A DNA stretch of 64,000 nt, from contig NC_086098.1 in assembly GCF_963921235.1 (NCBI RefSeq), positions 235,910,001 through 235,974,000 on the forward strand, read 5' to 3'. Shown here piece after piece: positions 1 through 64,000 of the stretch. The stretch is from Mobula hypostoma. Taxonomy: Eukaryota. Both the position numbers and the translations under genes were made by a program. Each line of letters opens with the position of its first letter. Positions within the stretch are counted from its first letter, which is position 1. The notes beneath the pieces are model-generated. The model was not told where the DNA came from and did no database searches. It worked only from the letters and a program-made list of their open reading frames with translations.

Positions 1-460
1 ACAATGCTGTGCCGAACATGTACTTACTTGAGAAATTACCTAGGGTTACCCACAGCCATCAATTTTTCCGTGTTCCATGTAGCTATCCAGGAGTCGATCA
101 AGAGACCATATTGTGTCCACCTCCACCAAAGTCGCTGGCAGCCCATTCCACGCACTCACCACTCTCTGAGTAAAAAGCTACCCCTGATATCTCCTCTGTA
201 CCTACTTCGAAGCACCATAAAACTGTGCCATTTCAACCCTAGGGAAAAGCCTCTGACTATCCACGCGATGATTGCCTTTCATCATCTTATACATCTCTAT
301 CAGGTCACCTCTCACCCTCCATCGCTCCAAGGAGATCAGACCAATTTCACTCAACCTATTCTCATAAGGCATGTTCCCCAATCCAGGCAACATCCTTGTA
401 AATCTCCTCTGCACACTTTCTATAGTTTCCACATCATTCCTGTAGTGAGGTGACCAGAAC
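1..460 (-). mobile_element. CR1 LINE ORF2 3' fragment
   Basis: Minus-strand translation DVETIESVQRRFTRMLPGL...LERWRVRGDLIEMYKMMKG, the typical CR1 post-RT C-terminus. Confidence 0.85.
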
Positions 461-1224
461 CAATCAAAGGGTAGGGCAGATATTTGCTGGGGTTCTCTAT
501 ATAACTGATACTCTGACCAGAATGATATCGAAGTAAAAATAACGAGTGTGTTTGTCAGCAAAGTGGGAATTGCAGGAGATTGAGAAGGTGCAGAAAAGGG
601 AAGTTGTAGTCGAGGGACCAAACTGGGCTATTTGAAGTGCTTTGCGGGTTGGATTGCCGAATGTGCCCCCCCCCCACCCCCCCCACCCCCCGCCTTCCCT
701 TCTATATCTTTGTCTGGGTGAAGTTGGTTTGGGGACGCGAACACAGTCTGGGGGAGCTGTGATCTGAGATCTTAAATCATTCCGTGATGAACTCGGATAT
801 TTGCCTGTTGCCCCACAACAGACCCAGCGCTGACGATGGTTCCCAAACTCAGTCAGCTTGTGTCTGCGAGTGACACTGATGCAGATGTGGACTCCGTCAT
901 ATCCCCGTGGGGACCGGGGCGGTGTTTGCACAGACTTTATTTAGCAGCAGTTACACAAATTGATGCTGTTTCTGTCTTGTTTGTTAAGCGGTGCAGGTGG
1001 TGCGGTCACTGGGTCCCGGGAGGGTGGTAAAGAGACAGATGGCGAATTTAAAATCACTGAAGTATTTTCCATTGAGGCAATGCAATTAGTGGTAAAGTCT
1101 CCGACTTAAGTTTAATCTCTAAATTGCTCATATTTTTAAACAGTGTTTTCTTCCAAAAGGCATATTAGGTATTCTGGCGATGCTGAAGCACGACAAACGT
1201 TCTTAACAACAAATAACTGTACCA

Positions 1225-1226
1225 GT

Positions 1227-1300
<74 letters not shown>
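1225..1300 (+). repeat. Compound (GT)n(GA)n microsatellite
   Basis: Directly visible. Confidence 0.98.
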
Positions 1301-1303
<3 letters not shown>

Positions 1304-3009
1304 CAACACAGGGAGTGACGAGTGGGACCTGACAGTCACAACTCTGATAAATTCATAATGGTAAGCGGACAGTCGGTTTGAGTTGCATGTCCAGGGAAAC
1401 TTTTGGAGGTCAGCCAGATTGGATTTGACGGCTTGCAGTCTCTCTCATTCCTTGAAACTAAACGCAGCGCACTATAATCTTTCACAGGAACATGACGACA
1501 TGGAATGCATATAAACATTCTTCTTAACATAGCCATTGCTATTTACTGAAATGCACCGTTTCTTTCATCACAAACGCTTGCACTAGTTACCACAGGAGAA
1601 AGAAGCAATCTATGATATTTCATATACTGATGAAGTTCCCGGACACATAAACGGTGAACAAAACACAGGTGCGCTCCTGGAATGCGCTCCTCTTTCAATA
1701 AGTTCATGACTCAGGGTCGCTGCAGAACCGTTTGGCCTTATTCTCATTTCCTTGGAATCTCTCAGTGCCCAAGCACCTATCGATCCCAGTCTGCAACTTT
1801 GTTAGTGATTAATTAAGAGCAGATCTCTGGGAGGGAGGCAGAGAATCCTCAGTTTCACCTCGTATATACTCTGTTAGTTCATTCAGTATCCTGACTTTCA
1901 AAGCATTCGCCTGTCATTTTTCTTAGCTGCAAAGACTGAGCGCATCCCTCTCAGTATCTGCTCACCGTTCGACCCTCTCATCCAGAGAACACAGTCTCTA
2001 TAGATTGTAAGATTTCATTCAGAAAACAGACCTGTTTACAGTACAGAGATAGTCTAACCTCGGGCCAGTAGAGATGCAGCAGGCACTCCACACTTTTGAA
2101 ATCTCACCTTCCTGCAAAAGGCTAAACTTTTCTTCCTCACTGCTTCCTAACCTAATGTTAAATTAGTGTGTTGATGAGCCAGCAAAGAATAACTCGGTGG
2201 AGACGGTGAGGGGTGGGGGTGGGGAGGTGGAGTGGAGAACATGTGGGAATACATTTGATTCATTCCTTTTAACACTGCCTTTGCTACTAACTAAAATACA
2301 CAATTTCATTAATCACCATCATTTGTACTAGTTACCACAGGAGAAAGAAGAAAGCACCGTAACTCTTCTGCTCAGACCGTACAGTATTAGACCATAGGAT
2401 ATAGGAGCCGGAATCGGCCGTTCGGCTCATTTAGTCTCCTCCACCATTCCATTATGGCTGATCTATCATCAAGATTCAAAGTAAATTTATTATCGAAGTG
2501 GATATATGGAGCGATATACAACCCTTGGATTTATTTTCTCGCAGGGAATCTCAATATATCCAATAACCATAGTAGAATCAATCATTACCCCTCTTAACCC
2601 CATTCTCCTGCCTTTATCCCGTAACCTTTGACACCTTTACTAATCAAGAACCTGTGAACCTCCGATTTAAATATTATATATCCAATAGCATCCACAGCCG
2701 ACTGTGGCAATTAAAAAATGTTAATACTACCTTCATTCGATGCGGAAGATAAAACTCAGCCAGTTTTATCGAAAAGAAGCACGCTTGTTTCGATGCAGAT
2801 CGGCTTTTTGGAATGACCATATAACAACGAATACCATGACAAAACTTCTCTGTGTTCTGAACCATGCTCAGAATAGCATGCAATAATAAATAAAAACTAT
2901 TGTAATCCGCGTTAGAAATGTGCAGTTCCTCCAGCAGAAAACTTTTATGTAAACACTTTCAAGTCTTTGGAAGAATCTATGAAGCACCGTGATATAGTTC
3001 AAAAATGGA

Positions 3010-4394
3010 TCAGTCAACATGTGATGGGATTTCATAACCTGAAAGACGGGGTACTAATTTAACAATTTTCAGGCCATAAACACAAGAGATTCTGCAGATG
3101 CTGGAAATCCAGAGGAACACATACAGAATGCTGGAACAACTCAGTAGATTAAGCAGGATCTATGGAAATGAATAGAGAGTCGACGTTTTGAGCCAAACGA
3201 TTTCAGTATATATCTTTTCCTTTCTGTTCCAGAAATGGCAAATTAGTTAATGTTGACTACCATTTTTAAAGTGAACTTACATACAAACTTCCTCAATGGA
3301 ACTGGGATGAAAATAATATGTTGAGATTGAAATAATTCCAATTGCGTTCATTTGTTTTAGGTTGAAAATATCAGATGGATTTTAACGAAGACAAGTGTGA
3401 AAAGTTTCACATCAGCCGGAATAACGAGGGTGGGATTTACACAGTGAAAGGCGGGGCATTGAGGTGTGCAATAGAAGAAAGGGATCTGGGCATACAGACT
3501 CTTAGTTCTTTTAAAGTTGCTTCACAAGTAGATAACGCCGCAAAGAGAGCTTTTTCGACATTGGCTTTCATAGCTCCCTCTATCTGATCCTTCAACGATT
3601 GAAGTTTTTCTTTGATTCTATTGTATTTCGTGGTTCCCGTGAATATCTGCAAGAAGCTGGATCTCACATTAATTGTTGATCACATTGCTACACCGTGGTG
3701 GTGAAGATTGTGAGTGGGAATGAGTTGTGGGCAAATAAATGAGTCTTGTGACTGTAGGCAAGAAGACTTCGTATGCCCTTACAATAGGTGATGAATAGGC
3801 CCATCTTCCTTCAGTGAACGTCATTTGATTAATCAAGTAGTCTTCGGAACTTATTTAAAAGCTCAAGGGGCTGAATTCCCTCCACTGCACGCGTGTAAGG
3901 ATCTTCGGTAGCTGAGTGAATTGCTCTTGTATCTGATGAAATATTCCCTTTCATTTTTACTGTAAATCTATTTTCCAGGTCACATCCCACCAAGGTCGTT
4001 GGCTGCGCTCTACTGCCACCTCATGTTCACTTGTGGAAATTCAGTTAGATAACTGCATGTCCTGTCCCAGTCTCTGATCTAACTTTGAAGATCTCGTTGG
4101 ATTTTTTTAACCTTTGGTCATCCCAATGTAATATACAATGTACAAATCAATGGTAGACAATTTAGATATTCTTTCGTATGTGATATCTGGAGGTTGATCT
4201 TTCCTGAGAGAAAGATCACGAGAGGAAGAGACATGTGAAGCATTTTGTTACTTCCAAATGCATTGTCACCAACCTGAGAATTAACACGTTGTCTGCAAAT
4301 ATTCAGATCACACCGGTGCAGCCACTCGCTACGCGATTGACGGATTTCTGTTCAGATCCTTACCCGAGAGATTGAATAATTCGTATTTTTAAGA
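3010..4394 (-). pseudogene. Putative decayed multi-exon membrane-protein gene, copy A (candidate exons 4394-4364, 4273-~3955, 3751-3668, 3301-3281, 3038-3010)
   Basis: Pyrimidine-rich AG acceptors and GT donors at homologous positions in both duplicate copies; 21-nt mini-exon with cccag/gtaagt sites; frames carry stops and frameshifts; family not identified. Confidence 0.35.
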
Positions 4395-4559
4395 CTGAAA
4401 AATGCACCTTAAGGACATGCGAGTCTCCATTTCAATGGTAGTGATACTTGAATACTTAAAGCCGCATCCTCCCACAATACGCTAACATTGTAATAATATC
4501 CTTAAAGCTGCAGGCAACATGTAATTACACTGACTAGTGATGTTACACGGGATCGCTGT

Positions 4560-6990
4560 TGGGTCAGTAGTTGCTTATCATCTGTTTTAATAATTTAGAC
4601 GGCAATGTCGTTAACTGGTTCAGCAATTTTGTGGATGACACCAAGATTGGGACGTAGAGAATAGTGAGGAAGGCTATTAAAGCTTGCAGCGTGATGTTGA
4701 GCAGTTGGGAAAATAGGCTGAAAATGTCAGATGGAGTTTGATTCAAAAGACACTTAAGAGGGTCATAGACAGGAATGGTTCAGTGTGATATTGACCAAAA
4801 ATGGACAACTAGTACTGGGTTGGATTAGGAGGGCTTGGCTCAACGGGGCCTCGGCGATAACGGGTCGAGGCGAGGTGAGTTACTTGTGAAGAATAGGAAT
4901 AGGAAGTATGTTTGCGAGGCCGGTGTTCTGTACTGGGTGTTGGATGTGGGATGTCCGGGAGACTCCCACCTCCCGGATGGCTACATCTGCACCAGAGCGT
5001 CGAGCTGCAGCTCCTTAGGGACAGGGGTAGGGCACTGGAGCTCAATGACCTTCGTCTGGTCAAGGAAAGTGAAAAGGTGATAGAGAGGAGCTATAGGCAG
5101 GGAGTCACGCCTGGGCCTCGGGAGACAGATAAGTGGGTTACAGTTAGGAGAGGGAAGGACAAGAGTCAGCTACTAGAGCGTACCCCTGTGGCTGTCCGCC
5201 TAAACAATAGGTACTCCTGTTTGAGTACAGGTGGGTGGGGGGAGGTGGTGAAGAGATAACCTACCTGGGTGAAACAACAGTGGCCACGCCTCTGGCACAG
5301 AGTCTGGCCTTGCGGCTCAGAAGGGTAGGGAAAGGAAAAGGATGGCAGCAGTGATAGGGGAATCGATAGTCAGAGAGTCAGACAGGCGATTCTGTGGACT
5401 CAGGAAAGAAACACGGATGGTAGTTTGTCTCCCAGGTGCCAGAGCCGGTATGTTTCTGATCGCAACCACGATATCCTGAAGTGGGAAGCTGAACAGCCGG
5501 AGGCCGTAGTACATATTGGTACCAACGACACAGGTAGGGAAAGGGAGGAGATCCTAAAAAGAGATACAGGGAGTTTGGAAAGAAGCTGAGAAGCAGGACC
5601 ACAACGGTAGTAATCTCGGGATTACTGTCTGTGTCATGCGACAGTGAGTATAGGAATAGAGTGAGGGGGAGGATAAATGCGTGGCTGAGGGATTGGAGTC
5701 GGAAACAGGGATTCAGATGTCTGGCTCATTGGGACCTCCTTTCGGGCAGGCGTGACCTGTACAATAGGGATAGGTTGCACTTGAATCCGAAACGGAACAA
5801 TACCCTGGCAGGGTGGTTTGCTTCGGCTACTGGGGAGAGTTTATACTAGAATTGCTGGGGATGGGATCCGAACTGAAGAGACGGAAGAAGGGGCGGTTGT
5901 CTCACAAATAGAGAAATCTTGTAGGCAGTGTGAGAGGGAGGATAAGCAGGTGATAGGGAAGGGATGCGCTCAGAATGATGGTTTGTGATGTGACTGTTTT
6001 AACGTAAGGAGTATCTTGAACAAAGCGGATGAGCTTAGAGCATGGATCAGAACTATGATGTTGTGGCCATTACAGAGACCTGGATGGCTCAGGGTCAAGA
6101 ATGGCTACTTAGAGTGCAAGGTTTTAGATGATTCAGAAAGGACAAGGAGGGAGACAAAAGAGGTGGGGGTATGGCCCTGCTGAAAGTTGGAAAAAACATT
6201 TAATTGGAGTAAGGGGAAATATGAAACTATCAGGCAGGAACTTGGAAGCATAAATTGGGAGCAGATGTTCTCAGGAATATGTATGACAGAAATGTGCAAA
6301 TAGTCAAGGGATATTACCGTGGCGTTCTGCATAGGTACGTTCCAGTAAGACAGGGAAAGGATGGTAGGGTACAGGAATCTTGGTGTACAAAGGTTGTTAA
6401 AAATCTAGTCTAGAAGAAAAGAAAAGCTAACGAAAGGTTCAAAAACAAGGTAACGATAGAGATCTAGAAAATTATAAGATGAATAGGAAGAAGCTTTAAA
6501 ATGAAGAGAGCCAGAAGGGGTCATGAGAACGTTTGTCGAGCAGGGAAGGAAAACCCCAAGACACTCTACAAGTATGTGAAGAGCAAGTTGATAAGACGTG
6601 AGAGAATAGGACCAATCAAGTGTGACATTGGAAAAGTGTGTTTGGAACCGGAGGAGGTTGCGGAGGTACTTAATGAAATATTTGCATCAGTATTCAGTAC
6701 GGAAAAGGACCTGGCGATTATAGGGATGTCTTACAGAGGACTGAAAAGTTTGAGCATATAGACATTAAGAAACGATAGAAAGGGTGCAGAGGAGATTTAT
6801 AAGGAAGTTGCCTGGATTGGGGAGCATGCCTAATGAGAATAGGCTGAGTGAACTTAGACTATTCTCCTGGAGCGACGGAGGATTAAAGGACACCTGATAG
6901 AGGTGTGTAAGATGATGAGAGGCATTGATCGTGTGGATATTCAGAGGCTTTTCCCCGGGGCTGAAATTGGTAACACGAGATGGCACAGTT
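4560..6990 (+). mobile_element. Degenerate CR1 LINE (ORF1 esterase-like region, endonuclease start, deleted ORF2, 3' part)
   Basis: ORF1-like VVCLPG and VVVHIGTND segments; NVRSILNKADELRAW...DVVAITETW APE motif; C-terminal CKMMRGIDRVD. Confidence 0.85.
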
Positions 6991-7228
6991 TGAACTTTTA
7001 CTCCCAGACTCTTTCCAACATGTCTGTTGATGGCCTTCCCTTCAGCCACGATGAGGCCATCCTGATGTGTAGAAGAAACACGTCGTTTTCTGCTGAGGTA
7101 GCCTGCAACCTGATGGCTTGAAGATCAATTTCTCCTTCCGGTAATGTTTTTTATTCTTTTTTCTTTTCCTCTCCTCCTTTCTTGGTCTGAAATTCCCACG
7201 GTTACCTCTTATACTCATGGGCCTATCA

Positions 7229-7426
7229 NNNNNNNNNNNNNNNNNNNNNNNNNNNNNNNNNNNNNNNNNNNNNNNNNNNNNNNNNNNNNNNNNNNNNNNN
7301 NNNNNNNNNNNNNNNNNNNNNNNNNNNNNNNNNNNNNNNNNNNNNNNNNNNNNNNNNNNNNNNNNNNNNNNNNNNNNNNNNNNNNNNNNNNNNNNNNNNN
7401 NNNNNNNNNNNNNNNNNNNNNNNNNN
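7229..7426. other. Assembly gap (198 N)
   Basis: Run of N. Confidence 1.
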
Positions 7427-8139
7427 TCCTCTCCTATGAAATTCAGTCTTCTCATATCCTTTATCACCAATCTGGTTTTACCCAACACATATTAAACGCG
7501 ACCCTGCCAATTAAAGAAACTTAAAAAAAATTCTGACGCGTTCCCCTTCCTTTCCAATCCCGTTCGTCCCTGAGCGACGATTTTTATCCATTTCCAGAGA
7601 TATTGCCTGACCTGCTGAGATCCACCGGCATTTTGAATGTGCTGATGTGGATTTTTTACATTTGAAGTATCTCTTTTTTTTTCTGATCTGCTACTGCACT
7701 GCGAGTCTCTGAAGTATACATACACGCCCCTTCTCTCTCTCTCTCTCTCAACTCATCCCCTCTGATGTCTGCTGCCCTCCGACGTTTCGACCATGACCTC
7801 ACCCATCCTCGCTACCAAGTGAATGTATCCATTCTGTCAACTTGTCTTCGCCGCCATCTTGTCCCACATGTCTTCCAACATAACTACCCAGGGACGAGGT
7901 ACCAAAAGATGAGTGTGTGGCTGAAACTTTGGCTTTTTAAAAGTGCTGCAGGAAAGAGCCAGAGAAATAAAAGCCTGCGACAAGCTATTGTAGGATTTGC
8001 TAAGGGTCCATCAGCCTTTAGAAAGGCAAGGAGTGATTAGGGATAGTCATTATGGCTTTGTGCGTTGGAAATTGTGACGGGGAAACGAATTTTGAAGAGA
8101 TGAAGAACAACGTGTGAATATGGTAAGAATATTACCATA

Positions 8140-9206
8140 TGATATAGGACCAGAATTAGTCAATTTGACCCTTCGAGCCTGCTACGACATTTCATCATGA
8201 CTGGTCGATTTTCCCTCTCAGCCCAAGTGTCCTGCCTTCTCCCCGTATTCCTTCATGCCCTGACTAATCAAGAACTTGTCAACTTCTGCCTTAAATATAC
8301 CCAATGATATGGCCCCTCGCTGCAGAAATTCCTCCTCCGCTCCGTTCTGAAAGGACGACCCTTTATAAATAGGGTGTGTTCTCTGGTCTTAGACTCACAC
8401 ACATAGGGAACATCCTCTCCACATCCACTCTATCGAGACTTTTTAACTGTCGATACGGTTCAGTGAGGTCACCTCCTCTTTCTTCTAATTTCCAGTGAGT
8501 TCAGGCCCAGAGCCATCAAACGCTCTTTATAAGAGAAACCTTTCAATCCCGGAGTAATTTTCGCGATGCCCCTAAGTACCCTCTCCAATGTCACCCACTC
8601 TTTCTTAGATAAGTGGCCCAAAACTGCTCACAGTACTCCAAGTGAGGCTTTACCAGTGCTTTATCGAGCCTCAATATTACACGCTTGCTGTTATGTTCTA
8701 GCCCTCCTGAGATGAATGCAAACATCACAATTACCTTCCTCACCAGCGACTCGACCTGCAAATTACCATTTTGGAAATCCTGCACAAGGACTCCCAATTC
8801 GCTTTGCACCTCAGATTCTGGAATTTTCCATACATTTAGAAACTAGTCTACCCTTTTATTTCTTCTACCAAAGTGCATGATATTGTATTCCATTTGCTAC
8901 TCCTTTGCCTAATCCTCTAATCTGTCTAAGTCAATCTGTAGCCTCTGTACTTCCTCAAAACTACCTGTTCCTTCACGTGTCTTTTGAGAAACCGGCCACA
9001 AAGCCATCGATTACTTTATCCAAATCATTGACATAGAAAGAATCGGTCCCAATCGACACCTTGTGGAACACCACTGGTCACCAGCCGCGGACCAGAGAAG
9101 GCTCACTTTATTCTTCTTTTTGCCTCCTTTCAATCAGCCAGTACTTTGTCCATGCTAGAATCTTTCTTACAACACCATTGTCTCTTAATTTGTTAAGCAG
9201 CCTCAT
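8140..9206 (-). mobile_element. CR1 LINE ORF2 3' part (continues at 14311-14740, split by the Gypsy insertion)
   Basis: LGVLVQD...LVKPHLEYCEQFWATYLRK; sequence joins across the Gypsy as aagcagcctcat|atgtggtaccttgtcaaagg. Confidence 0.85.
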
Positions 9207-9583
9207 TGTCATGGTCCCTTCTGGCAATCCCCCACGTTGCTATTTACCTCAGGAACTGGGCCTCAATCCTCTAGTTTAATTTCCAATCATTCCTAGGTTC
9301 AACTAACTACACACACCTGCTTGCCATCAGAAAATGCAGGATAAAGACCCTGTGATCACAAGCCAGTTCGTTGGTCGACTCCGGCGTGAGTAACCTCGTT
9401 TCATGGTTCCTAGGACTGTCAGTTCTAAGTCTAGCATCGCTCCAGGATTGTCTCCCAACCCAGGACTCCGGGTAAGTACTCTCCTGGATACCGATTCCAC
9501 GCTCGCTACGTCAACAAGGCCTCCCGACTCTGCCGCCGCGCCCGGGTTCTCCACTTGGGTTCGTCACTTGGGCTCGTGTAACA
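9207..9583 (+). repeat. 5' LTR of Gypsy element
   Basis: TGTCATGG...TGTAACA, homologous to 13912-14310. Confidence 0.95.
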
Positions 9584-9599
9584 GAATGAACTGGCCCTA

Positions 9600-12500
9600 A
9601 TGAACCCAGCGGACACGGATCCCGTACACAGGCCCTCGCCAGCCAGGGCTACCTACTGGGCGCCCACGACCAACTACTTCGGCAGGTCAAGGAAAACCTT
9701 CGGACGCTATCCACGAATGTACGGAAGGTCAGTGAACAGGTGGACACAGTTTCCACTTCCCTTTTTCCGTCCACTCCAACAATCCCGACTACCCAACCTG
9801 CACCACTCGGGATGGCGTCGCCCCTGGGATCAGCAACACAGTCCCCTCGAGAGCCATACGTACCCGAGCCCGAACCCTACGCTGGGGACCGAGGGAGGTG
9901 CCGGGCCTTCCTGTTACAATGCTCTCTGGTCTTTGAGCTACAGCCACGTACCTACACTTCAGATAAATCCAAGATTGCGTACATCATGGGGCTGTTACGA
10001 GGGGATGCCTTGGCTTGGGCAACCACGATATGGGATAACCAACCAGAGGTTTGTTCCTCCTTCCGCTCCTTTGTTGCTGAAATGAAGAAGGTCTTCGAAC
10101 AACCCATTCGCGATAATACGCCGCTAAGCGCTTGCTGACTCTTTGCCAGGGTTCGCGAAGCGTAGCAAGGCATTCCATAGGGTTCCGAACCTTAGCAGCA
10201 GACTCAGGGTGGAATGACGAGGCCCTACGGGAGGTGTTTCGATAGGCCTCTCGGACAAGATAAAGGATCAACTGGCAGCGAGGGACGGCACGGACTGTCT
10301 GGACTCTCTGGACTCTCTGATCTCGCCAGCCACTAGATTCGATAATGGACTTCAAGAGCAACAGAGAGAAAGAACCAGTCGCTCCGCTCCTCGAGGAAGC
10401 CCACAGTCCACCTTATCAGTCTCAGCTAGCCTCCCTTCCCCAGCCGCTCCAAGTGCAGCTCCTGCTGCGACCGTCCCCACCACCCTGGGGGAGGAACCGA
10501 TGCAGATGGGACGGAACCGGCTCTCTCCGGCGGAACTACTTCGGAGGAGGAGAGCTGGGGATTGTTTCTATTGTGGCCAGCGAGGACATTTCCGGGATAC
10601 TTGCCCTCAGCGGCCTAAAGGGAGGGATCAATAGTGAAAAAGGGGGCCCTGGTGAGCCGGACGATACTCCCTTCAGCCCCCCAGACTCGGATGCAGATCC
10701 CAGCTACGGTGAATTACCAACGACTGTCTCTGTCCCTATCCGCTTTGGTGGATTCCGGTGCCGAGGACAATCTGCTGGACGAAGACATAGCCTCCCAGGC
10801 TGGAATACCTCGCGAGCCGCTAAGTAACCCCCTGGATGCCCGGGCCCTGGAAGGAAAACTGCTGGCTCGGGTGACCCACTGTACACCGCCCCTGACCTTG
10901 ATCCTATCCGGCAAGCATCGGGACGAGGTACGATTCAGTCTCATTCGTTCACCTCAAGCCCCGATAGTTCTAAGGTATCCATGGCTAACCCAACATAATC
11001 CCCACAACGACTGGTCTACCGGGAGGATAGCCAAATGGAGCCAGTCTTGCCGCGCCAACTGTCTGCGGTCAGCCCCATCTCCGAGGGAAGCTACCGCGAC
11101 CCCGCCTGTCCCGGAACCCCACGAGTCCACACAGAATACCATGACCTGGGACCGGTATTCAGTAAACAACGGGCCCTTTCCCTGCCTCCGCATATGAATG
11201 TGTCATCGACCTTCTCCCCGGGGCCTCGCTACCCACCAGTCGCCTTTTTAACCTATCCGGACCAGACAGAGAGACCAAGTACATTAGTGAGTCCCTCGCG
11301 GTGGGCATTATCGGACCTTCATCCTCCCCAGTAGGCGCCGGTTCCTTCTCTGTAGAAAAGAACGACGGGTCGCTTCGTCCTTGTATTGATTACGGAGGCC
11401 TAAACAGTATAACAGTTAAGAATAAGTACCCTCTACCCCTCATTAGTTCGGCTTTTGAACCACTGCATGGAGCCACCATCTTCTCAAAGCTGGACCTTCG
11501 TAGCGCCTACTATCTAGTCAGGATGAGGGAGGGGGACGAGTGGAAGACAGCCGTTAATACACCTCTGGCCACTTCGAATATTGGATCATGCCGTTTGGCC
11601 TCACCAATGCTCCCGCCCTTTTTCAAGCCCTAATCAATGATGTACTGGGGGATTTTATTAATCGGTTTGTATTCGTTTACCTCGATGATATCCTGATATT
11701 TTCTAACTCCCCGCCCCAAGAACACGTTCACTATGTCCGTCAAGTCCTCCAGAGACTGTGGGAAAACCAGTTATTTGTGAAGACGGAGAAATGCGAGTTC
11801 CGCGTTCCTTCGGTCAGCTTCCTGGGTTATATCATTGAGAGTGGGCAGGTGAGAGCAGACCCCGAGGAGATCCGGGCGGTGGAAGAATGGCCTAGGCCCA
11901 CGACCCGCAAACAATTTCAACGATTCCTGGGGTTTGCAAACTTCTACCGCAGATTTATCAGAGACTACAGTCAAGTGGCAGCCCCCTTACCTTGGTTACC
12001 TCGTCTACTAGCCCCTTCTGTTGGGACTCCGAAGCTGACCTCGGCGTTCACCGACCTGAAGAGGTGTTTCACCACCGCTACCATCCTGGTCCATCCGGAC
12101 CCAGGCCGTCAATTAATTGTCGAGGTGAACGCCTCTGACTCCGGGATTGGAGCAGTCCTGTCCCAACGATCAAGTTCGGACGAAAAGCTTCACCCCTGCG
12201 CCTTCTATTCTCGCCAACCGTCCTTCGCCGAGCGGAATTACGACGTGGGGAATCGGGACCTCCTGGCGGTCAAACTACCATTGGAAAAATGGAGGTACTG
12301 GCTGGGGGGGCGGGGGGGCAGAACAACCTTTTGTGGTGTGGAGTGATCATAAAAACCTGGGGTATATTCAGACCGCCAGACGTATGAACAGCCGCCAGGC
12401 CCATTGGACATTATTTTTTGGACGGTTCAAACCGTCCAGGGTCCATGAACGGGAAGCCGGACGTGCTCTCCCGCCAATACGACTCCAAGAAGAACACTTC

Positions 12501-13162
12501 CAGCCCAGGGACTATTCTCCCGCCATCCTGCATTGTTGCCACCCTCACTTGGGAGATCGAATCCAAAGTAAAAGAAGCCCAACGGGGCGACCCCGACCCC
12601 GGTAAAGGACCCCGGCGATCGCCTGTATGTGCCCGTGTCCGTCAGGTTTCAGGCATGGGGGCACACATCTCCGTTCGCCTGCCATCCCGGGAGAGATCGG
12701 ATCCTAGCGCTCCTGGAAAAAAAACACTTTTGGTGGCCGTCCATGGAGGCGGATACCTGTTCCTATGTCTCGGCATGTTTCATCTGTGCCCGGGGAGAAG
12801 CCTCTCATCGGCCACCTGCGGGTTTACTTCGTCCTATACCTGTTCCTGGTCGTCCCTGGTCGCACATCGCCTCAGACTTCGTCACCGGTCTACCCCCTGC
12901 ATATGGAAACGCCACCGTACTCACCGTGGTCGACCGGTTCTCCAAGGCGGTGTACTTCGTAGCCCTCGCTAAACTCCCATCCTCAAGAAACAGCAGATCT
13001 TCTGGTCCGACAGGTCTTCCGCCTCCACGAAATCCCCGCGGACATCGTCTCCGATCGAGGTCCCCAGTTCGTTTCGGAGGTATGGGAGGCCTTCCGTCAA
13101 GCCTTAGGTGCACCGGTCAGCCTGTCATCCGGCTTCCACCCTCAGACGAACAGGCAGACGGA
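9600..13162 (+). pseudogene. Gypsy gag-pol, frameshifted
   Basis: Domains spread over ORFs 9740-10138, 10634-11197, 11301-11633, 11588-12346 and 12629-13162 in shifting frames. Confidence 0.9.
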
Positions 13163-13834
13163 TTTTTCCATCCAAGGGGTCAGTGTAGACATGGTGAAGG
13201 ATTACAGATACCTGGGGATACGAATTGACAATAAACTGGACTGGTCAAAGAACACTGAGGCTGTCTATAAGAAGGGTCAGAGCCGTCTCTATTTCCTGAG
13301 GAGACTGAGGTCCTTTAACATCTGCCGGACGATGCTGAGGATGTTCTACGAGTCTGTGGTGGCCAGTGCGATCATGTTTGCTGTTGTGTGCTGGGGCAGC
13401 AGGCTGAGGGTAGCAGACACCAACAGAATCAACAAACTCACTTGTAAGGCCAGTGATGTTGTGGGGATGGAACTGGACTCTCTGACGGTGGTGTCTGAAA
13501 GGAGGATGCTGTCCAAGTTGCATGCCATCTTGGACAATGTCTCCCATCCACTACATAATGGACTGGTTGGGCACAGGAGTACATTCAGCCAGAGACTCAT
13601 TCCACCGAGATGCAACACAGAGCGTCATAGGAAGTAATTCCTGCCTGTGGCCATCAAAATTTTCAACTCCTCCCTTGGAGGGTCAGACACCCTGAGCCAA
13701 TAGGCTGGTCCTGGACTTATTTCCTGGCATAATTTACATATTACTATTTATGGTTTTATTACTATTTAATTATGTATGGTGCAACTGTAACGAAAACCAA
13801 TTTCCCCCGGGATCAATAAAGTATGACAATGACT
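13163..13834 (+). mobile_element. 5'-truncated Rex1/Babar-like LINE nested in the Gypsy integrase
   Basis: [17 protein letters not shown]...[15 protein letters not shown]...VVCWG; 3' end AATAAA followed by ATGACAATGACT tail. Confidence 0.85.
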
Positions 13835-13911
13835 CTCATCCACGACTTTCATCGGGGCCATCCACACAGGCCTGGAGGATCGCCTGGAGGCTCCCGATGA
13901 AGGAGTGTTCC

Positions 13912-14310
13912 TATCATGGTCCCTTCTGGCAATCCCCCACCTTGCTATTTGCCTCAGGAATTGGGCCTCAAACCACCACCCCCCCCCCCCGTTTAATTTG
14001 ATCATTCCCCGGTTCCACTAACTACACACAGCTGCTTTCCATCAGAAAATGCAGTATAAAGACCCAGTGATCACAACAAGGTGCTGTCAGTTCGTTGGTC
14101 GACTCCGGTGTGAGTAACCTCGTTTCATGGTTCTTAGGACTGTCAGTTCCAAGTCTAGCAACGCTCCTGGATTCTTTCCCAACCCAGGAGTCCGGGTAAA
14201 GACTCTCCTGGTTACCGATTCCACGCTCGCTACGTCAATAACGCCTCCCGACTCTGCCCCCGCGCCCGTATTCTGCACTTGGGTTCGTCCACCGCCACGC
14301 TCGTGTAACA
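13912..14310 (+). repeat. 3' LTR of Gypsy element
   Basis: TATCATGG...TGTAACA, homologous to the 5' LTR with multiple substitutions and indels. Confidence 0.95.
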
Positions 14311-14740
14311 CTCATATGTGGTACCTTGTCAAAGGTCTTCTGAAACTTCAAGTGAACAACAGACAACCGATTCTCCTTTGTCTATCCCGCATGTCGTAAC
14401 TTAAAAGAATTCCAAAAGACATGCCAAATAAAATTTTCCCATAAGGCTACTACGCTGACTACGGATTTTGTTTTTATCACGTGCCGCCGAGTGCCATGAA
14501 ACCACGTAACAAAAGACTCCGACATCTTTCCAACCATTGACGTCAGACTAACTGGAGTATATCTTTCTTTCTTCTGCCTCTCTCCTTTCTTGAAGAGTAG
14601 ACTGATATTTGCAATTTTCCATTCCTCCGGAACTGGGCCAAAATCAGTTTATTCGTGAAAAATCATTAGTAATGCCTCCACAATCTCTTCAACCACCACT
14701 TTCAGAGCTCCCGGGTGAAACCAACTTGTCCAGGTGAGTT
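14311..14740 (-). mobile_element. CR1 LINE ORF2 RT fragment (upstream part of 8140-9206)
   Basis: Contiguous CR1 RT sequence once the Gypsy is removed. Confidence 0.75.
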
Positions 14741-15519
14741 ACATACATGCAGACTATTCAGGCTTCCAAGGTGTTTCTCTCTGGTAATGCCAAGTTCACT
14801 GTCCTCTGCCCCCTGACCCTCCGGAACGTCCGGCATCCTGCTAGTGTTTTCAACAGTGAATTTAGACGAGGTTTAGAAGAGGCTTGTCAAGAAGATAATA
14901 TTTTTGCGAAGGGACAGCCAGTTGGATATAAAATAGGCTTGATGAAAAAGTGTCAGGATGGCAATGAAGTGTAAATTCAGATAGAGCAACTGTGTTTATC
15001 AGCATCCCACAGAGACGTACCCCAGATTCTGTGCATTATATAATTATATAATTATATTCCTCTTTCGCCATCTTTTAAATCTTCCTCCGCCAGAACTTCT
15101 GAGCACGGAACTAGACCGCGCGTCTCAACAGGGACGCATTGGAAATGGAGCAGACACTTCACATCGGATGTGGTCCGGTCACAGATTTAGGTGGTTAAAT
15201 AACCTGTTGCCATTACCACTCCTCCCCCACCCACACCCACGAGATGTACGGTATTTAAAAGGGGTAGAATAGTGGGCGTTTGAAGCTTTGAGACTTGTGC
15301 GTGAATGGATTGAGCGAGTCACTAACGCAGATGGAGACAGTGTACCACTCATGGTGGGAGGTCAGAGTTTGCTCAGACGGTGGCGGATTTTGAACACGAT
15401 GCGGTCAGGGACTGGGTGAGGCGCACAGCAAGCGGATGCTTAAGGATTAGCCGGATAAACAAGTGCGGGGCGTGGGGGGAGGGGGCGCGGGATAGAAAGA
15501 AGGTAAGCAGAGAAACAGG

Positions 15520-15850
15520 TGATGGCGGGAGGTCAATTCTATCCTGCCAAACTGGTGAATATTCTCACACCAGCCATTACTCTCTGGTTTGGTGCAGAAT
15601 CCTCTGACAAAATACAAAATCTGCAGCGAACTTCCAGACGAACTGAAGATGTCATTGGCTGCAGTCGACCATCACTGGAGGACTTGCATGTGTCCAGGAG
15701 AAAAAGGCGGGCAGGAAAAATCATTGCAGACACCACGCAACTTGCAAACTGCCTTTGTTTTTCAAAATAAACTCTAGTTGAGAGCGTTTTAGAATTATCA
15801 AAACAAGTATTTCGCGCCATCTCCATCACCTTAAACGTATTTTCCCCCAG
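15520..15850 (+). mobile_element. Degenerate Rex1-like LINE 3' fragment
   Basis: ILTPAITLWFG...LQRTSRRTEDVIGCSRPSLEDLH...RRAGKIIAD, resembling Rex1 C-termini. Confidence 0.6.
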
Positions 15851-16668
15851 GCGATCAAATGATTCTGCGGATGCTGGAAAATTGGAGCAGCAGATACAAA
15901 ATGCTGGAGCAACGGATCAGGTCAGGCAGCATCTATGGAAAGTCGACGTTTCGAGCCGAGAGATTTCCATAGATCCTGCCAGACCTGATGATTTCCTCCA
16001 GCAATTTGTTTGTGTTACTTCCGCAGGCTATTAATCTGATCAAGCATTTGTAGCAACACTCACATCCCCATCTATTACCCCAGTGACTGCGCTGCACTTT
16101 AAATACTTTAAACCTCGTTTTATATGTTGCGTACATTGTACATAGATGCTGCTATTTATTTGTGCACATTTTATTCCATATGCTGATTTTAATTTCTACC
16201 TTTAATTTTATATAATTATTCCTTGTAATGCTTCAATGTTCTGTTTCATGTCACGCCAACGCACTGCAGCAAATTCCTAATGCTGTATATGGCGAATAAC
16301 ATTGATTGTTGATCCTTGAAGATAGAGTATACGGAGAACGGCTTGGATAAGGAGGGGCGGGTGAGCCGTTTAAACTGGCTTCACCGTAAGTCTATGTCAG
16401 GTAGTTTAAAGTTGTCATGTTACTCACTACTAATTCGTTCGACGCCCAGAGAACAGCCGAGTAAAGACAGACCGATTGTAAACCCGCCGCTGAGTTGCCT
16501 CTTAATTAAGTGCTATATTACAAATTTCAATTACAATACGGTCACCGTCTCCTAGTGTTTCTCCCCCCATTCTACAAACAGCAAAAGTTCAGACACAGCA
16601 GAGAGGGAAACATTCTACATAGGATTACGCGTACCGAACGATGGGCGATCAGAACATTCAACTCTGTA

Positions 16669-16686
16669 TTTATTAAACATTTTATT
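16669..16686 (-). terminator. Two AATAAA polyadenylation signals of the IgL gene
   Basis: TTTATT on the plus strand at 16681-16686 and 16669-16674, 105-120 nt past the stop codon. Confidence 0.85.
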
Positions 16687-16790
16687 AGTTCCCAGAAATG
16701 GACATTTTCTACAGAATTACATTGCAGAAGGCGGCTGCACCGCATCAGTGCAGTTTTCACTGCATTCGTGAGCTGCCAACCGGCAGAGCC

Positions 16791-17119
16791 TCACTGCGCA
16801 CAGGCGGACGAAGAGATGGTGTTTCGCAGTGGCGAGCTCAGCGAGCTGTGGCTCACGCTGCAGGAATAACTCGAGCCCTTGTTCCAGGCAGCGGTGGTTA
16901 CTCGCAGGTAACTGCTCAGCCTGTAGGTCTGGTCGGTGTCCGTGGACACGGCGCTTGTCATCACACCACTGTCCGTCTCCACGCCATCCACGTTCCAGCG
17001 CAGCGCGACCAAGCCCGGCTTAAAGCCGCTCACTAGGCAGGATAGAGTGGCAATACCCGAGCCGGTCTCATCGGGAGAGGGAGGGAGCAAGTGAATCGAG
17101 GGCTTTCTGCTCTCGCTAC
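16791..17119 (-). CDS. Ig light chain constant exon (type I / sigma-cart, NS5-like)
   Basis: Acceptor cacacag at 17121-17120; (S)SESRKPSIHLLPPSPDETGSGIATLSCLVSGFKPGLVALRWNVDG...YRLSSYLRV...WNKGSSYSCSVSHSSLSSPLRNTISSSACAQ*; C1-set Cys/Trp/Cys and terminal interchain Cys intact; phase 1 matches the J donor. Confidence 0.97.
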
Positions 17120-17877
17120 CTGTGTGTGAGAAAGGCGATGGGAGGAGGAGGAAAATATCATCATTAGCCAGTGAATTTCCTAAAAAGCGCCACACACTGA
17201 CCGAGCTCCCGTCAAATTATGATCACAATGTACCAACTATACAGACAATCGGTGAAATCTTGGGTACACAGTGCGGGCATTCGACCCATCGACGGTCCCT
17301 TTCATGGAATCGTTGCCACCCCTCAGGTCTGGTACTGGTAGACTGTTGCCCACCCCTCAGGTCAGGTCTGGTAATTTTCACGCATTTGATACCGTCCCGG
17401 TGGTATTGTTCTCTTTGCTGTGGAAGGTATCTGAGGGATGAGGTGGGGTGGGGGAGGTTACGGGGTGGGGTGGAGTGATGAGCCTGGCAAATCCCCAAAT
17501 CTATATTCTATCCATTATGTGGTTTTGGATATTCCAGCTTTAGACGTTCATAGACGGGGGCGCCCCGGTATTGGAGTGGCAAGGTAGATATCGATATCTC
17601 GCCATCCAATAAGGCAGCACGAAGCGGCGAAGATACAGAAAGGGTCAGAGAGATGAGTGTTTTATCTGTATGTCATCTTCAATGTCCTTTATTATCCTTC
17701 ATTGTATTTGGCAATAATGACGCATTCTCTGTCACAAGCTAGGAAACGTTGACTTATCACGTATCATGCCTGTTAACACTAGTTTGAATGATTGACCTCT
17801 AATAAATTTAGGGTTGAGTGCGGGAGATGAGTTGGCGACAACTGGAATATGAGGACGGGATTTACGGATTAAAAGTT

Positions 17878-17915
17878 GGGACTTTCGAGTCGCTCTGCCT
17901 CGTGTGGGAAATTTC
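17878..17915 (+). promoter_or_regulatory. Pair of kB-like motifs in the J-C intron
   Basis: GGGACTTTCG (17878-17887) and GGGAAATTTC (17906-17915), each 9/10 to GGGRNWYYCC; function is inference. Confidence 0.3.
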
Positions 17916-18125
17916 AAAGGATGAACAAAACGTGGAAGCAATTCCCGACATTTAATAATCGTGTTCTCCCGAGGATCTGAATAGCCAAGGATGCCGAACT
18001 GAATGTGCAAATTCTGCCTTGAAGAGAGATCGATACTTCGGCCAGGATAGAGCCATCTAACAGCACGATTGAAATGGAGATTTCTTCGAAAGCCTAATTT
18101 GATATAAAACGAGAGGATTACTTAC

Positions 18126-18485
18126 TCTTTATCTCCAGAATCGTCCCCGGTCCGTAGAACCAACCAACACCACTTTCCCACACTCTGCAGTAATAGACGG
18201 CCGAGTCGCCGGGCTCCAAGCTGCAGATGGTCAGGATGTGACTGTTGGCGGAGGTGTCTCTGGACGGTTGAAAACGTTCGGTGATGCCGGGTCCTCTGTA
18301 AATGATATTACTCGTGGTATGACTAATCACCCCCTCCGGTCTCTTCCCGGGACAATGTCGGTCCCAAGCAAATGTGTAACTTGCAACGTTTCCGTTCTGT
18401 ATCCGGCACTCTAAACGGGCAGTCTGCCCCGCGGAGACAGGACCGGGCACTGGGGTCTGATTGAGGACTGGGACCGCCAGGATAC
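18126..18485 (-). CDS. Ig light chain germline-joined VJ exon (type I / sigma-cart)
   Basis: Acceptor cattacag (18487-18486), donor A|GTAAGT (18125); (G)ILAVPVLNQTP...LECRIQNGNVASYTFAWDRHCPGKRPEGV...RFQPSRDTSANSHILTICSLEPGDSAVYYCRVWESGVGWFYGPGTILEIK; one 360-nt open exon, no heptamer/nonamer between V and J. Confidence 0.97.
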
Positions 18486-18633
18486 CTGTAATGAGACACA
18501 ATAAAACTACCAGGTGACTTGCAGCCACCAGAACTGCTATCAATCGCTGAAGACTCTCAGAAAACTGGCTTTCAAAGTTTCAACGAATTTCTTTTTTGCG
18601 GATAATTCGTGCGTTAACTAACCCGCCGCTCAC

Positions 18634-18682
18634 CTGGTAAATGGACCATTAGAGCCCACAGGAGATGCAGAACCGGGGACAT
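18634..18682 (-). CDS. Ig light chain leader exon MSPVLHLLWALMVHLP(G)
   Basis: ATG at 18682-18680, 49 nt, donor CAG|GTGAG, phase 1 matches the VJ exon; 148-nt intron. Confidence 0.93.
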
Positions 18683-18730
18683 TCCTTCAGTCAGCGAACG
18701 TCCTAACATCCAACCGAACTGTTCGCTACT

Positions 18731-18857
18731 ATGCAAACACCGGGAGCGTCTCCGGTTCCAGTGTCTGCAAACTGGACGCTCCGGACTCTTTATTAACCGG
18801 GGATGTTAATGAGTGGGAGGGGGCAGAGGCAGGATGGGGGCGGAGACTGACCACCTG
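18731..18857 (-). promoter_or_regulatory. IgL promoter: variant octamer GTTTGCAT (18738-18731), GTTTGCAG (18772-18765), E-box CAGGTG (18857-18852)
   Basis: Motifs 49-175 nt upstream of the ATG; the region is homologous to the pseudogene upstream region 41380-41570. Confidence 0.6.
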
Positions 18858-19592
18858 CCCTCTGGAATCTATTGTTTGTGAATTCATCACGGTAAAAATA
18901 TTAACCTCGACCTTGAAAATATTTTTGTTTAGCTGTGTTACATCAAAGATCCAAGGCAATCCGGTCTGATCAATATCTAGAAAAGGGATTGGGGGTGGAC
19001 AAGATTTTAGACATTCGATTGACGGCTGCACTTAGCAACATGCAGCAGCTAATGTCTGCCTGATCGAGCGATCAAGCCTACTCTCTGCAAAAAATCCCTG
19101 TAACCGCCTTCAAAACAGACTTATGAATGTACTGACACAGTTCCTGCTTTGGGAAAACCATGTCATAAACACCGCTGTTACTTTTCTTTTCTGTTTGGAT
19201 TTAAATAAAGCTAATCGCAAAAATTCATAAATCCTAATCGACTCATGTTCAAAGTTTAAGTTCGAAGTAAATTTATTATCAAGGATTGTATATGTCACCC
19301 GAGATTCATTTTCTTGCAGGCATTCACCGTAGAAAAATGACATACAATAGAATCAATGAGAAACTACACAGAAAGACTGACAAACATTCAGTGTGCAAAA
19401 GAAAACAGACTGCGAAAATAAAAAAAACAAATAATAATAATATTCATATAAAGAAGAAAATATATAATAATGAGAGCATGATGTCGATTCTTTGAAAGTG
19501 AGTCGAACAAAACTGCAATTGAAGAATCATCAATCCGCAAAAGACAAACTGAGAAGATACAACAATAGTAGTAATAATAATAATTATTATTA

Positions 19593-19860
19593 TTGAAAGA
19601 AGAAATTGAAAGACTTTGGAACACGAACAAGTTGAACATTGTCTCGATAGTATTATCGACAAATGGTGTCATCCCAAAGGAACTACACAATCGCATTAAA
19701 CGATGAGATCTACTCAGTAATATCTATGTAAATCTTCAGAAAGCCACAATACTAGACAGCACTCGAATAATCCGAAAGTTCTTAGTAATTGACAAATGAT
19801 CATGCTTGGCCATGCCTGGACTTCATGTTTTACTAACAAGAGTTGGGAAAATTCGATGTA
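19593..19860 (+). mobile_element. 5'-truncated Dong/R4-like non-LTR retrotransposon within (TAA)n
   Basis: LKEEIERLWNTNKLNIVSIVLSTNGVIPKELHNRIK...NIYVNLQKATILDSTRIIRKFLVIDK*, resembling the RLE-domain C-terminus; TAA repeats on both flanks. Confidence 0.75.
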
Positions 19861-20554
19861 AATAATAATAGGAATATTATAATAAATAAATATAGATAGA
19901 TAGAGAGAGAGAGAGAGACCGACAGATAGATAGACTGATCGATATATAATATTGAGGACGTGAGTTGTAGAGTGAGCCAAAATGTTGTGGAATCTGTTTA
20001 TTTTTGAGTATGAAAAGCATTATCCACAGTAGTTAAAGGAACATTAGAGCCCAGATACTACTTCTAGATTCATTTTCTGTAGGTATTTGGAATAGAACAA
20101 ATCAATGGAATAGAATCAATGAAAAACGATACACAAACAAACAATGAATAAAAGAAAGACGAACTGTGCAAATTTAAAACATAAATTAATTAATAGCACT
20201 GAGAACATGAGTGATAGAGACCTTGAATGTGTTGTGTAAGGACGGGTAATTAATTAATGGCAAAGAATGCATCACCTGACATAACAAAAACGTTCCCAGG
20301 ATCAGCTACTCGATTTTATCATGGAAGTCCGCAGTTCCAACAACTCCTGTATTGGCCCCACGATCATCACCCTCAAAACCGCCGCTTTGGAACTGCAGTG
20401 TGAGCCATTACAAAATGATTAAAGAAAGTAGTTCGCCTTTCGGTCACTGGACCATCACGCCTCCCCTGCCATTGAATAACGCTGCTGGTAATAATTTCCC
20501 TGGGTTCCGCGTTTCTGTACTATATCCATATGTACCAATTCATCTTGTGTCTAA

Positions 20555-20870
20555 CATATATATATATATAGGCGTCCGTTAGTCTCGTGAGACCATGGAT
20601 TTGTGCCTTGGAAGGTTTCCAAGGCGCAGGCCTGGGCAAAGTTGTATGGAAGACCGGCAGTTGCCCATGCAGCAAGTCTCCCCTCTCCACGCCACCGATG
20701 TTGTCCAAGGGAAGGGCACTAGGACCGATGCAGCTTGGCACCGGGGTCGGCGCAGAGCAATGTGTGGTTAAGTGCCTTGCTCAAGGACACAACACGCTGC
20801 CTCAGCTGAGCTGGACTAGCGACCTTCGGATCACTAGACCGACGCCTTAACCACTTGGCCACGCGCCAAC
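20555..20870 (-). mobile_element. tRNA-derived SINE with (TA)n tail and TSD
   Basis: Box A TGGCCAAGTGG head; same family as 40114-40420; TSD ttgtgtctaa (20545-20554) / ttgtatctaa (20871-20880). Confidence 0.85.
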
Positions 20871-21239
20871 TTGTATCTAAAGATCCCTGAAATTCCTTCT
20901 TGAATGTACTTAGCGACTGATCATCAAGTTGACACACACACACGGAAAAAAAAACTTTCTGATTTCGGTCCGGAGTGACAGAAGTTGCGTTTTGATACTC
21001 TGACACTTGATTCTAGATATCCTCACCAGGAAAACTATTACCACTGTATTTCCATCATTTCCATCCTGTTGTTTCAGTTAGATGGCCTTTCGTTAAATAT
21101 AAGGAGGCCCGGTCTGCTAAATTTCCTTTCATATGAACCAGTATATTAACCATTAACGTATTCTTTTCGTCAGTGATATCACATATCGTTCCCGAGAGAT
21201 CTGACCCTTGCACGGTATTCCAATTCTGATCATACTAAC

Positions 21240-22200
21240 TCCCTATTGCAGGAAGGCATCCGCCATGGACAGTCGCAAGCCCGTCTGCGAAAGTAGGAGG
21301 GTTGGGCCTGGGTCTAGCAAGCCCACCCCATAAAAACCCAGAGCTAAAGGAACGCCAACAGAAGAGGAAGGATTTTGGCCTCGAAGACGTATGCAATTGT
21401 GTGGTGAAAGTGGACGAAACTGGGTCAACGTTCGGCTCAGGACACAGGACTCTGGCGTGCTACTGTCGGCAGCCTTTGCCCCAGTAGGGGTGATGGGCTT
21501 AAGACGAAGAGAATATCATCGTTTAACGCTCAAGTACACATGAACACATGCTAATGTAAGCCTTTTTACTATTGCTTGTTTTATTGTATCTACGTATTAA
21601 CTTCCAGAGATCCGTATGCAAGCACACGAGCCCTTTTTTGTCATATTCTGGTGGGGAAGGTGGAGGGAGTGTTGGGTCGTGGGGGTGAGCTACCACTACA
21701 TATGAAATGGTCCTAATGGCGTACGTGTGAAATAGCCTCTGACCACCAAGTTTAGATTCTGGACTTCACCTGATGTTCAACTGCTAACCGCGCCGTAACC
21801 ATTTCTATTAACAGGATATTCCAATACTCCATTAATCCAATGCTACACTATTGACTATTAAGAGACAAAGGCGGCTTACTGGCACATGAAACCCATTTGC
21901 CTCGGCCAGCTAGGGCTCGTTAGCCGTGGTTGGCAGCTGATCTACGAGAAGGAAACCTCTGAACTCAAACTTCCACTGCCTTGAGACAATACCCACTCAT
22001 GGGGAAGACTTCGGAAGTAAACCCAGAATACATATCTGAAACTGGAGTCCATCAGGCAGTCCTATATTGAGTTCAACGCTGACTGGCAACTCCTGTTACG
22101 CCTCTGGTGTCAGACTGTATAGGCTGCGTAGAGAAGGGGAGTCGGCTGCATGGGCAACAGCTTGTTCTCTATATGCTATGTTCTGACCATTGCAGTTCTG
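21240..22200 (+). mobile_element. RTE-like LINE 5' remnants
   Basis: gggttgggcctgggtctagcaagcccaccccataaaaaccc motif, also seen at ~55960; highly degenerate. Confidence 0.45.
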
Positions 22201-23459
22201 AATGGACGTACACTTACTTCGAATGTGTGACCTTTGATTGAGTTGCCGGTTGGATATATATTCGCTATGGATGTATATTTATATATCAAAACCAGCAAGA
22301 GGGTGGTGAATATGAGGATGTTGTAGTCATATAGGGACAGGGAGGGTGAATCCTTGACTGCATTGAAAGCAGAGATTGAAAAATTATTGATCGTTCAAGG
22401 TTACAGGAAGAAAGCAGGAGAATGTGACTGAGAAAAGAAATGTAGGAACGACGGAGGACACTTGATTGTCCTCATCTATTCATGCATCTTATCCTCTGAC
22501 ATAACGGTAGGAAGACCACAATACTCCTTCTTCAGTTACATATTTATTGAAGTCCGGCAAATCCATTTGTTTATACACCGTACCTTCTGGTTCACACATT
22601 TTATTGCGTATATTCTATATCAAGAAACAAACAGGTTTATGAGATATAATTTAGCTATGAAAATTCTAGAGCAGCGTTTGTTTATTTGCATTTCACTTTC
22701 CGAGCTGCCATGTCAGCACTCCAGTATTGATTTCCCCCGTGGTACAGAGGTAAACTCCCTCTCTCTCTCTCTCTCTCTCCCTGCCCCCTTTCTCTCTCTT
22801 TCTCTCCATCTTTATATCGCCCACTATCTACTCCCTCTCTTAAAGGGTGAGATTAATCGTAGAAACATGTAAAATTTGTAGGACAGAAATGGATCTACTG
22901 TGCCATCGCTTACAGAAATTTGCGCAGACCGTCATCAGCTCACAGTGATTTATTATTTTTCAGAGCCAGATAATTCTATAAAACAACATTTCTGCTTTTA
23001 CCCCAGTACGTTACTGCGCTGCTGATGAACGTTTCTGGACGGTTTCTTTTGACGTGTTTCCATGAAAGCAAACTCAAATCATTTGTTTATTTCTCCGCCA
23101 TTTCTTTGCTTTAGAATCTACGGTCTCAGGACCAGCCTTCACGCAATCTACGTTTCTCTCCCGTTTTCCTTTTTATTTAACTTATCTACGTAAACTTGCT
23201 GTATTTCTTCTAATGCTTCCTGCTCGTTTCCTCTGATTTTTTTTTTCCTTCACCAGTTTATTGAATCTTTTTTTGTTTGCTGGGCTGCATTTTCTGCTCC
23301 TTCCGTCAATGTTAAAACACTTTTCCTCTGGTCTTCGTAACCAAAAGATTTTTATTCCTCGTGTATATCAAGGAGGTAAGTAATAAAGTCAATTCAATTC
23401 AATTCTAAGCTCTTCTTATAATTTCAGGTAGTTTTTTTGGCCTACTGTGCTAATAAAAT

Positions 23460-24370
23460 ACACATCATAGAAACACAGAAAACCTACAGCACAATACAGG
23501 CTCTTTGGCCCTCGATGGCTTGCCGAACTTGTACTTATTTTAGAAATTACCTAGGGTTGCCCATAGCCCTCTATTTTTCTGAGCTCCATATGCCTATATA
23601 GTAGTCTCCTGAAAGACCTTATCATATCCACCTCTACCACCGTCGCAAGCAGCCCATTCCACGGACTCACCACCTGCTGCGTAAAAAACTTGCCACTGAC
23701 ATCTCCTCTCTACCTACTTCCAAGCACCTTAAAACTGTGCCCTCTCATGTTAGCCATTTCAGTCCTGGGAAAAAGCCTCTGACTATCCACACATTCAATG
23801 CCTCTCATCATCTTCTACACCCCTATCAGGTCATCTTTCATCCTCCGTCACTCCAAGGAGAAAAGGCCGAGTTCACTCAACCTATTCTCAGAGGGCATGC
23901 TCCCCAATCCAGGCAACATCCTTGTAAATCATCTATGCACCCTTTATATTGTTTCCACATCCTTCCTGTAGTGAGGTGATCAGAACTGAGCACAGTATGG
24001 CAAGTGCGCTCTGATCTGGGTCCTATAAAGCTGTAATAATACCTATCGGCTGTTAAACTCAAACCCACGACTGATTAAAGCAATGCAGTGTAAGTCTTCT
24101 GAACCAGAGACTCAACGTGCGAAGGAGCTTTGAATCTCCCATCGACTCTGACCCCAAGATCCCTCTGATCCTCCACACTGCCAAGAGTCTTACCATTAAT
24201 ACTATGTTCTGCCATCATATTTGACCTAGCAAAATGAACCACCTCACATGCATCTGGGTTGAAATTCATCTGCCACTTCGCAGCCCAGTTTTGCATCCTG
24301 TCGAAGTCATGCTGTAACCTCTGACTGCACTCCACACTATCCACATCACCTCCAATGTCTGTGTCATCAC
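23460..24370 (-). mobile_element. CR1 LINE 3' fragment
   Basis: CSQRLQHDFDRMQNWAAKWQMNFNPDACEVVHF...RDLGVRV and CR1 3' UTR. Confidence 0.85.
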
Positions 24371-27274
24371 CTGAAATCTGTATGTTAATTCATCAAAGGA
24401 TACAACATTTGCAATCCGTAACTTTATTTATGTCCACTCAATACAGAGACATGGGTTCTGGTTAATTAGGACATGTGGCGAACAGTACATTTTGGCCCAA
24501 ATAAGCGGCTACGCCAATTAACCGGTGGTTCAAATATCCGGAATCTGTATAACGAATGGCAGAACCTGACATCCACTATTACCGAGTCCTCTCCTCTCTT
24601 CGCATGTCAACCCGCAGATTGTTCTCACTCCAAGGCCAACCTGCCATCCTTGGTTGTGGTGCATAGAACTTCTGTCGATTCTTCTCTCCTCCAAGGTTCC
24701 TACGCATTTAGTCCCATGACCTAATATTTGCTTCTGTTAACGGAGATTTTCCGGATATATGCAAACTGCTTTGGAACGGAATTGTTATCTGTATTGCCAC
24801 TATATTACTCTGCGTAATGCCGGTGGTAAATGTGAAGATAATATTTTCCTGTCCCATTTTATATCATTTAAAGCTGGCTGAGCGATGGTGACTATGTCCT
24901 GATACACACTAGTGTCATCGCAGATGAAAGGAGTTATATTTAAAACATAATTTGACAGGCCAGTCTGATTTCACTGTGACTCAGTTGCTATCACAAGAGG
25001 AGGAAAGTCCTGCGTAAAGCGTCACCTCGGTTCTGTTGTTAATGATTTAGTTTCCCATCGCCAGACTTCAGCTCTACAACATTTCTACAGCAGAGGAGCC
25101 ATATTTCTTTCCATCATCACCAGTCTGCATCAGAAATTCTTTCCAGAACGAGGGGTTCCTCTTTCTCTAACCTCACATCCCACCACTATCTCGCCAAAGA
25201 TCTTTGCATCCAGTGAGCTTGAATAATTTATCCTCAGATTTAATTGCTCAACTAATCGAGATTGTATTTGAGATGTTAAGCGGTGCGCTCTGGGTTTATC
25301 AAACCAGCCTCCTTAACCATCTGGCCCCTTTCATTCCTTACATATTTTTTACGGTCCATGTTTCTGACCAACCTCATCGAGTGTTTCCTTGTGTGGTTCG
25401 TTGTCAATGTTTGATAAGTTCCAGCTGAAGTAAGTAGGTTCGTTCTGATTCCAAACTCAAGTTCACTGTCATCTGACTGTACGTTTACCCAGCCAAAGGA
25501 AACAACGTTCCACTGAACCACTGCACACCCACAAAACATATGTCAAATACAAAACATAAAACAAAATATTACCACAAACAAATTTATAAAATAAAACTCA
25601 AAGTACATGTCGTGCGTACCAGAGGCAAACAGTAAACTCAGTAATGAGACCTCGGTGAAATATGGTAGACTGGAGTGTTATTATTGGAATTTTTAGAACG
25701 TGCCTTCATAAAGCCTTATAGTTTGTGTTTATTTAAATTCTTTTACGAGGATAACCACTCATCCAAGTCAATTTCACTGTTAGCAGCGTCCAGTCACTTT
25801 ATCTCTCGCCCCAAAGAGACGTTTCTAGAAATCTATCCACTCGACCTGCATGGTGCTGAAACTCATGCGTGTTTCCTTGAATGGCACAGAGGCCTGTGCT
25901 GTGAGCTGCGTCCCAAGAGGAAGGGCAGAGGGCACAGGCCTGTTTAACTTACAAGTGAAAATGAGAGACCATCTAATACTGTAAGACCATAAGACATAAG
26001 ATCAAAATTAAGTTGTTCAGTCTATCAACATTACTCCGCCATTCATTCCTGGCTGATTCATTATCGTTCTCAACCGCGTTATCCTGCCTTCTCCCTATAA
26101 CCTTTGACGCACTTACTAAACAAGAAGCTATCAAGCTCTGTTTTAAACATACCAATGGCTTGCCCTCTGCAGTCACAATGGCAATGAAGTTCGAACACTC
26201 TCTACCCTATGTCTAAAGAAACTTCTCCTCGTCTCAGTTACAAAGGGATGTGCTTTTATTGTGAGATTGTGCCCCCTGGTCCTGGACTCGGCCGCTGTAG
26301 GAGATATCCTCCTCAGATCCACTTTATCCAGTACTTTCAATATTCGATCAGTTCCAATCAGACACTCCCCTCATCTCATTCGTTAACCCTTTCCTTCCCA
26401 GGCTCATTCTTGCCAGATACGGAACCCAAAACTGCTTACAATATTCCATATTTGGTGGGAGCAATAAAGCGGGCAAACAGGTGGCCAACTACACCGGTGT
26501 GTGGGGTGGCATTGGAGTAGTATTCTTATTCCAGGGGGTGTTGTCTCACTTTAGACAGACATTACATTTTTGTTTTTCATTGGGGGGTGCAGCTGATTTT
26601 TTTTCTGGGTTTCACTATACAACCGATACTCCGACCGGCAGGATTTTGAAGTTAAAATAACTAGTATGTATTTGAGGCAAGTGGGAATCGGAGGAGACTG
26701 GGAAGGTTTAGAAAGGGGAAGTTGTAGCCAAGGGTCCGAAATATGTTCTCTGAACTGGTATGCCGGTTTGAGGGCCGAATGTCGTCCCTCTTCCCTCCTA
26801 TATCTTTGAGTGAAGCTGGTTTGGGGACACGAACAGGGTTTAGGGAAGCTGTGATCTGAGATCATAACTCACTTCGTGACTAACTCGGACATTTCCCTGT
26901 TCCCCCAAACCAGACCCAGACACGTCTCAGTCCAATTAACTCAGCGCTGACCATGGTTCACGGAATCCGTCAGCTTGTGTCTGCGAGTGACACTGATGCA
27001 GATGTGGACTCCGACATATCCCCGTGGGGACCGGGGATGTTGCTGTTTCTGTCCTGTTTGTTAAGCGGTGCAGGTGGTGCGGTCACTGGGTCCCGGGGAG
27101 GGAGGGAAAGAGCCGGGAGGAGAATTTAAAATCACTGAAGTGTCTTCCATTGAGACAATGCAATTAGTGGCAAAGTCTCAGACTTAAGTTTAATCTCTAA
27201 AATGCTCATATTTTCAAACTATGTTTTCTTCAAAATGTCATATTAAATACACTGGTGATCTTTAAACTCCATAG

Positions 27275-27415
27275 NNNNNNNNNNNNNNNNNNNNNNNNNN
27301 NNNNNNNNNNNNNNNNNNNNNNNNNNNNNNNNNNNNNNNNNNNNNNNNNNNNNNNNNNNNNNNNNNNNNNNNNNNNNNNNNNNNNNNNNNNNNNNNNNNN
27401 NNNNNNNNNNNNNNN
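27275..27415. other. Assembly gap (141 N) at the position of the copy-A microsatellite
   Basis: Run of N; right flank aligns to sequence just after 1300. Confidence 0.95.
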
Positions 27416-28209
27416 AGTGGAAGAGAAGGAGTGATGAATGGGTGCTGACAGTCACAACTCTGATCAATTCACAATAGTCGGATTGAGCTGCGTGCCCAGG
27501 TAAGCATTCGGCGGTCAGCCAGGTTGGATTCGAGCGCGTGCAGTCTCTCTCATTCCTGGAAACTAAACTGAGCACCCTATGGGCTGACACATGAACATGT
27601 CGACATGGAATGTATACAAACATTCTTCTCATCACAGCCATTGCTATTTACTGAAATGCACCATTTCTTTCATCACAAAATCTCTCAGTTTCCAAGCACC
27701 TGTCGATCCCCGTTTGTAACTTTGTTAGTGATTAAATATCAGCAGATCGCTGGGAGGGAGGCAAGGAGTCATCTGTTTCACTCTGTTAGTTGATTTAGTA
27801 TCCGAACGTTCAAAGCATTTGAGAGACTGAGGCGCATCCCTCTCAACCTCTGTTCACGGGTGAACCCTCTCATCCAGAGAGCACGGTCTCCATAGCCAGT
27901 GTAAGATTTCATACAAAAAACAGACCTGTTTACAGCACACAGACAGTCTAATCTCGGGCCAGTAGTGATGCCGCAAGCGCGCCATACTTTTGTAATTCAC
28001 CTCCTTGCAAAAGGCCAAACTTTGCCTCCTCACTGCTTCCTTCACCGACTGTTAAAGTTCTATGCCTGATGAGCCAACATTGAATAACTAGGTGCAAACG
28101 GGAAAAAAAGATATTTTGGGAATGCATTTGATTCATTCTTCTTAACATAGCCATTGCTATTAACTGAAATACACAATTTGATTTATCACAAGCACTTGCA
28201 CTAGTGACA

Positions 28210-29125
28210 TGGAAACATAGAAACCCTACAGTACAATACAGGCCCTTCAGTTCACAAAGCTGCGCCGAACATGTCCTTACCTTAGAAATACCTAGGCTTA
28301 CCCATAGCAATCTATTTTTCTAAGCTCCATGTACCTATCCAGGAGTCTCTTAAAAGACCCTATCGTTTCCGCCTCCACCGCCGCCGCCGGCAGCCCATTC
28401 CACGCACTCACCACTCTGCGTGAAAAACTTATCCCTGACATCTCCTCTGTACCTACTTCCAAGCATCTTAAAACCATGCCCTCTGGTGCTAGCCATTTCA
28501 GCCCTGGGAAAAAGCGTCTGACTATCCACACGATCAATGCCTCTCATTATCTTGTACACCTGTATTAGGTCACCTCTCATCCTCCGTCATTCCAAGGAGA
28601 AAAGGCCGAATTCACTCAACCCAATCCTGGCAACATCCTTGTAAATCTCCTCTGCACCCTTTCTATGGTTTTCACGTCCTTCCTGTCGTGAGGCGACCAG
28701 AATTGAACACAGTACTCCAAGTGGGGTCTGACCAGGGTCCTATATAGCTGCAACATTAACTCTTGGCTCTTAAACTCAATCCCACGCTATATGAAGGCCA
28801 ATGCACCGCATGCCTTCTTAACCATAGAATCAACCTGCATAGCAGCTTTGAGTGTCCTATGGACTCGGACCCCAAGGTCACTCTGGTCCTCCACACTGCC
28901 AAGAGTCTTACCATTAATAATATATTCTGCCATCATATTTGACCTACCAAAATGAACCATCTCACACATATCTGGCTGAACTCCAGCCACGTCTCAGCCC
29001 AGTTTTGCATCCTATCAATATCCCACTGTAACCACTGACAGCCCTCCATACTATCCACAACACCCTTAAGCCTTGTGTCATCAGCAAATTTACTGACCCA
29101 TCCTTCCACTTCCTCATCCAGGTAT
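28210..29125 (-). mobile_element. CR1 LINE 3' part
   Basis: EEVEGWVSKFADDT...MRGDLIQVYKIMRGIDRVD. Confidence 0.88.
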
Positions 29126-30517
29126 TTCTGGGAATAATATAGGAGGTGCAGGATCAGTTCATTCCAAAGAGAAAGAAAGATTCTAAGGGGCGACCGTGGC
29201 TGACAAGGGAAGTCAAGAACAGTATAAAATAAAAGTGAAGAAGTATAACATAGCAAAGACGAGTGGGAAGCTAGAGGATTGGGAAACTCTTAAAGAGCAA
29301 CAGAAGATAACTAAAAAGGCAATACGGGGAGAAAAGATGAGATACGAAGGTAAGCTAACCAAGAATATAAAGGAGGATAGTAAAAAGAACAAAGTTAGTT
29401 AAGACCAAAGTTGGGCCCTTGAAGACAGAAATGGGTGAATTTATCATGGGGAACAAAGAAATGGCAGATGAGTTGAACAGGTACTTTGGATCTGTCTTCA
29501 CTATGGAAGACACAAACAACCTCCCAGATGTCATAGTGGCCAGAGGACCTAGGGTAACAGAGGAACTGAAGGAAATTTACATTAGGCAGAAAATAGTGTT
29601 GGATAGACCGATAGGACTGAAGGCTGATAAATCCCCAGGGCCTGACGGTCTGCATCCCAGGGTACTTAAGGAGGTGGCTGTAGAAATCGTGGACGCATTG
29701 GTAATCATTTTCCAATGTGCTATAGTTTCAGGATCAGTTCCTATGCATTGAAGAAATGCTAGTCTTATCCCACTTTTTAAGAAAGGAGGGAGAGAGAAAA
29801 CAGGGACCAGTTAGCCTGACATCAGTGGTGAGGAAGATGCTGGAGTGAATTTTAAAAGATGAAATAGTGGCACATTTGGATAGCAGTAACAGGATCGGTC
29901 CAAGTCAGCATGGATTTACAAAGGGGAAATCGTGCTTGACTAACCTTCTGGAATTTTTTGAGGATGCAACTATGAAAATGGACAAGGGAGAGCCAGTGGA
30001 TGTAGTGTACCTGGACTTTCAGAAAGCCTTTGATAATGTCCCACATAGGAGATTAGTGGGCAAAATTGGAGCACATGGTTTTGGGGGTATGGTACTGACA
30101 TGGATAGAAAGTTGGTTGACAGACAGAAAACAAAGAGTAGGGATTAACAGGCTTTCAGAATGGCAGGCAGTGACTAGTGGGGTACCGCAAGGCTCGGTGA
30201 TGGGACAGCAGCTATGTACAATATACATTAATGATTTAGATGAAGGGATTAAAAGTAACATTAGCAAATTTTCAGATGACACAAAGCTGGGTGGCAGTGT
30301 GAAATGTGAGGAGGATGCTATGAGAATGCAGGGTGACTTGGACAGGTTGGGTGAGTGGGCAGATGCATGCCAGATGCAGTTTAATGCGGATCAATCTGAG
30401 ATTATCCACTTTAGTGGCAGGAACAGGAAGGCAGATTACTATCTGAATGGTGTCAAGTTCGGAAAAGGGGAAGTACAACGAGATCTAGGTGTCCTTGTTC
30501 ATCAGTCACTGAAAGTA

Positions 30518-32025
30518 TGTTATGGTCCGGATCGGGATCCCTTTAACTTTACCTTGTTTATGTTACGATCCGGACCGTTGATTCCCTGTTTGCCCGTGTC
30601 CCTCGACTTTGGTGATTAGAGGCAATTAACGCTCGGCTGAACCGGTAGTTTATAGTCTCCGGCTTTCAGCCGTTCGGCGCGGGAGCGTTTGTAAAGTCAT
30701 CCCAGGTACGGTGTTGCCGATGTCATCTGGCCGGAGCAAGCCTAGTCTCTGCCGAAACGAGTGCCGGTAATTCGCCTTTTCCTCACCGGAGCAACCCTGT
30801 CCAGTTATCTCGCCAAAGCGAGGCTGCAAAGTTTCCTCACCGAGGTGGGTCCGTCAGTTAACCCGCCGGAGGGAATCAAGAACGGCTATCTACTGTTCCC
30901 GGGCCAAGTCGAGAGCTCGCCAATACCCGGAGGCTCCAAGTCAAGTCCTGGCTCCGGCGGCATTCTAGCGCCAAGCCAAGTCCTGTCCCTGGCGGCATTC
31001 TAGCGCCAAGCCAAGTCCTGTCCCTGGCGGCATTCTAGCGGCAAGCCAAGTCCTGTCCCTGGCGGCATTCTAGCGGCAAGCCAAGTCCTGTCCTTGGCCG
31101 CATTCTAGCGGCAAGCCAAGTCCTGGCCCTGGCGGCTTTCAAGCACCAAGCCAAGTCCTGGTCCTGGCGGCTTTCAAGCACCAAGTCAAGTCCTGGCCCT
31201 GGCGGCTTCCGAGTTCTGAGTCAAGTCCTGGCCTGGCGGTCTGTGATTCCTGTCCTACCCCCTTGTCTGAATCCCTTCTCTGCCCCTCTCGTCTCTAGCC
31301 CTCGTCTGCAGCCCCCGCCTGCACTGCGGTCCAGTTCCATCACCGGAGCTAGATAGGTACTGTCTGGTGCTCATTCTTGTTGGTCTGGTCTTGTCTTGTC
31401 CTCGCCTCCGTGGGGTAAGTCAGGCCGTGTTGCCGTTGCCCCACGGGGGTCATGTCTTGTCTTGTCTGGTCTTCGCCTCCGTGGGGTAAGTCAGGCCGTC
31501 TTGCCGTTGCCCCGCGGAGGGTCATGAATCCCGGCCCTATGTCCTGTACCCAAGGAGGGGTCCCGGCTCTCTGTTCTGTGTGTGAGTCCTTGCCCTATGT
31601 CCTGTACCCAAGGAGGGGTCCCGACTCTGTTCTGTGTATGTGTCCATGGTTCCATGTACCTGCTCCCAGAGACTGAGGCTCTGTGTTCCCATGTTCCTCC
31701 TCTCCCTAGCCCATGTCATGTCCTTGCCTGGTTCTGGGGTCCGAGCCCGAGACAAGACCCAGGTACTGGGTCCTTGTCCAGTCTCTGGCTCGGAGTCCAT
31801 ACCCTAGCCCCTTCATGTCTCCTCTAGTTCTGGGAGCCGATTCCGAGCCCAAGCCCAGACCCTTGGTCCCAGCCTAGTCGTAGTCCTCAGTCCTTCTCCA
31901 GTTCGCTACTCCTGCTCCTGTCTAGTTCTCCTGATATCGAACAATAAACTAAATCTATGTAACCTCACAAGATGTGTCTTGCATTTGGGTCCACCCTTGC
32001 TCCCTAGGCCCCCGCCATTGTGACA
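30518..32025 (+). mobile_element. Solo-LTR-like element (1508 bp), 5-bp TSD AAGTA
   Basis: TGTTATGG...TGTGACA; AAGTA at 30513-30517 and 32026-32030; AATAAA at 31943; no coding domains. Confidence 0.88.
30940..31235 (+). repeat. 35-bp tandem array (~8 units) inside the solo LTR
   Basis: cattctagcg recurs at 30961, 30996, 31031, 31066 and 31101. Confidence 0.92.
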
Positions 32026-33719
32026 AAGTAAGCATGCAGGTGCGGCAGGCAGTGAAGAAAGCTAATGGCATGTTACCCTTCATAACAAGGGGAGTTGAGT
32101 ATAGGAGCAAAGAGGTCCTTCTGCAGTTGTGCCCTTCCGCACACCTGGAGTACTGTGTGCAGTTTTGGTCTCCAAATTTGAGGAAGGACATTCTTGCTAT
32201 TGAGGGAGTGCAGCGTAGGTTCACGAGGTTAATTCTCGGAATGGCGGGACTGTTATATGTTGAAAGATTGGAGCGACTGGGCTTGTATACTCTGGAATTT
32301 AGAAGGCTGAGAGGGGATCTGATTGAAACAAATAAGATTGTTAAGGGATTGGACATGCTGGAGGCAGGAAGCATGTTCCCGCTGATGGGTGAGTCCAGAA
32401 CCAGAGGCCACAGTTTAAGAATAAGGGGTAGGCCATTTAGAACAGAGTTGAGGAAAAACTTTTTCACGCAAAGAGTTGTGGGTCTGCGGAATGCTCTGCT
32501 TCAGAAGACTGTGGATTCTCTGGATGCTTTCACGAAAGAGTTAGATAGAGCTCTTAAAGATAGTGGAGTCAAGGGATATGGGGAGAAGGCAGGAACGGGG
32601 TACTGATTGTGGATGATCAGCCATGATCACAGAGAATGGAGGTGCTGGCTCGAAGAGCCGAATGGCCTACTCCTGCACTTATTGTCTATTGTCAGGTCAT
32701 TTGTAAAAATCAGGAAGAGTAACGGTCGCAGAACAGATCACTGAGGCACATCACTGGTCACCGACCTCCATGCAGAATTCTTTGCCTTCTGTGGGCAAGC
32801 CAGTTCTGGATCCACAAAGCAATGTCCCCTTGGATCCCATGCCTCCTTACTTTCTCAATAAGCCTTGCGTGGCGTACCTTAGAAATGCCTTGCTGAAATC
32901 CATATGCACTACATCTACGGCTCTGCCTTCATCAACTTGTTTGGTCCTCAAAAAATTCAATCAGGCTCATAAGGCACGACCTGCCTTTGACAAAGCCATT
33001 CTGACTATTCCTAATCATAATCATATTATGACCATAGGAGAAAGGAACAAGCACAGTAACTCTTCTGCTCAGAAAGTACAGAATTAGACGATAGGATATA
33101 GGAGCAGAAATCGGCCATTTGGCACATAGATCTACTCTACTATTCATTCATTTCTCATGTATCAAATTAAATTTATATCAAAGTAGATATATGTCGCCAT
33201 CTACAACCCTTAGATTCATTTTCTTGCGGGTATTATCAATATATCCAATAACCATAATAAAATCAATCATTACCCCTCCCAACCCCATTCTCCTGCCCTC
33301 TCTCCGTAACCTTTGATGCCTTTACTAATCAGGAACCCTTCAACCTCCGCTTTAAATACTATATATCGAATGGCCTCCAGAGCGTTTTGTGGCAATTAAA
33401 AAATGTTAATACTGTATTAACACAATGAGGGTGATAACCTCTGTCATTTTTCTCAAAAGGAAGCATACTCATTTTTATGCAGAACGGGCTTTATGCAATG
33501 ACCACATGACAGAAATTTATATGACAAAATGTATTTTTTCTGTTCTGAGACGCTCAGAATGACACGTGATTGTAACTAAAACGGCTTGTAATCAGCGTTA
33601 GAAATGTCTCGTTCCTCCAGAAGAAAGCATATATTTAAAGACTTTCAAATCTTTGGAAAAATCTATGAAGCACAGTGATATGGTTCAAAAATGGATCAAT
33701 CAACATGTGATTAGATTTC

Positions 33720-35177
33720 ATAATCTGAAAGATAGGGTACTAATTTAACAAATTTCACGCCATAAACACAAGAGATTTTGCAGAATCTGTAAATCCAGAG
33801 GAACACACACAAAATGCTGGAGGAACTCAGCAGACGATGCAGTATCTATGAAAATTAATCAACAGTCAACTTTTTGTCGATTTCAATCCATATTTTTCTT
33901 CTGCTCCAGAAACGGCAAATTATGTATTTTTGTCTACCATTTTATATTGAACTTATAGTAAAAACTTCCTCAATTGAACTTGGATGGAAATAATATATTG
34001 AGATTAAATTAATTCCAATTGCGCCCATTTGTTTCAGGTTGAAAATATCGGACGGATTTTAATGAAGACAAGTGTGAGAAGTTTGACATCAGCAGGACAA
34101 ACGAGGGTAGGACTTGCACGGTGAAAGGTAAGACACTGAGGTGCGATAGAAGAAAGGGATCAGGGAATCAAGATCCACAATTCCTTGAAAGTGGCGTCAC
34201 AAATAGACAGGGTCGCAAAGAGAGCTTTTTGGACATTGCCTTTCATGATGTTCTCTGTCCGATCCTTCGGTGATTGTAGTTTTTCGCTGACTCTACTGAA
34301 GTTCTTGGTTCCTGTAAATGCCTGCAAGAAACTGAATCTTACAGTAGTATATGGTGATATACAGTTTACGTACCACGATAATAAATTTATTTTGACCTTT
34401 GAACTTTCTTTTTTTTACCAGACGGTTTTAGGACATTTTGTCACCTTTATTTAATTGCTGAACACATTGCTGAATCAGGATGGTGAAGATTATGAGCAGG
34501 AATGAGCTGTGGGCAACTAAAAGGAATCTTGCTGTGACTGAAGGGAAGAATGCTTCGTATTCCCTTACGTTGGGTGGTTGAATAGGCTCCTCTTCTTTCT
34601 GTGAACGTGATTTGATTAATCGAATAGTCTTCTGTCCGCGACGGGCTGAATTCCCTCAACTGCACCCAGCTGTAAGGATCTCCAGGAGCTGAACAATCTG
34701 TTCATGAATCTGACGAAGATTTCCTTTCTTTTTTGCTGTCAGTCCGTATTTTCATTCAGGTCACGCCGCACCAAGGTCCTTGGTCGCGCTTTACTGCCAC
34801 CTAATCTTCACTTGTGGAACTACAATCATGTTACTGCATGGTTCATCCTGGTCTCGCGATCTAATTTTAAAGAACTCGTTGGATTATTTCACCTTTGATC
34901 AGCCCAAAGTATTATACGATGGACAAATTGATCGTAGACAATTTAGATGTTCTCTCGTGTATGGTCTCTGGAGAACAGGAAATCTTCCCTGTTCTCACAT
35001 GGGGAAGAGACATATGAATCATTTTCTTCCATTCAAATACATTGTCACCATCCTGAGAATAAACACGCCCTCTGCGAATATTCTGATCACACCTGTATAG
35101 CCACTTACGGCTGCAATTGATGGAATTTTGTTCTGATCCTTACCCAGGAGATGACTGAATAATTCGATTCTCTAATA
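33720..35177 (-). pseudogene. Putative decayed multi-exon membrane-protein gene, copy B (candidate exons 35177-35144, 35052-~34730, 34537-34445, 33978-33957)
   Basis: 93-nt phase-1/1 exon (V)TARFLLVAHSSFLLIIFTILIQQCVQQLNK between cccttcag and AAG|GTGAC; upstream exon has ISC...DQGPWCGV with stops; mini-exon donor mutated to AT. Confidence 0.35.
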
Positions 35178-35479
35178 CTGAAGAAAGACTCTTAAAGGCA
35201 CACGTGCCTTTATTCGACTAGCAGTGTTTCTTGATCACTTAAAGCCGCAGGCTCCCGCAGTTCGCTAACTTTGTAACACTGCCCTTAAAGTTGCAGGCAA
35301 TATGTAATTACTCTTACGTCTGTCCCAGTGGTTTTTGCTGTACAATCCTTTCCATCGAAAGCCAGCGGAACAGCGAAGAACGTTATTTTTAATAACTGCA
35401 AACTTTCATTTGCTCACAAATATCAACAACCATCAGGGATTTGCTAAACTATTTAGAATTTCAAATTAAAATATGGCTA

Positions 35480-35980
35480 CTATTATCTAAAAAAAAAACA
35501 CTCAATTCCTTTGGATAACCTATAGTTCTTTGAAATCCCCCACTGTGCCATAATGACAGCATGAGGCTTTTCTAAGTATATTCGGGCATGAACGCAACCC
35601 TGGAAGTGCGCAGAAATCGGCTCCAAAAGTGCCCTCGATTGCCCGTTGGGCCCGTGAATGGCCATCTTGGCCAGGTCAAGGAGCAGGCCCACCATTAGAA
35701 TCGCCGAGCGACCCTTCGTCCGCCGTACTGGGGGACCATGTATGAAGAGCGCGGGGATGAAGTACAACCAGAACCTGAGGAGCAGCCCCGCAGGGACACG
35801 GAAAAAGCTGCAACCTCTCAGACTCCAGATTAAACATGATCACTGACTCCCTCCGGCCACAAAAGGGACAGTTAGACAGGATGTCAGTGAACCGCCTGAG
35901 AAATCTATTGCATAGCCCTGCCCTATGCAATACCTTCCACCCCAAGCCCCCAGTGTGTAGGAACAGCTAGGATTTATGTT
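35480..35980 (-). mobile_element. Tx1/L1-clade LINE 3' fragment
   Basis: WKVLHRA...CPFCGRRES...LLLDLAKMAIH zinc-finger C-terminus followed by an A-rich tail. Confidence 0.75.
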
Positions 35981-36239
35981 ATTTACTTGAAGGTCAGTCG
36001 ACAGTGGCATATTCCCTTTTATGTTTCAAAGTTTTGCTGATATAAGTGTGAATTTTGAGTAGTCGTCCATTTGCAATGAGACGGTGTGAACAACCTTATC
36101 AATCCGCGATGTTAGCTTCGTATTCCATGCGCTTGAGTGTTACATCAAATGAACCAGTCTTTATGGTGAAGCGAAAATAGAGAGGAAATTGGATTGAGGC
36201 CGATAAAGCCTGCTTGTTTTCATGTGGGATAAATAGGAG

Positions 36240-38620
36240 GTGATTGTATTCAAAGACCCGGGGGAGAATTGAGAAAAGGAGAAGGCAGGATAATAGGATC
36301 TGATAAATTATTTGATAAAGTTCCATCTGGAGGTTGGTCCAAGTGATTCAGTCGCTTGACATCGATGTTGAAATACCCAATTGTATCTAACATTGCCCTG
36401 GTAGGAGAACCTAGAGAGTGGTAGCAGGTGGTTGTCCGGCTGACTGGCAACATTTAACTAGTGGTGTTACACAGGTATCGATGCTGGGTCCGTAGTTGTT
36501 GATCATTTATTTTAATAATGTAGATGGTAATGTCATAAACTGTATTAGCAATTCTGCGTGACACCCAGATGGGGACGTAGTCGATAGTGAAGAAGGCTAT
36601 TAAAACTGGCAGCATGAAATTGAGCAGCTGGGAAAATACGCTGAAAATGGCAGATGATATTGGAGACGATTGTTAAGGATGTAGTTTCGGGGTACTTGAA
36701 GGCACGTGAAAAAACAAGCATGATATCCTCAAGGGAAAATTTTGTCTCACAAGTGTATTCCAAAGGACTGATGTATTCCAAAAACGAAGAAATACTCACA
36801 TGGCAAAATAGTACAACCGTGGCTGGCAAGGGAAATCAAAGCTAATGTAAAAGCAAAAGAGAGGGCATACAACAAAGCAAAAAATTGCAGGAAGATAGAG
36901 GATTGGGGAGCTTTTAAAAGCCTACAGATAGCAACTAAAGGAATCATTAGGAGGAACAATGTGAAATATGAAAGCAAACAAGTAAACAATATCAAAGTTG
37001 AGAGCAAAAGCTTTTTCAAGTGTGTAAAAAATATAAGAGTTTAGACAGCTAAAAAATTAGGCCGGAGAAATAATAACGGGGGGGGGGGGCAAGGAGATGG
37101 CGGATGAGCGCAGCTACTACTACAAGAGAGATGTTCAAAAAGCGGAAAGAGCAAAGGTTACATGAGGCACCCGAACCAGATGAACTGCACCGTAAGGTTC
37201 TGAAAGAGGTAGCGGTAGAGATTGTACTGACCCCAATTAGTACTGACGTTTCGAAAATCTTTCGACCCTGGCATGGCGCCAGAAGGCTGGAAAATTGTAA
37301 TTGTCACCCTACTCTTTAAGAACGGAGGGAGGCAGCAGAAAGGAAGTTATAGACCAATTAGCCTGACCTAGTGTTCGGGAAGCTGTTGGAGTCAATTGTT
37401 AAGGATGAGGCTATGGAGTACTTAGTGACACAGGTCAAGATAGGACAATATTCGCATGATTTCATTAAGGGAAAATCTTGCCTGACGAACCTATTAGAAT
37501 TCTTTGAGGAGATTACAAGTAGAATTGATAAAGCGGTTGCAGTGGATATTGTATATTTGGAGAAGGCCACTGACAGGGCGCTACGCATGAGGCTGCTTAC
37601 CAAGTTAAAAGCCCATTGTATTATAGGAAAGTTACTGGCAAGGTTAAGAGCATTGCCTGATTGGTAGGAGGCAGTGAGTAAGAATTAAAGGATCCTTTTC
37701 TGGTTGACTGCCTCTTTTTATGCTGTATATAAATGATTTAGATGATGGAATAGATGGCTTTTTTGCCAAGTTTGCAGATGATCCGATTACAGGTGACGAG
37801 GCAGGTAGTGTTGAGGAAACAGGTAGGTTGAAGAAGTACTTGGATTAGGAGAATGGGCAAGAAAATGGCAAATCAAATACAACGTTGGAAAATGCATGGC
37901 CATGCGCTTTGGTCGTAGAAATAAATGTCCAGACTATTTTCTAAATGAGGAGAAAATCAAAAAATCTAAGATGCAAAGGGACTTGGGTATCCTTGCGCAG
38001 AACACCCGGAAGGTTAACTTGCAAGTCGAGTCGGTGGTGAGGAAGGCAATTGCAATGTTAGCATTCATTTCAAGGGGTCTGGAGTACAAGAACTGGGATT
38101 TGATGCTGAAGCTTTATAAGGCACTGGTGAGGCCTCAGCATGAGTATCAAGAACAATTTTAGGCTCCCCATCTAAGAAATGATGTGCTGGTCCAGAGGCG
38201 GCTCACAGATGATTCCGGGTATGAAAGAGTTATCATATGAGAAACGTTTGATGGCTCTGAGCTTGTACTCGCTAAAATTTAAAAGGATGAGGGGGGATCT
38301 CATTGAAACCTTTCGAATGTTGAACAGCGTAGACAGAGTAGATGTGGAAAGGATGTTTCCAATGATTGGGTAGTCAGGGACACAGGCTCGGGATAAAGGG
38401 GCGTCCATTTAAAACAGAGATTCGGAGAAATGTCTTTAGCCATGGGTGGTGAATTTGTGGAATTTATTAGCACAGGCAACTTGATGGGTTCTTGATTGGA
38501 CACGGCATTAAAGGTTACGGGTATAGTCCGGGGAGTGGGGCTGAGGGGTAAAAAAAAGGATCAGTATGATTGAATAGCGGAGCAGACTCGATGGGCCAAA
38601 TGGTTTAATTATGCTCCTAT
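36240..38620 (+). mobile_element. Mosaic of CR1 LINE ORF2 fragments and 3' end
   Basis: HDFIKGKSCLTNLLEFFEE, KFADD, YKALVRP, MRGDLIETFRMLN. Confidence 0.85.
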
Positions 38621-38819
38621 GTCTTATAATAGGCTCTCTCCTTTTAAGGGTCGGAGACCCAACAGTACAAGTGTCAAACAAGAGAAAATCTAGAATTGAT
38701 GGAAATCAGACTGCTGGAGGAACTCAGCAGGCCAGGCAGCATCTATGGAAAAGTTTTGGCCCAAGTCTATCTAACTTTAGCTGCTCACTTTTAAATTACA
38801 GGGTGCATTCAATCATATT

Positions 38820-39350
38820 ATGATCACCTCTCCTGAGGGTTCCAATATCTTAAGCTCCCCAATCAAATCCGATTCATTACACAGCATCCAATCCAGTATA
38901 GCCTTCCCCAAGTGGGCTTACCCGCAAGCTGCTCTACAAAGCCATCTCGCAGGTATTCTATAAAGTCTCTCTCGTGGGTTCCAAAAACAACACCAACCTA
39001 ATTTTCCCAATCTATCCCTGTATCGAAATCCACAATGACTATTGTAACATTGACCTTTTGACGTGCATTTCCTATTTCCATTTCTAATTTGTAGCTCATA
39101 TCTTGGTTACTGTTCGGAGGCCTGTATATAACTCTCTTCAGGGTCTTTTTACCTTTGCAATTTCTTAACTCTACCCACAACGATTCTACATCTTCCAATC
39201 CTATGACATCTTTCTGAGGATTTGATTTCATTTTTTATCAACACAGCCTCGCCATGCCTTCTGCCCACCTGCCTGTCCTTTCGATGCAATGTGTATACTT
39301 GGATGTTAATCTTCCAGCTATAATGTTTTTTCAGCAACGACTCAGTGATG
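38820..39350 (-). mobile_element. CR1 endonuclease fragment
   Basis: VESLWVELRNCKGKKTL...IYRPPNS...VDFDTGIDWEN. Confidence 0.8.
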
Positions 39351-40113
39351 CCCAGAACGTCAGCACCAATCTAACTGCGCTACAAGAGCGGCAAGGTAGA
39401 GTAGTAGTTAGTACAACTCTTTACAGTACAGGCAACCGGAGCTCAATTCCTGCCGCTGCTTGTAATAGGTTTGTACGTTCTCCCAGTGACCACGTGTGTT
39501 TCCTCACACAGTCCAAAGACGTACGGGTTGGTAGGTTAATTGATCATTGTAAATTATCCCTTGATTAGGCTCAGGTTAAATCGTGGGATTGCCTAGCGGC
39601 GTGCCTATTCGGCGCTGTATCTCAATAAATGAATAAGTATAAATCTTCTATCTTATTCCATATATTGCGTGTATTCAAATGTAACATCTTCAGTACTTCT
39701 TGTTGAAAGAGACCATTGCTTGTTACTAATGTGATGAGAAAGGTGTTTACACCGACCAGCCTTGTCTGAGTATTGGCGCAGACTCATCTCGTGCTTCCTT
39801 TTCTCGCCGATGGGAAATGAAACGAGTGCGGTGCACGCTTTCTGATCAAAGGTGTTGGGCTTTAAATGCCGACTGTTGATTTTGGTCAATGTTCAGGCTA
39901 TGGCATCCAGGTATTTGTACTAATATTAATCTGTGACTGTATGTGTTATCGTAACTAGATGTGTTGTGTGTGACTGTATGTACCGTGATTTGCACCTTGG
40001 CCCCGGAGGAAGGTTCTTTCGTTTAACTGTATACATGACTATAGTTGATTATAGCTGAATTTGAAGGTGAACTTGTTCTCCATTATTGTAGCCTGTAATG
40101 GAAACTCTCCAGT

Positions 40114-40420
40114 GTTGGCGCGTGGCAAAGTGGTTAAGGCGTCGGTCTAGTCATCTGAAGGTCGCTAGGTCGAGCCTCAGCTGAGGCAGCGTGTTGTGTC
40201 CTTGAGCAAGGCATTTAACCACATATTGCTCTGCGACGACACCGGTGCCAAGCTGTATGGGTTCTAATGCCCTTCCCTTGGACAACATCGGTGTCGTGGA
40301 GAGGGGAGACTTGCAGCATGGGCAACTGCCGGTCTTCCATACAACCTTGCCCAGGCCTGCGCCCTGGAAACCTTCCAAGACGCAAATCCATGATCTCACG
40401 AGACTAACGGATGCCTAAAA
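40114..40420 (+). mobile_element. tRNA-derived SINE, TSD aatggaaactc
   Basis: tRNA-like head with A/B boxes, CORE-like tccttgagcaaggcatttaacc; 11-bp repeat at 40097-40107 and 40420-40430. Confidence 0.85.
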
Positions 40421-41399
40421 ATGGAAACTCAGTTCTTTGAATGCAGCTCCCGCTACTCTGGAAAAACTCAACAGCATTCCAACCAAATGGACTGGTCCTA
40501 CAACACCGACCTAACAATGTACTCCCATCTCAATTGAGTTCCACCAGCGTGTGTTTTTTTTTTGCGTTGCTCGAGATTCGAGCATCTGCAATTGCTTGTG
40601 ACGCCAGTGCAATTATTCATTAACATAAGTAGTTTGGATCTACTGATACGCAGATGTTTTTCTGCCTAACAGTGAAGGCAAACAGGACGCTAATCAATTG
40701 CTATACACGCGCAAAATCGCAACAATCGGAATTTGAATTCCCTGTCAAACTGGGGTCCACGGGCCCCTCGGTTATTGGTAGGATCCATGGCATGTTGAAA
40801 GGTTGGGAACCCTTCGCCGAGAGGAACACTCACGATGCCCTACAGTTGCATTGATTGACCTCCAACCCCCAACTCTTTGCGCAAAGACTGATCTCAATGT
40901 CTGAGATGAATTGAAATTCTACCCAAGCCTGCATTCCTCAGACTTTAGAGACAATCCATCAGTCGATCTGGAGTTATACGCATTTTAGCGACAACCTGTA
41001 TTCGAAACACTGTATTTAACAAGCAATGCAGCGGCATGTTTCCTGCGGGTTTCTCCTAACCTCGGAGCTGAACGATGCGTTGACGATGCAATTTTGTGTA
41101 TGGCTGAGAGACTTTGTGAGGAGACTTTGGTAAGTGTGACCTTGAGCAGTTTTTATCTCAATTAACCATTGGGGCAGATAGGACAGACCGAATGACACAC
41201 CCCCCCACCCCACACACACACACACATACAGATGCTCCAGACAGAACCTGCCGATAGCGATGAGTAAAATCACTTTAGACCGAACATTTATAAATACTAT
41301 AAACCTGGATCTGTGACATAACTGGAGATTAAATATTTTTGAAATTAGAGGATAAGGTTTTAAAGATCAGTACGTTCGCTATTCATAGATTTCAAAGGA

Positions 41400-41620
41400 T
41401 GGGTGATACGTCTTCGCCCCCATCCTTTTTCTGGCGCCTCCCTTTCATTAAAATCCCGGTTAAGTTACAGACCTTGAGACTCCGGTTTGCAGACACTGGA
41501 ACCGGAGCTGCCTCTGCACTGTGCGGAAGGTCGGAAATTTGGGCGCTCGCTGTCTACACCTGTCCGGAGGAACGTCCTTAGCGCTGCATCTCCTGTGGGC
41601 TCTCCCGGTCCGTTTACTAA
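41400..41620 (+). pseudogene. Duplicated IgL promoter plus dead leader exon (ATG to ACG at 41572)
   Basis: gtttgcagacactggaaccggag matches the intact gene promoter; 49-nt leader homolog 41572-41620 followed by GT. Confidence 0.85.
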
Positions 41621-41844
41621 GTGACAACTAGGTTGATTCACGCACTAGTTATAAATTAAAATCCCGACTGTATGTCGCGTTTTTGCGCGCGTAAGCCGAT
41701 TGATGGGTGTCCTGTTTGCCTGAAGTTTGCCTTCCCTGTTCTCCAGGCTCCTAACGGTTTGCAGTGGTTAGGTCCAGTGCGGTCGCCGGAGACGGTGGTT
41801 CGGTCGGAAATTTGGGTGCTTGCTATCTTCACCAGTCCGAAGGA

Positions 41845-41893
41845 ATGTCCCCAGCACTGCATCCGCTGTGGGCTCTGCTGGTCCGTTTACCAG
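41845..41893 (+). pseudogene. Leader exon of IgL pseudogene MSPALHPLWALLVRLP
   Basis: 49 nt, ATG and CAG|GTGAG intact, homologous to 18682-18634. Confidence 0.9.
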
Positions 41894-42039
41894 GTGAGAG
41901 TCAGGTTGGTTCAAGTACAGATTATCCGCAATGAAATTCGTTGAACTTTTCATTCATGCTGATTTTCAGCGTCTTTAGCAACGGATCACACTCCTGTTGG
42001 CTCCAAGTCACCCGTTGGTGTTATTGTGTTTTATTGCAG

Positions 42040-42360
42040 ATATCCTAGCGGCTCCAGTCTTCAGTCAGACCCCACGGGACAGACCGTCCGCTCAGAGTGT
42101 CAGAAATGTTGGAAGTTACCGCATGGACCGCTACCAACAGCGTCACGGAGAGGGGTAATAGTGGGGTTCAGATTACGCACTGAGCTGATAATATTATTGC
42201 GGTGGACTGGGATTACAAACCATTCCCAACCGTCGAGAGAAGCCACCAGCGACAGTCACATCGGCATATTGGAGCCCTGACAAATACCAGCGTCACTGCG
42301 TAACGTGGGATAAACCGGTGAGTATGATCCTCGGTCCGGGTGCAATTTGAGATATAAAGA
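42040..42360 (+). pseudogene. Germline-joined VJ pseudo-exon (type I / sigma-cart IgL)
   Basis: Acceptor ttattgcag; DILAAPVFSQTP then deletions, frameshifts and stops; SQPSREATSDSHI; HCVTWDKPVSMILGPGAI*DIK; donor degraded to GCAAGT; no C exon recognised downstream. Confidence 0.9.
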
Positions 42361-42569
42361 GCAAGTGACTCCCTCGCTCCATTGCAAACAATTCCCATCA
42401 CAGTCGTTTTCATTCCTCACCTTCGGAGACTTCCCCGTTCCGCAAGTGTTGGCCCTGTACCTGCAAGGTGGAAGAGTTCGAACTACCTCATCTTGACGCA
42501 TGGGGCCATTCAGCCCTTCGAATCCACTCTAGCATTCAATTGTATGAACCTTTTACTCGCGGTACGCTC

Positions 42570-42880
42570 TGGTATTACACACAAAGTGCTGGAGGAACTC
42601 GGCAGGCAGGCAGCATCCATGGAAAGTGTCCTGATCACAAACACGAGAAAATCTGCAGATGCTAGGAATCCAAATCAACGGGCATAAGATGCTGGAGTAA
42701 CTCAGCGGGTCAGGCATCATCAATGGAAAAGAGTAAACAGTCGATGTTCCGGGCCGAGATCCTTCCTTGATGATGGGTTTCGGCCCGGAATGTCGACTCT
42801 TTTTTTTTTATCTTTTCATTATATGCTGCCTGACCTGCTGCTGTGTTTCTCCAGCATTTTGTGTGTGACTCTGGGTTTTC
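42570..42880. mobile_element. Palindromic (fold-back) chondrichthyan repeat
   Basis: tgctggaggaactc...gcagcat arms in inverted orientation; related copies near 3080-3200, 7530-7660, 15860-16015, 33770-33860, 38690-38760, 45000-45150, 50580-50765. Confidence 0.7.
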
Positions 42881-43299
42881 AGCATCTAGGAATCTCTCGT
42901 ATTAACGACACATCGGCATTGGATATCTTCGATCGACCTCAATCAAAGCAGCGAAGTTCATGTCGTGCGAAGCTCCGATACACCGATCCCTGTACAATTC
43001 GGGGTATCAACGAGACCAGCCGCGCCCACGCCGGCACCCGTCCCCCACTACCCTTATCTGTAACAATGTTTTCATCTGGAATAGTCCAAATATTTCCGGC
43101 TGCGGTAAAGACTTCCCCAGACCGCAGGGATTTTCGCTGATTCAAGTTTACACTAGGCCCAGTTTGTGACAAAGGATCACTTCATTTTGGCGGTAAAAAC
43201 GATACGGAAACGGCTGACTTTTAACAATTATACACTGACCTAATGTACTGGACAGCGGTCGGCTGGATAGGGAGTGAAGCGGGAGCACAGATGTTAAAC

Positions 43300-43700
43300 C
43301 ACTCTTTGAATAATGTATTCAGCTCTGGTCACTTCACTAGAGGAAGACCGTGGAAGCTTTTCAGAAGGTGCAGAGGAGATTTATCAGGACACATGTCTTA
43401 TGAAGAGAGTTGAGAGAGAGCTAGGACTTTTCTCTTTGGAGCGAAAGAGACTAAGAAGTGACTTAATTGATGTGTACAAGATGACAAGAGGCGTAGATAG
43501 AGTAGATGGCCAGTCATTTTCCCAGGGCAGAAATAGCGTATACAACGAACGTTATTTAAAGGTGATTGGGTGATATCTGAGGTTAGTTGTTTACCGAAAC
43601 TGTTCGGAGCATGGAACGCCCTCCCAATGGTAGGGACAGATGCATTAGGGACATTTCAGAAACTCTTAAATAGGAACATGGATGATAGAAGAATGGAGGA
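43300..43700 (+). mobile_element. CR1 LINE 3' fragment
   Basis: LGLFSLERKRLRSDLIDVYKMTRGVDRVD. Confidence 0.8.
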
Positions 43701-45929
43701 TTATATCGGAGGACGTGTACTGTACCGTAATATAATGTTCTATGTTCTATGAACGGGTTAACTTATAAGAAGCATTTCATGGAAACATTGGGAAAGATCG
43801 AATGGCGCAGCAGACTCGATTGAGTGAATGGCTTAATTCAGCTCCAATGTATTTTTTCTCCTCCCGCCACAAGGCTGTACCCGTTTATCCTGTTGCCAAC
43901 TTATATCAGCCCCAACACCCCCATCCTGCTCTTCGCCTCAACCTTGCCCTGTAGGAGTTAGACCCGCATGCTCACCCCTGACTTTCCCATTAGGAGTGTT
44001 ACACTGTGAGGGGGACTTAACCCTTTTATTCAACTCATGTTTCTCTCAGTCCATCTACACACAACGTCTCAAAGACCAAACAGCCTCCACCCAACTATCT
44101 GTCTTTTGATCATTTCCTCTTTCATGAAGCACGACATTCGCTTCAGTAATTTCTGCCGATTATCTAAAGTGGGTCCCGTCCGGACCGAAGCGTCTGCGCT
44201 GAACAATAGGGTGCCGTTTATGCAATACGTTACCGAGTACACAGACGGCGGAAGACAACTCCATGCACTCAAAGAATTTAATGTTTTCATGTAAAGGTAT
44301 TATTAATTAATATTGTTGATGTAGATTAAGTGAAGATACGCAGGGCGATCTTGGGTTCCAATTCCATTGAGATCGTGAAATACCGGCCGATTTGCACTAT
44401 TCGGCCCATCGAGTCCGTTCTGCCATTCCATCATGGCTGAATTATTTCCCCCTTCAACCCCATTCTCCTACCTTCTCCCCGTAACTTTTGATACCCTTAC
44501 TCATCAAGGACATATCAACCTCCGTTTTAAACATAATGACTTTGCCTCCACACACGTCCGTAGCTATGAATTCTGTAGATTCACCGCTATCTGTATGGAC
44601 CTACTTTACATCGAACGGAGATTCGGTGATGTTGCAGTTGGCGCGACGCTTTTACAGCTCGGGGCTTCGGATTTCGAAGCTGAATTCCAGAGTGATCTGT
44701 AAGGCATCTGAACTTCTTCCCCGTGGAGTATGTTGATTTTCTCCGGGTGCTCCTGTTTCTTCCCACAGTCCAAAGACGTCCGGTTAGTAGGTTACAATAA
44801 ATTATCCCACGGCTAGGGTTAAATCTGGGGTTGCTGTGCGGCGTGGCTCTAATACTATAAGTAACTGATTTGTGCTTTTCAGTTACAATCTGGCTGGTTA
44901 AATCACAATGCATGGTGTGATTGCAATGGAGAGGGTGTAGGGATTCACAGATTTTCCGGGTCTGGAACATTTTACCTGAGACGGGTAAAACTGAACACAG
45001 CAACACACTCTGTTCTCCAGTCCTGCCGAAGGGTTTCGGCCCGAACCGTCGAATGTGCTTTTTTCCATAGATGCTGTCTGGCCTGCTGAGTTCCTACAGT
45101 GAAAAAGTTTGTTGCTCGTATTTCCAGCATCTGCAGATTTTCTCTTGTTTTACATTGAACAGAGGGAGCTGAGGGAGATTTTATCGGAAGGATATAAAAT
45201 GATGACAGATCTCGAATAAATGAGAATGATTTATTTCCTTTGCAGTGAAGTGAAAAGCAATCAGTGAAAACACTAGAGTGCACAGTACAACCCACAGCCT
45301 GAAATGTTGGTGGAGCAGAAACCACTCCCCATGCACCCCACCACAGGATGGAGACATGGAATGTCCATGATGGGATTAGATTGGGGAGCTTTTGTTACTA
45401 GCACCAATGTCAAATGACCTCCCACATTTAATTCCTTGAACACACCAATGAGAAAGATGGTGAGTACAGCAACAACGTTTAAATGTATTTAGCCACGTAT
45501 GCAGTTGGGAAAGGTTTTGCGGGACAAAGAGCGGGATCAGATCGTTCGGCCCATCGCGTCTGCTCCGCCATTCCATCATGGCTGAATTATTTTCCTCCTC
45601 TACCCCATTCTTCTGCCTTCTTCCCGTAAGCTTTGCCTGTCTTACTAATCAAGAAACTATCAGCTTCCACTTTAAATATACGCATTGACCTGGCCTCCAC
45701 AACTGTCTATGGAATCCCACAGATTCAATGCTCTTAAAAGAAGTTCCACCTCATTTCTGTTCTAACGGACCAAACACAGGTGAACAAGTAGACACCTTCG
45801 CCAGCATGGACACGATGGGATGATGGGTCTGTGTAACTATTTGCTGTGGGGAGAGACTGTGCAGAAATTCTGCCCTACAGTACAAAACAGAATCTACTCC
45901 CCGGAACGTAAACCCACTCTGAGGTACAG

Positions 45930-46560
45930 GTTGTTCTCAGTGGTAAGGAAGGCAAGTACATTGCTGGCATTCATTTCGAAAGGATTTGAATATAAAAGCA
46001 ATGAGGTAACTGTGGGGTTTATAAGGCATTGGTAAGACCGCACTTGGAATACTGAGCAATTTTGGGCCCCTTACGAAAGAAAAGATGTGCTGACATTGGA
46101 GAGGGCCCAGAGGAGATTCATGGGGATGACCCTGAGAAAGAAAAAGTTTGCATATGAGGAGCGTTTGATGGCTCTGAGCCTGTACTCGCTGGAGTTTAGA
46201 AGAATGAGGGGGTCTCACTTAAACCTATCGAATATTGAAAAGCCTCGATAGAATGGACTTAGAGAAGACGTTTCCTTTTGCAGAGGACACAGCCTCAGAA
46301 TAGAAGGTCGTCCCGTTAGAACAGAAATAAGGAAGAATTCCTTTAGCCAGAGGGTACTAAATCTGTGGAATTCTTTGCCACAAACGGCTGTGGAGGCCAA
46401 GTCATTGGGTACATTTTAAGCGGGTATTGATATGTTCTTGATTAGTTAGGGTGTCAAAGGTTACGAGGAGGATGAGAGTGAGCATGGGGTTGAGATAGAA
46501 AATAATTCAGCCTTCTGGAATAGCGAAGAGACTCGATGTACTGAACGGTCTAATTCTCCC
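45930..46560 (+). mobile_element. CR1 LINE 3' fragment
   Basis: VVRKASTLLAFISKGFEYKS...; CR1 3' UTR. Confidence 0.8.
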
Positions 46561-46564
46561 CCTA

Positions 46565-49225
46565 CGATGGCATGCAAAAGTTTGGGCACCCCGGTCCAAA
46601 TTTCTCTTACTGGGAATAGCTCAGCGAGCAAAAGATGAACTGATTTCAAAAAGGCACAAAGTTAAAGATGACACATTTCTTTAATATTTTATGCAAGATT
46701 ACTTTTTTGTTTCTATCTTTCACAGTTTCAAAATAACGAAAAAGGAAAACGGCCCGAAGCAAAGGTTTGGGCACCCTGCATGGTCAGTATTTAGTAACAC
46801 CCCCTTCGGCAAGTATCACAGTTTGTAAACGCTTTCTGTAGCCAGCTAAGAGTCTTTCAATTCTTGTTTGGAAGATTTTCGCCCATTCTTCCTTGCAAAA
46901 GGTATTTAATTATGAGAGATTCTTGGGCCGTCTTGCATGCACTGCTCTTGAGGTCTATCCATGGATATTCGATGATGTTTAGGTCGGGAGACTGTGAGGG
47001 CCATGGCAAAACCTTCAGCTTGCACCTCTTGAGGTAGTCCATTGTGGATTTTGAGGTGTGTTTAGGATCATTATCCTGTTGTAGAAGCCATCCTTTTTAC
47101 ATCTTCAGCTTTTTTTTACAGACGGTGTGATGTTTGCTTCCAGAATTTGCTGGTATTTAACTGAATTCATTCTTCCCTCTACCACTGAAATATTCCCCGT
47201 GCCACTGGCTGCAACACAAGCCCAAATCATGATCGATCCACCCCTGTGCTTAACAGTTGGAGAGGTGTTCTTTACATGAAATTCTGCACCCTTTTTTCTC
47301 CAAACATACCTTTGCTCATTGCGGCCAGAAAGTTCTATTTTAACTTCATCAGTCCACAGGACTTGTTTCCAAAATGCATCAGGCTTGTTTAGAAGTTCCT
47401 TTCCAAACTTCTGACACTGAATTTTGTGGTGAGGACGCAGGAAAGGTTTTCTTCTGATGACTCTTCCATGAAGGTTATATTTGAGCAGGTGTCGCTGCAC
47501 AGTAGAACAGTGCACCACCACCCCAGAGTCTGCTAAATCTTCCTGAAGGTCTTTTGCAGTCAAACGGGTGTTTTAATTTGCCTTTCTAGCAATCCTACGA
47601 GCAGTTCTCTCGGAAAGTTTTCTTGGTCTTCCAGACCTCAACTTGACCTCCACCATTCCTGTTAACTGCCATTTCTTAATTACATTACGAACTGAGGAAA
47701 CAGCTACCTGAAAACGCTTTGCTATCTTCTTATAGCCTTCTCCTGCTTTGTGGGCATCATTTATTTTAATTTTCAGTGTGCTGGGCAGCTGCTTAAAGGA
47801 GTCCATGGCTGCTGATTGTTGGGACAACGTTTGAGGAGTCAGGGTATTTATAAAGCTTTGATATTTGCATCGCCTGGCCTTTCCTAACGATGACTGTGAA
47901 CGTCATAGCCCTAAAATGTCATAAGAGGGGTGCTGAAGCGGACCCAAATACAAGACACAGACACTGACGTACTGGGAACTGGACTTGACTAGAGTTAGGA
48001 ACGGGACTGGACGCAGACTAGGAGCTGGGACAGGAACACAGACTTGGGCTAGGACTTTGGCGAGGAAAGCGGGACCAGGACAAGGAACTAGGAGCTAGGA
48101 GCCTGGGCTTGGACTCCGAGCCAGAGACTGGACAAGGTCCCAGAACCTGGGTCTTGATTCGGCTCGGACCCCGGAACTAGGCGAGGGCATGACGTGGCTA
48201 CAGGACTGGACGCAGGCTTGGGTTCTTCGAGGCTTTCCTGGGCAGGACGAGGTACTCCTTCTTGGAACGCAGGGCCGGGATGCTTTCGTAGGGCCGGGCC
48301 CCTTCCTTGGACGCCGAGCCGGGATGACTGCCGAAGTAAACCGCCGAGGAAACTGACAGAGATTCAGATGGGGAGGGGAAGAGAACAGTCCTGCCTCAGG
48401 GGAACAGCAAAGACGGCCTGACTTACCCAACGGAGGCAAGGACAGGAAGGGACAGATCCAACCGCAGGGTAACGGCAATGACGGCCTGACTTACCTCATG
48501 GAGGCAGGGACAGAAAGGGAGCTCACTCCAGGGTGGCTCCAAGTCTCAGGGCGGCCGGCAACCTTGACTAGCTACGGAAACAGCCGAATCCATATCTAGC
48601 TCGGAGTGGTAGACGGCCACTCAGCTGGCCCCGGAAACAGCCGAATCCATACCACAATAACTGCTCCGACTAGAGAGAACAAGGCTGCATGAAGCGGTGG
48701 TCCTCCAACCAGGCCTAGAGTTCACGCATGGCTGTTCTAGCCTTCCACCGACGGGTTGCTCCAAGGGGATACTGACGAGACGAACCAGCCCCTACACTCG
48801 ATCCCAGGGCCAATTATATTCCCCGCCTCAAAACGAGCATCAGGTGCCTATGATTAAGCCCAGCTGAAACAAGGGGCCCGGAAGACCCGGAGTGCAGAGT
48901 CCACGGACCGGACCGTGAACCGGAATGCGTTCTCCATGAACCGTACCATGACATAAAAAGCTATTTGAGGTCTGAGACCTTGGTGAAACTTATCTGTGAG
49001 CTCAAATCTCTTGGGGTGCCGAAACTTTTGCATGGTGCTCCTTTCCCTTTTTTCACTCTAAGATTGTACAAGACAAAAATAATACTCTAATTTTGCTTAA
49101 AATTTTGGAAAGAATGTTTCATCTTTAACTTTATGACCTTTGGAGATCAGTTCATCTTCTGCTCACTTAACTATTCACAGTAACAGAAGTTTTGACCAGG
49201 GATCCCAAACGTTTGCATGCCGCTG
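46565..49225 (-). mobile_element. Tc1 DNA transposon with TA TSD, interrupted by solo LTR
   Basis: TA flanks at 46563-64 and 49226-27; TIR ends ..atggcatgcaaaagtttggg / cccaaacgtttgcatgccgctg; transposase pieces GYKKIAKRF, VLWTDEVK, WPSQSPDLNIIE. Confidence 0.93.
47917..48953 (-). mobile_element. Solo-LTR-like element (1037 bp), 5-bp TSD TAAAA
   Basis: TG...CA termini; TAAAA at 47912-47916 and 48954-48958; shares blocks with 30518-32025 and 63636-64000. Confidence 0.88.
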
Positions 49226-49566
49226 TATATCTTATGGTGTTATGGGTTAAATTATACCATTTAACCCAGCGACCTTTGCTGGATACTTTCCAAACCACTC
49301 CAGACTCAGGAACAGTTCTTGAGAATATTTGGGTTAAAAGTATGGGGGGAGTGAATACGGGTATCTCGAAGGATGACTGATCAGTAGCGGATAAAATGCA
49401 GCCGTCTGTTCTGGAGATAGAGTATTCTGGCGATCATTAACAAACCCGGACCGAGGCACGCCCGCTCATGCTTAACTAATGTACTCTTTGTGACTGAGGG
49501 TGCAGCCAATCATGGTGTCCTGAAAGTAGCCGCACAGATGTACATTTCGGCAGGGAAGGAGTTTTC

Positions 49567-50015
49567 GCACGGGTAGTCAAGCCGCTGAAGAAGGCGTTTG
49601 GCACAAGTGGACAGGGCGGTGGAGAAGGTGTTTCTGCACAGGTAGATAGAGCGGTTGGAAGGCGTTTCTGCGCAAGTGGACAGGGAAGTGGAGAAGTGTT
49701 TTTCACACAGGTGAACGGCGCGGTGAAGTTGTTTCCACACACGAACAGGCGGTGCAGAAGATGTTTCCACACAGGCAAAAAGGCGGTGGAGAAAGTATTT
49801 CCACACAGGTAGACTGGGTGGTGGAGGAGCCGTTTCTTCGCAAGGAGACGCGACGATCGAGAAGGCGTTTTCACTCATGGAAACGGGTGGTGGATTAGAC
49901 GTGTCCACACAGGCAGACAGGCGCTGGAGAAGCTGCTTCCACGCAAGCAGACAGGCGCTGGAGAAGGCATTTCCTCACAGGAAGACAGGAAGGTAGAAGA
50001 GGCGTTTGGCACATG
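49567..50015 (+). repeat. Degenerate minisatellite, ~13-14 units of 32-37 bp (mode 34)
   Basis: Consensus about ccacacaggyagacaggcggtggagaaggygttt; unit starts 49567, 49601, 49636, 49670, 49703, 49735, 49767, 49801, 49838, 49871, 49905, 49939, 49973. Confidence 0.85.
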
Positions 50016-50029
50016 TGTTATATTGAACA

Positions 50030-50880
50030 CTAGAACACCATAGCACTGTACAGGCCCTTCGCCCTCGATGTTGTGCCGACCCATATATTCCTTTAAAAAA
50101 AGTACTAAACCCACACTACTCCGTAACCCTCTATTTTTCTTTCATCTATGTGCCTGTCCAAGAGGCTCTTAAATAGCCCTAATGTTTTAGCCTTCATCGC
50201 CATCCCTGGCAAGTCATTCCAGTAACCCACAACCCTCTGTGTAAAAACGTTACCCCTGATGTCTCCCCTAAACTTCCCTTCCTTAACTTCCAAACCTCTG
50301 GTGTTTGCTATTCGTGCCCTGGGAAACAGGGACTGGCCCTCCACCCTATCTATGCCTCTCATAAATTTGTGGACCTCTATCAAATCCCCTCTCATCCTTC
50401 TATGCTCCAAAAAGAAAAGTCCCAGCTCTGCTAACCTTGCCTCGTAAGACTCGTTTTCCAATCCAGGCAACATCCTGGTAAATCTCCTCTGCACCCTCTC
50501 CATAGCTTCCACATCCTTCCTATAATGACGTGACCAGAACGGAACACAATACTCTAAGTGTGGTCTCACCAAAGATTTTAAAAACGCAAACAACAGGAAT
50601 TCTGCAGATGCTGGAAATTCAAGCAACACACATCAAAGTTGCTGGTGAACGCAGAAGGCCAGGCAGCATCTCTAGGAAGAGGTACAGTCGACGTTTCAGG
50701 CCGAGACCCTTCTTCCTAGAGATGCTGCCTGGCCTGCTGCGTTCACCAGCAACTTTCATGTGTGTCACCAGAGATTTGTAGAGTTGCAACATGACCTCTC
50801 TACTCTTGAACCCAACCTCCTTATTAATGAAGCTTAGCATCCCATAGGCCTTCTTAACTATCCTATCAACTATCCTATCC
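50030..50880 (-). mobile_element. CR1 LINE 3' part with nested hairpin element 50579-50765
   Basis: KSLVRPHLEYCVPFWSRHYRKDVEAMERVQRRFTRMLPGL...RGDLIEVHK. Confidence 0.9.
50579..50765. mobile_element. Hairpin element, 55-bp arms, ~12-bp TSD
   Basis: Arms 50626-50680 and 50711-50765 (53/55 complementary), 30-nt loop; caccaaagattt / caccagagattt flanks. Confidence 0.85.
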
Positions 50881-51069
50881 TAGCTCCTATTGGTGCTAGG
50901 AGCCTGGACACACTTGTGGACACCCAGCACAATCTCGCTGATTTGATTTGACGCAAACGACGAGTTTTACTGTATGTTTCGATGTGACAAATAAAGCTTA
51001 TTTTTAATCGTACAAGGAGAGTCTGTGCAGGCAGGCAACGACTTTTTTCCTTGGGGCGGGCCCCTCTGT

Positions 51070-51330
51070 ACAGAAAGACAGGGAGGGAGAGGACGGGGAG
51101 AGAGAGAACAAGAGAAATGGAGAGAGGGGAGGATAGACAGAAGAAGGAAAAGAGAGTGAGAAAGGTGGAGAGAGAGAGGAGAGAGAGGGAGTACGATGAA
51201 GGGAGGTAGAGAGAGACAGAGACAGGAGAGGCGGAGGGAGGGAGGAGAAAGAAAGCAGAGCTGAGATGGAAAGAGAGAAGGGGACAGGGAATGAAGAGAA
51301 AGAGGAGAGAGAAAGAGAGGTGTATAAAAT
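51070..51330 (+). repeat. Polypurine (GA-rich) low-complexity tract
   Basis: Directly visible. Confidence 0.9.
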
Positions 51331-51362
51331 CGTGAAGGCACAGAGTGCAAATAAAGTAATTA

Positions 51363-51368
51363 TTTATT
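51363..51368 (-). terminator. AATAAA polyadenylation signal of the HAAF-like gene
   Basis: TTTATT on the plus strand, 20 nt after the stop codon. Confidence 0.75.
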
Positions 51369-51387
51369 GAGGTCTCGTGCCTTCCCT

Positions 51388-51448
51388 TCATGGTTGAAAC
51401 ATGTTCGTAGAGACCATTGCGCAGTAGCGGAATTGCCAGCGACGTTCT
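51388..51448 (-). CDS. HAAF/dermatopontin-like gene, last exon: (G)ERRWQFRYCAMVSTNMFQP*
   Basis: Acceptor cttttctcttgcag; phase 2 matches the previous exon; TGA at 51390-51388. Confidence 0.88.
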
Positions 51449-52108
51449 CTGCAAGAGAAAAGAAGACAGTCGGTGGACGGGACAGTTGACTGGGGAGTTC
51501 AGGGGCCACTGTGGAGCGAGAGAGAGAGAGAGAGAGAGACCGACTTCCCATGCGTTATGAGTGACTCTTGCGGCGGCATCTCTGTGAGGGAACAGCTTCA
51601 CACCTTCGATCAGCCCCGGATTAAACCAGAGCTGAGCCCCAACAGGGGGCGGTAATCAGCCGCGGATTCCGATCGCAGGAACGGCACTCGGACGTGGAGC
51701 AAATAGGAGGCGCGTCCTCCCCACAGCCTCACGCAGTGTGACACTTCCTTCTCGCCACCCCTCCCACAGTGTGACTATCCCTCAGTACAGGCTCTATCAC
51801 AGTCAGACGGCCTTTTGCCATTGGTCCGTAGAGTCATACAGGGGGGGAAGCAGGCCCTTCGGCCCAAACCATCCATGCTGACTGTGTTCTCCAGTGAGCT
51901 AGCCCCCTCAGTCTGCGTTTCGCCCACAGCCGTCTAAACCTCCTACTTCTCCAAATAGTTTTTAAACATTGCAAATGTGCCCGCCTCAACTGTTCATTTC
52001 AAGTATACACCGCCCTCCTCGTGAAGAAGCTGCCCCTGATGTTCCTTTTACACCTTTCGCCTCTGGTTTCAAACCTCCTCCATGGTCTGAGGGGGTCACC
52101 TTACGTAC

Positions 52109-52261
52109 CCGCTCTGGTTCTCATGGTGACGCACGATTCCGGCCAGGTAGTGATCGGCCGGGACCTCCCAGCTGAAGTACTCGTTGCGCTGGTTGACGTA
52201 GGGGGACCAGGCACAGCCCCGGAAACAAACGCGGCCAGCTTCACAGCAGTAGAACCTCCAC
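52109..52261 (-). CDS. HAAF/dermatopontin-like gene, penultimate exon
   Basis: Acceptor ttgttcccag, donor GG|GTACGT; 153 nt; WRFYCCEAGRVCFRGCAWSPYVNQRNEYFSWEVPADHYLAGIVRHHENQS with the family motifs WxFxCC and CxWSxYVN. Confidence 0.9.
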
Positions 52262-52989
52262 CTGGGAACAAGACAAGAAGCCGGGCGTCACTCATCCGAC
52301 CAGCAATCTCCGGCCCAGCGGGGAGGGCATGTTACACGATACCTAAAACTGGTGAAGGCTTTGCCGCTGTCTGCAGCAGGACAGCAATCAGCAGAGCGCA
52401 GAATGGCTGGTGGAAAATTAGTGTGAAATGGTGCAGTGTACACACCCCACTTGAATTTAAAGTGATTGGAGGAAAGTATAGCGTGTCCCGAGGTAGGTAT
52501 GTTTTACAGAGAGTGATTGGTGGGTGGAATGCTTTACTAGGGGTGATGATAGAGGCAGATACATTAGAGACATTTAACTTAAACAGGCACAGAGATGATA
52601 GAAAAATGAAGGGCTTTGTTGCAGGGAAGGGTTAGTTTGATCTTAAAGTAAATTAAAAGATCAGCACAGGATTGTGGGCTAAAGGGTCTGTACTGTTCCA
52701 TGTGCTATGCTCAATGTTCAAGAACAGTTAGTTCCCCTAATCATTCAGTTCGTGGAGAAGCCCAAAAACCTGCAACACTATGACCACTTTGTACTAAAAG
52801 GATATTTTACTTTTACTCTAATTGTAAAAATGTTGTATTATCTATGCTCTTGTAAATGCTGCTTGTGCTACGTGCTACGATGCTGCTGCACTTTCTACAT
52901 TTTACTTGTGAAGACGTGGACTGTGCAGATGACGATAAACCTGTATTCAAAACACTCGGGAAGTTCGACAGCACGCAGGACACAGCAAG

Positions 52990-53560
52990 TCCCACCCACA
53001 CTCCGACCCTTACTCCCCCACCCTCACTGCCCCATCCCTACACTCTCCCGCACTGCCCACCACACTCGCCTTCACTGCCCTACCCGCACCCTCTTCCTCT
53101 CTCTCCCCCACCCACACCCTCTCCCTTGCTTCCCCACACTCACCAACACCTTCTCCCTCATTCCCCCACCCTCACTCTCTACCTCAATTCCCCACATTCT
53201 CCGTATTCTCCACTAGCCTATCCGTACCCTCTCCATCACCCCCGCCACAACCTCTCCCTCACTCCCCCACCCAACTCCCTCCCTCAATTGCTCACACAAA
53301 CTCACACCCTGTTTCCCCTCCACCCTCTCTCCCACTGCCCACACACAACCTCACCCTCACTCCGTCACCCTCTCTCTCACTGCCCCACCGACACCCTCTC
53401 CCTAACTGCCCTACCCACCCTTCCTCGCTCTCTCTCTCTCTCTCTAGCCCTCACCTACCCCTTCTCCCACAAAACCGCTCACCCTCTTTCCACCACTCCA
53501 CCCTCTTCCGCACTCACCCGCCCCACCCTCTCCCTCACTCCTCCACCCACACCCTCTCCC
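52990..53560 (+). repeat. Polypyrimidine/C-rich low-complexity tract in HAAF-like intron
   Basis: Directly visible; source of spurious Pro/His/Leu-rich ORFs. Confidence 0.9.
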
Positions 53561-53879
53561 TGAATCAGAGGAGGATGAAGGGAGGATGAACTAGGAGGGG
53601 ACTAAATGAGGTAGATATTTTACCCGCGGTGCAGGAGCCTCAGACAAGGACCATAGATGTACAGTGAGGGGGGAGGTTTGCAGGAGATCTGTGTGTGCCT
53701 GGACGCTGGTCACACTGACCAGACCGCCGAGACAGATATTAAATCGTTGGGACGTGTTGGGATACAGACCTACCACGGGTAAATAAGGGTAGATGGGTGC
53801 AAGCGGTGGAACGGATCCGCTGGACTAAATGGTCTGTTTGAATGCTGATGAAGTCCCTGGAAACTGAGGAACAGTGGAG

Positions 53880-54420
53880 TATGAAAGAGGGAAAAAGGAG
53901 AGGAGGGCGAAGTGGGGGGGGAGTTTGAGAGAGAGAGAAGGAGGGGGGCAGAGTGAGACAGACCCAAGAGAGGTGGAGAAACTGGGGGATAGCGAGGGAG
54001 AGGGAGAGAAAAAAGGGGAGGGGTGGAGAGAGATAAGACAGAGAAAGAGAGAGACGACAAGGGAGGGAGGCAGAGAGAGAGGAGAAGAGGGAGAGGCAGG
54101 AAGAGGTGAGAAGGAAAGAGAAAGGGGAGAGAATGAGAACGAGAGAGACGGGTGAAGAAAGGGGGAAAGAAAGGAGAGGTAGAAAGAATGAGAGAGGACG
54201 AGGGAGAGGAGCACGAGAGAGAGAGGGGAGATGGGGAAAGAGAACAGAAGGTAAGGAGAAAAAGATGGGAGAGGGAGAGGCAGAAAGGGGGAGAAAAAGA
54301 GAGGCAGACAGAGGTAGGGAACGAAGAGAAAAGGAAATAAAGCTGAAGAGAAAGAGAAGGAGAAGGGAGGAAGGATGAAGAGATTGGGCAAGGAAGGAAG
54401 ATGTGAAGAATGGAGAGGAG
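53880..54420 (+). repeat. Polypurine (GA-rich) low-complexity tract in HAAF-like intron
   Basis: Directly visible; source of spurious Glu/Arg-rich ORFs. Confidence 0.9.
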
Positions 54421-55078
54421 GAGGCTGTGGATCGGGAAGGGAGAAATGAGACTTCCCTACGTCCCTACAACCACGCAGTGCTTGAACCGACCTGCAGAGC
54501 ACCTCTGCACTATTGTGTTGTTTTATATAATTGACTTGTTCGGTACAATTTATTTCTACGTTGCCTTGTATAATTACTGTATAATTCATGTACAACGTTC
54601 TATAGTCCATGCCTATGTGTCTATGTGCCTGTGATACTGCTGCGAGCAGGGTTCGAATTAAACCTGTACCTGACACCTGACAGCGGCTAGGAGGGAGGGA
54701 TGAGGGTGCGATCTGCGTGGAGTTCGTGAGTTCTCCCTGTTATCTCCCGGATGCTCCGGTACTCTCCCACGTCGCACAGACGTGCGGGTCTTTTCGCAGG
54801 TGTGTGGGTGAGGGGTAAAATTGACGGTAACGAAGGGGAAGGCGGTTAATGAATGGGATCGCCGGCAATGTTCTGAAAAGAGACAGAGGTGCGATGGGCT
54901 GAGTGGCCTCTTCCCGTGCCAGTGTGAAGTGACGGGGACCGAGACAGATTTTGCGCAAATGCAGGTCAGTGGCGGAAGTGTGCACTGTAAGTGAGGCATA
55001 GAGCCCTAACCAGGCAGCACTGCAAAGGACGCGACGCCCGACCAGTGGAAGGACCCGCACTCGGGGAAAGGGGATTAC

Positions 55079-55267
55079 TTCCGATCCTTTTGGATGTCGC
55101 CTCGGAGATTCTCCGCCCCGCAGATCAGAGCCTCGGACGGGCAGGAGAAATTTATTCCCTCGTCGAATCTGTTGACGTAGTCTGTCCAGGAACAGCTAAC
55201 GTGACCCTGGAAAGTTGATTTACAGGCAAAATCCCAAACTCTTTCCTCCGTCTTGTTATTGAACTGG
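55079..55267 (-). CDS. HAAF/dermatopontin-like gene, internal exon
   Basis: Acceptor tttactcttcag, donor AA|GTAATC; 189 nt; QFNNKTEERVWDFACKSTFQGHVSCSWTDYVNRFDEGINFSCPSEALICGAENLRGDIQKDR; phase 2 at both ends. Confidence 0.9.
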
Positions 55268-56104
55268 CTGAAGAGTAAATAAAAAGATCACAGTTCAAGT
55301 GATTCGTCTCCACTTTGGAGACCCTTTCAGTGCTGTACCTTTGTGCTAAATCGGCTTCCCTAGAAACTTTGATTCCCTACCATCGTTAGTACGTATAGTA
55401 GGCCAACATCCATTATCAAAGTCACCCACCAACCGGGCCATGCCATCTTCTCGCAGCGACCATTAGGTACAGAAGCCTGAAGCTCCACGGCATCAGGTTC
55501 AGCAACAGCTATTTCTCTTGAACCATGCGGTTCTTGAACCAACTGGCAGGACCCTAATCACTACAGTTTAGCAACACGATGACCACTTCGATCATTTTGC
55601 AAAAAAAAAAAATCCATTGCTATAATTGTGCTTTTGGAAAAGCTGTATAAGATGTTTAGCTGTTTAGTGTGAATGTGTGTAACAGATGCTATGCGCTTGT
55701 GATGCTGCTTCAAGCAGGTTTTTCATTACACCTGTGCGTACGTGTACTTGTACACATAACTCTAAACTCGATACAGACTGTAAACTTCAGGTAACTGGTA
55801 TTCACTCCGCCCCTTATGTCTCTCTTCCTGATCTGCTCAGATCTACACTCACTCAGATCCCTGTCACAGGTCAGGTAGGATCTGCAGAGGGAGAAACGGT
55901 TTCTCAGGTCGATGACGTAACTCCACCATGCACGGTCCCAGGCCCAGGCGCGAACGGAGAAGGGTTGGGCATGAGGCTAGCAACCTCACCTCGTTAAAAA
56001 AAAACACAAAGCTACACAAACATCAACGTGAGCTCCAAAGACCTCATCCCTGGAAAAGGAATTTCCTCGCATGGAAGACATATAAAGTTGTGTCGTTATA
56101 GAGT

Positions 56105-56680
56105 TCTTAGAACATGACAATATAGAAATAGGCCCTTCGGCCCATCTAATCCGTACCGAACCATTAATCTGCCTAGTCCTATTGACCTGTACCCAGACCA
56201 TAGCCCTCCATACCCTTCCCTAGCATATACTTATTCCAATTTCTCTAAAATGCTGAAATCGCCACCGCATCCATCAGTTGGGCTGGCAGCTCGTTCCACA
56301 CACGCACCACACTCTGCGCGAAGAAGCTAACCCTCACGTTCCTCTTAAGCATTTCACCTTTCACCCTTAATCCGGGACATCTAGTTCTAGACTCACCCAA
56401 CCTCGGTGGAAAAGGCCTGCTTGCATTTACCCTACGCATGCTCCTCATAATTTTGTATAACTCTATCGATCTTATACGTTCTATGGAACAAAGTCCCAAG
56501 CTATTCAACCTTTCCCTACAACTCCAAATGTTAAGTCCCAGCAACGTCCTTGTAAGTTTTCTCCGCACCATTTCTATCTTATTTACATCTCTCCTGTAGA
56601 TAAGTGACCAAAACTGGACACAATACTCCAGATTAAGCCTCACCAACGTAACATCCCAACTCCTCTACTCAATACATTGA
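56105..56680 (-). mobile_element. CR1 LINE 3' fragment
   Basis: VRLNLEYCVQFWSLIYRRDVNKIEMVRRKLTR. Confidence 0.85.
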
Positions 56681-56682
56681 TC

Positions 56683-59590
56683 TGTTGTTATTGTTCAGTC
56701 GCTAAGCTGGGTCCGACTCTTCGTGACCCCGTGGACTCCTGCACACCAAGCCTTCTTGTCGGAAACTGCCTCTCTAAGTTCCCCCAAGGTCATGCGCGTT
56801 GTCTGAGTAATATTATCTATCCATCGTAGCCTCTGTCGTCCTCTCCTTCTTTTGCCTTCTTTACCTAACATGCGAGTCTTCTCCAAGGAATCCTGTCTTC
56901 TCATGATGTGGCCAAAGTATTTCAGATTTTGTCTCATAATCAAGCCTCCTAGCGAGCGGTCTGGCTGCATTTCTTCAGGTATTGACTTGTTGGATCTTCT
57001 TGCTGTCCAACGAACCCTTCACACTTTCCTCCAGCAACCAAGTTCAAAGGCGTCGATTCTTTTGTATTCAGCCTCACTAATAATCCAGCTCTCACAGCCA
57101 TACATCACAACTGGAAATACCAGAGACGTGACTGTACGGATCTTCCTAGACAACCTTACGTCTCTGCTCTTCAGTATTTTAACTAAATTTGCCATTGCTG
57201 ACCTCCCCAGAAGTAAGCGTCGTTTAACTTCGTGGCTGCAGTTACCATCTATAGAATTCTTTAAACCGAGGAAGACAAAATCCGTCACTGCTTCCATTTC
57301 CTTTCCAATTATTACCAAAGAGTTAAGAGGGACGGTTGACATAATATTGGTTTTCTTAATATTGAGCAACAAGCCAGCTTTTGCACTTCCTTCTTTCACT
57401 TTTATTAAAAGTTTCCTCAGATCCTCCTCACTTTCAGCCATTAAAGTAGTATCATCTGCATATCTGAGGTTGTTAATATTTCATCCGGCAATTTTGATTC
57501 CAACATTTGAGTCCTTTAGACCAACATTCCTCATGATGTGTTCAGCAAATAGATTAAATAAGTAGGGTGACAGTATGCAACCTTGTTGTACTCCTTTCCC
57601 AATCTTGAACCAGTTTGTTGTTCCGTATTCATTTCTAACTATTGCTCCTTGTTCTTCGTGCAAGTTTCTCGTAAGGCGGATCAGATATCGAGAAGATATA
57701 CCACTTCTTTAAGGGTTTGCCATAGTTTATTATGGTCCACACTGTCGAAGGCTTTAGAGTAGTCAATGAGACATAAATAAATACTTCTCTGGAATTCCCT
57801 CGATTTCTCCATTATCCAGCGTAGGTTAGCAATATGGTCTCTGGTGCCCCCGCCTCTTCTAAAACCAGCTTGTACATCTGGCAGTTCTCGTTCCATATAT
57901 TGCTGGAGTCTTGCTTGCATGATCTTTAGCATTACCTTGTTAGCATGCGAAATTCATAAAATTGTTTGGTAATTTCAACAATCCTTTAATTTTTCCTTCT
58001 TGAGAATTGGGGAAAAAACTGATCTTTTCCAGTGTAAAGGCCATTGTTTTATTTTCCGGATCTGCCGGCGAATTGCAGGCAACACTTTTACAGCATCACC
58101 TGTTATAGTTTCAAACAATTCAACTGCAATCCCGTCACATCCTGCAGCCTTATCATTGTCAATGTTTTCGATTGTTTATTTGACTTCATTTTCCAAAATG
58201 ACCGGCTCTAGATCGATGAGGGGGTCATTGCAAGTGTCTTCGCTATTGGGATCTTTCCTGTGCAATTCTTTTGTGTATTCCTAATATCGCTTTATGATGT
58301 CTTCTGCTTCTGTAAGGTCCTGCTTTCTTTGTTTTACACTATAGGTATTTTTGCATGAAATGTTCCTTTGATTTCTCTAATCTTCTTGAATAGATCGCTT
58401 GTTTTTTTTTCCCAGTTCTGTAGCTTCTTCAGCTTTTTTGCATCGCTCCTTTAAGTAAGTTTCCTTATCTTTCCCTGCTACTCTCTTGAACTGCGTTCGG
58501 TCGGAGGAATTTGTTCCAATCTCCATTGGCCTCCACTTCTCTTCGCTGCTCAGCCACTTGCAGAGCCATTTTGCTTTCCTGGTCTTCTTCTGGTTTGCAA
58601 TATTTTTTGTTGCCACCTCTTGTATAATGCTCCTTACTTCTATCCATAGAGCTTCTGGCATTCTCCCTCCCAGGTTTCATCCATCGAATCTGTTCTTCAC
58701 CTCCACAGCATATTCTTGAGGGACGCTATCCTCATCAAACCTTGCTGGTACGTTGCTTTTCCTGATGCTCTTCAGTTTCGTCCTGAATTTGCAACAAGCA
58801 GCTCACGGTCTGAGCCACAATCTGCTCCTGGTCTTGTTTTAGCTGACAAGATAGAGCTCTTCCATCTCTGATTGCAGAATATATAGTCAATTGCTTTCAG
58901 TGTTGACCGTCTGGTGATGTCTATGTATAGAGCTATTGAAAGAGCGTATTTGCTATAACCAAAGAGTTAACTTGGCAAAATTCTGCCAGCCGATGTCCTG
59001 CTTCATTCCGTCCTCCAAGGCCAAAGTTGACCGTTACCTCAGGTGTTCTGTGATTTCTAACTTTGACATTCCAGTCCCAATGATAAATGTAACGTCCTTT
59101 TTGGTGTCACATCCAGAGCGTGCTGTAGTTCTTCATAAAAGTGGATAATTTCATCCCCTTTGGCATCTGTGGTTGAAGCATAAACTTGGATCACTGTGAT
59201 GTTGAAAGGCTTGCCTTGAGGTCGTAATGCGATCATTTTATCATTTTTTGGAGTTGTATCCCATCACTGATTTTGGTACTCTTTTTTTTTGACAATTAAA
59301 ACTACTCTATTCTGTCTGCAGGTTTCCTGCCCACAGTGGATCTGGTAACTGTCTGATGTAAAGTGACCCATTTCAGTCCACTTTAGTTTGTTAATTCCCA
59401 ATATGTCAACTTTTCGTCTTGCCATCTCGTTTTTGACCACATCTAGTTTATCTTGATACATGGATCTTACATTTCAGGTTCCAATGGCATATCGATCTTT
59501 ACAACATCGGACCGTCTTTTCATTTCCAGGCACATCAGCAGCTGGACGTCCCCTCAGCTTTAATCCAACCACGTCATTAGCTCCGGTACT
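56683..59590 (-). mobile_element. RTE-BovB-like LINE, near full length, degenerate
   Basis: IGT*NVRSMYQDKLDVVKNEMAR...DILGI; MERELPDVQAGFRRGGGTRDHIANLRWIMEK; QGCILSPYLFNL; 3' tail gggtcacgaagagtcggacccagcttagcgactgaacaataacaac. Confidence 0.9.
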
Positions 59591-60790
59591 ATTCTGTCAG
59601 GCTCACCGGCCTTCAATATCCTGGCTTATACTTAGAACCTTTCTTAAACAACGGAACAACGTTAACTATCCTCCAATCCTCCGACACTTCACCTGTGGGT
59701 AAGGATGTTTTAAATATCTCGGCTAGGGCCCCTAAACTTTCTGCATTAACCTTCCACAGGGTCTGAGGGTACACGTAGTCAGGACCTGGGGATTTATCCA
59801 CCCTAATTTTCCACAAGACAACAAGCACCTCCCGAGTAAATACAGATACAAAAAAAAACACGTTTTAAAATCTACCCCATCTCTTTCGGCTCCACGCATG
59901 GATTATTATTAATCTTCCAAAGGACAACTTTTGGCCCATGATATCATTTTGCTCTCAATATATCTGTGGAAACCCTAAGGATGCTCCTTCACCTTGTCTG
60001 CTAGAGCAACCTCATGTCTTCTTTTATCCCTCCTGATTTCCTTCTTAAGTGTTCTCTTGCATTCCGTATACTCCTTCAGTACCGCATTTGTTCATACCTG
60101 CTAGGCACCTCCTCCTTCTCACTAAACAAGTCTTCTCTAGAAAAAAAAGGTATCTTTGATATCCTTGCCTTTTATTCAGACAGGAACATATAAACTTCCT
60201 ATTTTCAAAAATGTCATTTTTGAAGGCCTCCCACTTACCCAGTACACCTTTACCATAAAAAACAATCTGTCCCAGTCCACACTTGCCAGATACTTTCTAA
60301 TACCATCAAAATTGGTCTCACCCTAAGTTAGAATCTCGGCCCCAGGACCAGGCCCACTCTTTTCCCTAAATTATATTGAAACTAATAGCAGTATAATCAC
60401 TAGATGCAAAGTTCTCCCTTACACAAGCTTCTGTCACCTGTCCAGTCTCATTCCCTAATAGGACATCTAGTATGGCACAGTCTCCAGCTGGGGCTTCTCT
60501 GTACTGATTAAGGAAACTTTCCTGAACAGATTTGGCAAACTCTATCCCGACTAGCTCTTTTACAGTATAGGAGCCCCAATCAATGTGTAGAAAGTTAAAA
60601 TTATCTACTATCACAAACTTACGTTTCTTGCTCAGACTGCGATCTCTCTACAAATTTGATCCTCTAAATCCCGAGTCTGTTGGGTGGTCTATAAATATAA
60701 TCCTACTAGAGGTCATACCTCTCTTATTCCTCAGTTATATCCATAAAACCTCACTAGATGACCTCTCCAGTCTGTCCTAACTTAGCACTG
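59591..60790 (-). mobile_element. CR1 LINE ORF2 (endonuclease to pre-RT) fragment
   Basis: ESFLNQY...AILDVLLGNETGQV; DKSPGPD...WRIVNVVPLFKKG. Confidence 0.85.
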
Positions 60791-60999
60791 CCGTGACATT
60801 TCCCCTAACTAATAATACCACCAATCGCTCTTTTAATCCCTCCAGCTCTATCACTTCTCAAAGAACAGAACCCCGGAACATTGAGCTACCAGTCATTCCC
60901 CTCCTGCAACCAAATCTCACTAATGTCATAATTCCACGTGCTGATCTATGCCCTACGCTCATCCGCCTTTCCCACAATATTTCTTGCTTTGAAATACCC

Positions 61000-63635
61000 C
61001 CGATTGAGTACCTGGTAAGGTTCTTGAAACTGTGCCGACCAACTGGAGGGTATATTCAGGGACATTTTCGACCTCTCATTGCTACAGTCGGAAGTTCCCA
61101 CCTATTTCAAATGGGCCAGAATTATACCAGTGCCCAAGAGTATCGTCCAGTAGCACACTTGTCTACGGTGGAAAAAAATGCTTTGAGAGATTGCTTATGA
61201 CCAGAATCAACTCCTGCCCCAGCAAGGACCTGAACCCACTGCAATTTTCCTATCGCTACAATAGGTTTATGGCAGACGCAACCTCAATGTTTTTCCACAC
61301 GGCCATAGATCACCTGGACAATGCAGACACCCATGTCAGGTCGCTCAGCGGTTAATGCCATCATTCCTACAGTCTTGGTCGATAAGCTACAGAACCTGGG
61401 TCTCTGTACCTCCCTCTACAATTGGATCCTTGACTTCCTAACCGGAAGACCAGGACACTGGCGCACCTCAGGGATGTGTGCTTAGCCCACTGCTCTACCC
61501 TCTCTATACCTATGACAGTGTGGCTAGGCATAGCTCAAATGCCATCTAGAAATTTGCTGACGATACAACCACTGTTGGTAGATACTTAGATGGAGACGAG
61601 AGGGCGTACAGGAGCGAGATATACCAGCTTGTTGAGTGGTGTCGCAGCAACAACCTTGCACTCAACGTAGGATCAGAGCTAATTATGGGCTTAAGAAAGG
61701 GTAGGACTCCGAATCACGAACCAATCCTTATAGAGTGATAAGAAGTGGAGAGAGTGGGCAATTTCAAGTTCCTGGCTGTCGAGATCTCTGAGGATCTACA
61801 GTGGTGCTAGAAAATTCGTGAACCCTGTAGAATTTTCTCTATTTCTGCATAAATATGACCTAAGCAGATCAGATCTTCACACAAGTCCTAAAACTAGATA
61901 AAGAGAACCCAATTAAATAACAACACAAAAAAGTTAGACTTGTTCATTTATTTATTGAGAAAAATTATCCATTATTACATGTATTTGATGGAAAAAGTAT
62001 GTGAACCTCTGGGGTAATGTCTCCGACAAAAGCTGCTTGGAGTCAGGTGTTACAATCAATGAGATGAGATGGGAGATGTTGGTTGTGAAGGTGCTCTGCC
62101 GTAAAAAAAGACCCACAAAGTCAGGTTACTGACAGAGCCTGCTCTTCTCTAGAAAAATCTGTTGAAGTGCACGATGCCTCAATCGAACCAACTTTCAGCG
62201 GACCTTAGAAGAAGAATTGCACAGATGCACGGAGTTGGATTTCTAAAGACCTGGGTGTTCATCAGTCCACAGAAAGAGAAATTGTCTACAAATGGAGGAA
62301 GTTCAGTACTGTTGCTATTCTCCCTAGGAGTGGGCGTGCTGCAAAAATCACATCAAGAGCAATGTTAAAGAAGGTGCAAAAGAACACAAGGATAACGTCA
62401 AAAGACCTACAGAAGTCTCTAGGACATTCCTGTTCATGTGTCTGCTGTAATAAAAACACTGAACAAGAATGGTATTCATAGAAGGACACCACTGCTCTCA
62501 AAAAAAAAACACGTCTCAAATTTGCAAAAGACCACCTGGACCACGCTTCTACGGCAATGTTGTGGACAGATGAGAGAAAAGTTGAATTTTGTTTTGTCAG
62601 AAATGCACATTGCTATGTTTAGAGGAAAAAGGGAACTGCACACCAACACCAAAACCTCGTCGCAACTGTGAATGGTGAAAGGAGCATTGTGTTTTCGGGG
62701 TGCTTTGCTGCCTCGGAGCCTGGACAGCTTGCTGTCGTTGAGGGAAGAAGGAATTCAAAGTTGTGTCAAGCCGTTTTACAGGAGAATGTCGGGGTAGCAG
62801 TCCGTCACCTGAAGCTTAATAGAAGCTGGATAATGCAACAAGACAATGATCCGAAAGACAAGAGTAAACCAACAGCAGAATGGTTTTAAAAAAAATAAAT
62901 TTCATGTTTTCGAATGGCCAAGTCAAAATCCTGAAGTTAATCCTCTAGAAATGTTGTGGAAGGCCCTAAAGCAAGCAGTTCATGTAAGGAAGCCCACCAG
63001 CATCCTAGAGATGAGGCAGTTTTGTAAGGAGGAATGGCTTAAAATTCCCCCAGGCCGATGTGCAGAACTGATCAACAGTTACCTAAAACGTTCGTTTGAA
63101 CTTATTGCTGTACAAAGAGGTCACACCAGGACGAAAGTAAAGGATCACATACTTTATCCTGCAAATAGATGAAATACTCAATCATTTTTCTAAATAAATG
63201 AATGAACAATTATAATGTTTTATGTGATGTATTTAATTAGGTTCTCTTTATCTAGTTTTAGGACTTAGGTGAAGATTTGGTCAGATTTTGGATCATATTT
63301 ATGTAAAAATAGAAAAAACTGCGCAGGATTCACTAATTTCATTGCACCGCTGTAACCTGGTCCCAACATATTGATGCAGCTATAAAGAAGACAAGACTGT
63401 GGCTATATTTCATTAGGAATTTGAGGAGGTTTGGTTTGTCACCTGACACTCGAATATTTCTGCAGATAAACCGTAGGGAGCGTTCTGGCAGGATTCATCA
63501 CTGCCTGGTATGGTAGTGGGAAAGTTGTAAAATTAGTCAGCTCCATCTTTGATATTAACCTCCATAGTATTCAAGACATCTTCAAGGAGCGGAGTCTCAG
63601 CAGGGTGGCGTCCATAATTAAAGATCCCATCACCC
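61000..63635 (+). mobile_element. Rex1-like LINE RT remnant split by Tc1 (61000-61798 and 63353-63635)
   Basis: KCFERL..., [26 protein letters not shown]; rejoins across the Tc1 as GAGGATCTA|ACCTGGTCC. Confidence 0.8.
61799..63352 (+). mobile_element. Tc1 DNA transposon with long imperfect TIRs and TA TSD
   Basis: TA at 61797-98 and 63353-54; cagtggtgc... / ...gcaccgctg ends; WIMQQDNDPK, WPSQNPEVNPLE; transposase frameshifted. Confidence 0.93.
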
Positions 63636-64000
63636 TGTCACGGTCCGCATTCTGGTTCACGGTCCGGTCCGTGGATTCTGTATTCCGGCTATTCCTTGTC
63701 TCCCTTGTTCCGTTGGGCACCTTAATTGAGGCACCTGATTCTCGTTTCGAGCTGGCAACTAAATAGCTCTGGGGTCCAGTGATTCCTTGCTGGATCGTCC
63801 TCGTCAGTAACCTCAGCAGCAATCTCAGCAGTAACTTCGTCTCTGCTGGGTAGGTACGGCCATTTGCCGCTACCCTGAGTGGGCACTGTCTCTTCGTGTT
63901 CTCGTCTCCGCTGAGTGGCTCTGGCCGTTTCGCCGCTACTCTGAGTTGGGAACTGTCTCTTCGTGTCCTGTGCCCAAGTGAGGAGCCCCGGCTCAGTGTT
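63636..64000 (+). mobile_element. LTR-like element start (runs off the window)
   Basis: TGTCACGG start; homologous to the reverse complement of ~48800-48953. Confidence 0.75.

What the first reader, a model, noticed from the sequence alone, without database searches (positions are those of the whole stretch)
18126..18485. VH-pairing interface rewired and two extra cysteines in an otherwise open VJ
The core Cys-Trp-Cys is intact, but FR2 reads WDRHCPGKRPEG where light chains of this class typically have about WYRQRPGxxPEW. In Kabat terms this is Y36D (GAC), Q38H (CAT), R39C (TGT) and W46G (GGG); the J motif is YGPG instead of FGxG, and FR3 has LTICSL. Positions 36, 38, 46 and 98 are established VH-VL contacts, and each FR2/J change is one nucleotide from the presumed ancestral codon. 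Meanwhile the ORF, splice sites and C exon are clean. Inference: either early pseudogenisation, or an invariant light chain adapted to a non-canonical partner, homodimer or extra disulfide (surrogate-light-chain-like).
Basis: partly seen in the sequence, partly recalled or inferred. Interest (0 to 1): 0.72.

Follow-up and report, generated by a model that had tools for sequence, protein, structure and literature searches.

The report
Ray light-chain lineage with rewired interface
This is an intact, pre-joined antibody light-chain gene of the devil ray, and its odd heavy-chain-contact residues are the conserved hallmark of a whole sub-lineage of such genes shared by devil rays and stingrays, not decay; only the two extra cysteines are special to this copy.

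Summary
Window 18126-18485 (minus strand) is the germline-joined VJ exon of a leader/VJ/C light-chain gene of the sigma-2 class (also called sigma-cart or type I). The gene is identical to Mobula hypostoma XP_062888002.1.

The FR2 changes D36, H38 and G46 and the J change Y98 are not private. Fifteen genes carry them, from M. hypostoma, M. birostris, Hemitrygon akajei and Hypanus sabinus. Further fixed changes are E42K/R, A89R/K, W96 and F97.

These genes form one clade (support 100/97). The clade survives removal of the trait columns. A sister clade shows an intermediate state (D36, C39, Y98 with Q38 and W46 kept).

Within the clade the frameworks differ three times less than the CDRs (0.12 against 0.39), as in ordinary ray sigma-2 genes. 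The constant domain and its C-terminal cysteine are normal. An RNA-like contig from the same species encodes this FR2.

So the rewiring is an old, selected trait of a multi-gene, CDR-diverse light-chain lineage. It is neither early pseudogenisation nor an invariant surrogate chain. Whether it imposes a special heavy-chain partner is untested.

- **Cys39:** a CpG transition (CGT to TGT), also present in the closest Hemitrygon gene and in the sister clade.
- **Cys76:** recurs only in one dubious Hypanus gene model.

Transcription of this particular copy was not shown. An unchecked scan note (s1-143435) reports the same four replacements 30 kb before this window.

The parts
18634..18682 (-). Leader exon from the second in-frame ATG (MSPVLHLLWALMVHLP, phase-1 donor cag|gtgagc). 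NCBI's model starts 27 bases upstream, at the ATG at 18707-18709.
   Evidence: The splice gives an open 245-codon frame. tblastn of P0031 residues 1-26 hits 18709-18632.
18486..18633 (-). Intron 1 (gt...ag).
   Evidence: The RNA-like runs have no depth here, while DNA run X5 covers it.
18126..18485 (-). Germline-joined VJ exon: the last residues of the signal peptide, FR1 to FR4, with no RSS or V-J gap.
   Evidence: Pfam V-set, E 7e-12. 87% identical to a Hemitrygon sigma-2 protein.
18331..18366 (-). FR2 hallmark stretch W35-D36-R-H38-C39-P-G-K42-R-P-E-G46. Codons: D36 18361-18363, H38 18355-18357, C39 18352-18354, K42 18343-18345, G46 18331-18333.
   Evidence: Kabat mapping. Clade-wide conservation.
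18223..18225 (-). Cys76 codon TGC in FR3 (LTI-C-SL), directly after strand E.
   Evidence: Among the 15 clade genes it is shared only with Hypanus P0036.
18145..18186 (-). CDR3 and J: R89 (18184-18186), W96 (18160-18162), F97, and the motif Y98-G-P-G (18145-18156).
   Evidence: In the clade R/K89 is in 13 of 15 genes, W96 in 14 of 15 and Y98 in 15 of 15.
17120..18125 (-). J-C intron, 1006 bases.
   Evidence: An RNA-like contig shows a joint that skips exactly 1006 bases, with ends equal to GT..AG on the minus strand (table 5).
16791..17119 (-). Constant-domain exon (C1-set). It ends ...SSACAQ followed by TGA, so the cysteine that links light chains to the heavy chain is kept.
   Evidence: Pfam C1-set, E 6e-23. 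100% identical to P0031.

Best explanation
The gene is a member of a conserved sub-lineage of germline-joined sigma-2 (sigma-cart, type I) immunoglobulin light-chain genes. I call this sub-lineage the D36/H38/G46/Y98 clade. So far it is seen only in Myliobatiformes (devil rays and stingrays).

In this clade one contiguous patch of the sheet that faces VH has been re-patterned and then frozen. The fixed changes are Y36D, Q38H, E42K/R, W46G, A89R/K, W96, I97F and F98Y.

Shown:
- The clade is monophyletic and predates the split of Myliobatidae and Dasyatidae.
- Its frameworks are under at least as much constraint as those of canonical paralogs, while its CDRs vary.
- It keeps a normal constant domain and the C-terminal cysteine.
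- A transcript-like contig of this FR2 type exists in the same species.

Inferred:
- The protein still works as a heavy-chain-linked light chain.
- The changes compensate one another inside the domain. An acid at 36 pairs with a base at 89. The tyrosine hydroxyl moves from residue 36 to residue 98. The tryptophan lost at 46 is replaced in space by W96.
- The domain therefore stays folded but offers VH a different surface, with a different packing geometry or pairing preference.

The two extra cysteines are later events in this copy. R39C is a CpG transition that has recurred or been kept in this clade and its sister. G76C is rare. They are most likely tolerated surface thiols or a recent blemish, not the purpose of the gene.
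For: Gene identity:
- It is 100% identical to M. hypostoma XP_062888002.1.
- It has V-set and C1-set domains.
- An AF2 model at pLDDT 91 matches ordinary lambda light chains.

The clade:
- 15 proteins from 4 species carry the hallmark.
- Clade support is 100/97. The sister clade, with an intermediate state, joins at 99/84.
- The clade is still at SH-aLRT 96 after the 10 trait columns are dropped.
- On a tree of the C domain alone, all the nearest relatives of the window gene are clade members.

Constraint:
- Framework against CDR pairwise difference is 0.122 against 0.393 in the clade, and 0.167 against 0.401 in canonical ray genes.
- The window gene against Hemitrygon P0030 is 95% identical in the frameworks, 74% in the CDRs and 88% in C.
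- Interface positions vary less than in canonical genes: H38 15 of 15, Y98 15 of 15, G46 14 of 15, W96 14 of 15.
- The window copy is not an outlier, with 2 private framework changes.

Expression: RNA-like runs cover the exons only and show the J-C splice. One contig encodes ...SYAFGWDRHRPGKRPEGVISH.

In-window contrast: a second sigma-2 VJ at about 41846-42355 is visibly dead, with stops and deletions.

Literature:
- Skate type I genes are all germline-joined, number at least 89 clusters, vary mostly in the CDRs and are expressed (PMC2192082).
Against: - No nucleotide sequences of orthologs could be fetched, so no dN/dS was computed. Constraint is inferred from proteins only.
- In two RNA-like runs of the species, the only contig over codon 39 reads CGT (Arg) and differs from the window at 11 of 162 bases. 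It comes from a paralog, so transcription of this copy itself is not shown.
- This copy has 7 cysteines and the most private substitutions in the C domain of the 15 genes (6). That fits some relaxation.
- Two other clade members look damaged. P0036 lacks Cys23. P0034 has H36, E46 and a changed J motif. The lineage therefore does shed members.
- The compensation network (D36 with R89, W96 for W46) rests on strand register recalled from known VL structures. No coordinates of the model were available.
- The co-occurrence of these residues is one phylogenetic event, not repeated covariation.
- Absence of the clade from skates, sawfish, Narcine and sharks rests on few annotated proteins.
Confidence: 0.65

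Rival explanations
1. Pairing-restricted light chains. The re-patterned face, including the charge reversal at residue 42 and the acid at 36, is matched by complementary changes in one lineage of ray heavy-chain V domains. These light chains would then pair preferentially or only with that partner, forming a natural orthogonal VH-VL interface. This extends rather than contradicts the best explanation.
For: - The changes sit on classical VH-contact positions and are frozen across species.
- The stepwise series canonical, then sister clade, then this clade looks like directed remodelling.
- There is a precedent. The nurse shark germline-joined sigma-2 chain is the preferred partner of the germline-joined IgM1gj heavy chain (PMC5192425).
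Against:
- The aromatic content of the face is kept (Y87, Y98, W96, F97). An ordinary VH may therefore still fit.
- Position 46 is already variable among canonical ray sigma-2 genes (W, Y, R, E, L).
Confidence: 0.25
2. This particular copy is silent or newly disabled. The lineage is functional, but the window gene has picked up two unpaired cysteines and is drifting out of use, even though its frame is still open.
For: - There are seven cysteines in the mature chain, against five in most relatives.
- Cys76 is otherwise found only in P0036, which lacks Cys23.
- At codon 39 both RNA-like runs of the species show only the Arg paralog.
- The copy has the most private C-domain substitutions in the clade.
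- A dead sigma-2 gene lies 23 kb away.
Against: - The frame, all splice sites, Cys23, Trp35, Cys88, the C-domain cysteines and the C-terminal cysteine are intact.
- The terminal branch is not long: 0.08-0.11 against a median of 0.10-0.12.
- Cys39 is shared with the closest Hemitrygon gene and is conserved in both members of the sister clade.
- Contigs drop rare variants, so absence from them is weak evidence.
Confidence: 0.3
3. Extra intradomain disulfide. Cys39 and Cys76 both lie at the CDR-distal end of the V domain and bond to each other. This would give the domain a second staple, and the total cysteine count would then be fully paired apart from the heavy-chain link.
For: - In the AF2 model each cysteine is the first residue after its strand. 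Strand C ends at mature residue 40 and Cys is at 41. Strand E ends at 83 and Cys is at 84.
- Strands C and E face each other across the sandwich in V domains (established fold knowledge).
- Two gains in one gene give an even pairing.
Against: - The two cysteines do not travel together. P0030, P0007 and P0025 have Cys39 alone. P0036 has Cys76 alone.
- The usual sheet-to-sheet distance of about 10 A is too long for a disulfide unless the loops move.
- No coordinates were available to measure the distance.
Confidence: 0.15
4. Autonomous or self-pairing V domain, or a surrogate-like invariant chain. The interface changes would stop VH pairing, as the camelid VHH hallmark residues do on the heavy-chain side. 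The chain would then act alone, as a homodimer, or as a stand-in during B-cell development.
For: - Two changed positions (L36, L46) are the structural counterparts of VHH hallmark positions H37 and H47, and W46G mirrors W47G (established knowledge).
- The genes are germline-joined, so each has a fixed CDR3.
Against: - The face is not made hydrophilic overall.
- The C domain and the heavy-chain-linking cysteine are kept in all members.
- The lineage has many members with CDR1 and CDR2 diversity, unlike an invariant surrogate.
- There is no VpreB-type or lambda5-type unique tail, and V, J and C are in one chain.
Confidence: 0.06

Closest known systems
Skate type I (sigma-2, sigma-cart) germline-joined light-chain clusters (Leucoraja/Raja erinacea; Anderson et al. 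1995, PMC2192082)
   Same: - Same isotype: P0010 is 68% identical in V, and the window gene falls inside the sigma-2 tree.
- Same leader/VJ/C mini-cluster with V and J fused in the germline.
- Many genes, with differences concentrated in the CDRs.
   Different: The skate genes seen here keep the canonical WYRQRPG..PxW FR2 and an FGxG/FSPG-type J. The ray clade has D36, H38, K/R42, G46, R89, W96 and Y98 fixed.
Nurse shark germline-joined sigma-2 (NS5) light chain, the preferred partner of IgM1gj (review PMC5192425)
   Same: A germline-joined light chain of the same isotype for which a preferential heavy-chain partner is reported. This is the best precedent for pairing specialisation.
   Different: It is a single gene tied to a neonatal heavy chain in a shark. 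I did not compare its interface residues. The ray clade is a multi-gene family and no partner is known.
Camelid VHH hallmark substitutions (V37F/Y, G44E, L45R, W47G)
   Same: A fixed set of FR2 changes on the VH-VL face, including loss of the tryptophan at the equivalent position (L46 corresponds to H47) and a change at L36, which corresponds to H37.
   Different: - VHH changes make the face hydrophilic and go with loss of CH1 and of the light chain.
- Here the aromatic content is kept and the constant domain and linking cysteine are intact.
Surrogate light chain (VpreB plus lambda5)
   Same: An invariant, non-rearranging, light-chain-like product that pairs with heavy chains.
   Different: - It is a two-polypeptide system with unique tails, and VpreB lacks the J strand.
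- It is reported absent from fish (PMC5192425).
- The window gene is a complete one-chain V-J-C and belongs to a CDR-diverse family.
Rabbit kappa K1 extra disulfide (Cys80 in V to Cys171 in C)
   Same: A natural light chain with an additional cysteine in the E-F region at the CDR-distal end of the V domain.
   Different: The rabbit partner cysteine is in the C domain. The window gene's C domain has no extra cysteine, and here the second extra cysteine is in FR2. This comparison is recalled from memory and was not tested.

Membership tests
Sigma-2 (sigma-cart, type I) immunoglobulin light chain | One V-set domain with a J strand, followed by one C1-set domain. | tested here: met
   Pfam V-set E 7e-12 and C1-set E 6e-23. 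The 245-residue spliced product is shown.
Sigma-2 (sigma-cart, type I) immunoglobulin light chain | Groups with named type I chains, not with sigma, kappa or lambda. | tested here: met
   - Leucoraja 'type I immunoglobulin light chain' P0010 and Heterodontus chains are among the hits.
- Horn shark sigma P0070 is only 36-38% identical and serves as the outgroup.
- Kappa and lambda were not put in the tree.
Sigma-2 (sigma-cart, type I) immunoglobulin light chain | Cysteine near the C-terminus for the bond to the heavy chain. | tested here: met
   The C exon ends ...SSACAQ. The same ending is found in the relatives.
Batoid germline-joined light-chain cluster | V and J contiguous in genomic DNA, with no RSS or spacer. 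| tested here: met
   A single open exon runs from 18485 to 18126 through CDR3 into YGPGTILEIK and then a splice donor. The window is a genome assembly. The tissue of origin is not known to me.
D36/H38/G46/Y98 clade (defined here) | D/E36, H38, K/R42, G46, R/K89, W96 and Y98 together. | tested here: met
   All seven are present in the window gene. The gene lies inside the clade, with support 100/97.
Processed or decaying pseudogene | Stops, frameshifts, lost splice sites, or lost Cys23, Trp35 or Cys88. | tested here: not met
   None is present. Compare the dead copy at 41846-42355.
Processed or decaying pseudogene | No transcript of this copy. | tested here: inconclusive
   RNA-like contigs cover the exons, but the one over FR2 belongs to a paralog.
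Surrogate light chain (VpreB / lambda5) | Split into a V-like chain without a J strand and a J-C chain, each with a unique non-Ig tail, and invariant. | tested here: not met
   One chain carries V, J and C and has no extra tail. The family has 15 members with variable CDRs.
VHH-like autonomous V domain | Hydrophilic replacement of the partner-facing residues together with loss of the domain that holds the partner chain. | tested here: not met
   Y87, Y98, W96 and F97 keep the face aromatic. The C domain and linking cysteine are kept. Solubility as a lone domain cannot be tested with these tools.

The most novel reading that the evidence does not exclude
Stingrays and devil rays keep two non-interchangeable sets of sigma-2 light chains. 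The D36/H38/G46/Y98 set would carry a natural 'orthogonal' VH-VL interface that directs it to a matching set of heavy-chain clusters. The recurrent Cys39 of this clade and its sister might even bond to that partner. This would be a germline-encoded solution to heavy/light pairing in an immune system built from many separate mini-clusters.
Probability: 0.25. Interest if true: 0.7.

Novelty: new variant of a known kind. Interest (0 to 1): 0.45.

Why it matters
The VL residues that touch VH (36, 38, 44, 46, 87, 98) are among the most conserved in all antibody light chains. Engineers change them on purpose to force or forbid chain pairing.

Here nature has changed four of the six, plus 42, 89 and 96, and has then kept the new set in many genes and across two ray families.

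That makes three questions directly testable:
- How far the VH-VL interface can be rebuilt and still work.
- Whether cartilaginous fish, which have dozens of separate heavy-chain and light-chain clusters, use built-in pairing preferences.
- Whether the rebuilt face could serve as a natural template for orthogonal Fab designs.

For genome annotation, these genes are labelled 'lambda-1 light chain-like' but are sigma-2.

Tried and rejected
- **Ortholog DNA for dN/dS:** The look-up of encoding contigs for P0003 and P0001 returned gene positions but no DNA, because the records are whole chromosomes. I made no further look-ups of that kind.
- **Cross-species substitution counts from reads:** the DNA run of a related species (X5) tiles the introns at 3.4-4.2% difference. 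It has a hole over FR2, and one of its pieces looks paralogous (intron 1 at about 9.5%). I did not compute a ratio.
- **Copy-specific expression:** Logan contigs of a multigene family are short and partly chimeric. The J-C bridging contig matches the window at 116 of 118 bases in VJ but differs at 28 of 278 in C. It cannot be assigned to this copy.
- **Cys39-Cys76 distance:** the structure tool returns no coordinates, and no structure files exist in the sandbox.
- **Complex prediction:** not run. No heavy-chain sequence was available. A homodimer pass would not discriminate, because ordinary light chains also dimerise.
- **Lineage-level pseudogenisation:** rejected.
- **Surrogate light chain:** rejected.
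- **Literature:** I found no description of this FR2 type in the searchable library. Many immunogenetics papers are not in it.

Full report
**What is there**

On the minus strand the window holds a compact three-exon light-chain gene:
- Leader exon 18634-18682. An in-frame ATG lies 27 bases further upstream, at 18707-18709.
- A 148-base intron.
- A VJ exon, 18126-18485.
- A 1006-base intron.
- A constant exon, 16791-17119, ending in TGA.

All splice sites are standard, and the three exons join into 245 codons without a stop. The VJ exon runs without interruption from FR1 through CDR3 into YGPGTILEIK and a splice donor, so V and J are fused in the genome. Pfam finds a V-set and a C1-set domain. 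The finding's coordinates are the exact exon boundaries.

- FR2 reads W-D-R-H-C-P-G-K-R-P-E-G.
- FR3 reads L-T-I-C-S-L.
- The J motif is Y-G-P-G.
- HMMER alignments to solved human lambda and kappa chains place these residues at Kabat 36, 38, 39, 46, 76 and 98.
- Among 35 canonical proteins of the same isotype from rays, skates and sharks, Y36 occurs in 32, Q38 in 34, W46 in 27 and F98 in 28.

**Identity**

The best matches are stingray and devil-ray proteins that NCBI names 'lambda-1 light chain-like'. The named references in the same family are the little skate 'type I' light chain and horn shark chains. The isotype is therefore sigma-2, formerly sigma-cart or type I.

The spliced product is 100% identical to Mobula hypostoma XP_062888002.1. 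That model simply starts at the upstream ATG. Earlier notes of this scan also name the genome as a devil ray.

**The interface changes are a lineage trait**

Fifteen proteins carry D/E36, H38 and Y98, nearly all with G46:
- M. hypostoma: two (this gene and XP_062887973.1)
- M. birostris: one
- Hemitrygon akajei: eight
- Hypanus sabinus: four

On a maximum-likelihood tree they form one clade (ultrafast bootstrap 100, SH-aLRT 97). Its sister, at 99/84, is a pair of genes from Hemitrygon and Hypanus with an intermediate state: D36, C39, K89 and Y98, but Q38 and W46 kept.

The clade survives when the ten trait columns are removed (SH-aLRT 96). On a tree of the C domain alone, the nearest relatives of the window gene are all clade members. 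It is therefore a whole-gene lineage and not a converted patch.

Mobula belongs to Myliobatidae, and Hemitrygon and Hypanus to Dasyatidae. Inside the clade there are Hemitrygon/Hypanus sister pairs. The lineage therefore predates the split of these families and had already diversified before the two stingray genera parted.

No such gene appeared among the few annotated proteins of skates, sawfish, Narcine or sharks. That is weak evidence of absence.

Against canonical ray genes, the clade differs at the following positions.

| Position | Clade | Canonical ray genes |
|---|---|---|
| 42 | K or R in 15 of 15 | E in 17 of 20 |
| 89 | R or K in 13 of 15 | A or G |
| 96 | W in 14 of 15 | Hypervariable |
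| 97 | F | I |

There are also small changes in FR3 and FR4. Positions 36, 38, 46, 89, 96 and 98 all belong to the classical list of VL residues that contact VH (Chothia and colleagues, recalled from memory). A review in the library states that the minimal set of eight VL interface residues is conserved between kappa and lambda, and that L46K in a VL abolished the function of one antibody (PMC6963682).

**Selection**

- Within the clade, pairwise differences are 0.122 per site in the frameworks and 0.393 in the CDRs.
- Canonical ray genes give 0.167 and 0.401.
- The window gene and its closest relative, Hemitrygon P0030, are 95% identical in the frameworks, 74% in the CDRs and 88% in the C domain.
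- The interface positions vary less in the clade than in canonical genes.

This is the pattern of working V genes and is the opposite of decay. It is also the pattern reported for skate type I clusters, which are all germline-joined, number at least 89, vary mostly in the CDRs and are expressed (PMC2192082).

A true pseudogene of the same isotype lies in the window for comparison. At about 41846-42355 on the plus strand there is a leader and a VJ remnant with deletions, a lost Trp35 and stop codons.

**Expression**

Two RNA-like runs of the same species cover only the exons, with no depth over either intron. One contig shows the J-C joint that skips exactly the 1006-base intron.

The only contig over FR2 (18318-18479) differs from the window at 11 of 162 bases. 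Applying the nine differences that one search lists gives ...SYAFGWDRHRPGKRPEGVISH. That is a clade-type FR2 with Arg39, so it comes from a paralog that is neither of the two annotated M. hypostoma genes.

The lineage is therefore transcribed and spliced, but transcription of this copy itself is not shown. A run of another species also holds exon-only contigs at 90% identity or more, one of them with a CDR3 two codons shorter. An unchecked scan note (s1-143435) reports two V domains with the same four replacements 30 kb before this window. That fits a local group of such genes, apart from the main sigma-2 arrays noted 1-2 Mb beyond the window's end.

**How it probably works**

The constant domain is ordinary and the C-terminal cysteine is kept in every member. 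The AF2 model is confident (pLDDT 91) and matches ordinary lambda chains. The protein should therefore still be tied to a heavy chain through CL and CH1.

The next points are inference from the usual register of the G-F-C-C' sheet, not from coordinates:
- The changed residues form two adjacent rows, 98-87-36-46 and 96-89-34.
- The acid at 36 appears together with a base at 89. The sister clade has D36 with K89, and the main clade D36 with R89.
- The tyrosine hydroxyl moves from 36 to 98.
- The tryptophan lost at 46 reappears at 96.

I read this as a set of changes that compensate one another. They keep the domain packed but give VH a different surface.

Whether that surface only shifts the packing geometry or restricts the choice of partner cannot be told without heavy-chain sequences. 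The nurse shark offers a precedent for restriction: its germline-joined sigma-2 chain is the preferred partner of IgM1gj (PMC5192425).

**The two cysteines**

*Cys39:*
- It is TGT where the expressed paralog has CGT, that is, a CpG transition.
- It is also present in the closest Hemitrygon gene (P0030) and in both sister-clade genes.
- It is absent from all 35 canonical proteins, although the dead canonical copy in the window also has CGT at that codon.
- In this group it is therefore either tolerated or wanted.

*Cys76:*
- It recurs only in Hypanus P0036, a model that lacks Cys23 and has a read-through tail.

In the model, each cysteine is the first residue after strand C or strand E, at the end of the domain far from the CDRs. 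A bond between them is conceivable. However, the two do not co-occur in other genes, and I could not measure the distance.

With 7 cysteines and the most private C-domain changes of the clade, this copy may be somewhat relaxed. Its branch is not long, however.

**Verdict**

But it is a property of an old multi-gene lineage. It is not a sign of decay and not an invariant surrogate-like chain.

The architecture (a germline-joined sigma-2 cluster) is well known. I did not find the conserved re-patterned interface described in the searchable literature.

Noticed in passing
window 41846-42355 (+): A dead germline-joined sigma-2 gene of the canonical type. It has a leader exon (MSPALHPLWALLVRLPG), an intron, and then a VJ remnant with internal deletions, a lost Trp35, in-frame stops (TAATAG) and a broken J (GPGAI*DIK). 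No C exon was found after it.
   Followed up: partly
window 18683-18709 (-): An in-frame upstream ATG adds MLGRSLTEG before the usual start. The same nine residues are identical in 8 clade proteins from Mobula, Hemitrygon and Hypanus, and NCBI's models use this start. It is unclear whether it is a translated extension of the signal peptide or a conserved 5' leader. A near-octamer GTTTGCAT lies just upstream, at about 18726-18733.
   Followed up: partly
proteins P0007 (Hemitrygon) and P0025 (Hypanus): A sister clade with an intermediate interface: D36, C39, Q42, K89 and Y98, but Q38 and W46 kept. Cys39 is conserved in both species. P0025 lacks the J region in its gene model.
   Followed up: partly
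RNA-like runs X9 and X12 laid on window 18318-18479: A transcript-like contig of a third clade-type gene of the same species (CDR1 SYAFG, Arg39). It matches neither annotated M. hypostoma protein of the clade.
   Followed up: partly
protein P0036 (Hypanus sabinus): A clade member with Ser in place of Cys23, an extra Cys in CDR1, Cys76 and a long read-through tail after the C domain. It is probably a decaying gene or a faulty gene model. P0034 (Hemitrygon) has H36, E46 and YGPV in J.
   Followed up: no
window 18459-18467 (-), FR1: An N-Q-T sequon (VLNQTP) near the start of FR1 is common across the whole sigma-2 family (N in 24 of 35 proteins, Q in all, T in 26 of 35). It is a possible conserved glycosylation site, although it is followed by proline.
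   Followed up: no
window 7229-7426 and 27275-27415: Two runs of N (198 and 141 bases).
   Followed up: no
database annotation: All ray sigma-2 genes found are auto-named 'immunoglobulin lambda-1 light chain-like' (one is named 'kappa'). This hides the isotype.
   Followed up: no

Follow-up and report, generated by a model that had tools for sequence, protein, structure and literature searches.

Three minus-strand exons form the 3´ end of a gene

The 64,000-nucleotide stretch of Mobula hypostoma DNA analysed here (the window) raises the question of whether three short blocks on its minus strand are the end of a working gene and, if so, what the encoded protein does and whether it has anything to do with the Ig light-chain segments nearby. 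We propose that the blocks represent the last three coding exons of an intact, transcribed Mobula gene related to the hemagglutinin/amebocyte aggregation factor (HAAF) and to dermatopontin (DPT). This gene model, together with the inferred function, is very probably the best explanation of the locus as a whole. The elements concerned are listed below in the direction of transcription.

55268–64000, minus strand: 3´ part of the large first intron, which runs past the window end and holds transposon remains throughout
55079–55267, minus strand: coding exon A, second block of the coding sequence (protein residues 51/52–114 of 184; the last part of repeat 1 and the bulk of repeat 2)
52262–55078, minus strand: intron A/B (2817 bp, phase 2), with a dispersed repeat at about 52480–52650 and low-complexity CT-rich DNA
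52109–52261, minus strand: coding exon B (residues 114–165; the last part of repeat 2 and the bulk of repeat 3)
51449–52108, minus strand: intron B/C (660 bp, phase 2), with a repeat inside at about 51667–51805
51388–51448, minus strand: coding exon C, the last (residues 165–184 and the stop codon TGA at 51390–51388)
51362–51367, minus strand: AATAAA polyadenylation signal, read directly, 20 nt 3´ of the stop codon

Re-reading of the minus strand confirmed the three exons, the AG/GT sites and the phase-2 junctions that had been proposed from the DNA. The borders of exon A are ...cttcAG and GTaatcc, those of exon B are ...ttcccAG and GTacgta, and exon C comes after ...cttgcAG and ends with TGA. 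At both junctions the cut falls between the second and third bases of a codon (AA|G and GG|A), and the first base of exon A is itself a third codon position; the three introns, including the one upstream of exon A, are therefore all of phase 2. Exon A contributes 62 open codons and exon B 50, with no stop in either, and the spliced product of the three exons is a single open frame of 133 aa, the same letter for letter as the one first proposed. The AATAAA said to follow the frame is present at 51367–51362. The match of the three-exon structure is far beyond chance.

The 5´ exon lies beyond the window

The 133 aa are 100% identical to residues 52–184 of the RefSeq protein XP_062888013.1 [Mobula hypostoma], which shows that public annotation already contains the gene that the sequence-only reading had called hidden; besides M. 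hypostoma, RefSeq models it in no fewer than 13 further elasmobranch species. The gene is already known under the name 'hemagglutinin/amebocyte aggregation factor-like' and is an ordinary, previously annotated member of a known family. The full protein comprises 184 aa and carries a precomputed PF14704 domain. The annotated range of the gene is 16,551 bp, which places its start approximately 3.9 kb past position 64000.

Consistent with this span, residues 1–51 of XP_062888013.1 have no match anywhere in the window (tblastn with query residues 1–55 returned nothing above chance), and the ORF listing of 55268–64000 contains only transposon-like frames and no upstream exon. The exon with the signal peptide and the first repeat had been expected past 64000, across an intron filled with transposons. 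The gene span, the missing match and an upstream contig described below bear out its position, and the intron does hold an RVT_1 fragment (57681–57932) and a weak DDE_3 fragment (62846–63172). The upstream exon is expected to end ...GTTGTCAG and to be followed by GT; an ATG and a promoter would lie about 6 kb from PEX11, which points the opposite way.

Assembled contigs join the exons at the predicted sites

Transcript evidence was taken from public runs judged RNA-like by guess, in the form of assembled contigs that give neither strand, transcript ends nor expression level. Record 9 of X2, a contig of 394 nt with 0 mismatches, covers 55257–55077, 52259–52109 and 51448–51387. Its joint at 51448/52109 skips 660 bases with CT..AC ends, which correspond to GT..AG on the minus strand. 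X1 and X2 each have one contig with the joint 52259/55077, equivalent to 52261/55079 when the cut is moved by +2, and the X1 contig that joins exons B and A has a depth of 977. The contigs join at exactly 55079/52261 and 52109/51448, the two sites at which a lack of spliced reads, along with the lack of a dermatopontin-domain hit, had been named as refuting the gene model; spliced contigs and domain hit were both found.

Record 8 of X1 (depth 1188) extends 143 nt beyond the acceptor of exon A, with loose letters past 55271. The reverse complement of this overhang, over the letters shown, encodes PYRGSISMV; together with four bases that it has in common with the intron end, the frame continues into VVSQF and matches residues 41–53 of XP_062888013.1. 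The overhang is the upstream exon, encoding residues 41–51 of that protein. The letters of the DNA alone were enough to reconstruct correctly the exons, their phases, the protein family and where the missing exon lies.

A processed DNA copy could in principle yield identical joints. An origin from RNA is favoured because exon depth in X1 (~1000) is 250-fold above intron depth (~4). Exon A was found in some RNA-like runs of one species and is missing from sister runs. High contig depth at 51667–51805, inside intron B/C, occurs in 4/4 runs and is typical for a dispersed repeat.

These data also bear on whether the exons are leftovers of a decayed gene for which the RefSeq model was over-predicted. 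Such a reading draws on the location of the 5´ exon outside the window and on the transposon remains that fill the first intron. Against it, the frame is open, exact spliced contigs include the upstream exon, exon depth is high, and conservation of the protein reaches from rays to sixgill/sevengill sharks, every family motif being kept. The differences seen between species are synonymous; X1 has two listed differences from exon B (52162 and 52180), both at third codon positions. We consider a dead or partial copy to be practically negligible and reject the pseudogene reading on the basis of the open frame, the spliced contigs and the conservation across sharks and rays.

The encoded protein belongs to the dermatopontin family

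Both larger exons independently exceed the cut-off of the Pfam DERM family (PF14704; gathering score 28.3 bits), which upholds the proposed dermatopontin/HAAF assignment. Taken singly, exon A reaches 42.2 bits (E 1.2e-10, profile positions 24–87) and exon B 36.1 bits (E 9.2e-9, profile positions 89–137), and the two profile parts are collinear. The protein has a single DERM domain of three repeats of roughly 45–55 residues, each ending in (D/E/K)-R-x-W...C. Repeats of this family close with D/E-R-x-W and then x-F/Y-x-C and open with Y-V-N-x-x-D; here the repeat-end motifs are EERVWDFAC, KDRKWRFYCC and ERRWQFRYC, and the repeat-start motifs are WTDYVNRFD and WSPYVNQRN. Among 51 family members, R60, C66, C93, D112, R113 and C119 are invariant, while N83, N137, C76, C120 and C130 show conservation of 90% or more. 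The 184-aa protein contains ten cysteines, at positions 40, 66, 76, 93, 100, 119, 120, 126, 130 and 174. The identity of the gene and its place in the dermatopontin family are, in our judgement, nearly certain.

Residues 6–14 (LLLLSALLS), encoded by the exon outside the window, form a hydrophobic segment (mean Kyte-Doolittle 2.6), and a similar segment is present in the orthologues. The predicted product is a protein of 184 aa composed of a signal-like hydrophobic N-terminal segment and one DERM domain, with a computed mature mass of ~19.2 kDa.

An R-G-D triplet is present in repeat 2 of the Mobula sequences. It was rejected as an integrin motif: it occurs only in Mobula and is missing in Hypanus, Hemitrygon, Pristis and sharks. 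Since the other species do not have the triplet, it is probably a chance feature.

The predicted fold is closest to Limulus HAAF

The AF2 model of the protein is all-beta with a pLDDT of 85.4. It matches the AlphaFold models of HAAF and DPTs with TM values of 0.71–0.82 and E values of 1e-11 to 4e-15, in comparisons that have predictions on both sides. The best Swiss-Prot model is that of Limulus HAAF (E 3.6e-15, TM 0.77/0.82, 31% identity over 163 residues). Neither a sequence search nor Foldseek at E <= 0.001 found a solved structure of the DERM family. A wide structural search returned domain III of Vip3A/Vip3C at Z 7.3–7.6, followed by jacalin-type lectins at Z < 3. The model suggests that the DERM fold may be a three-sheet beta-prism; such Z levels are common among unrelated folds, so the 'beta-prism-like' description is a lead and not a finding.

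Limulus polyphemus HAAF (18K-LAF, Swiss-Prot Q01528; Fujii et al., 1992, as cited in PMC8202022) is the best match of the ray protein in both sequence and structure among reviewed proteins, and is the origin of the RefSeq name. It shares a single DERM domain and the same repeat motifs, and its length of 172 aa is close to the 184 aa of the ray protein. The two proteins differ in that Limulus HAAF is an arthropod haemolymph protein with haemagglutinating and amebocyte-aggregating activity and is only 31% identical to the ray protein. In addition, the ray protein continues past its last cysteine in a short C-terminal tail of 10 residues that starts at A175, and the S-x-H-x-N consensus is gone from its middle repeat.

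Other DERM-domain proteins that share the predicted fold include Millepora cytotoxin-1 (A8QZJ5) and the mollusc dermatopontins Biomphalaria P83553 and Haliotis dermatopontin 2 (TM 0.71–0.74, 24–28% identity). The first is a cnidarian nematocyst toxin, and mollusc dermatopontins are shell-matrix or haemocyte proteins. Because the DERM domain is put to so many uses, the fold by itself does not reveal the function.

A gene common to sharks and rays

Orthologues of the same name are present in at least 13 other elasmobranch species, with 50–98% identity; length and motifs are also shared. They include the following.

RefSeq HAAF-like genes of elasmobranchs: Mobula birostris, Hypanus sabinus, Hemitrygon akajei, Pristis pectinata, Hemiscyllium ocellatum, Chiloscyllium plagiosum and Carcharodon carcharias, among others

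The gene in the window, which does not differ in kind from these, is the Mobula hypostoma member of the set and the ray orthologue of a gene common to sharks and rays. Lamprey, newt and teleosts have more distant relatives. In a tree built without DPT sequences, the elasmobranch proteins form a clade (support 100/99) within a vertebrate group of support 86/95, and the ray protein groups with the HAAF-like proteins of lamprey, newt and teleosts. The elasmobranch stem branch measures ~1 change per site (support 100/99). In a survey taken outside the amniotes, vertebrate HAAF-like proteins extend over lamprey, cartilaginous fish, teleosts and amphibians.

The protein could instead be the canonical DPT of the ray, or a DPT-like extracellular-matrix protein that makes collagen fibrils form faster and helps cells to adhere, and not an immune agglutinin. 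Vertebrate DPT/TRAMP (Q07507 in human, P19427 in bovine) belongs to the same Pfam family, and the models of the mammalian proteins reach TM 0.75 with 27–28% identity over about 164 aligned residues, only slightly under Limulus HAAF. DPT also has ten cysteines, as does the ray protein. However, HAAF and not DPT is the best sequence and fold match, and RefSeq calls the ray gene and all its elasmobranch orthologues HAAF-like and not dermatopontin. The grouping with lamprey, newt and teleost HAAF-like proteins, within the tree lacking DPT, also speaks against this reading. The lengths differ as well: mammalian DPT is a matrix protein of 201 aa with a long tyrosine-rich N-terminal stretch that is absent in the 184-aa ray protein, and the alignments begin at DPT residue 25–30. 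The profile search returned only HAAF-like and mollusc proteins, with no vertebrate DPT among its matches. We regard the DPT reading as improbable and retain the assignment to the HAAF-like group. The name itself says little about activity, given that the identity to Limulus HAAF barely exceeds that to mammalian dermatopontin.

Proposed function of the HAAF-like protein

By analogy with the 18-kDa HAAF of Limulus and with mollusc and mammalian dermatopontins, the mature ~19 kDa protein would be secreted. Its compact, disulfide-braced beta domain of three repeats may provide multivalent binding to cells, microbes or matrix at their surfaces, and such binding could lead to their aggregation or attachment. 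A role as a humoral agglutinin or adhesion protein is a serious candidate, although we hold it at somewhat under an even chance; a matrix role like that of canonical dermatopontin seems rather unlikely. The agglutinin function is one that we infer from homology only.

Our literature search found no functional test of any vertebrate HAAF-like protein and no relevant work on dermatopontin or HAAF in sharks and rays. Vertebrate HAAF-like proteins figure in lists from immune transcriptomes and serum proteomes. In salmon, gill transcriptomes and the serum proteome both contain a HAAF-like homologue; the salmon studies list it in transcript and serum-proteome tables only and cite the Limulus work.

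A bolder and distinctly speculative view is that the elasmobranch proteins, as a fast-diverged dermatopontin branch of their own with strong, tissue-restricted expression, serve as a soluble multivalent agglutinin in the humoral immunity of cartilaginous fish, a vertebrate counterpart of the horseshoe-crab HAAF that mammals may have lost. If this view were true, the elasmobranch agglutinin would offer a first handle on the DERM fold, which is still without a solved structure. Judging by the high depth of contigs in one ray library, the protein may be abundant enough for purification.

Position relative to the Ig light-chain segments

The IgL pseudogene reported about 9 kb from the exons is present: a V segment with stops lies at 41985–42365, 9 kb downstream of the HAAF-like gene. 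An open VJ and C are located at 16791–18543, 33 kb from the gene. Co-regulation or a shared immune locus could be imagined from this arrangement, and relatives of the HAAF-like protein have been discussed as immune factors. Nevertheless, the nearest Ig segment is broken by stops, the DNA between the Ig segments and the gene is rich in transposons, and in Hemitrygon, Hemiscyllium and Chiloscyllium the 10 kb on the downstream side of the orthologue contain no called gene. Elasmobranchs have many, scattered Ig light-chain clusters, so chance adjacency is to be expected. The sequence-only reading had itself treated a functional linkage as speculation; nothing supports it, and we consider it highly improbable. 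The Ig light-chain segments are no more than positional neighbours of the gene. The neighbour that is conserved is the peroxisome gene PEX11, which lies upstream of the HAAF-like gene in the opposite orientation and is conserved in Mobula and Hemitrygon, in the latter also upstream.

Exon structure and family membership of the HAAF-like gene

The sequence-only reading had proposed three minus-strand coding exons, with canonical splice sites and phase-2 junctions, as part of a gene of the dermatopontin/hemagglutinin-amebocyte aggregation factor (HAAF) family. The three exons are confirmed. The interpretation is likewise supported, apart from its description of the gene as hidden. Re-reading of the minus strand over 51300-52400 and 54950-55400 gave the same borders and phases:

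55267-55079, minus strand: exon A, with cttcAG before and GTaatc after
52261-52109, minus strand: exon B, with tcccAG before and GTacgt after
51448-51388, minus strand: exon C, with cttgcAG before and a TGA stop at 51390-51388
51367-51362, minus strand: AATAAA, downstream of exon C

By direct reading, the splice borders of all three exons are canonical. The first base of exon A is a third codon base, and codons are split after the second base at the A/B (AA/G) and B/C (GG/A) junctions, so that the three introns are all in phase 2. Each exon is open, without stops, and the joined exons translate to the 133-residue sequence quoted earlier. Searched alone against Pfam, exon A matches positions 24-87 of the DERM profile PF14704 (42.2 bits, E 1.2e-10) and exon B matches positions 89-137 (36.1 bits, E 9.2e-9), each above the gathering score of 28.3 bits, which bears out the family assignment. 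The reading is more than chance, because two independent exons match consecutive parts of one profile; of its 152 positions, 1-23 remain, together with the leader, for an exon further upstream.

Annotation, extent and relatives

The HAAF-like gene is not new. A phmmer search with exon A among 1.84 billion representative proteins returned 371 relatives, the best of which is a 184-residue protein of the same species (XP_062888013.1, assembly GCA_963921235.1), and the 133 spliced residues are identical to its positions 52-184. RefSeq had therefore already modelled the gene under the proposed name. The annotated range is 16,551 bp and the 3´ end lies near 51340-51388, which places the 5´ end near 67,900, ~3.9 kb beyond the window end. 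No match to residues 1-51 was found anywhere in the window, and the first intron, 8.7 kb of which lies in the window, contains two transposon fragments:

57681-57932, minus strand: reverse-transcriptase fragment (RVT_1, E 2e-9)
62846-63172, plus strand: DDE transposase fragment (weak DDE_3)

The expectation that the missing 5´ exon lies beyond 64000, across an intron filled with transposable elements, thus holds. Beyond the window, ~6 kb upstream of the 5´ end, is a PEX11-family gene (238 aa) in the opposite orientation, and the stingray Hemitrygon akajei has the two genes in the same arrangement.

Many further elasmobranchs have an identically named protein of equal length. Relative to the Mobula hypostoma sequence, identity is 98% in Mobula birostris, 91% in Hypanus sabinus, 88% in Hemitrygon akajei, 85% in Pristis pectinata (partial model), and 50-67% in Hemiscyllium, Chiloscyllium, Heterodontus, Heptranchias, Pristiophorus, Mustelus, Carcharodon and Scyliorhinus. 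Identity falls to 31-43% in the remoter relatives, which comprise HAAF-like proteins from lampreys, a newt, cyprinids and a salmonid as well as dermatopontin-like mollusc proteins. A maximum-likelihood tree was built from 18 named sequences, without canonical vertebrate dermatopontin; in it the elasmobranch proteins form a clade (support 100/99) on a long stem, and this clade is nested in a vertebrate group (86/95) and separate from the mollusc sequences.

Transcription and splicing

Four public sequencing runs, stored as contigs and presumed to be RNA by guess, were compared with 51250-55400. One contig of the run termed X2 (record 9; 394 nt, 0 mismatches) covers 55257-55077, 52259-52109 and 51448-51387, skipping 2817 and 660 bases whose ends read CT..AC on the plus strand, that is, GT..AG on the strand of the gene. 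Its joints match splicing across 55079/52261 and 52109/51448, a check set beforehand, exactly within a 2-base ambiguity. The A/B junction is also present in a contig of depth 977 from X1, a run with a different organism code. This run shows three differences in exon B; the two listed (52162 and 52180) are synonymous third-position changes, in a Val and a Glu codon. Another X1 contig, of depth 1188, spans 55172-55271 and continues with 143 letters from outside 51250-55400. The reverse complement of the overhang letters shown encodes P-Y-R-G-S-I-S-M-V; four bases (TCAG) are common to the upstream exon and the intron end, and the frame then continues V-V-S-Q-F. This reading equals residues 41-53 of XP_062888013.1, which indicates a further exon upstream, joined by splicing to the acceptor at 55267. 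The depth of X1 intron contigs is ~4, and the resulting 250-fold exon/intron contrast is in keeping with RNA. In a second search, exon A was found in RNA-like runs of four organism codes and was missing from sister runs that share their species or sample, which hints at tissue-restricted expression, as far as contigs, which cannot prove absence, can tell.

Two intronic stretches, 51667-51805 and 52480-52650, stand out in each of the four runs by a very high summed contig depth, reaching 3954, with many partial contigs of 90-95% similarity. They are dispersed repeats, probably SINE-like, transcribed from many loci.

Predicted structure and function

XP_062888013.1 has a hydrophobic N-terminal segment (residues 6-14), ten cysteines, and three N-x-S/T sites, of which N-K-T is kept in most orthologues; the mature part is ~19.2 kDa. 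R60, C66, C93, D112, R113 and C119 are invariant across 51 family members. An AlphaFold2 model built on this 51-member alignment is confident (mean pLDDT 85.4, pTM 0.79) and all-beta over residues 35-178. Its best Swiss-Prot match is Limulus HAAF (Q01528; E 3.6e-15, TM 0.77/0.82, 31% identity), and Biomphalaria dermatopontin (E 3.6e-12, TM 0.71/0.87, 28%), mammalian dermatopontins (E ~1e-11, TM 0.75, 27-28%) and Millepora cytotoxin-1 (E 2.6e-11, TM 0.74, 24%) also match. Neither sequence search nor Foldseek found a solved structure of the DERM family, and the fold has apparently never been solved by experiment. In an exhaustive structural comparison, domain III of Vip3 insecticidal toxins ranked first (Z 7.3-7.6, a level common for unrelated folds), with jacalin-type beta-prism lectins and the PCSK9 C-terminal domain far below at low scores; at that level, the ranking no more than hints that the three repeats form a beta-prism-like body.

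An R-G-D triplet in repeat 2 (residues 105-107; ~55106-55098, minus strand) is present in both Mobula species and absent from other rays and sharks. This confinement makes it probably not a conserved integrin motif.

The gene is intact, spliced and conserved, and encodes a DERM-domain protein. By its most likely mode of action, the protein would be secreted, and its rigid three-repeat domain would bind the surfaces of cells, microbes or matrix multivalently and thereby aggregate or attach them. Such an activity is the one for which papers on Atlantic salmon cite Limulus HAAF, and it is also the cell-adhesion role described for dermatopontins. An agglutinin role is tentative, and a dermatopontin-like role in the matrix is considered unlikely. 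In Atlantic salmon, a HAAF-like homologue appears, without functional test, in lists of gill transcripts and serum proteins altered in amoebic gill disease. A search for literature on this family in sharks or rays found nothing.

Immunoglobulin segments and transposons

Three immunoglobulin-like segments lie in the window:

18118-18543, minus strand: open VJ-like frame of 141 aa (leader, V domain, J-like end)
16791-17195, minus strand: Ig constant-domain frame
41985-42365, plus strand: V-like segment interrupted at three places by five stop codons in all; identity to the VJ frame 34%

The first two (16791-18543) look like a light-chain cluster with germline-joined VJ. The third, on the opposite strand to the VJ frame, is by its sequence a light-chain V pseudogene and lies 9 kb from the 3´ end of the HAAF-like gene, as had been noted. 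Light-chain clusters are many in this genome, and the conserved neighbour of the HAAF-like gene is PEX11. For Hemitrygon, Hemiscyllium and Chiloscyllium, gene lists, which may omit Ig segments and are weak evidence here, show no call in the 10 kb downstream of the orthologue; nothing beyond adjacency is indicated.

The window is largely transposon remains. Overlapping long frames at 9600-13228 (plus strand) carry retroviral-type pol motifs, such as a reverse-transcriptase YLDDILIF box in 11588-12346, and are probably a decayed Ty3/gypsy-type LTR retroelement. LINE-type reverse-transcriptase and Tc1/mariner-type transposase fragments occur at 29419-30619 (plus), 57481-57932 (minus), 47105-47563 (minus) and 62162-63172 (plus), the second and fourth including the confirmed RVT_1 and weak DDE_3 matches of the first intron. 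N runs at 7229-7426 (198 bases) and 27275-27415 (141 bases) are assembly gaps or masked stretches.
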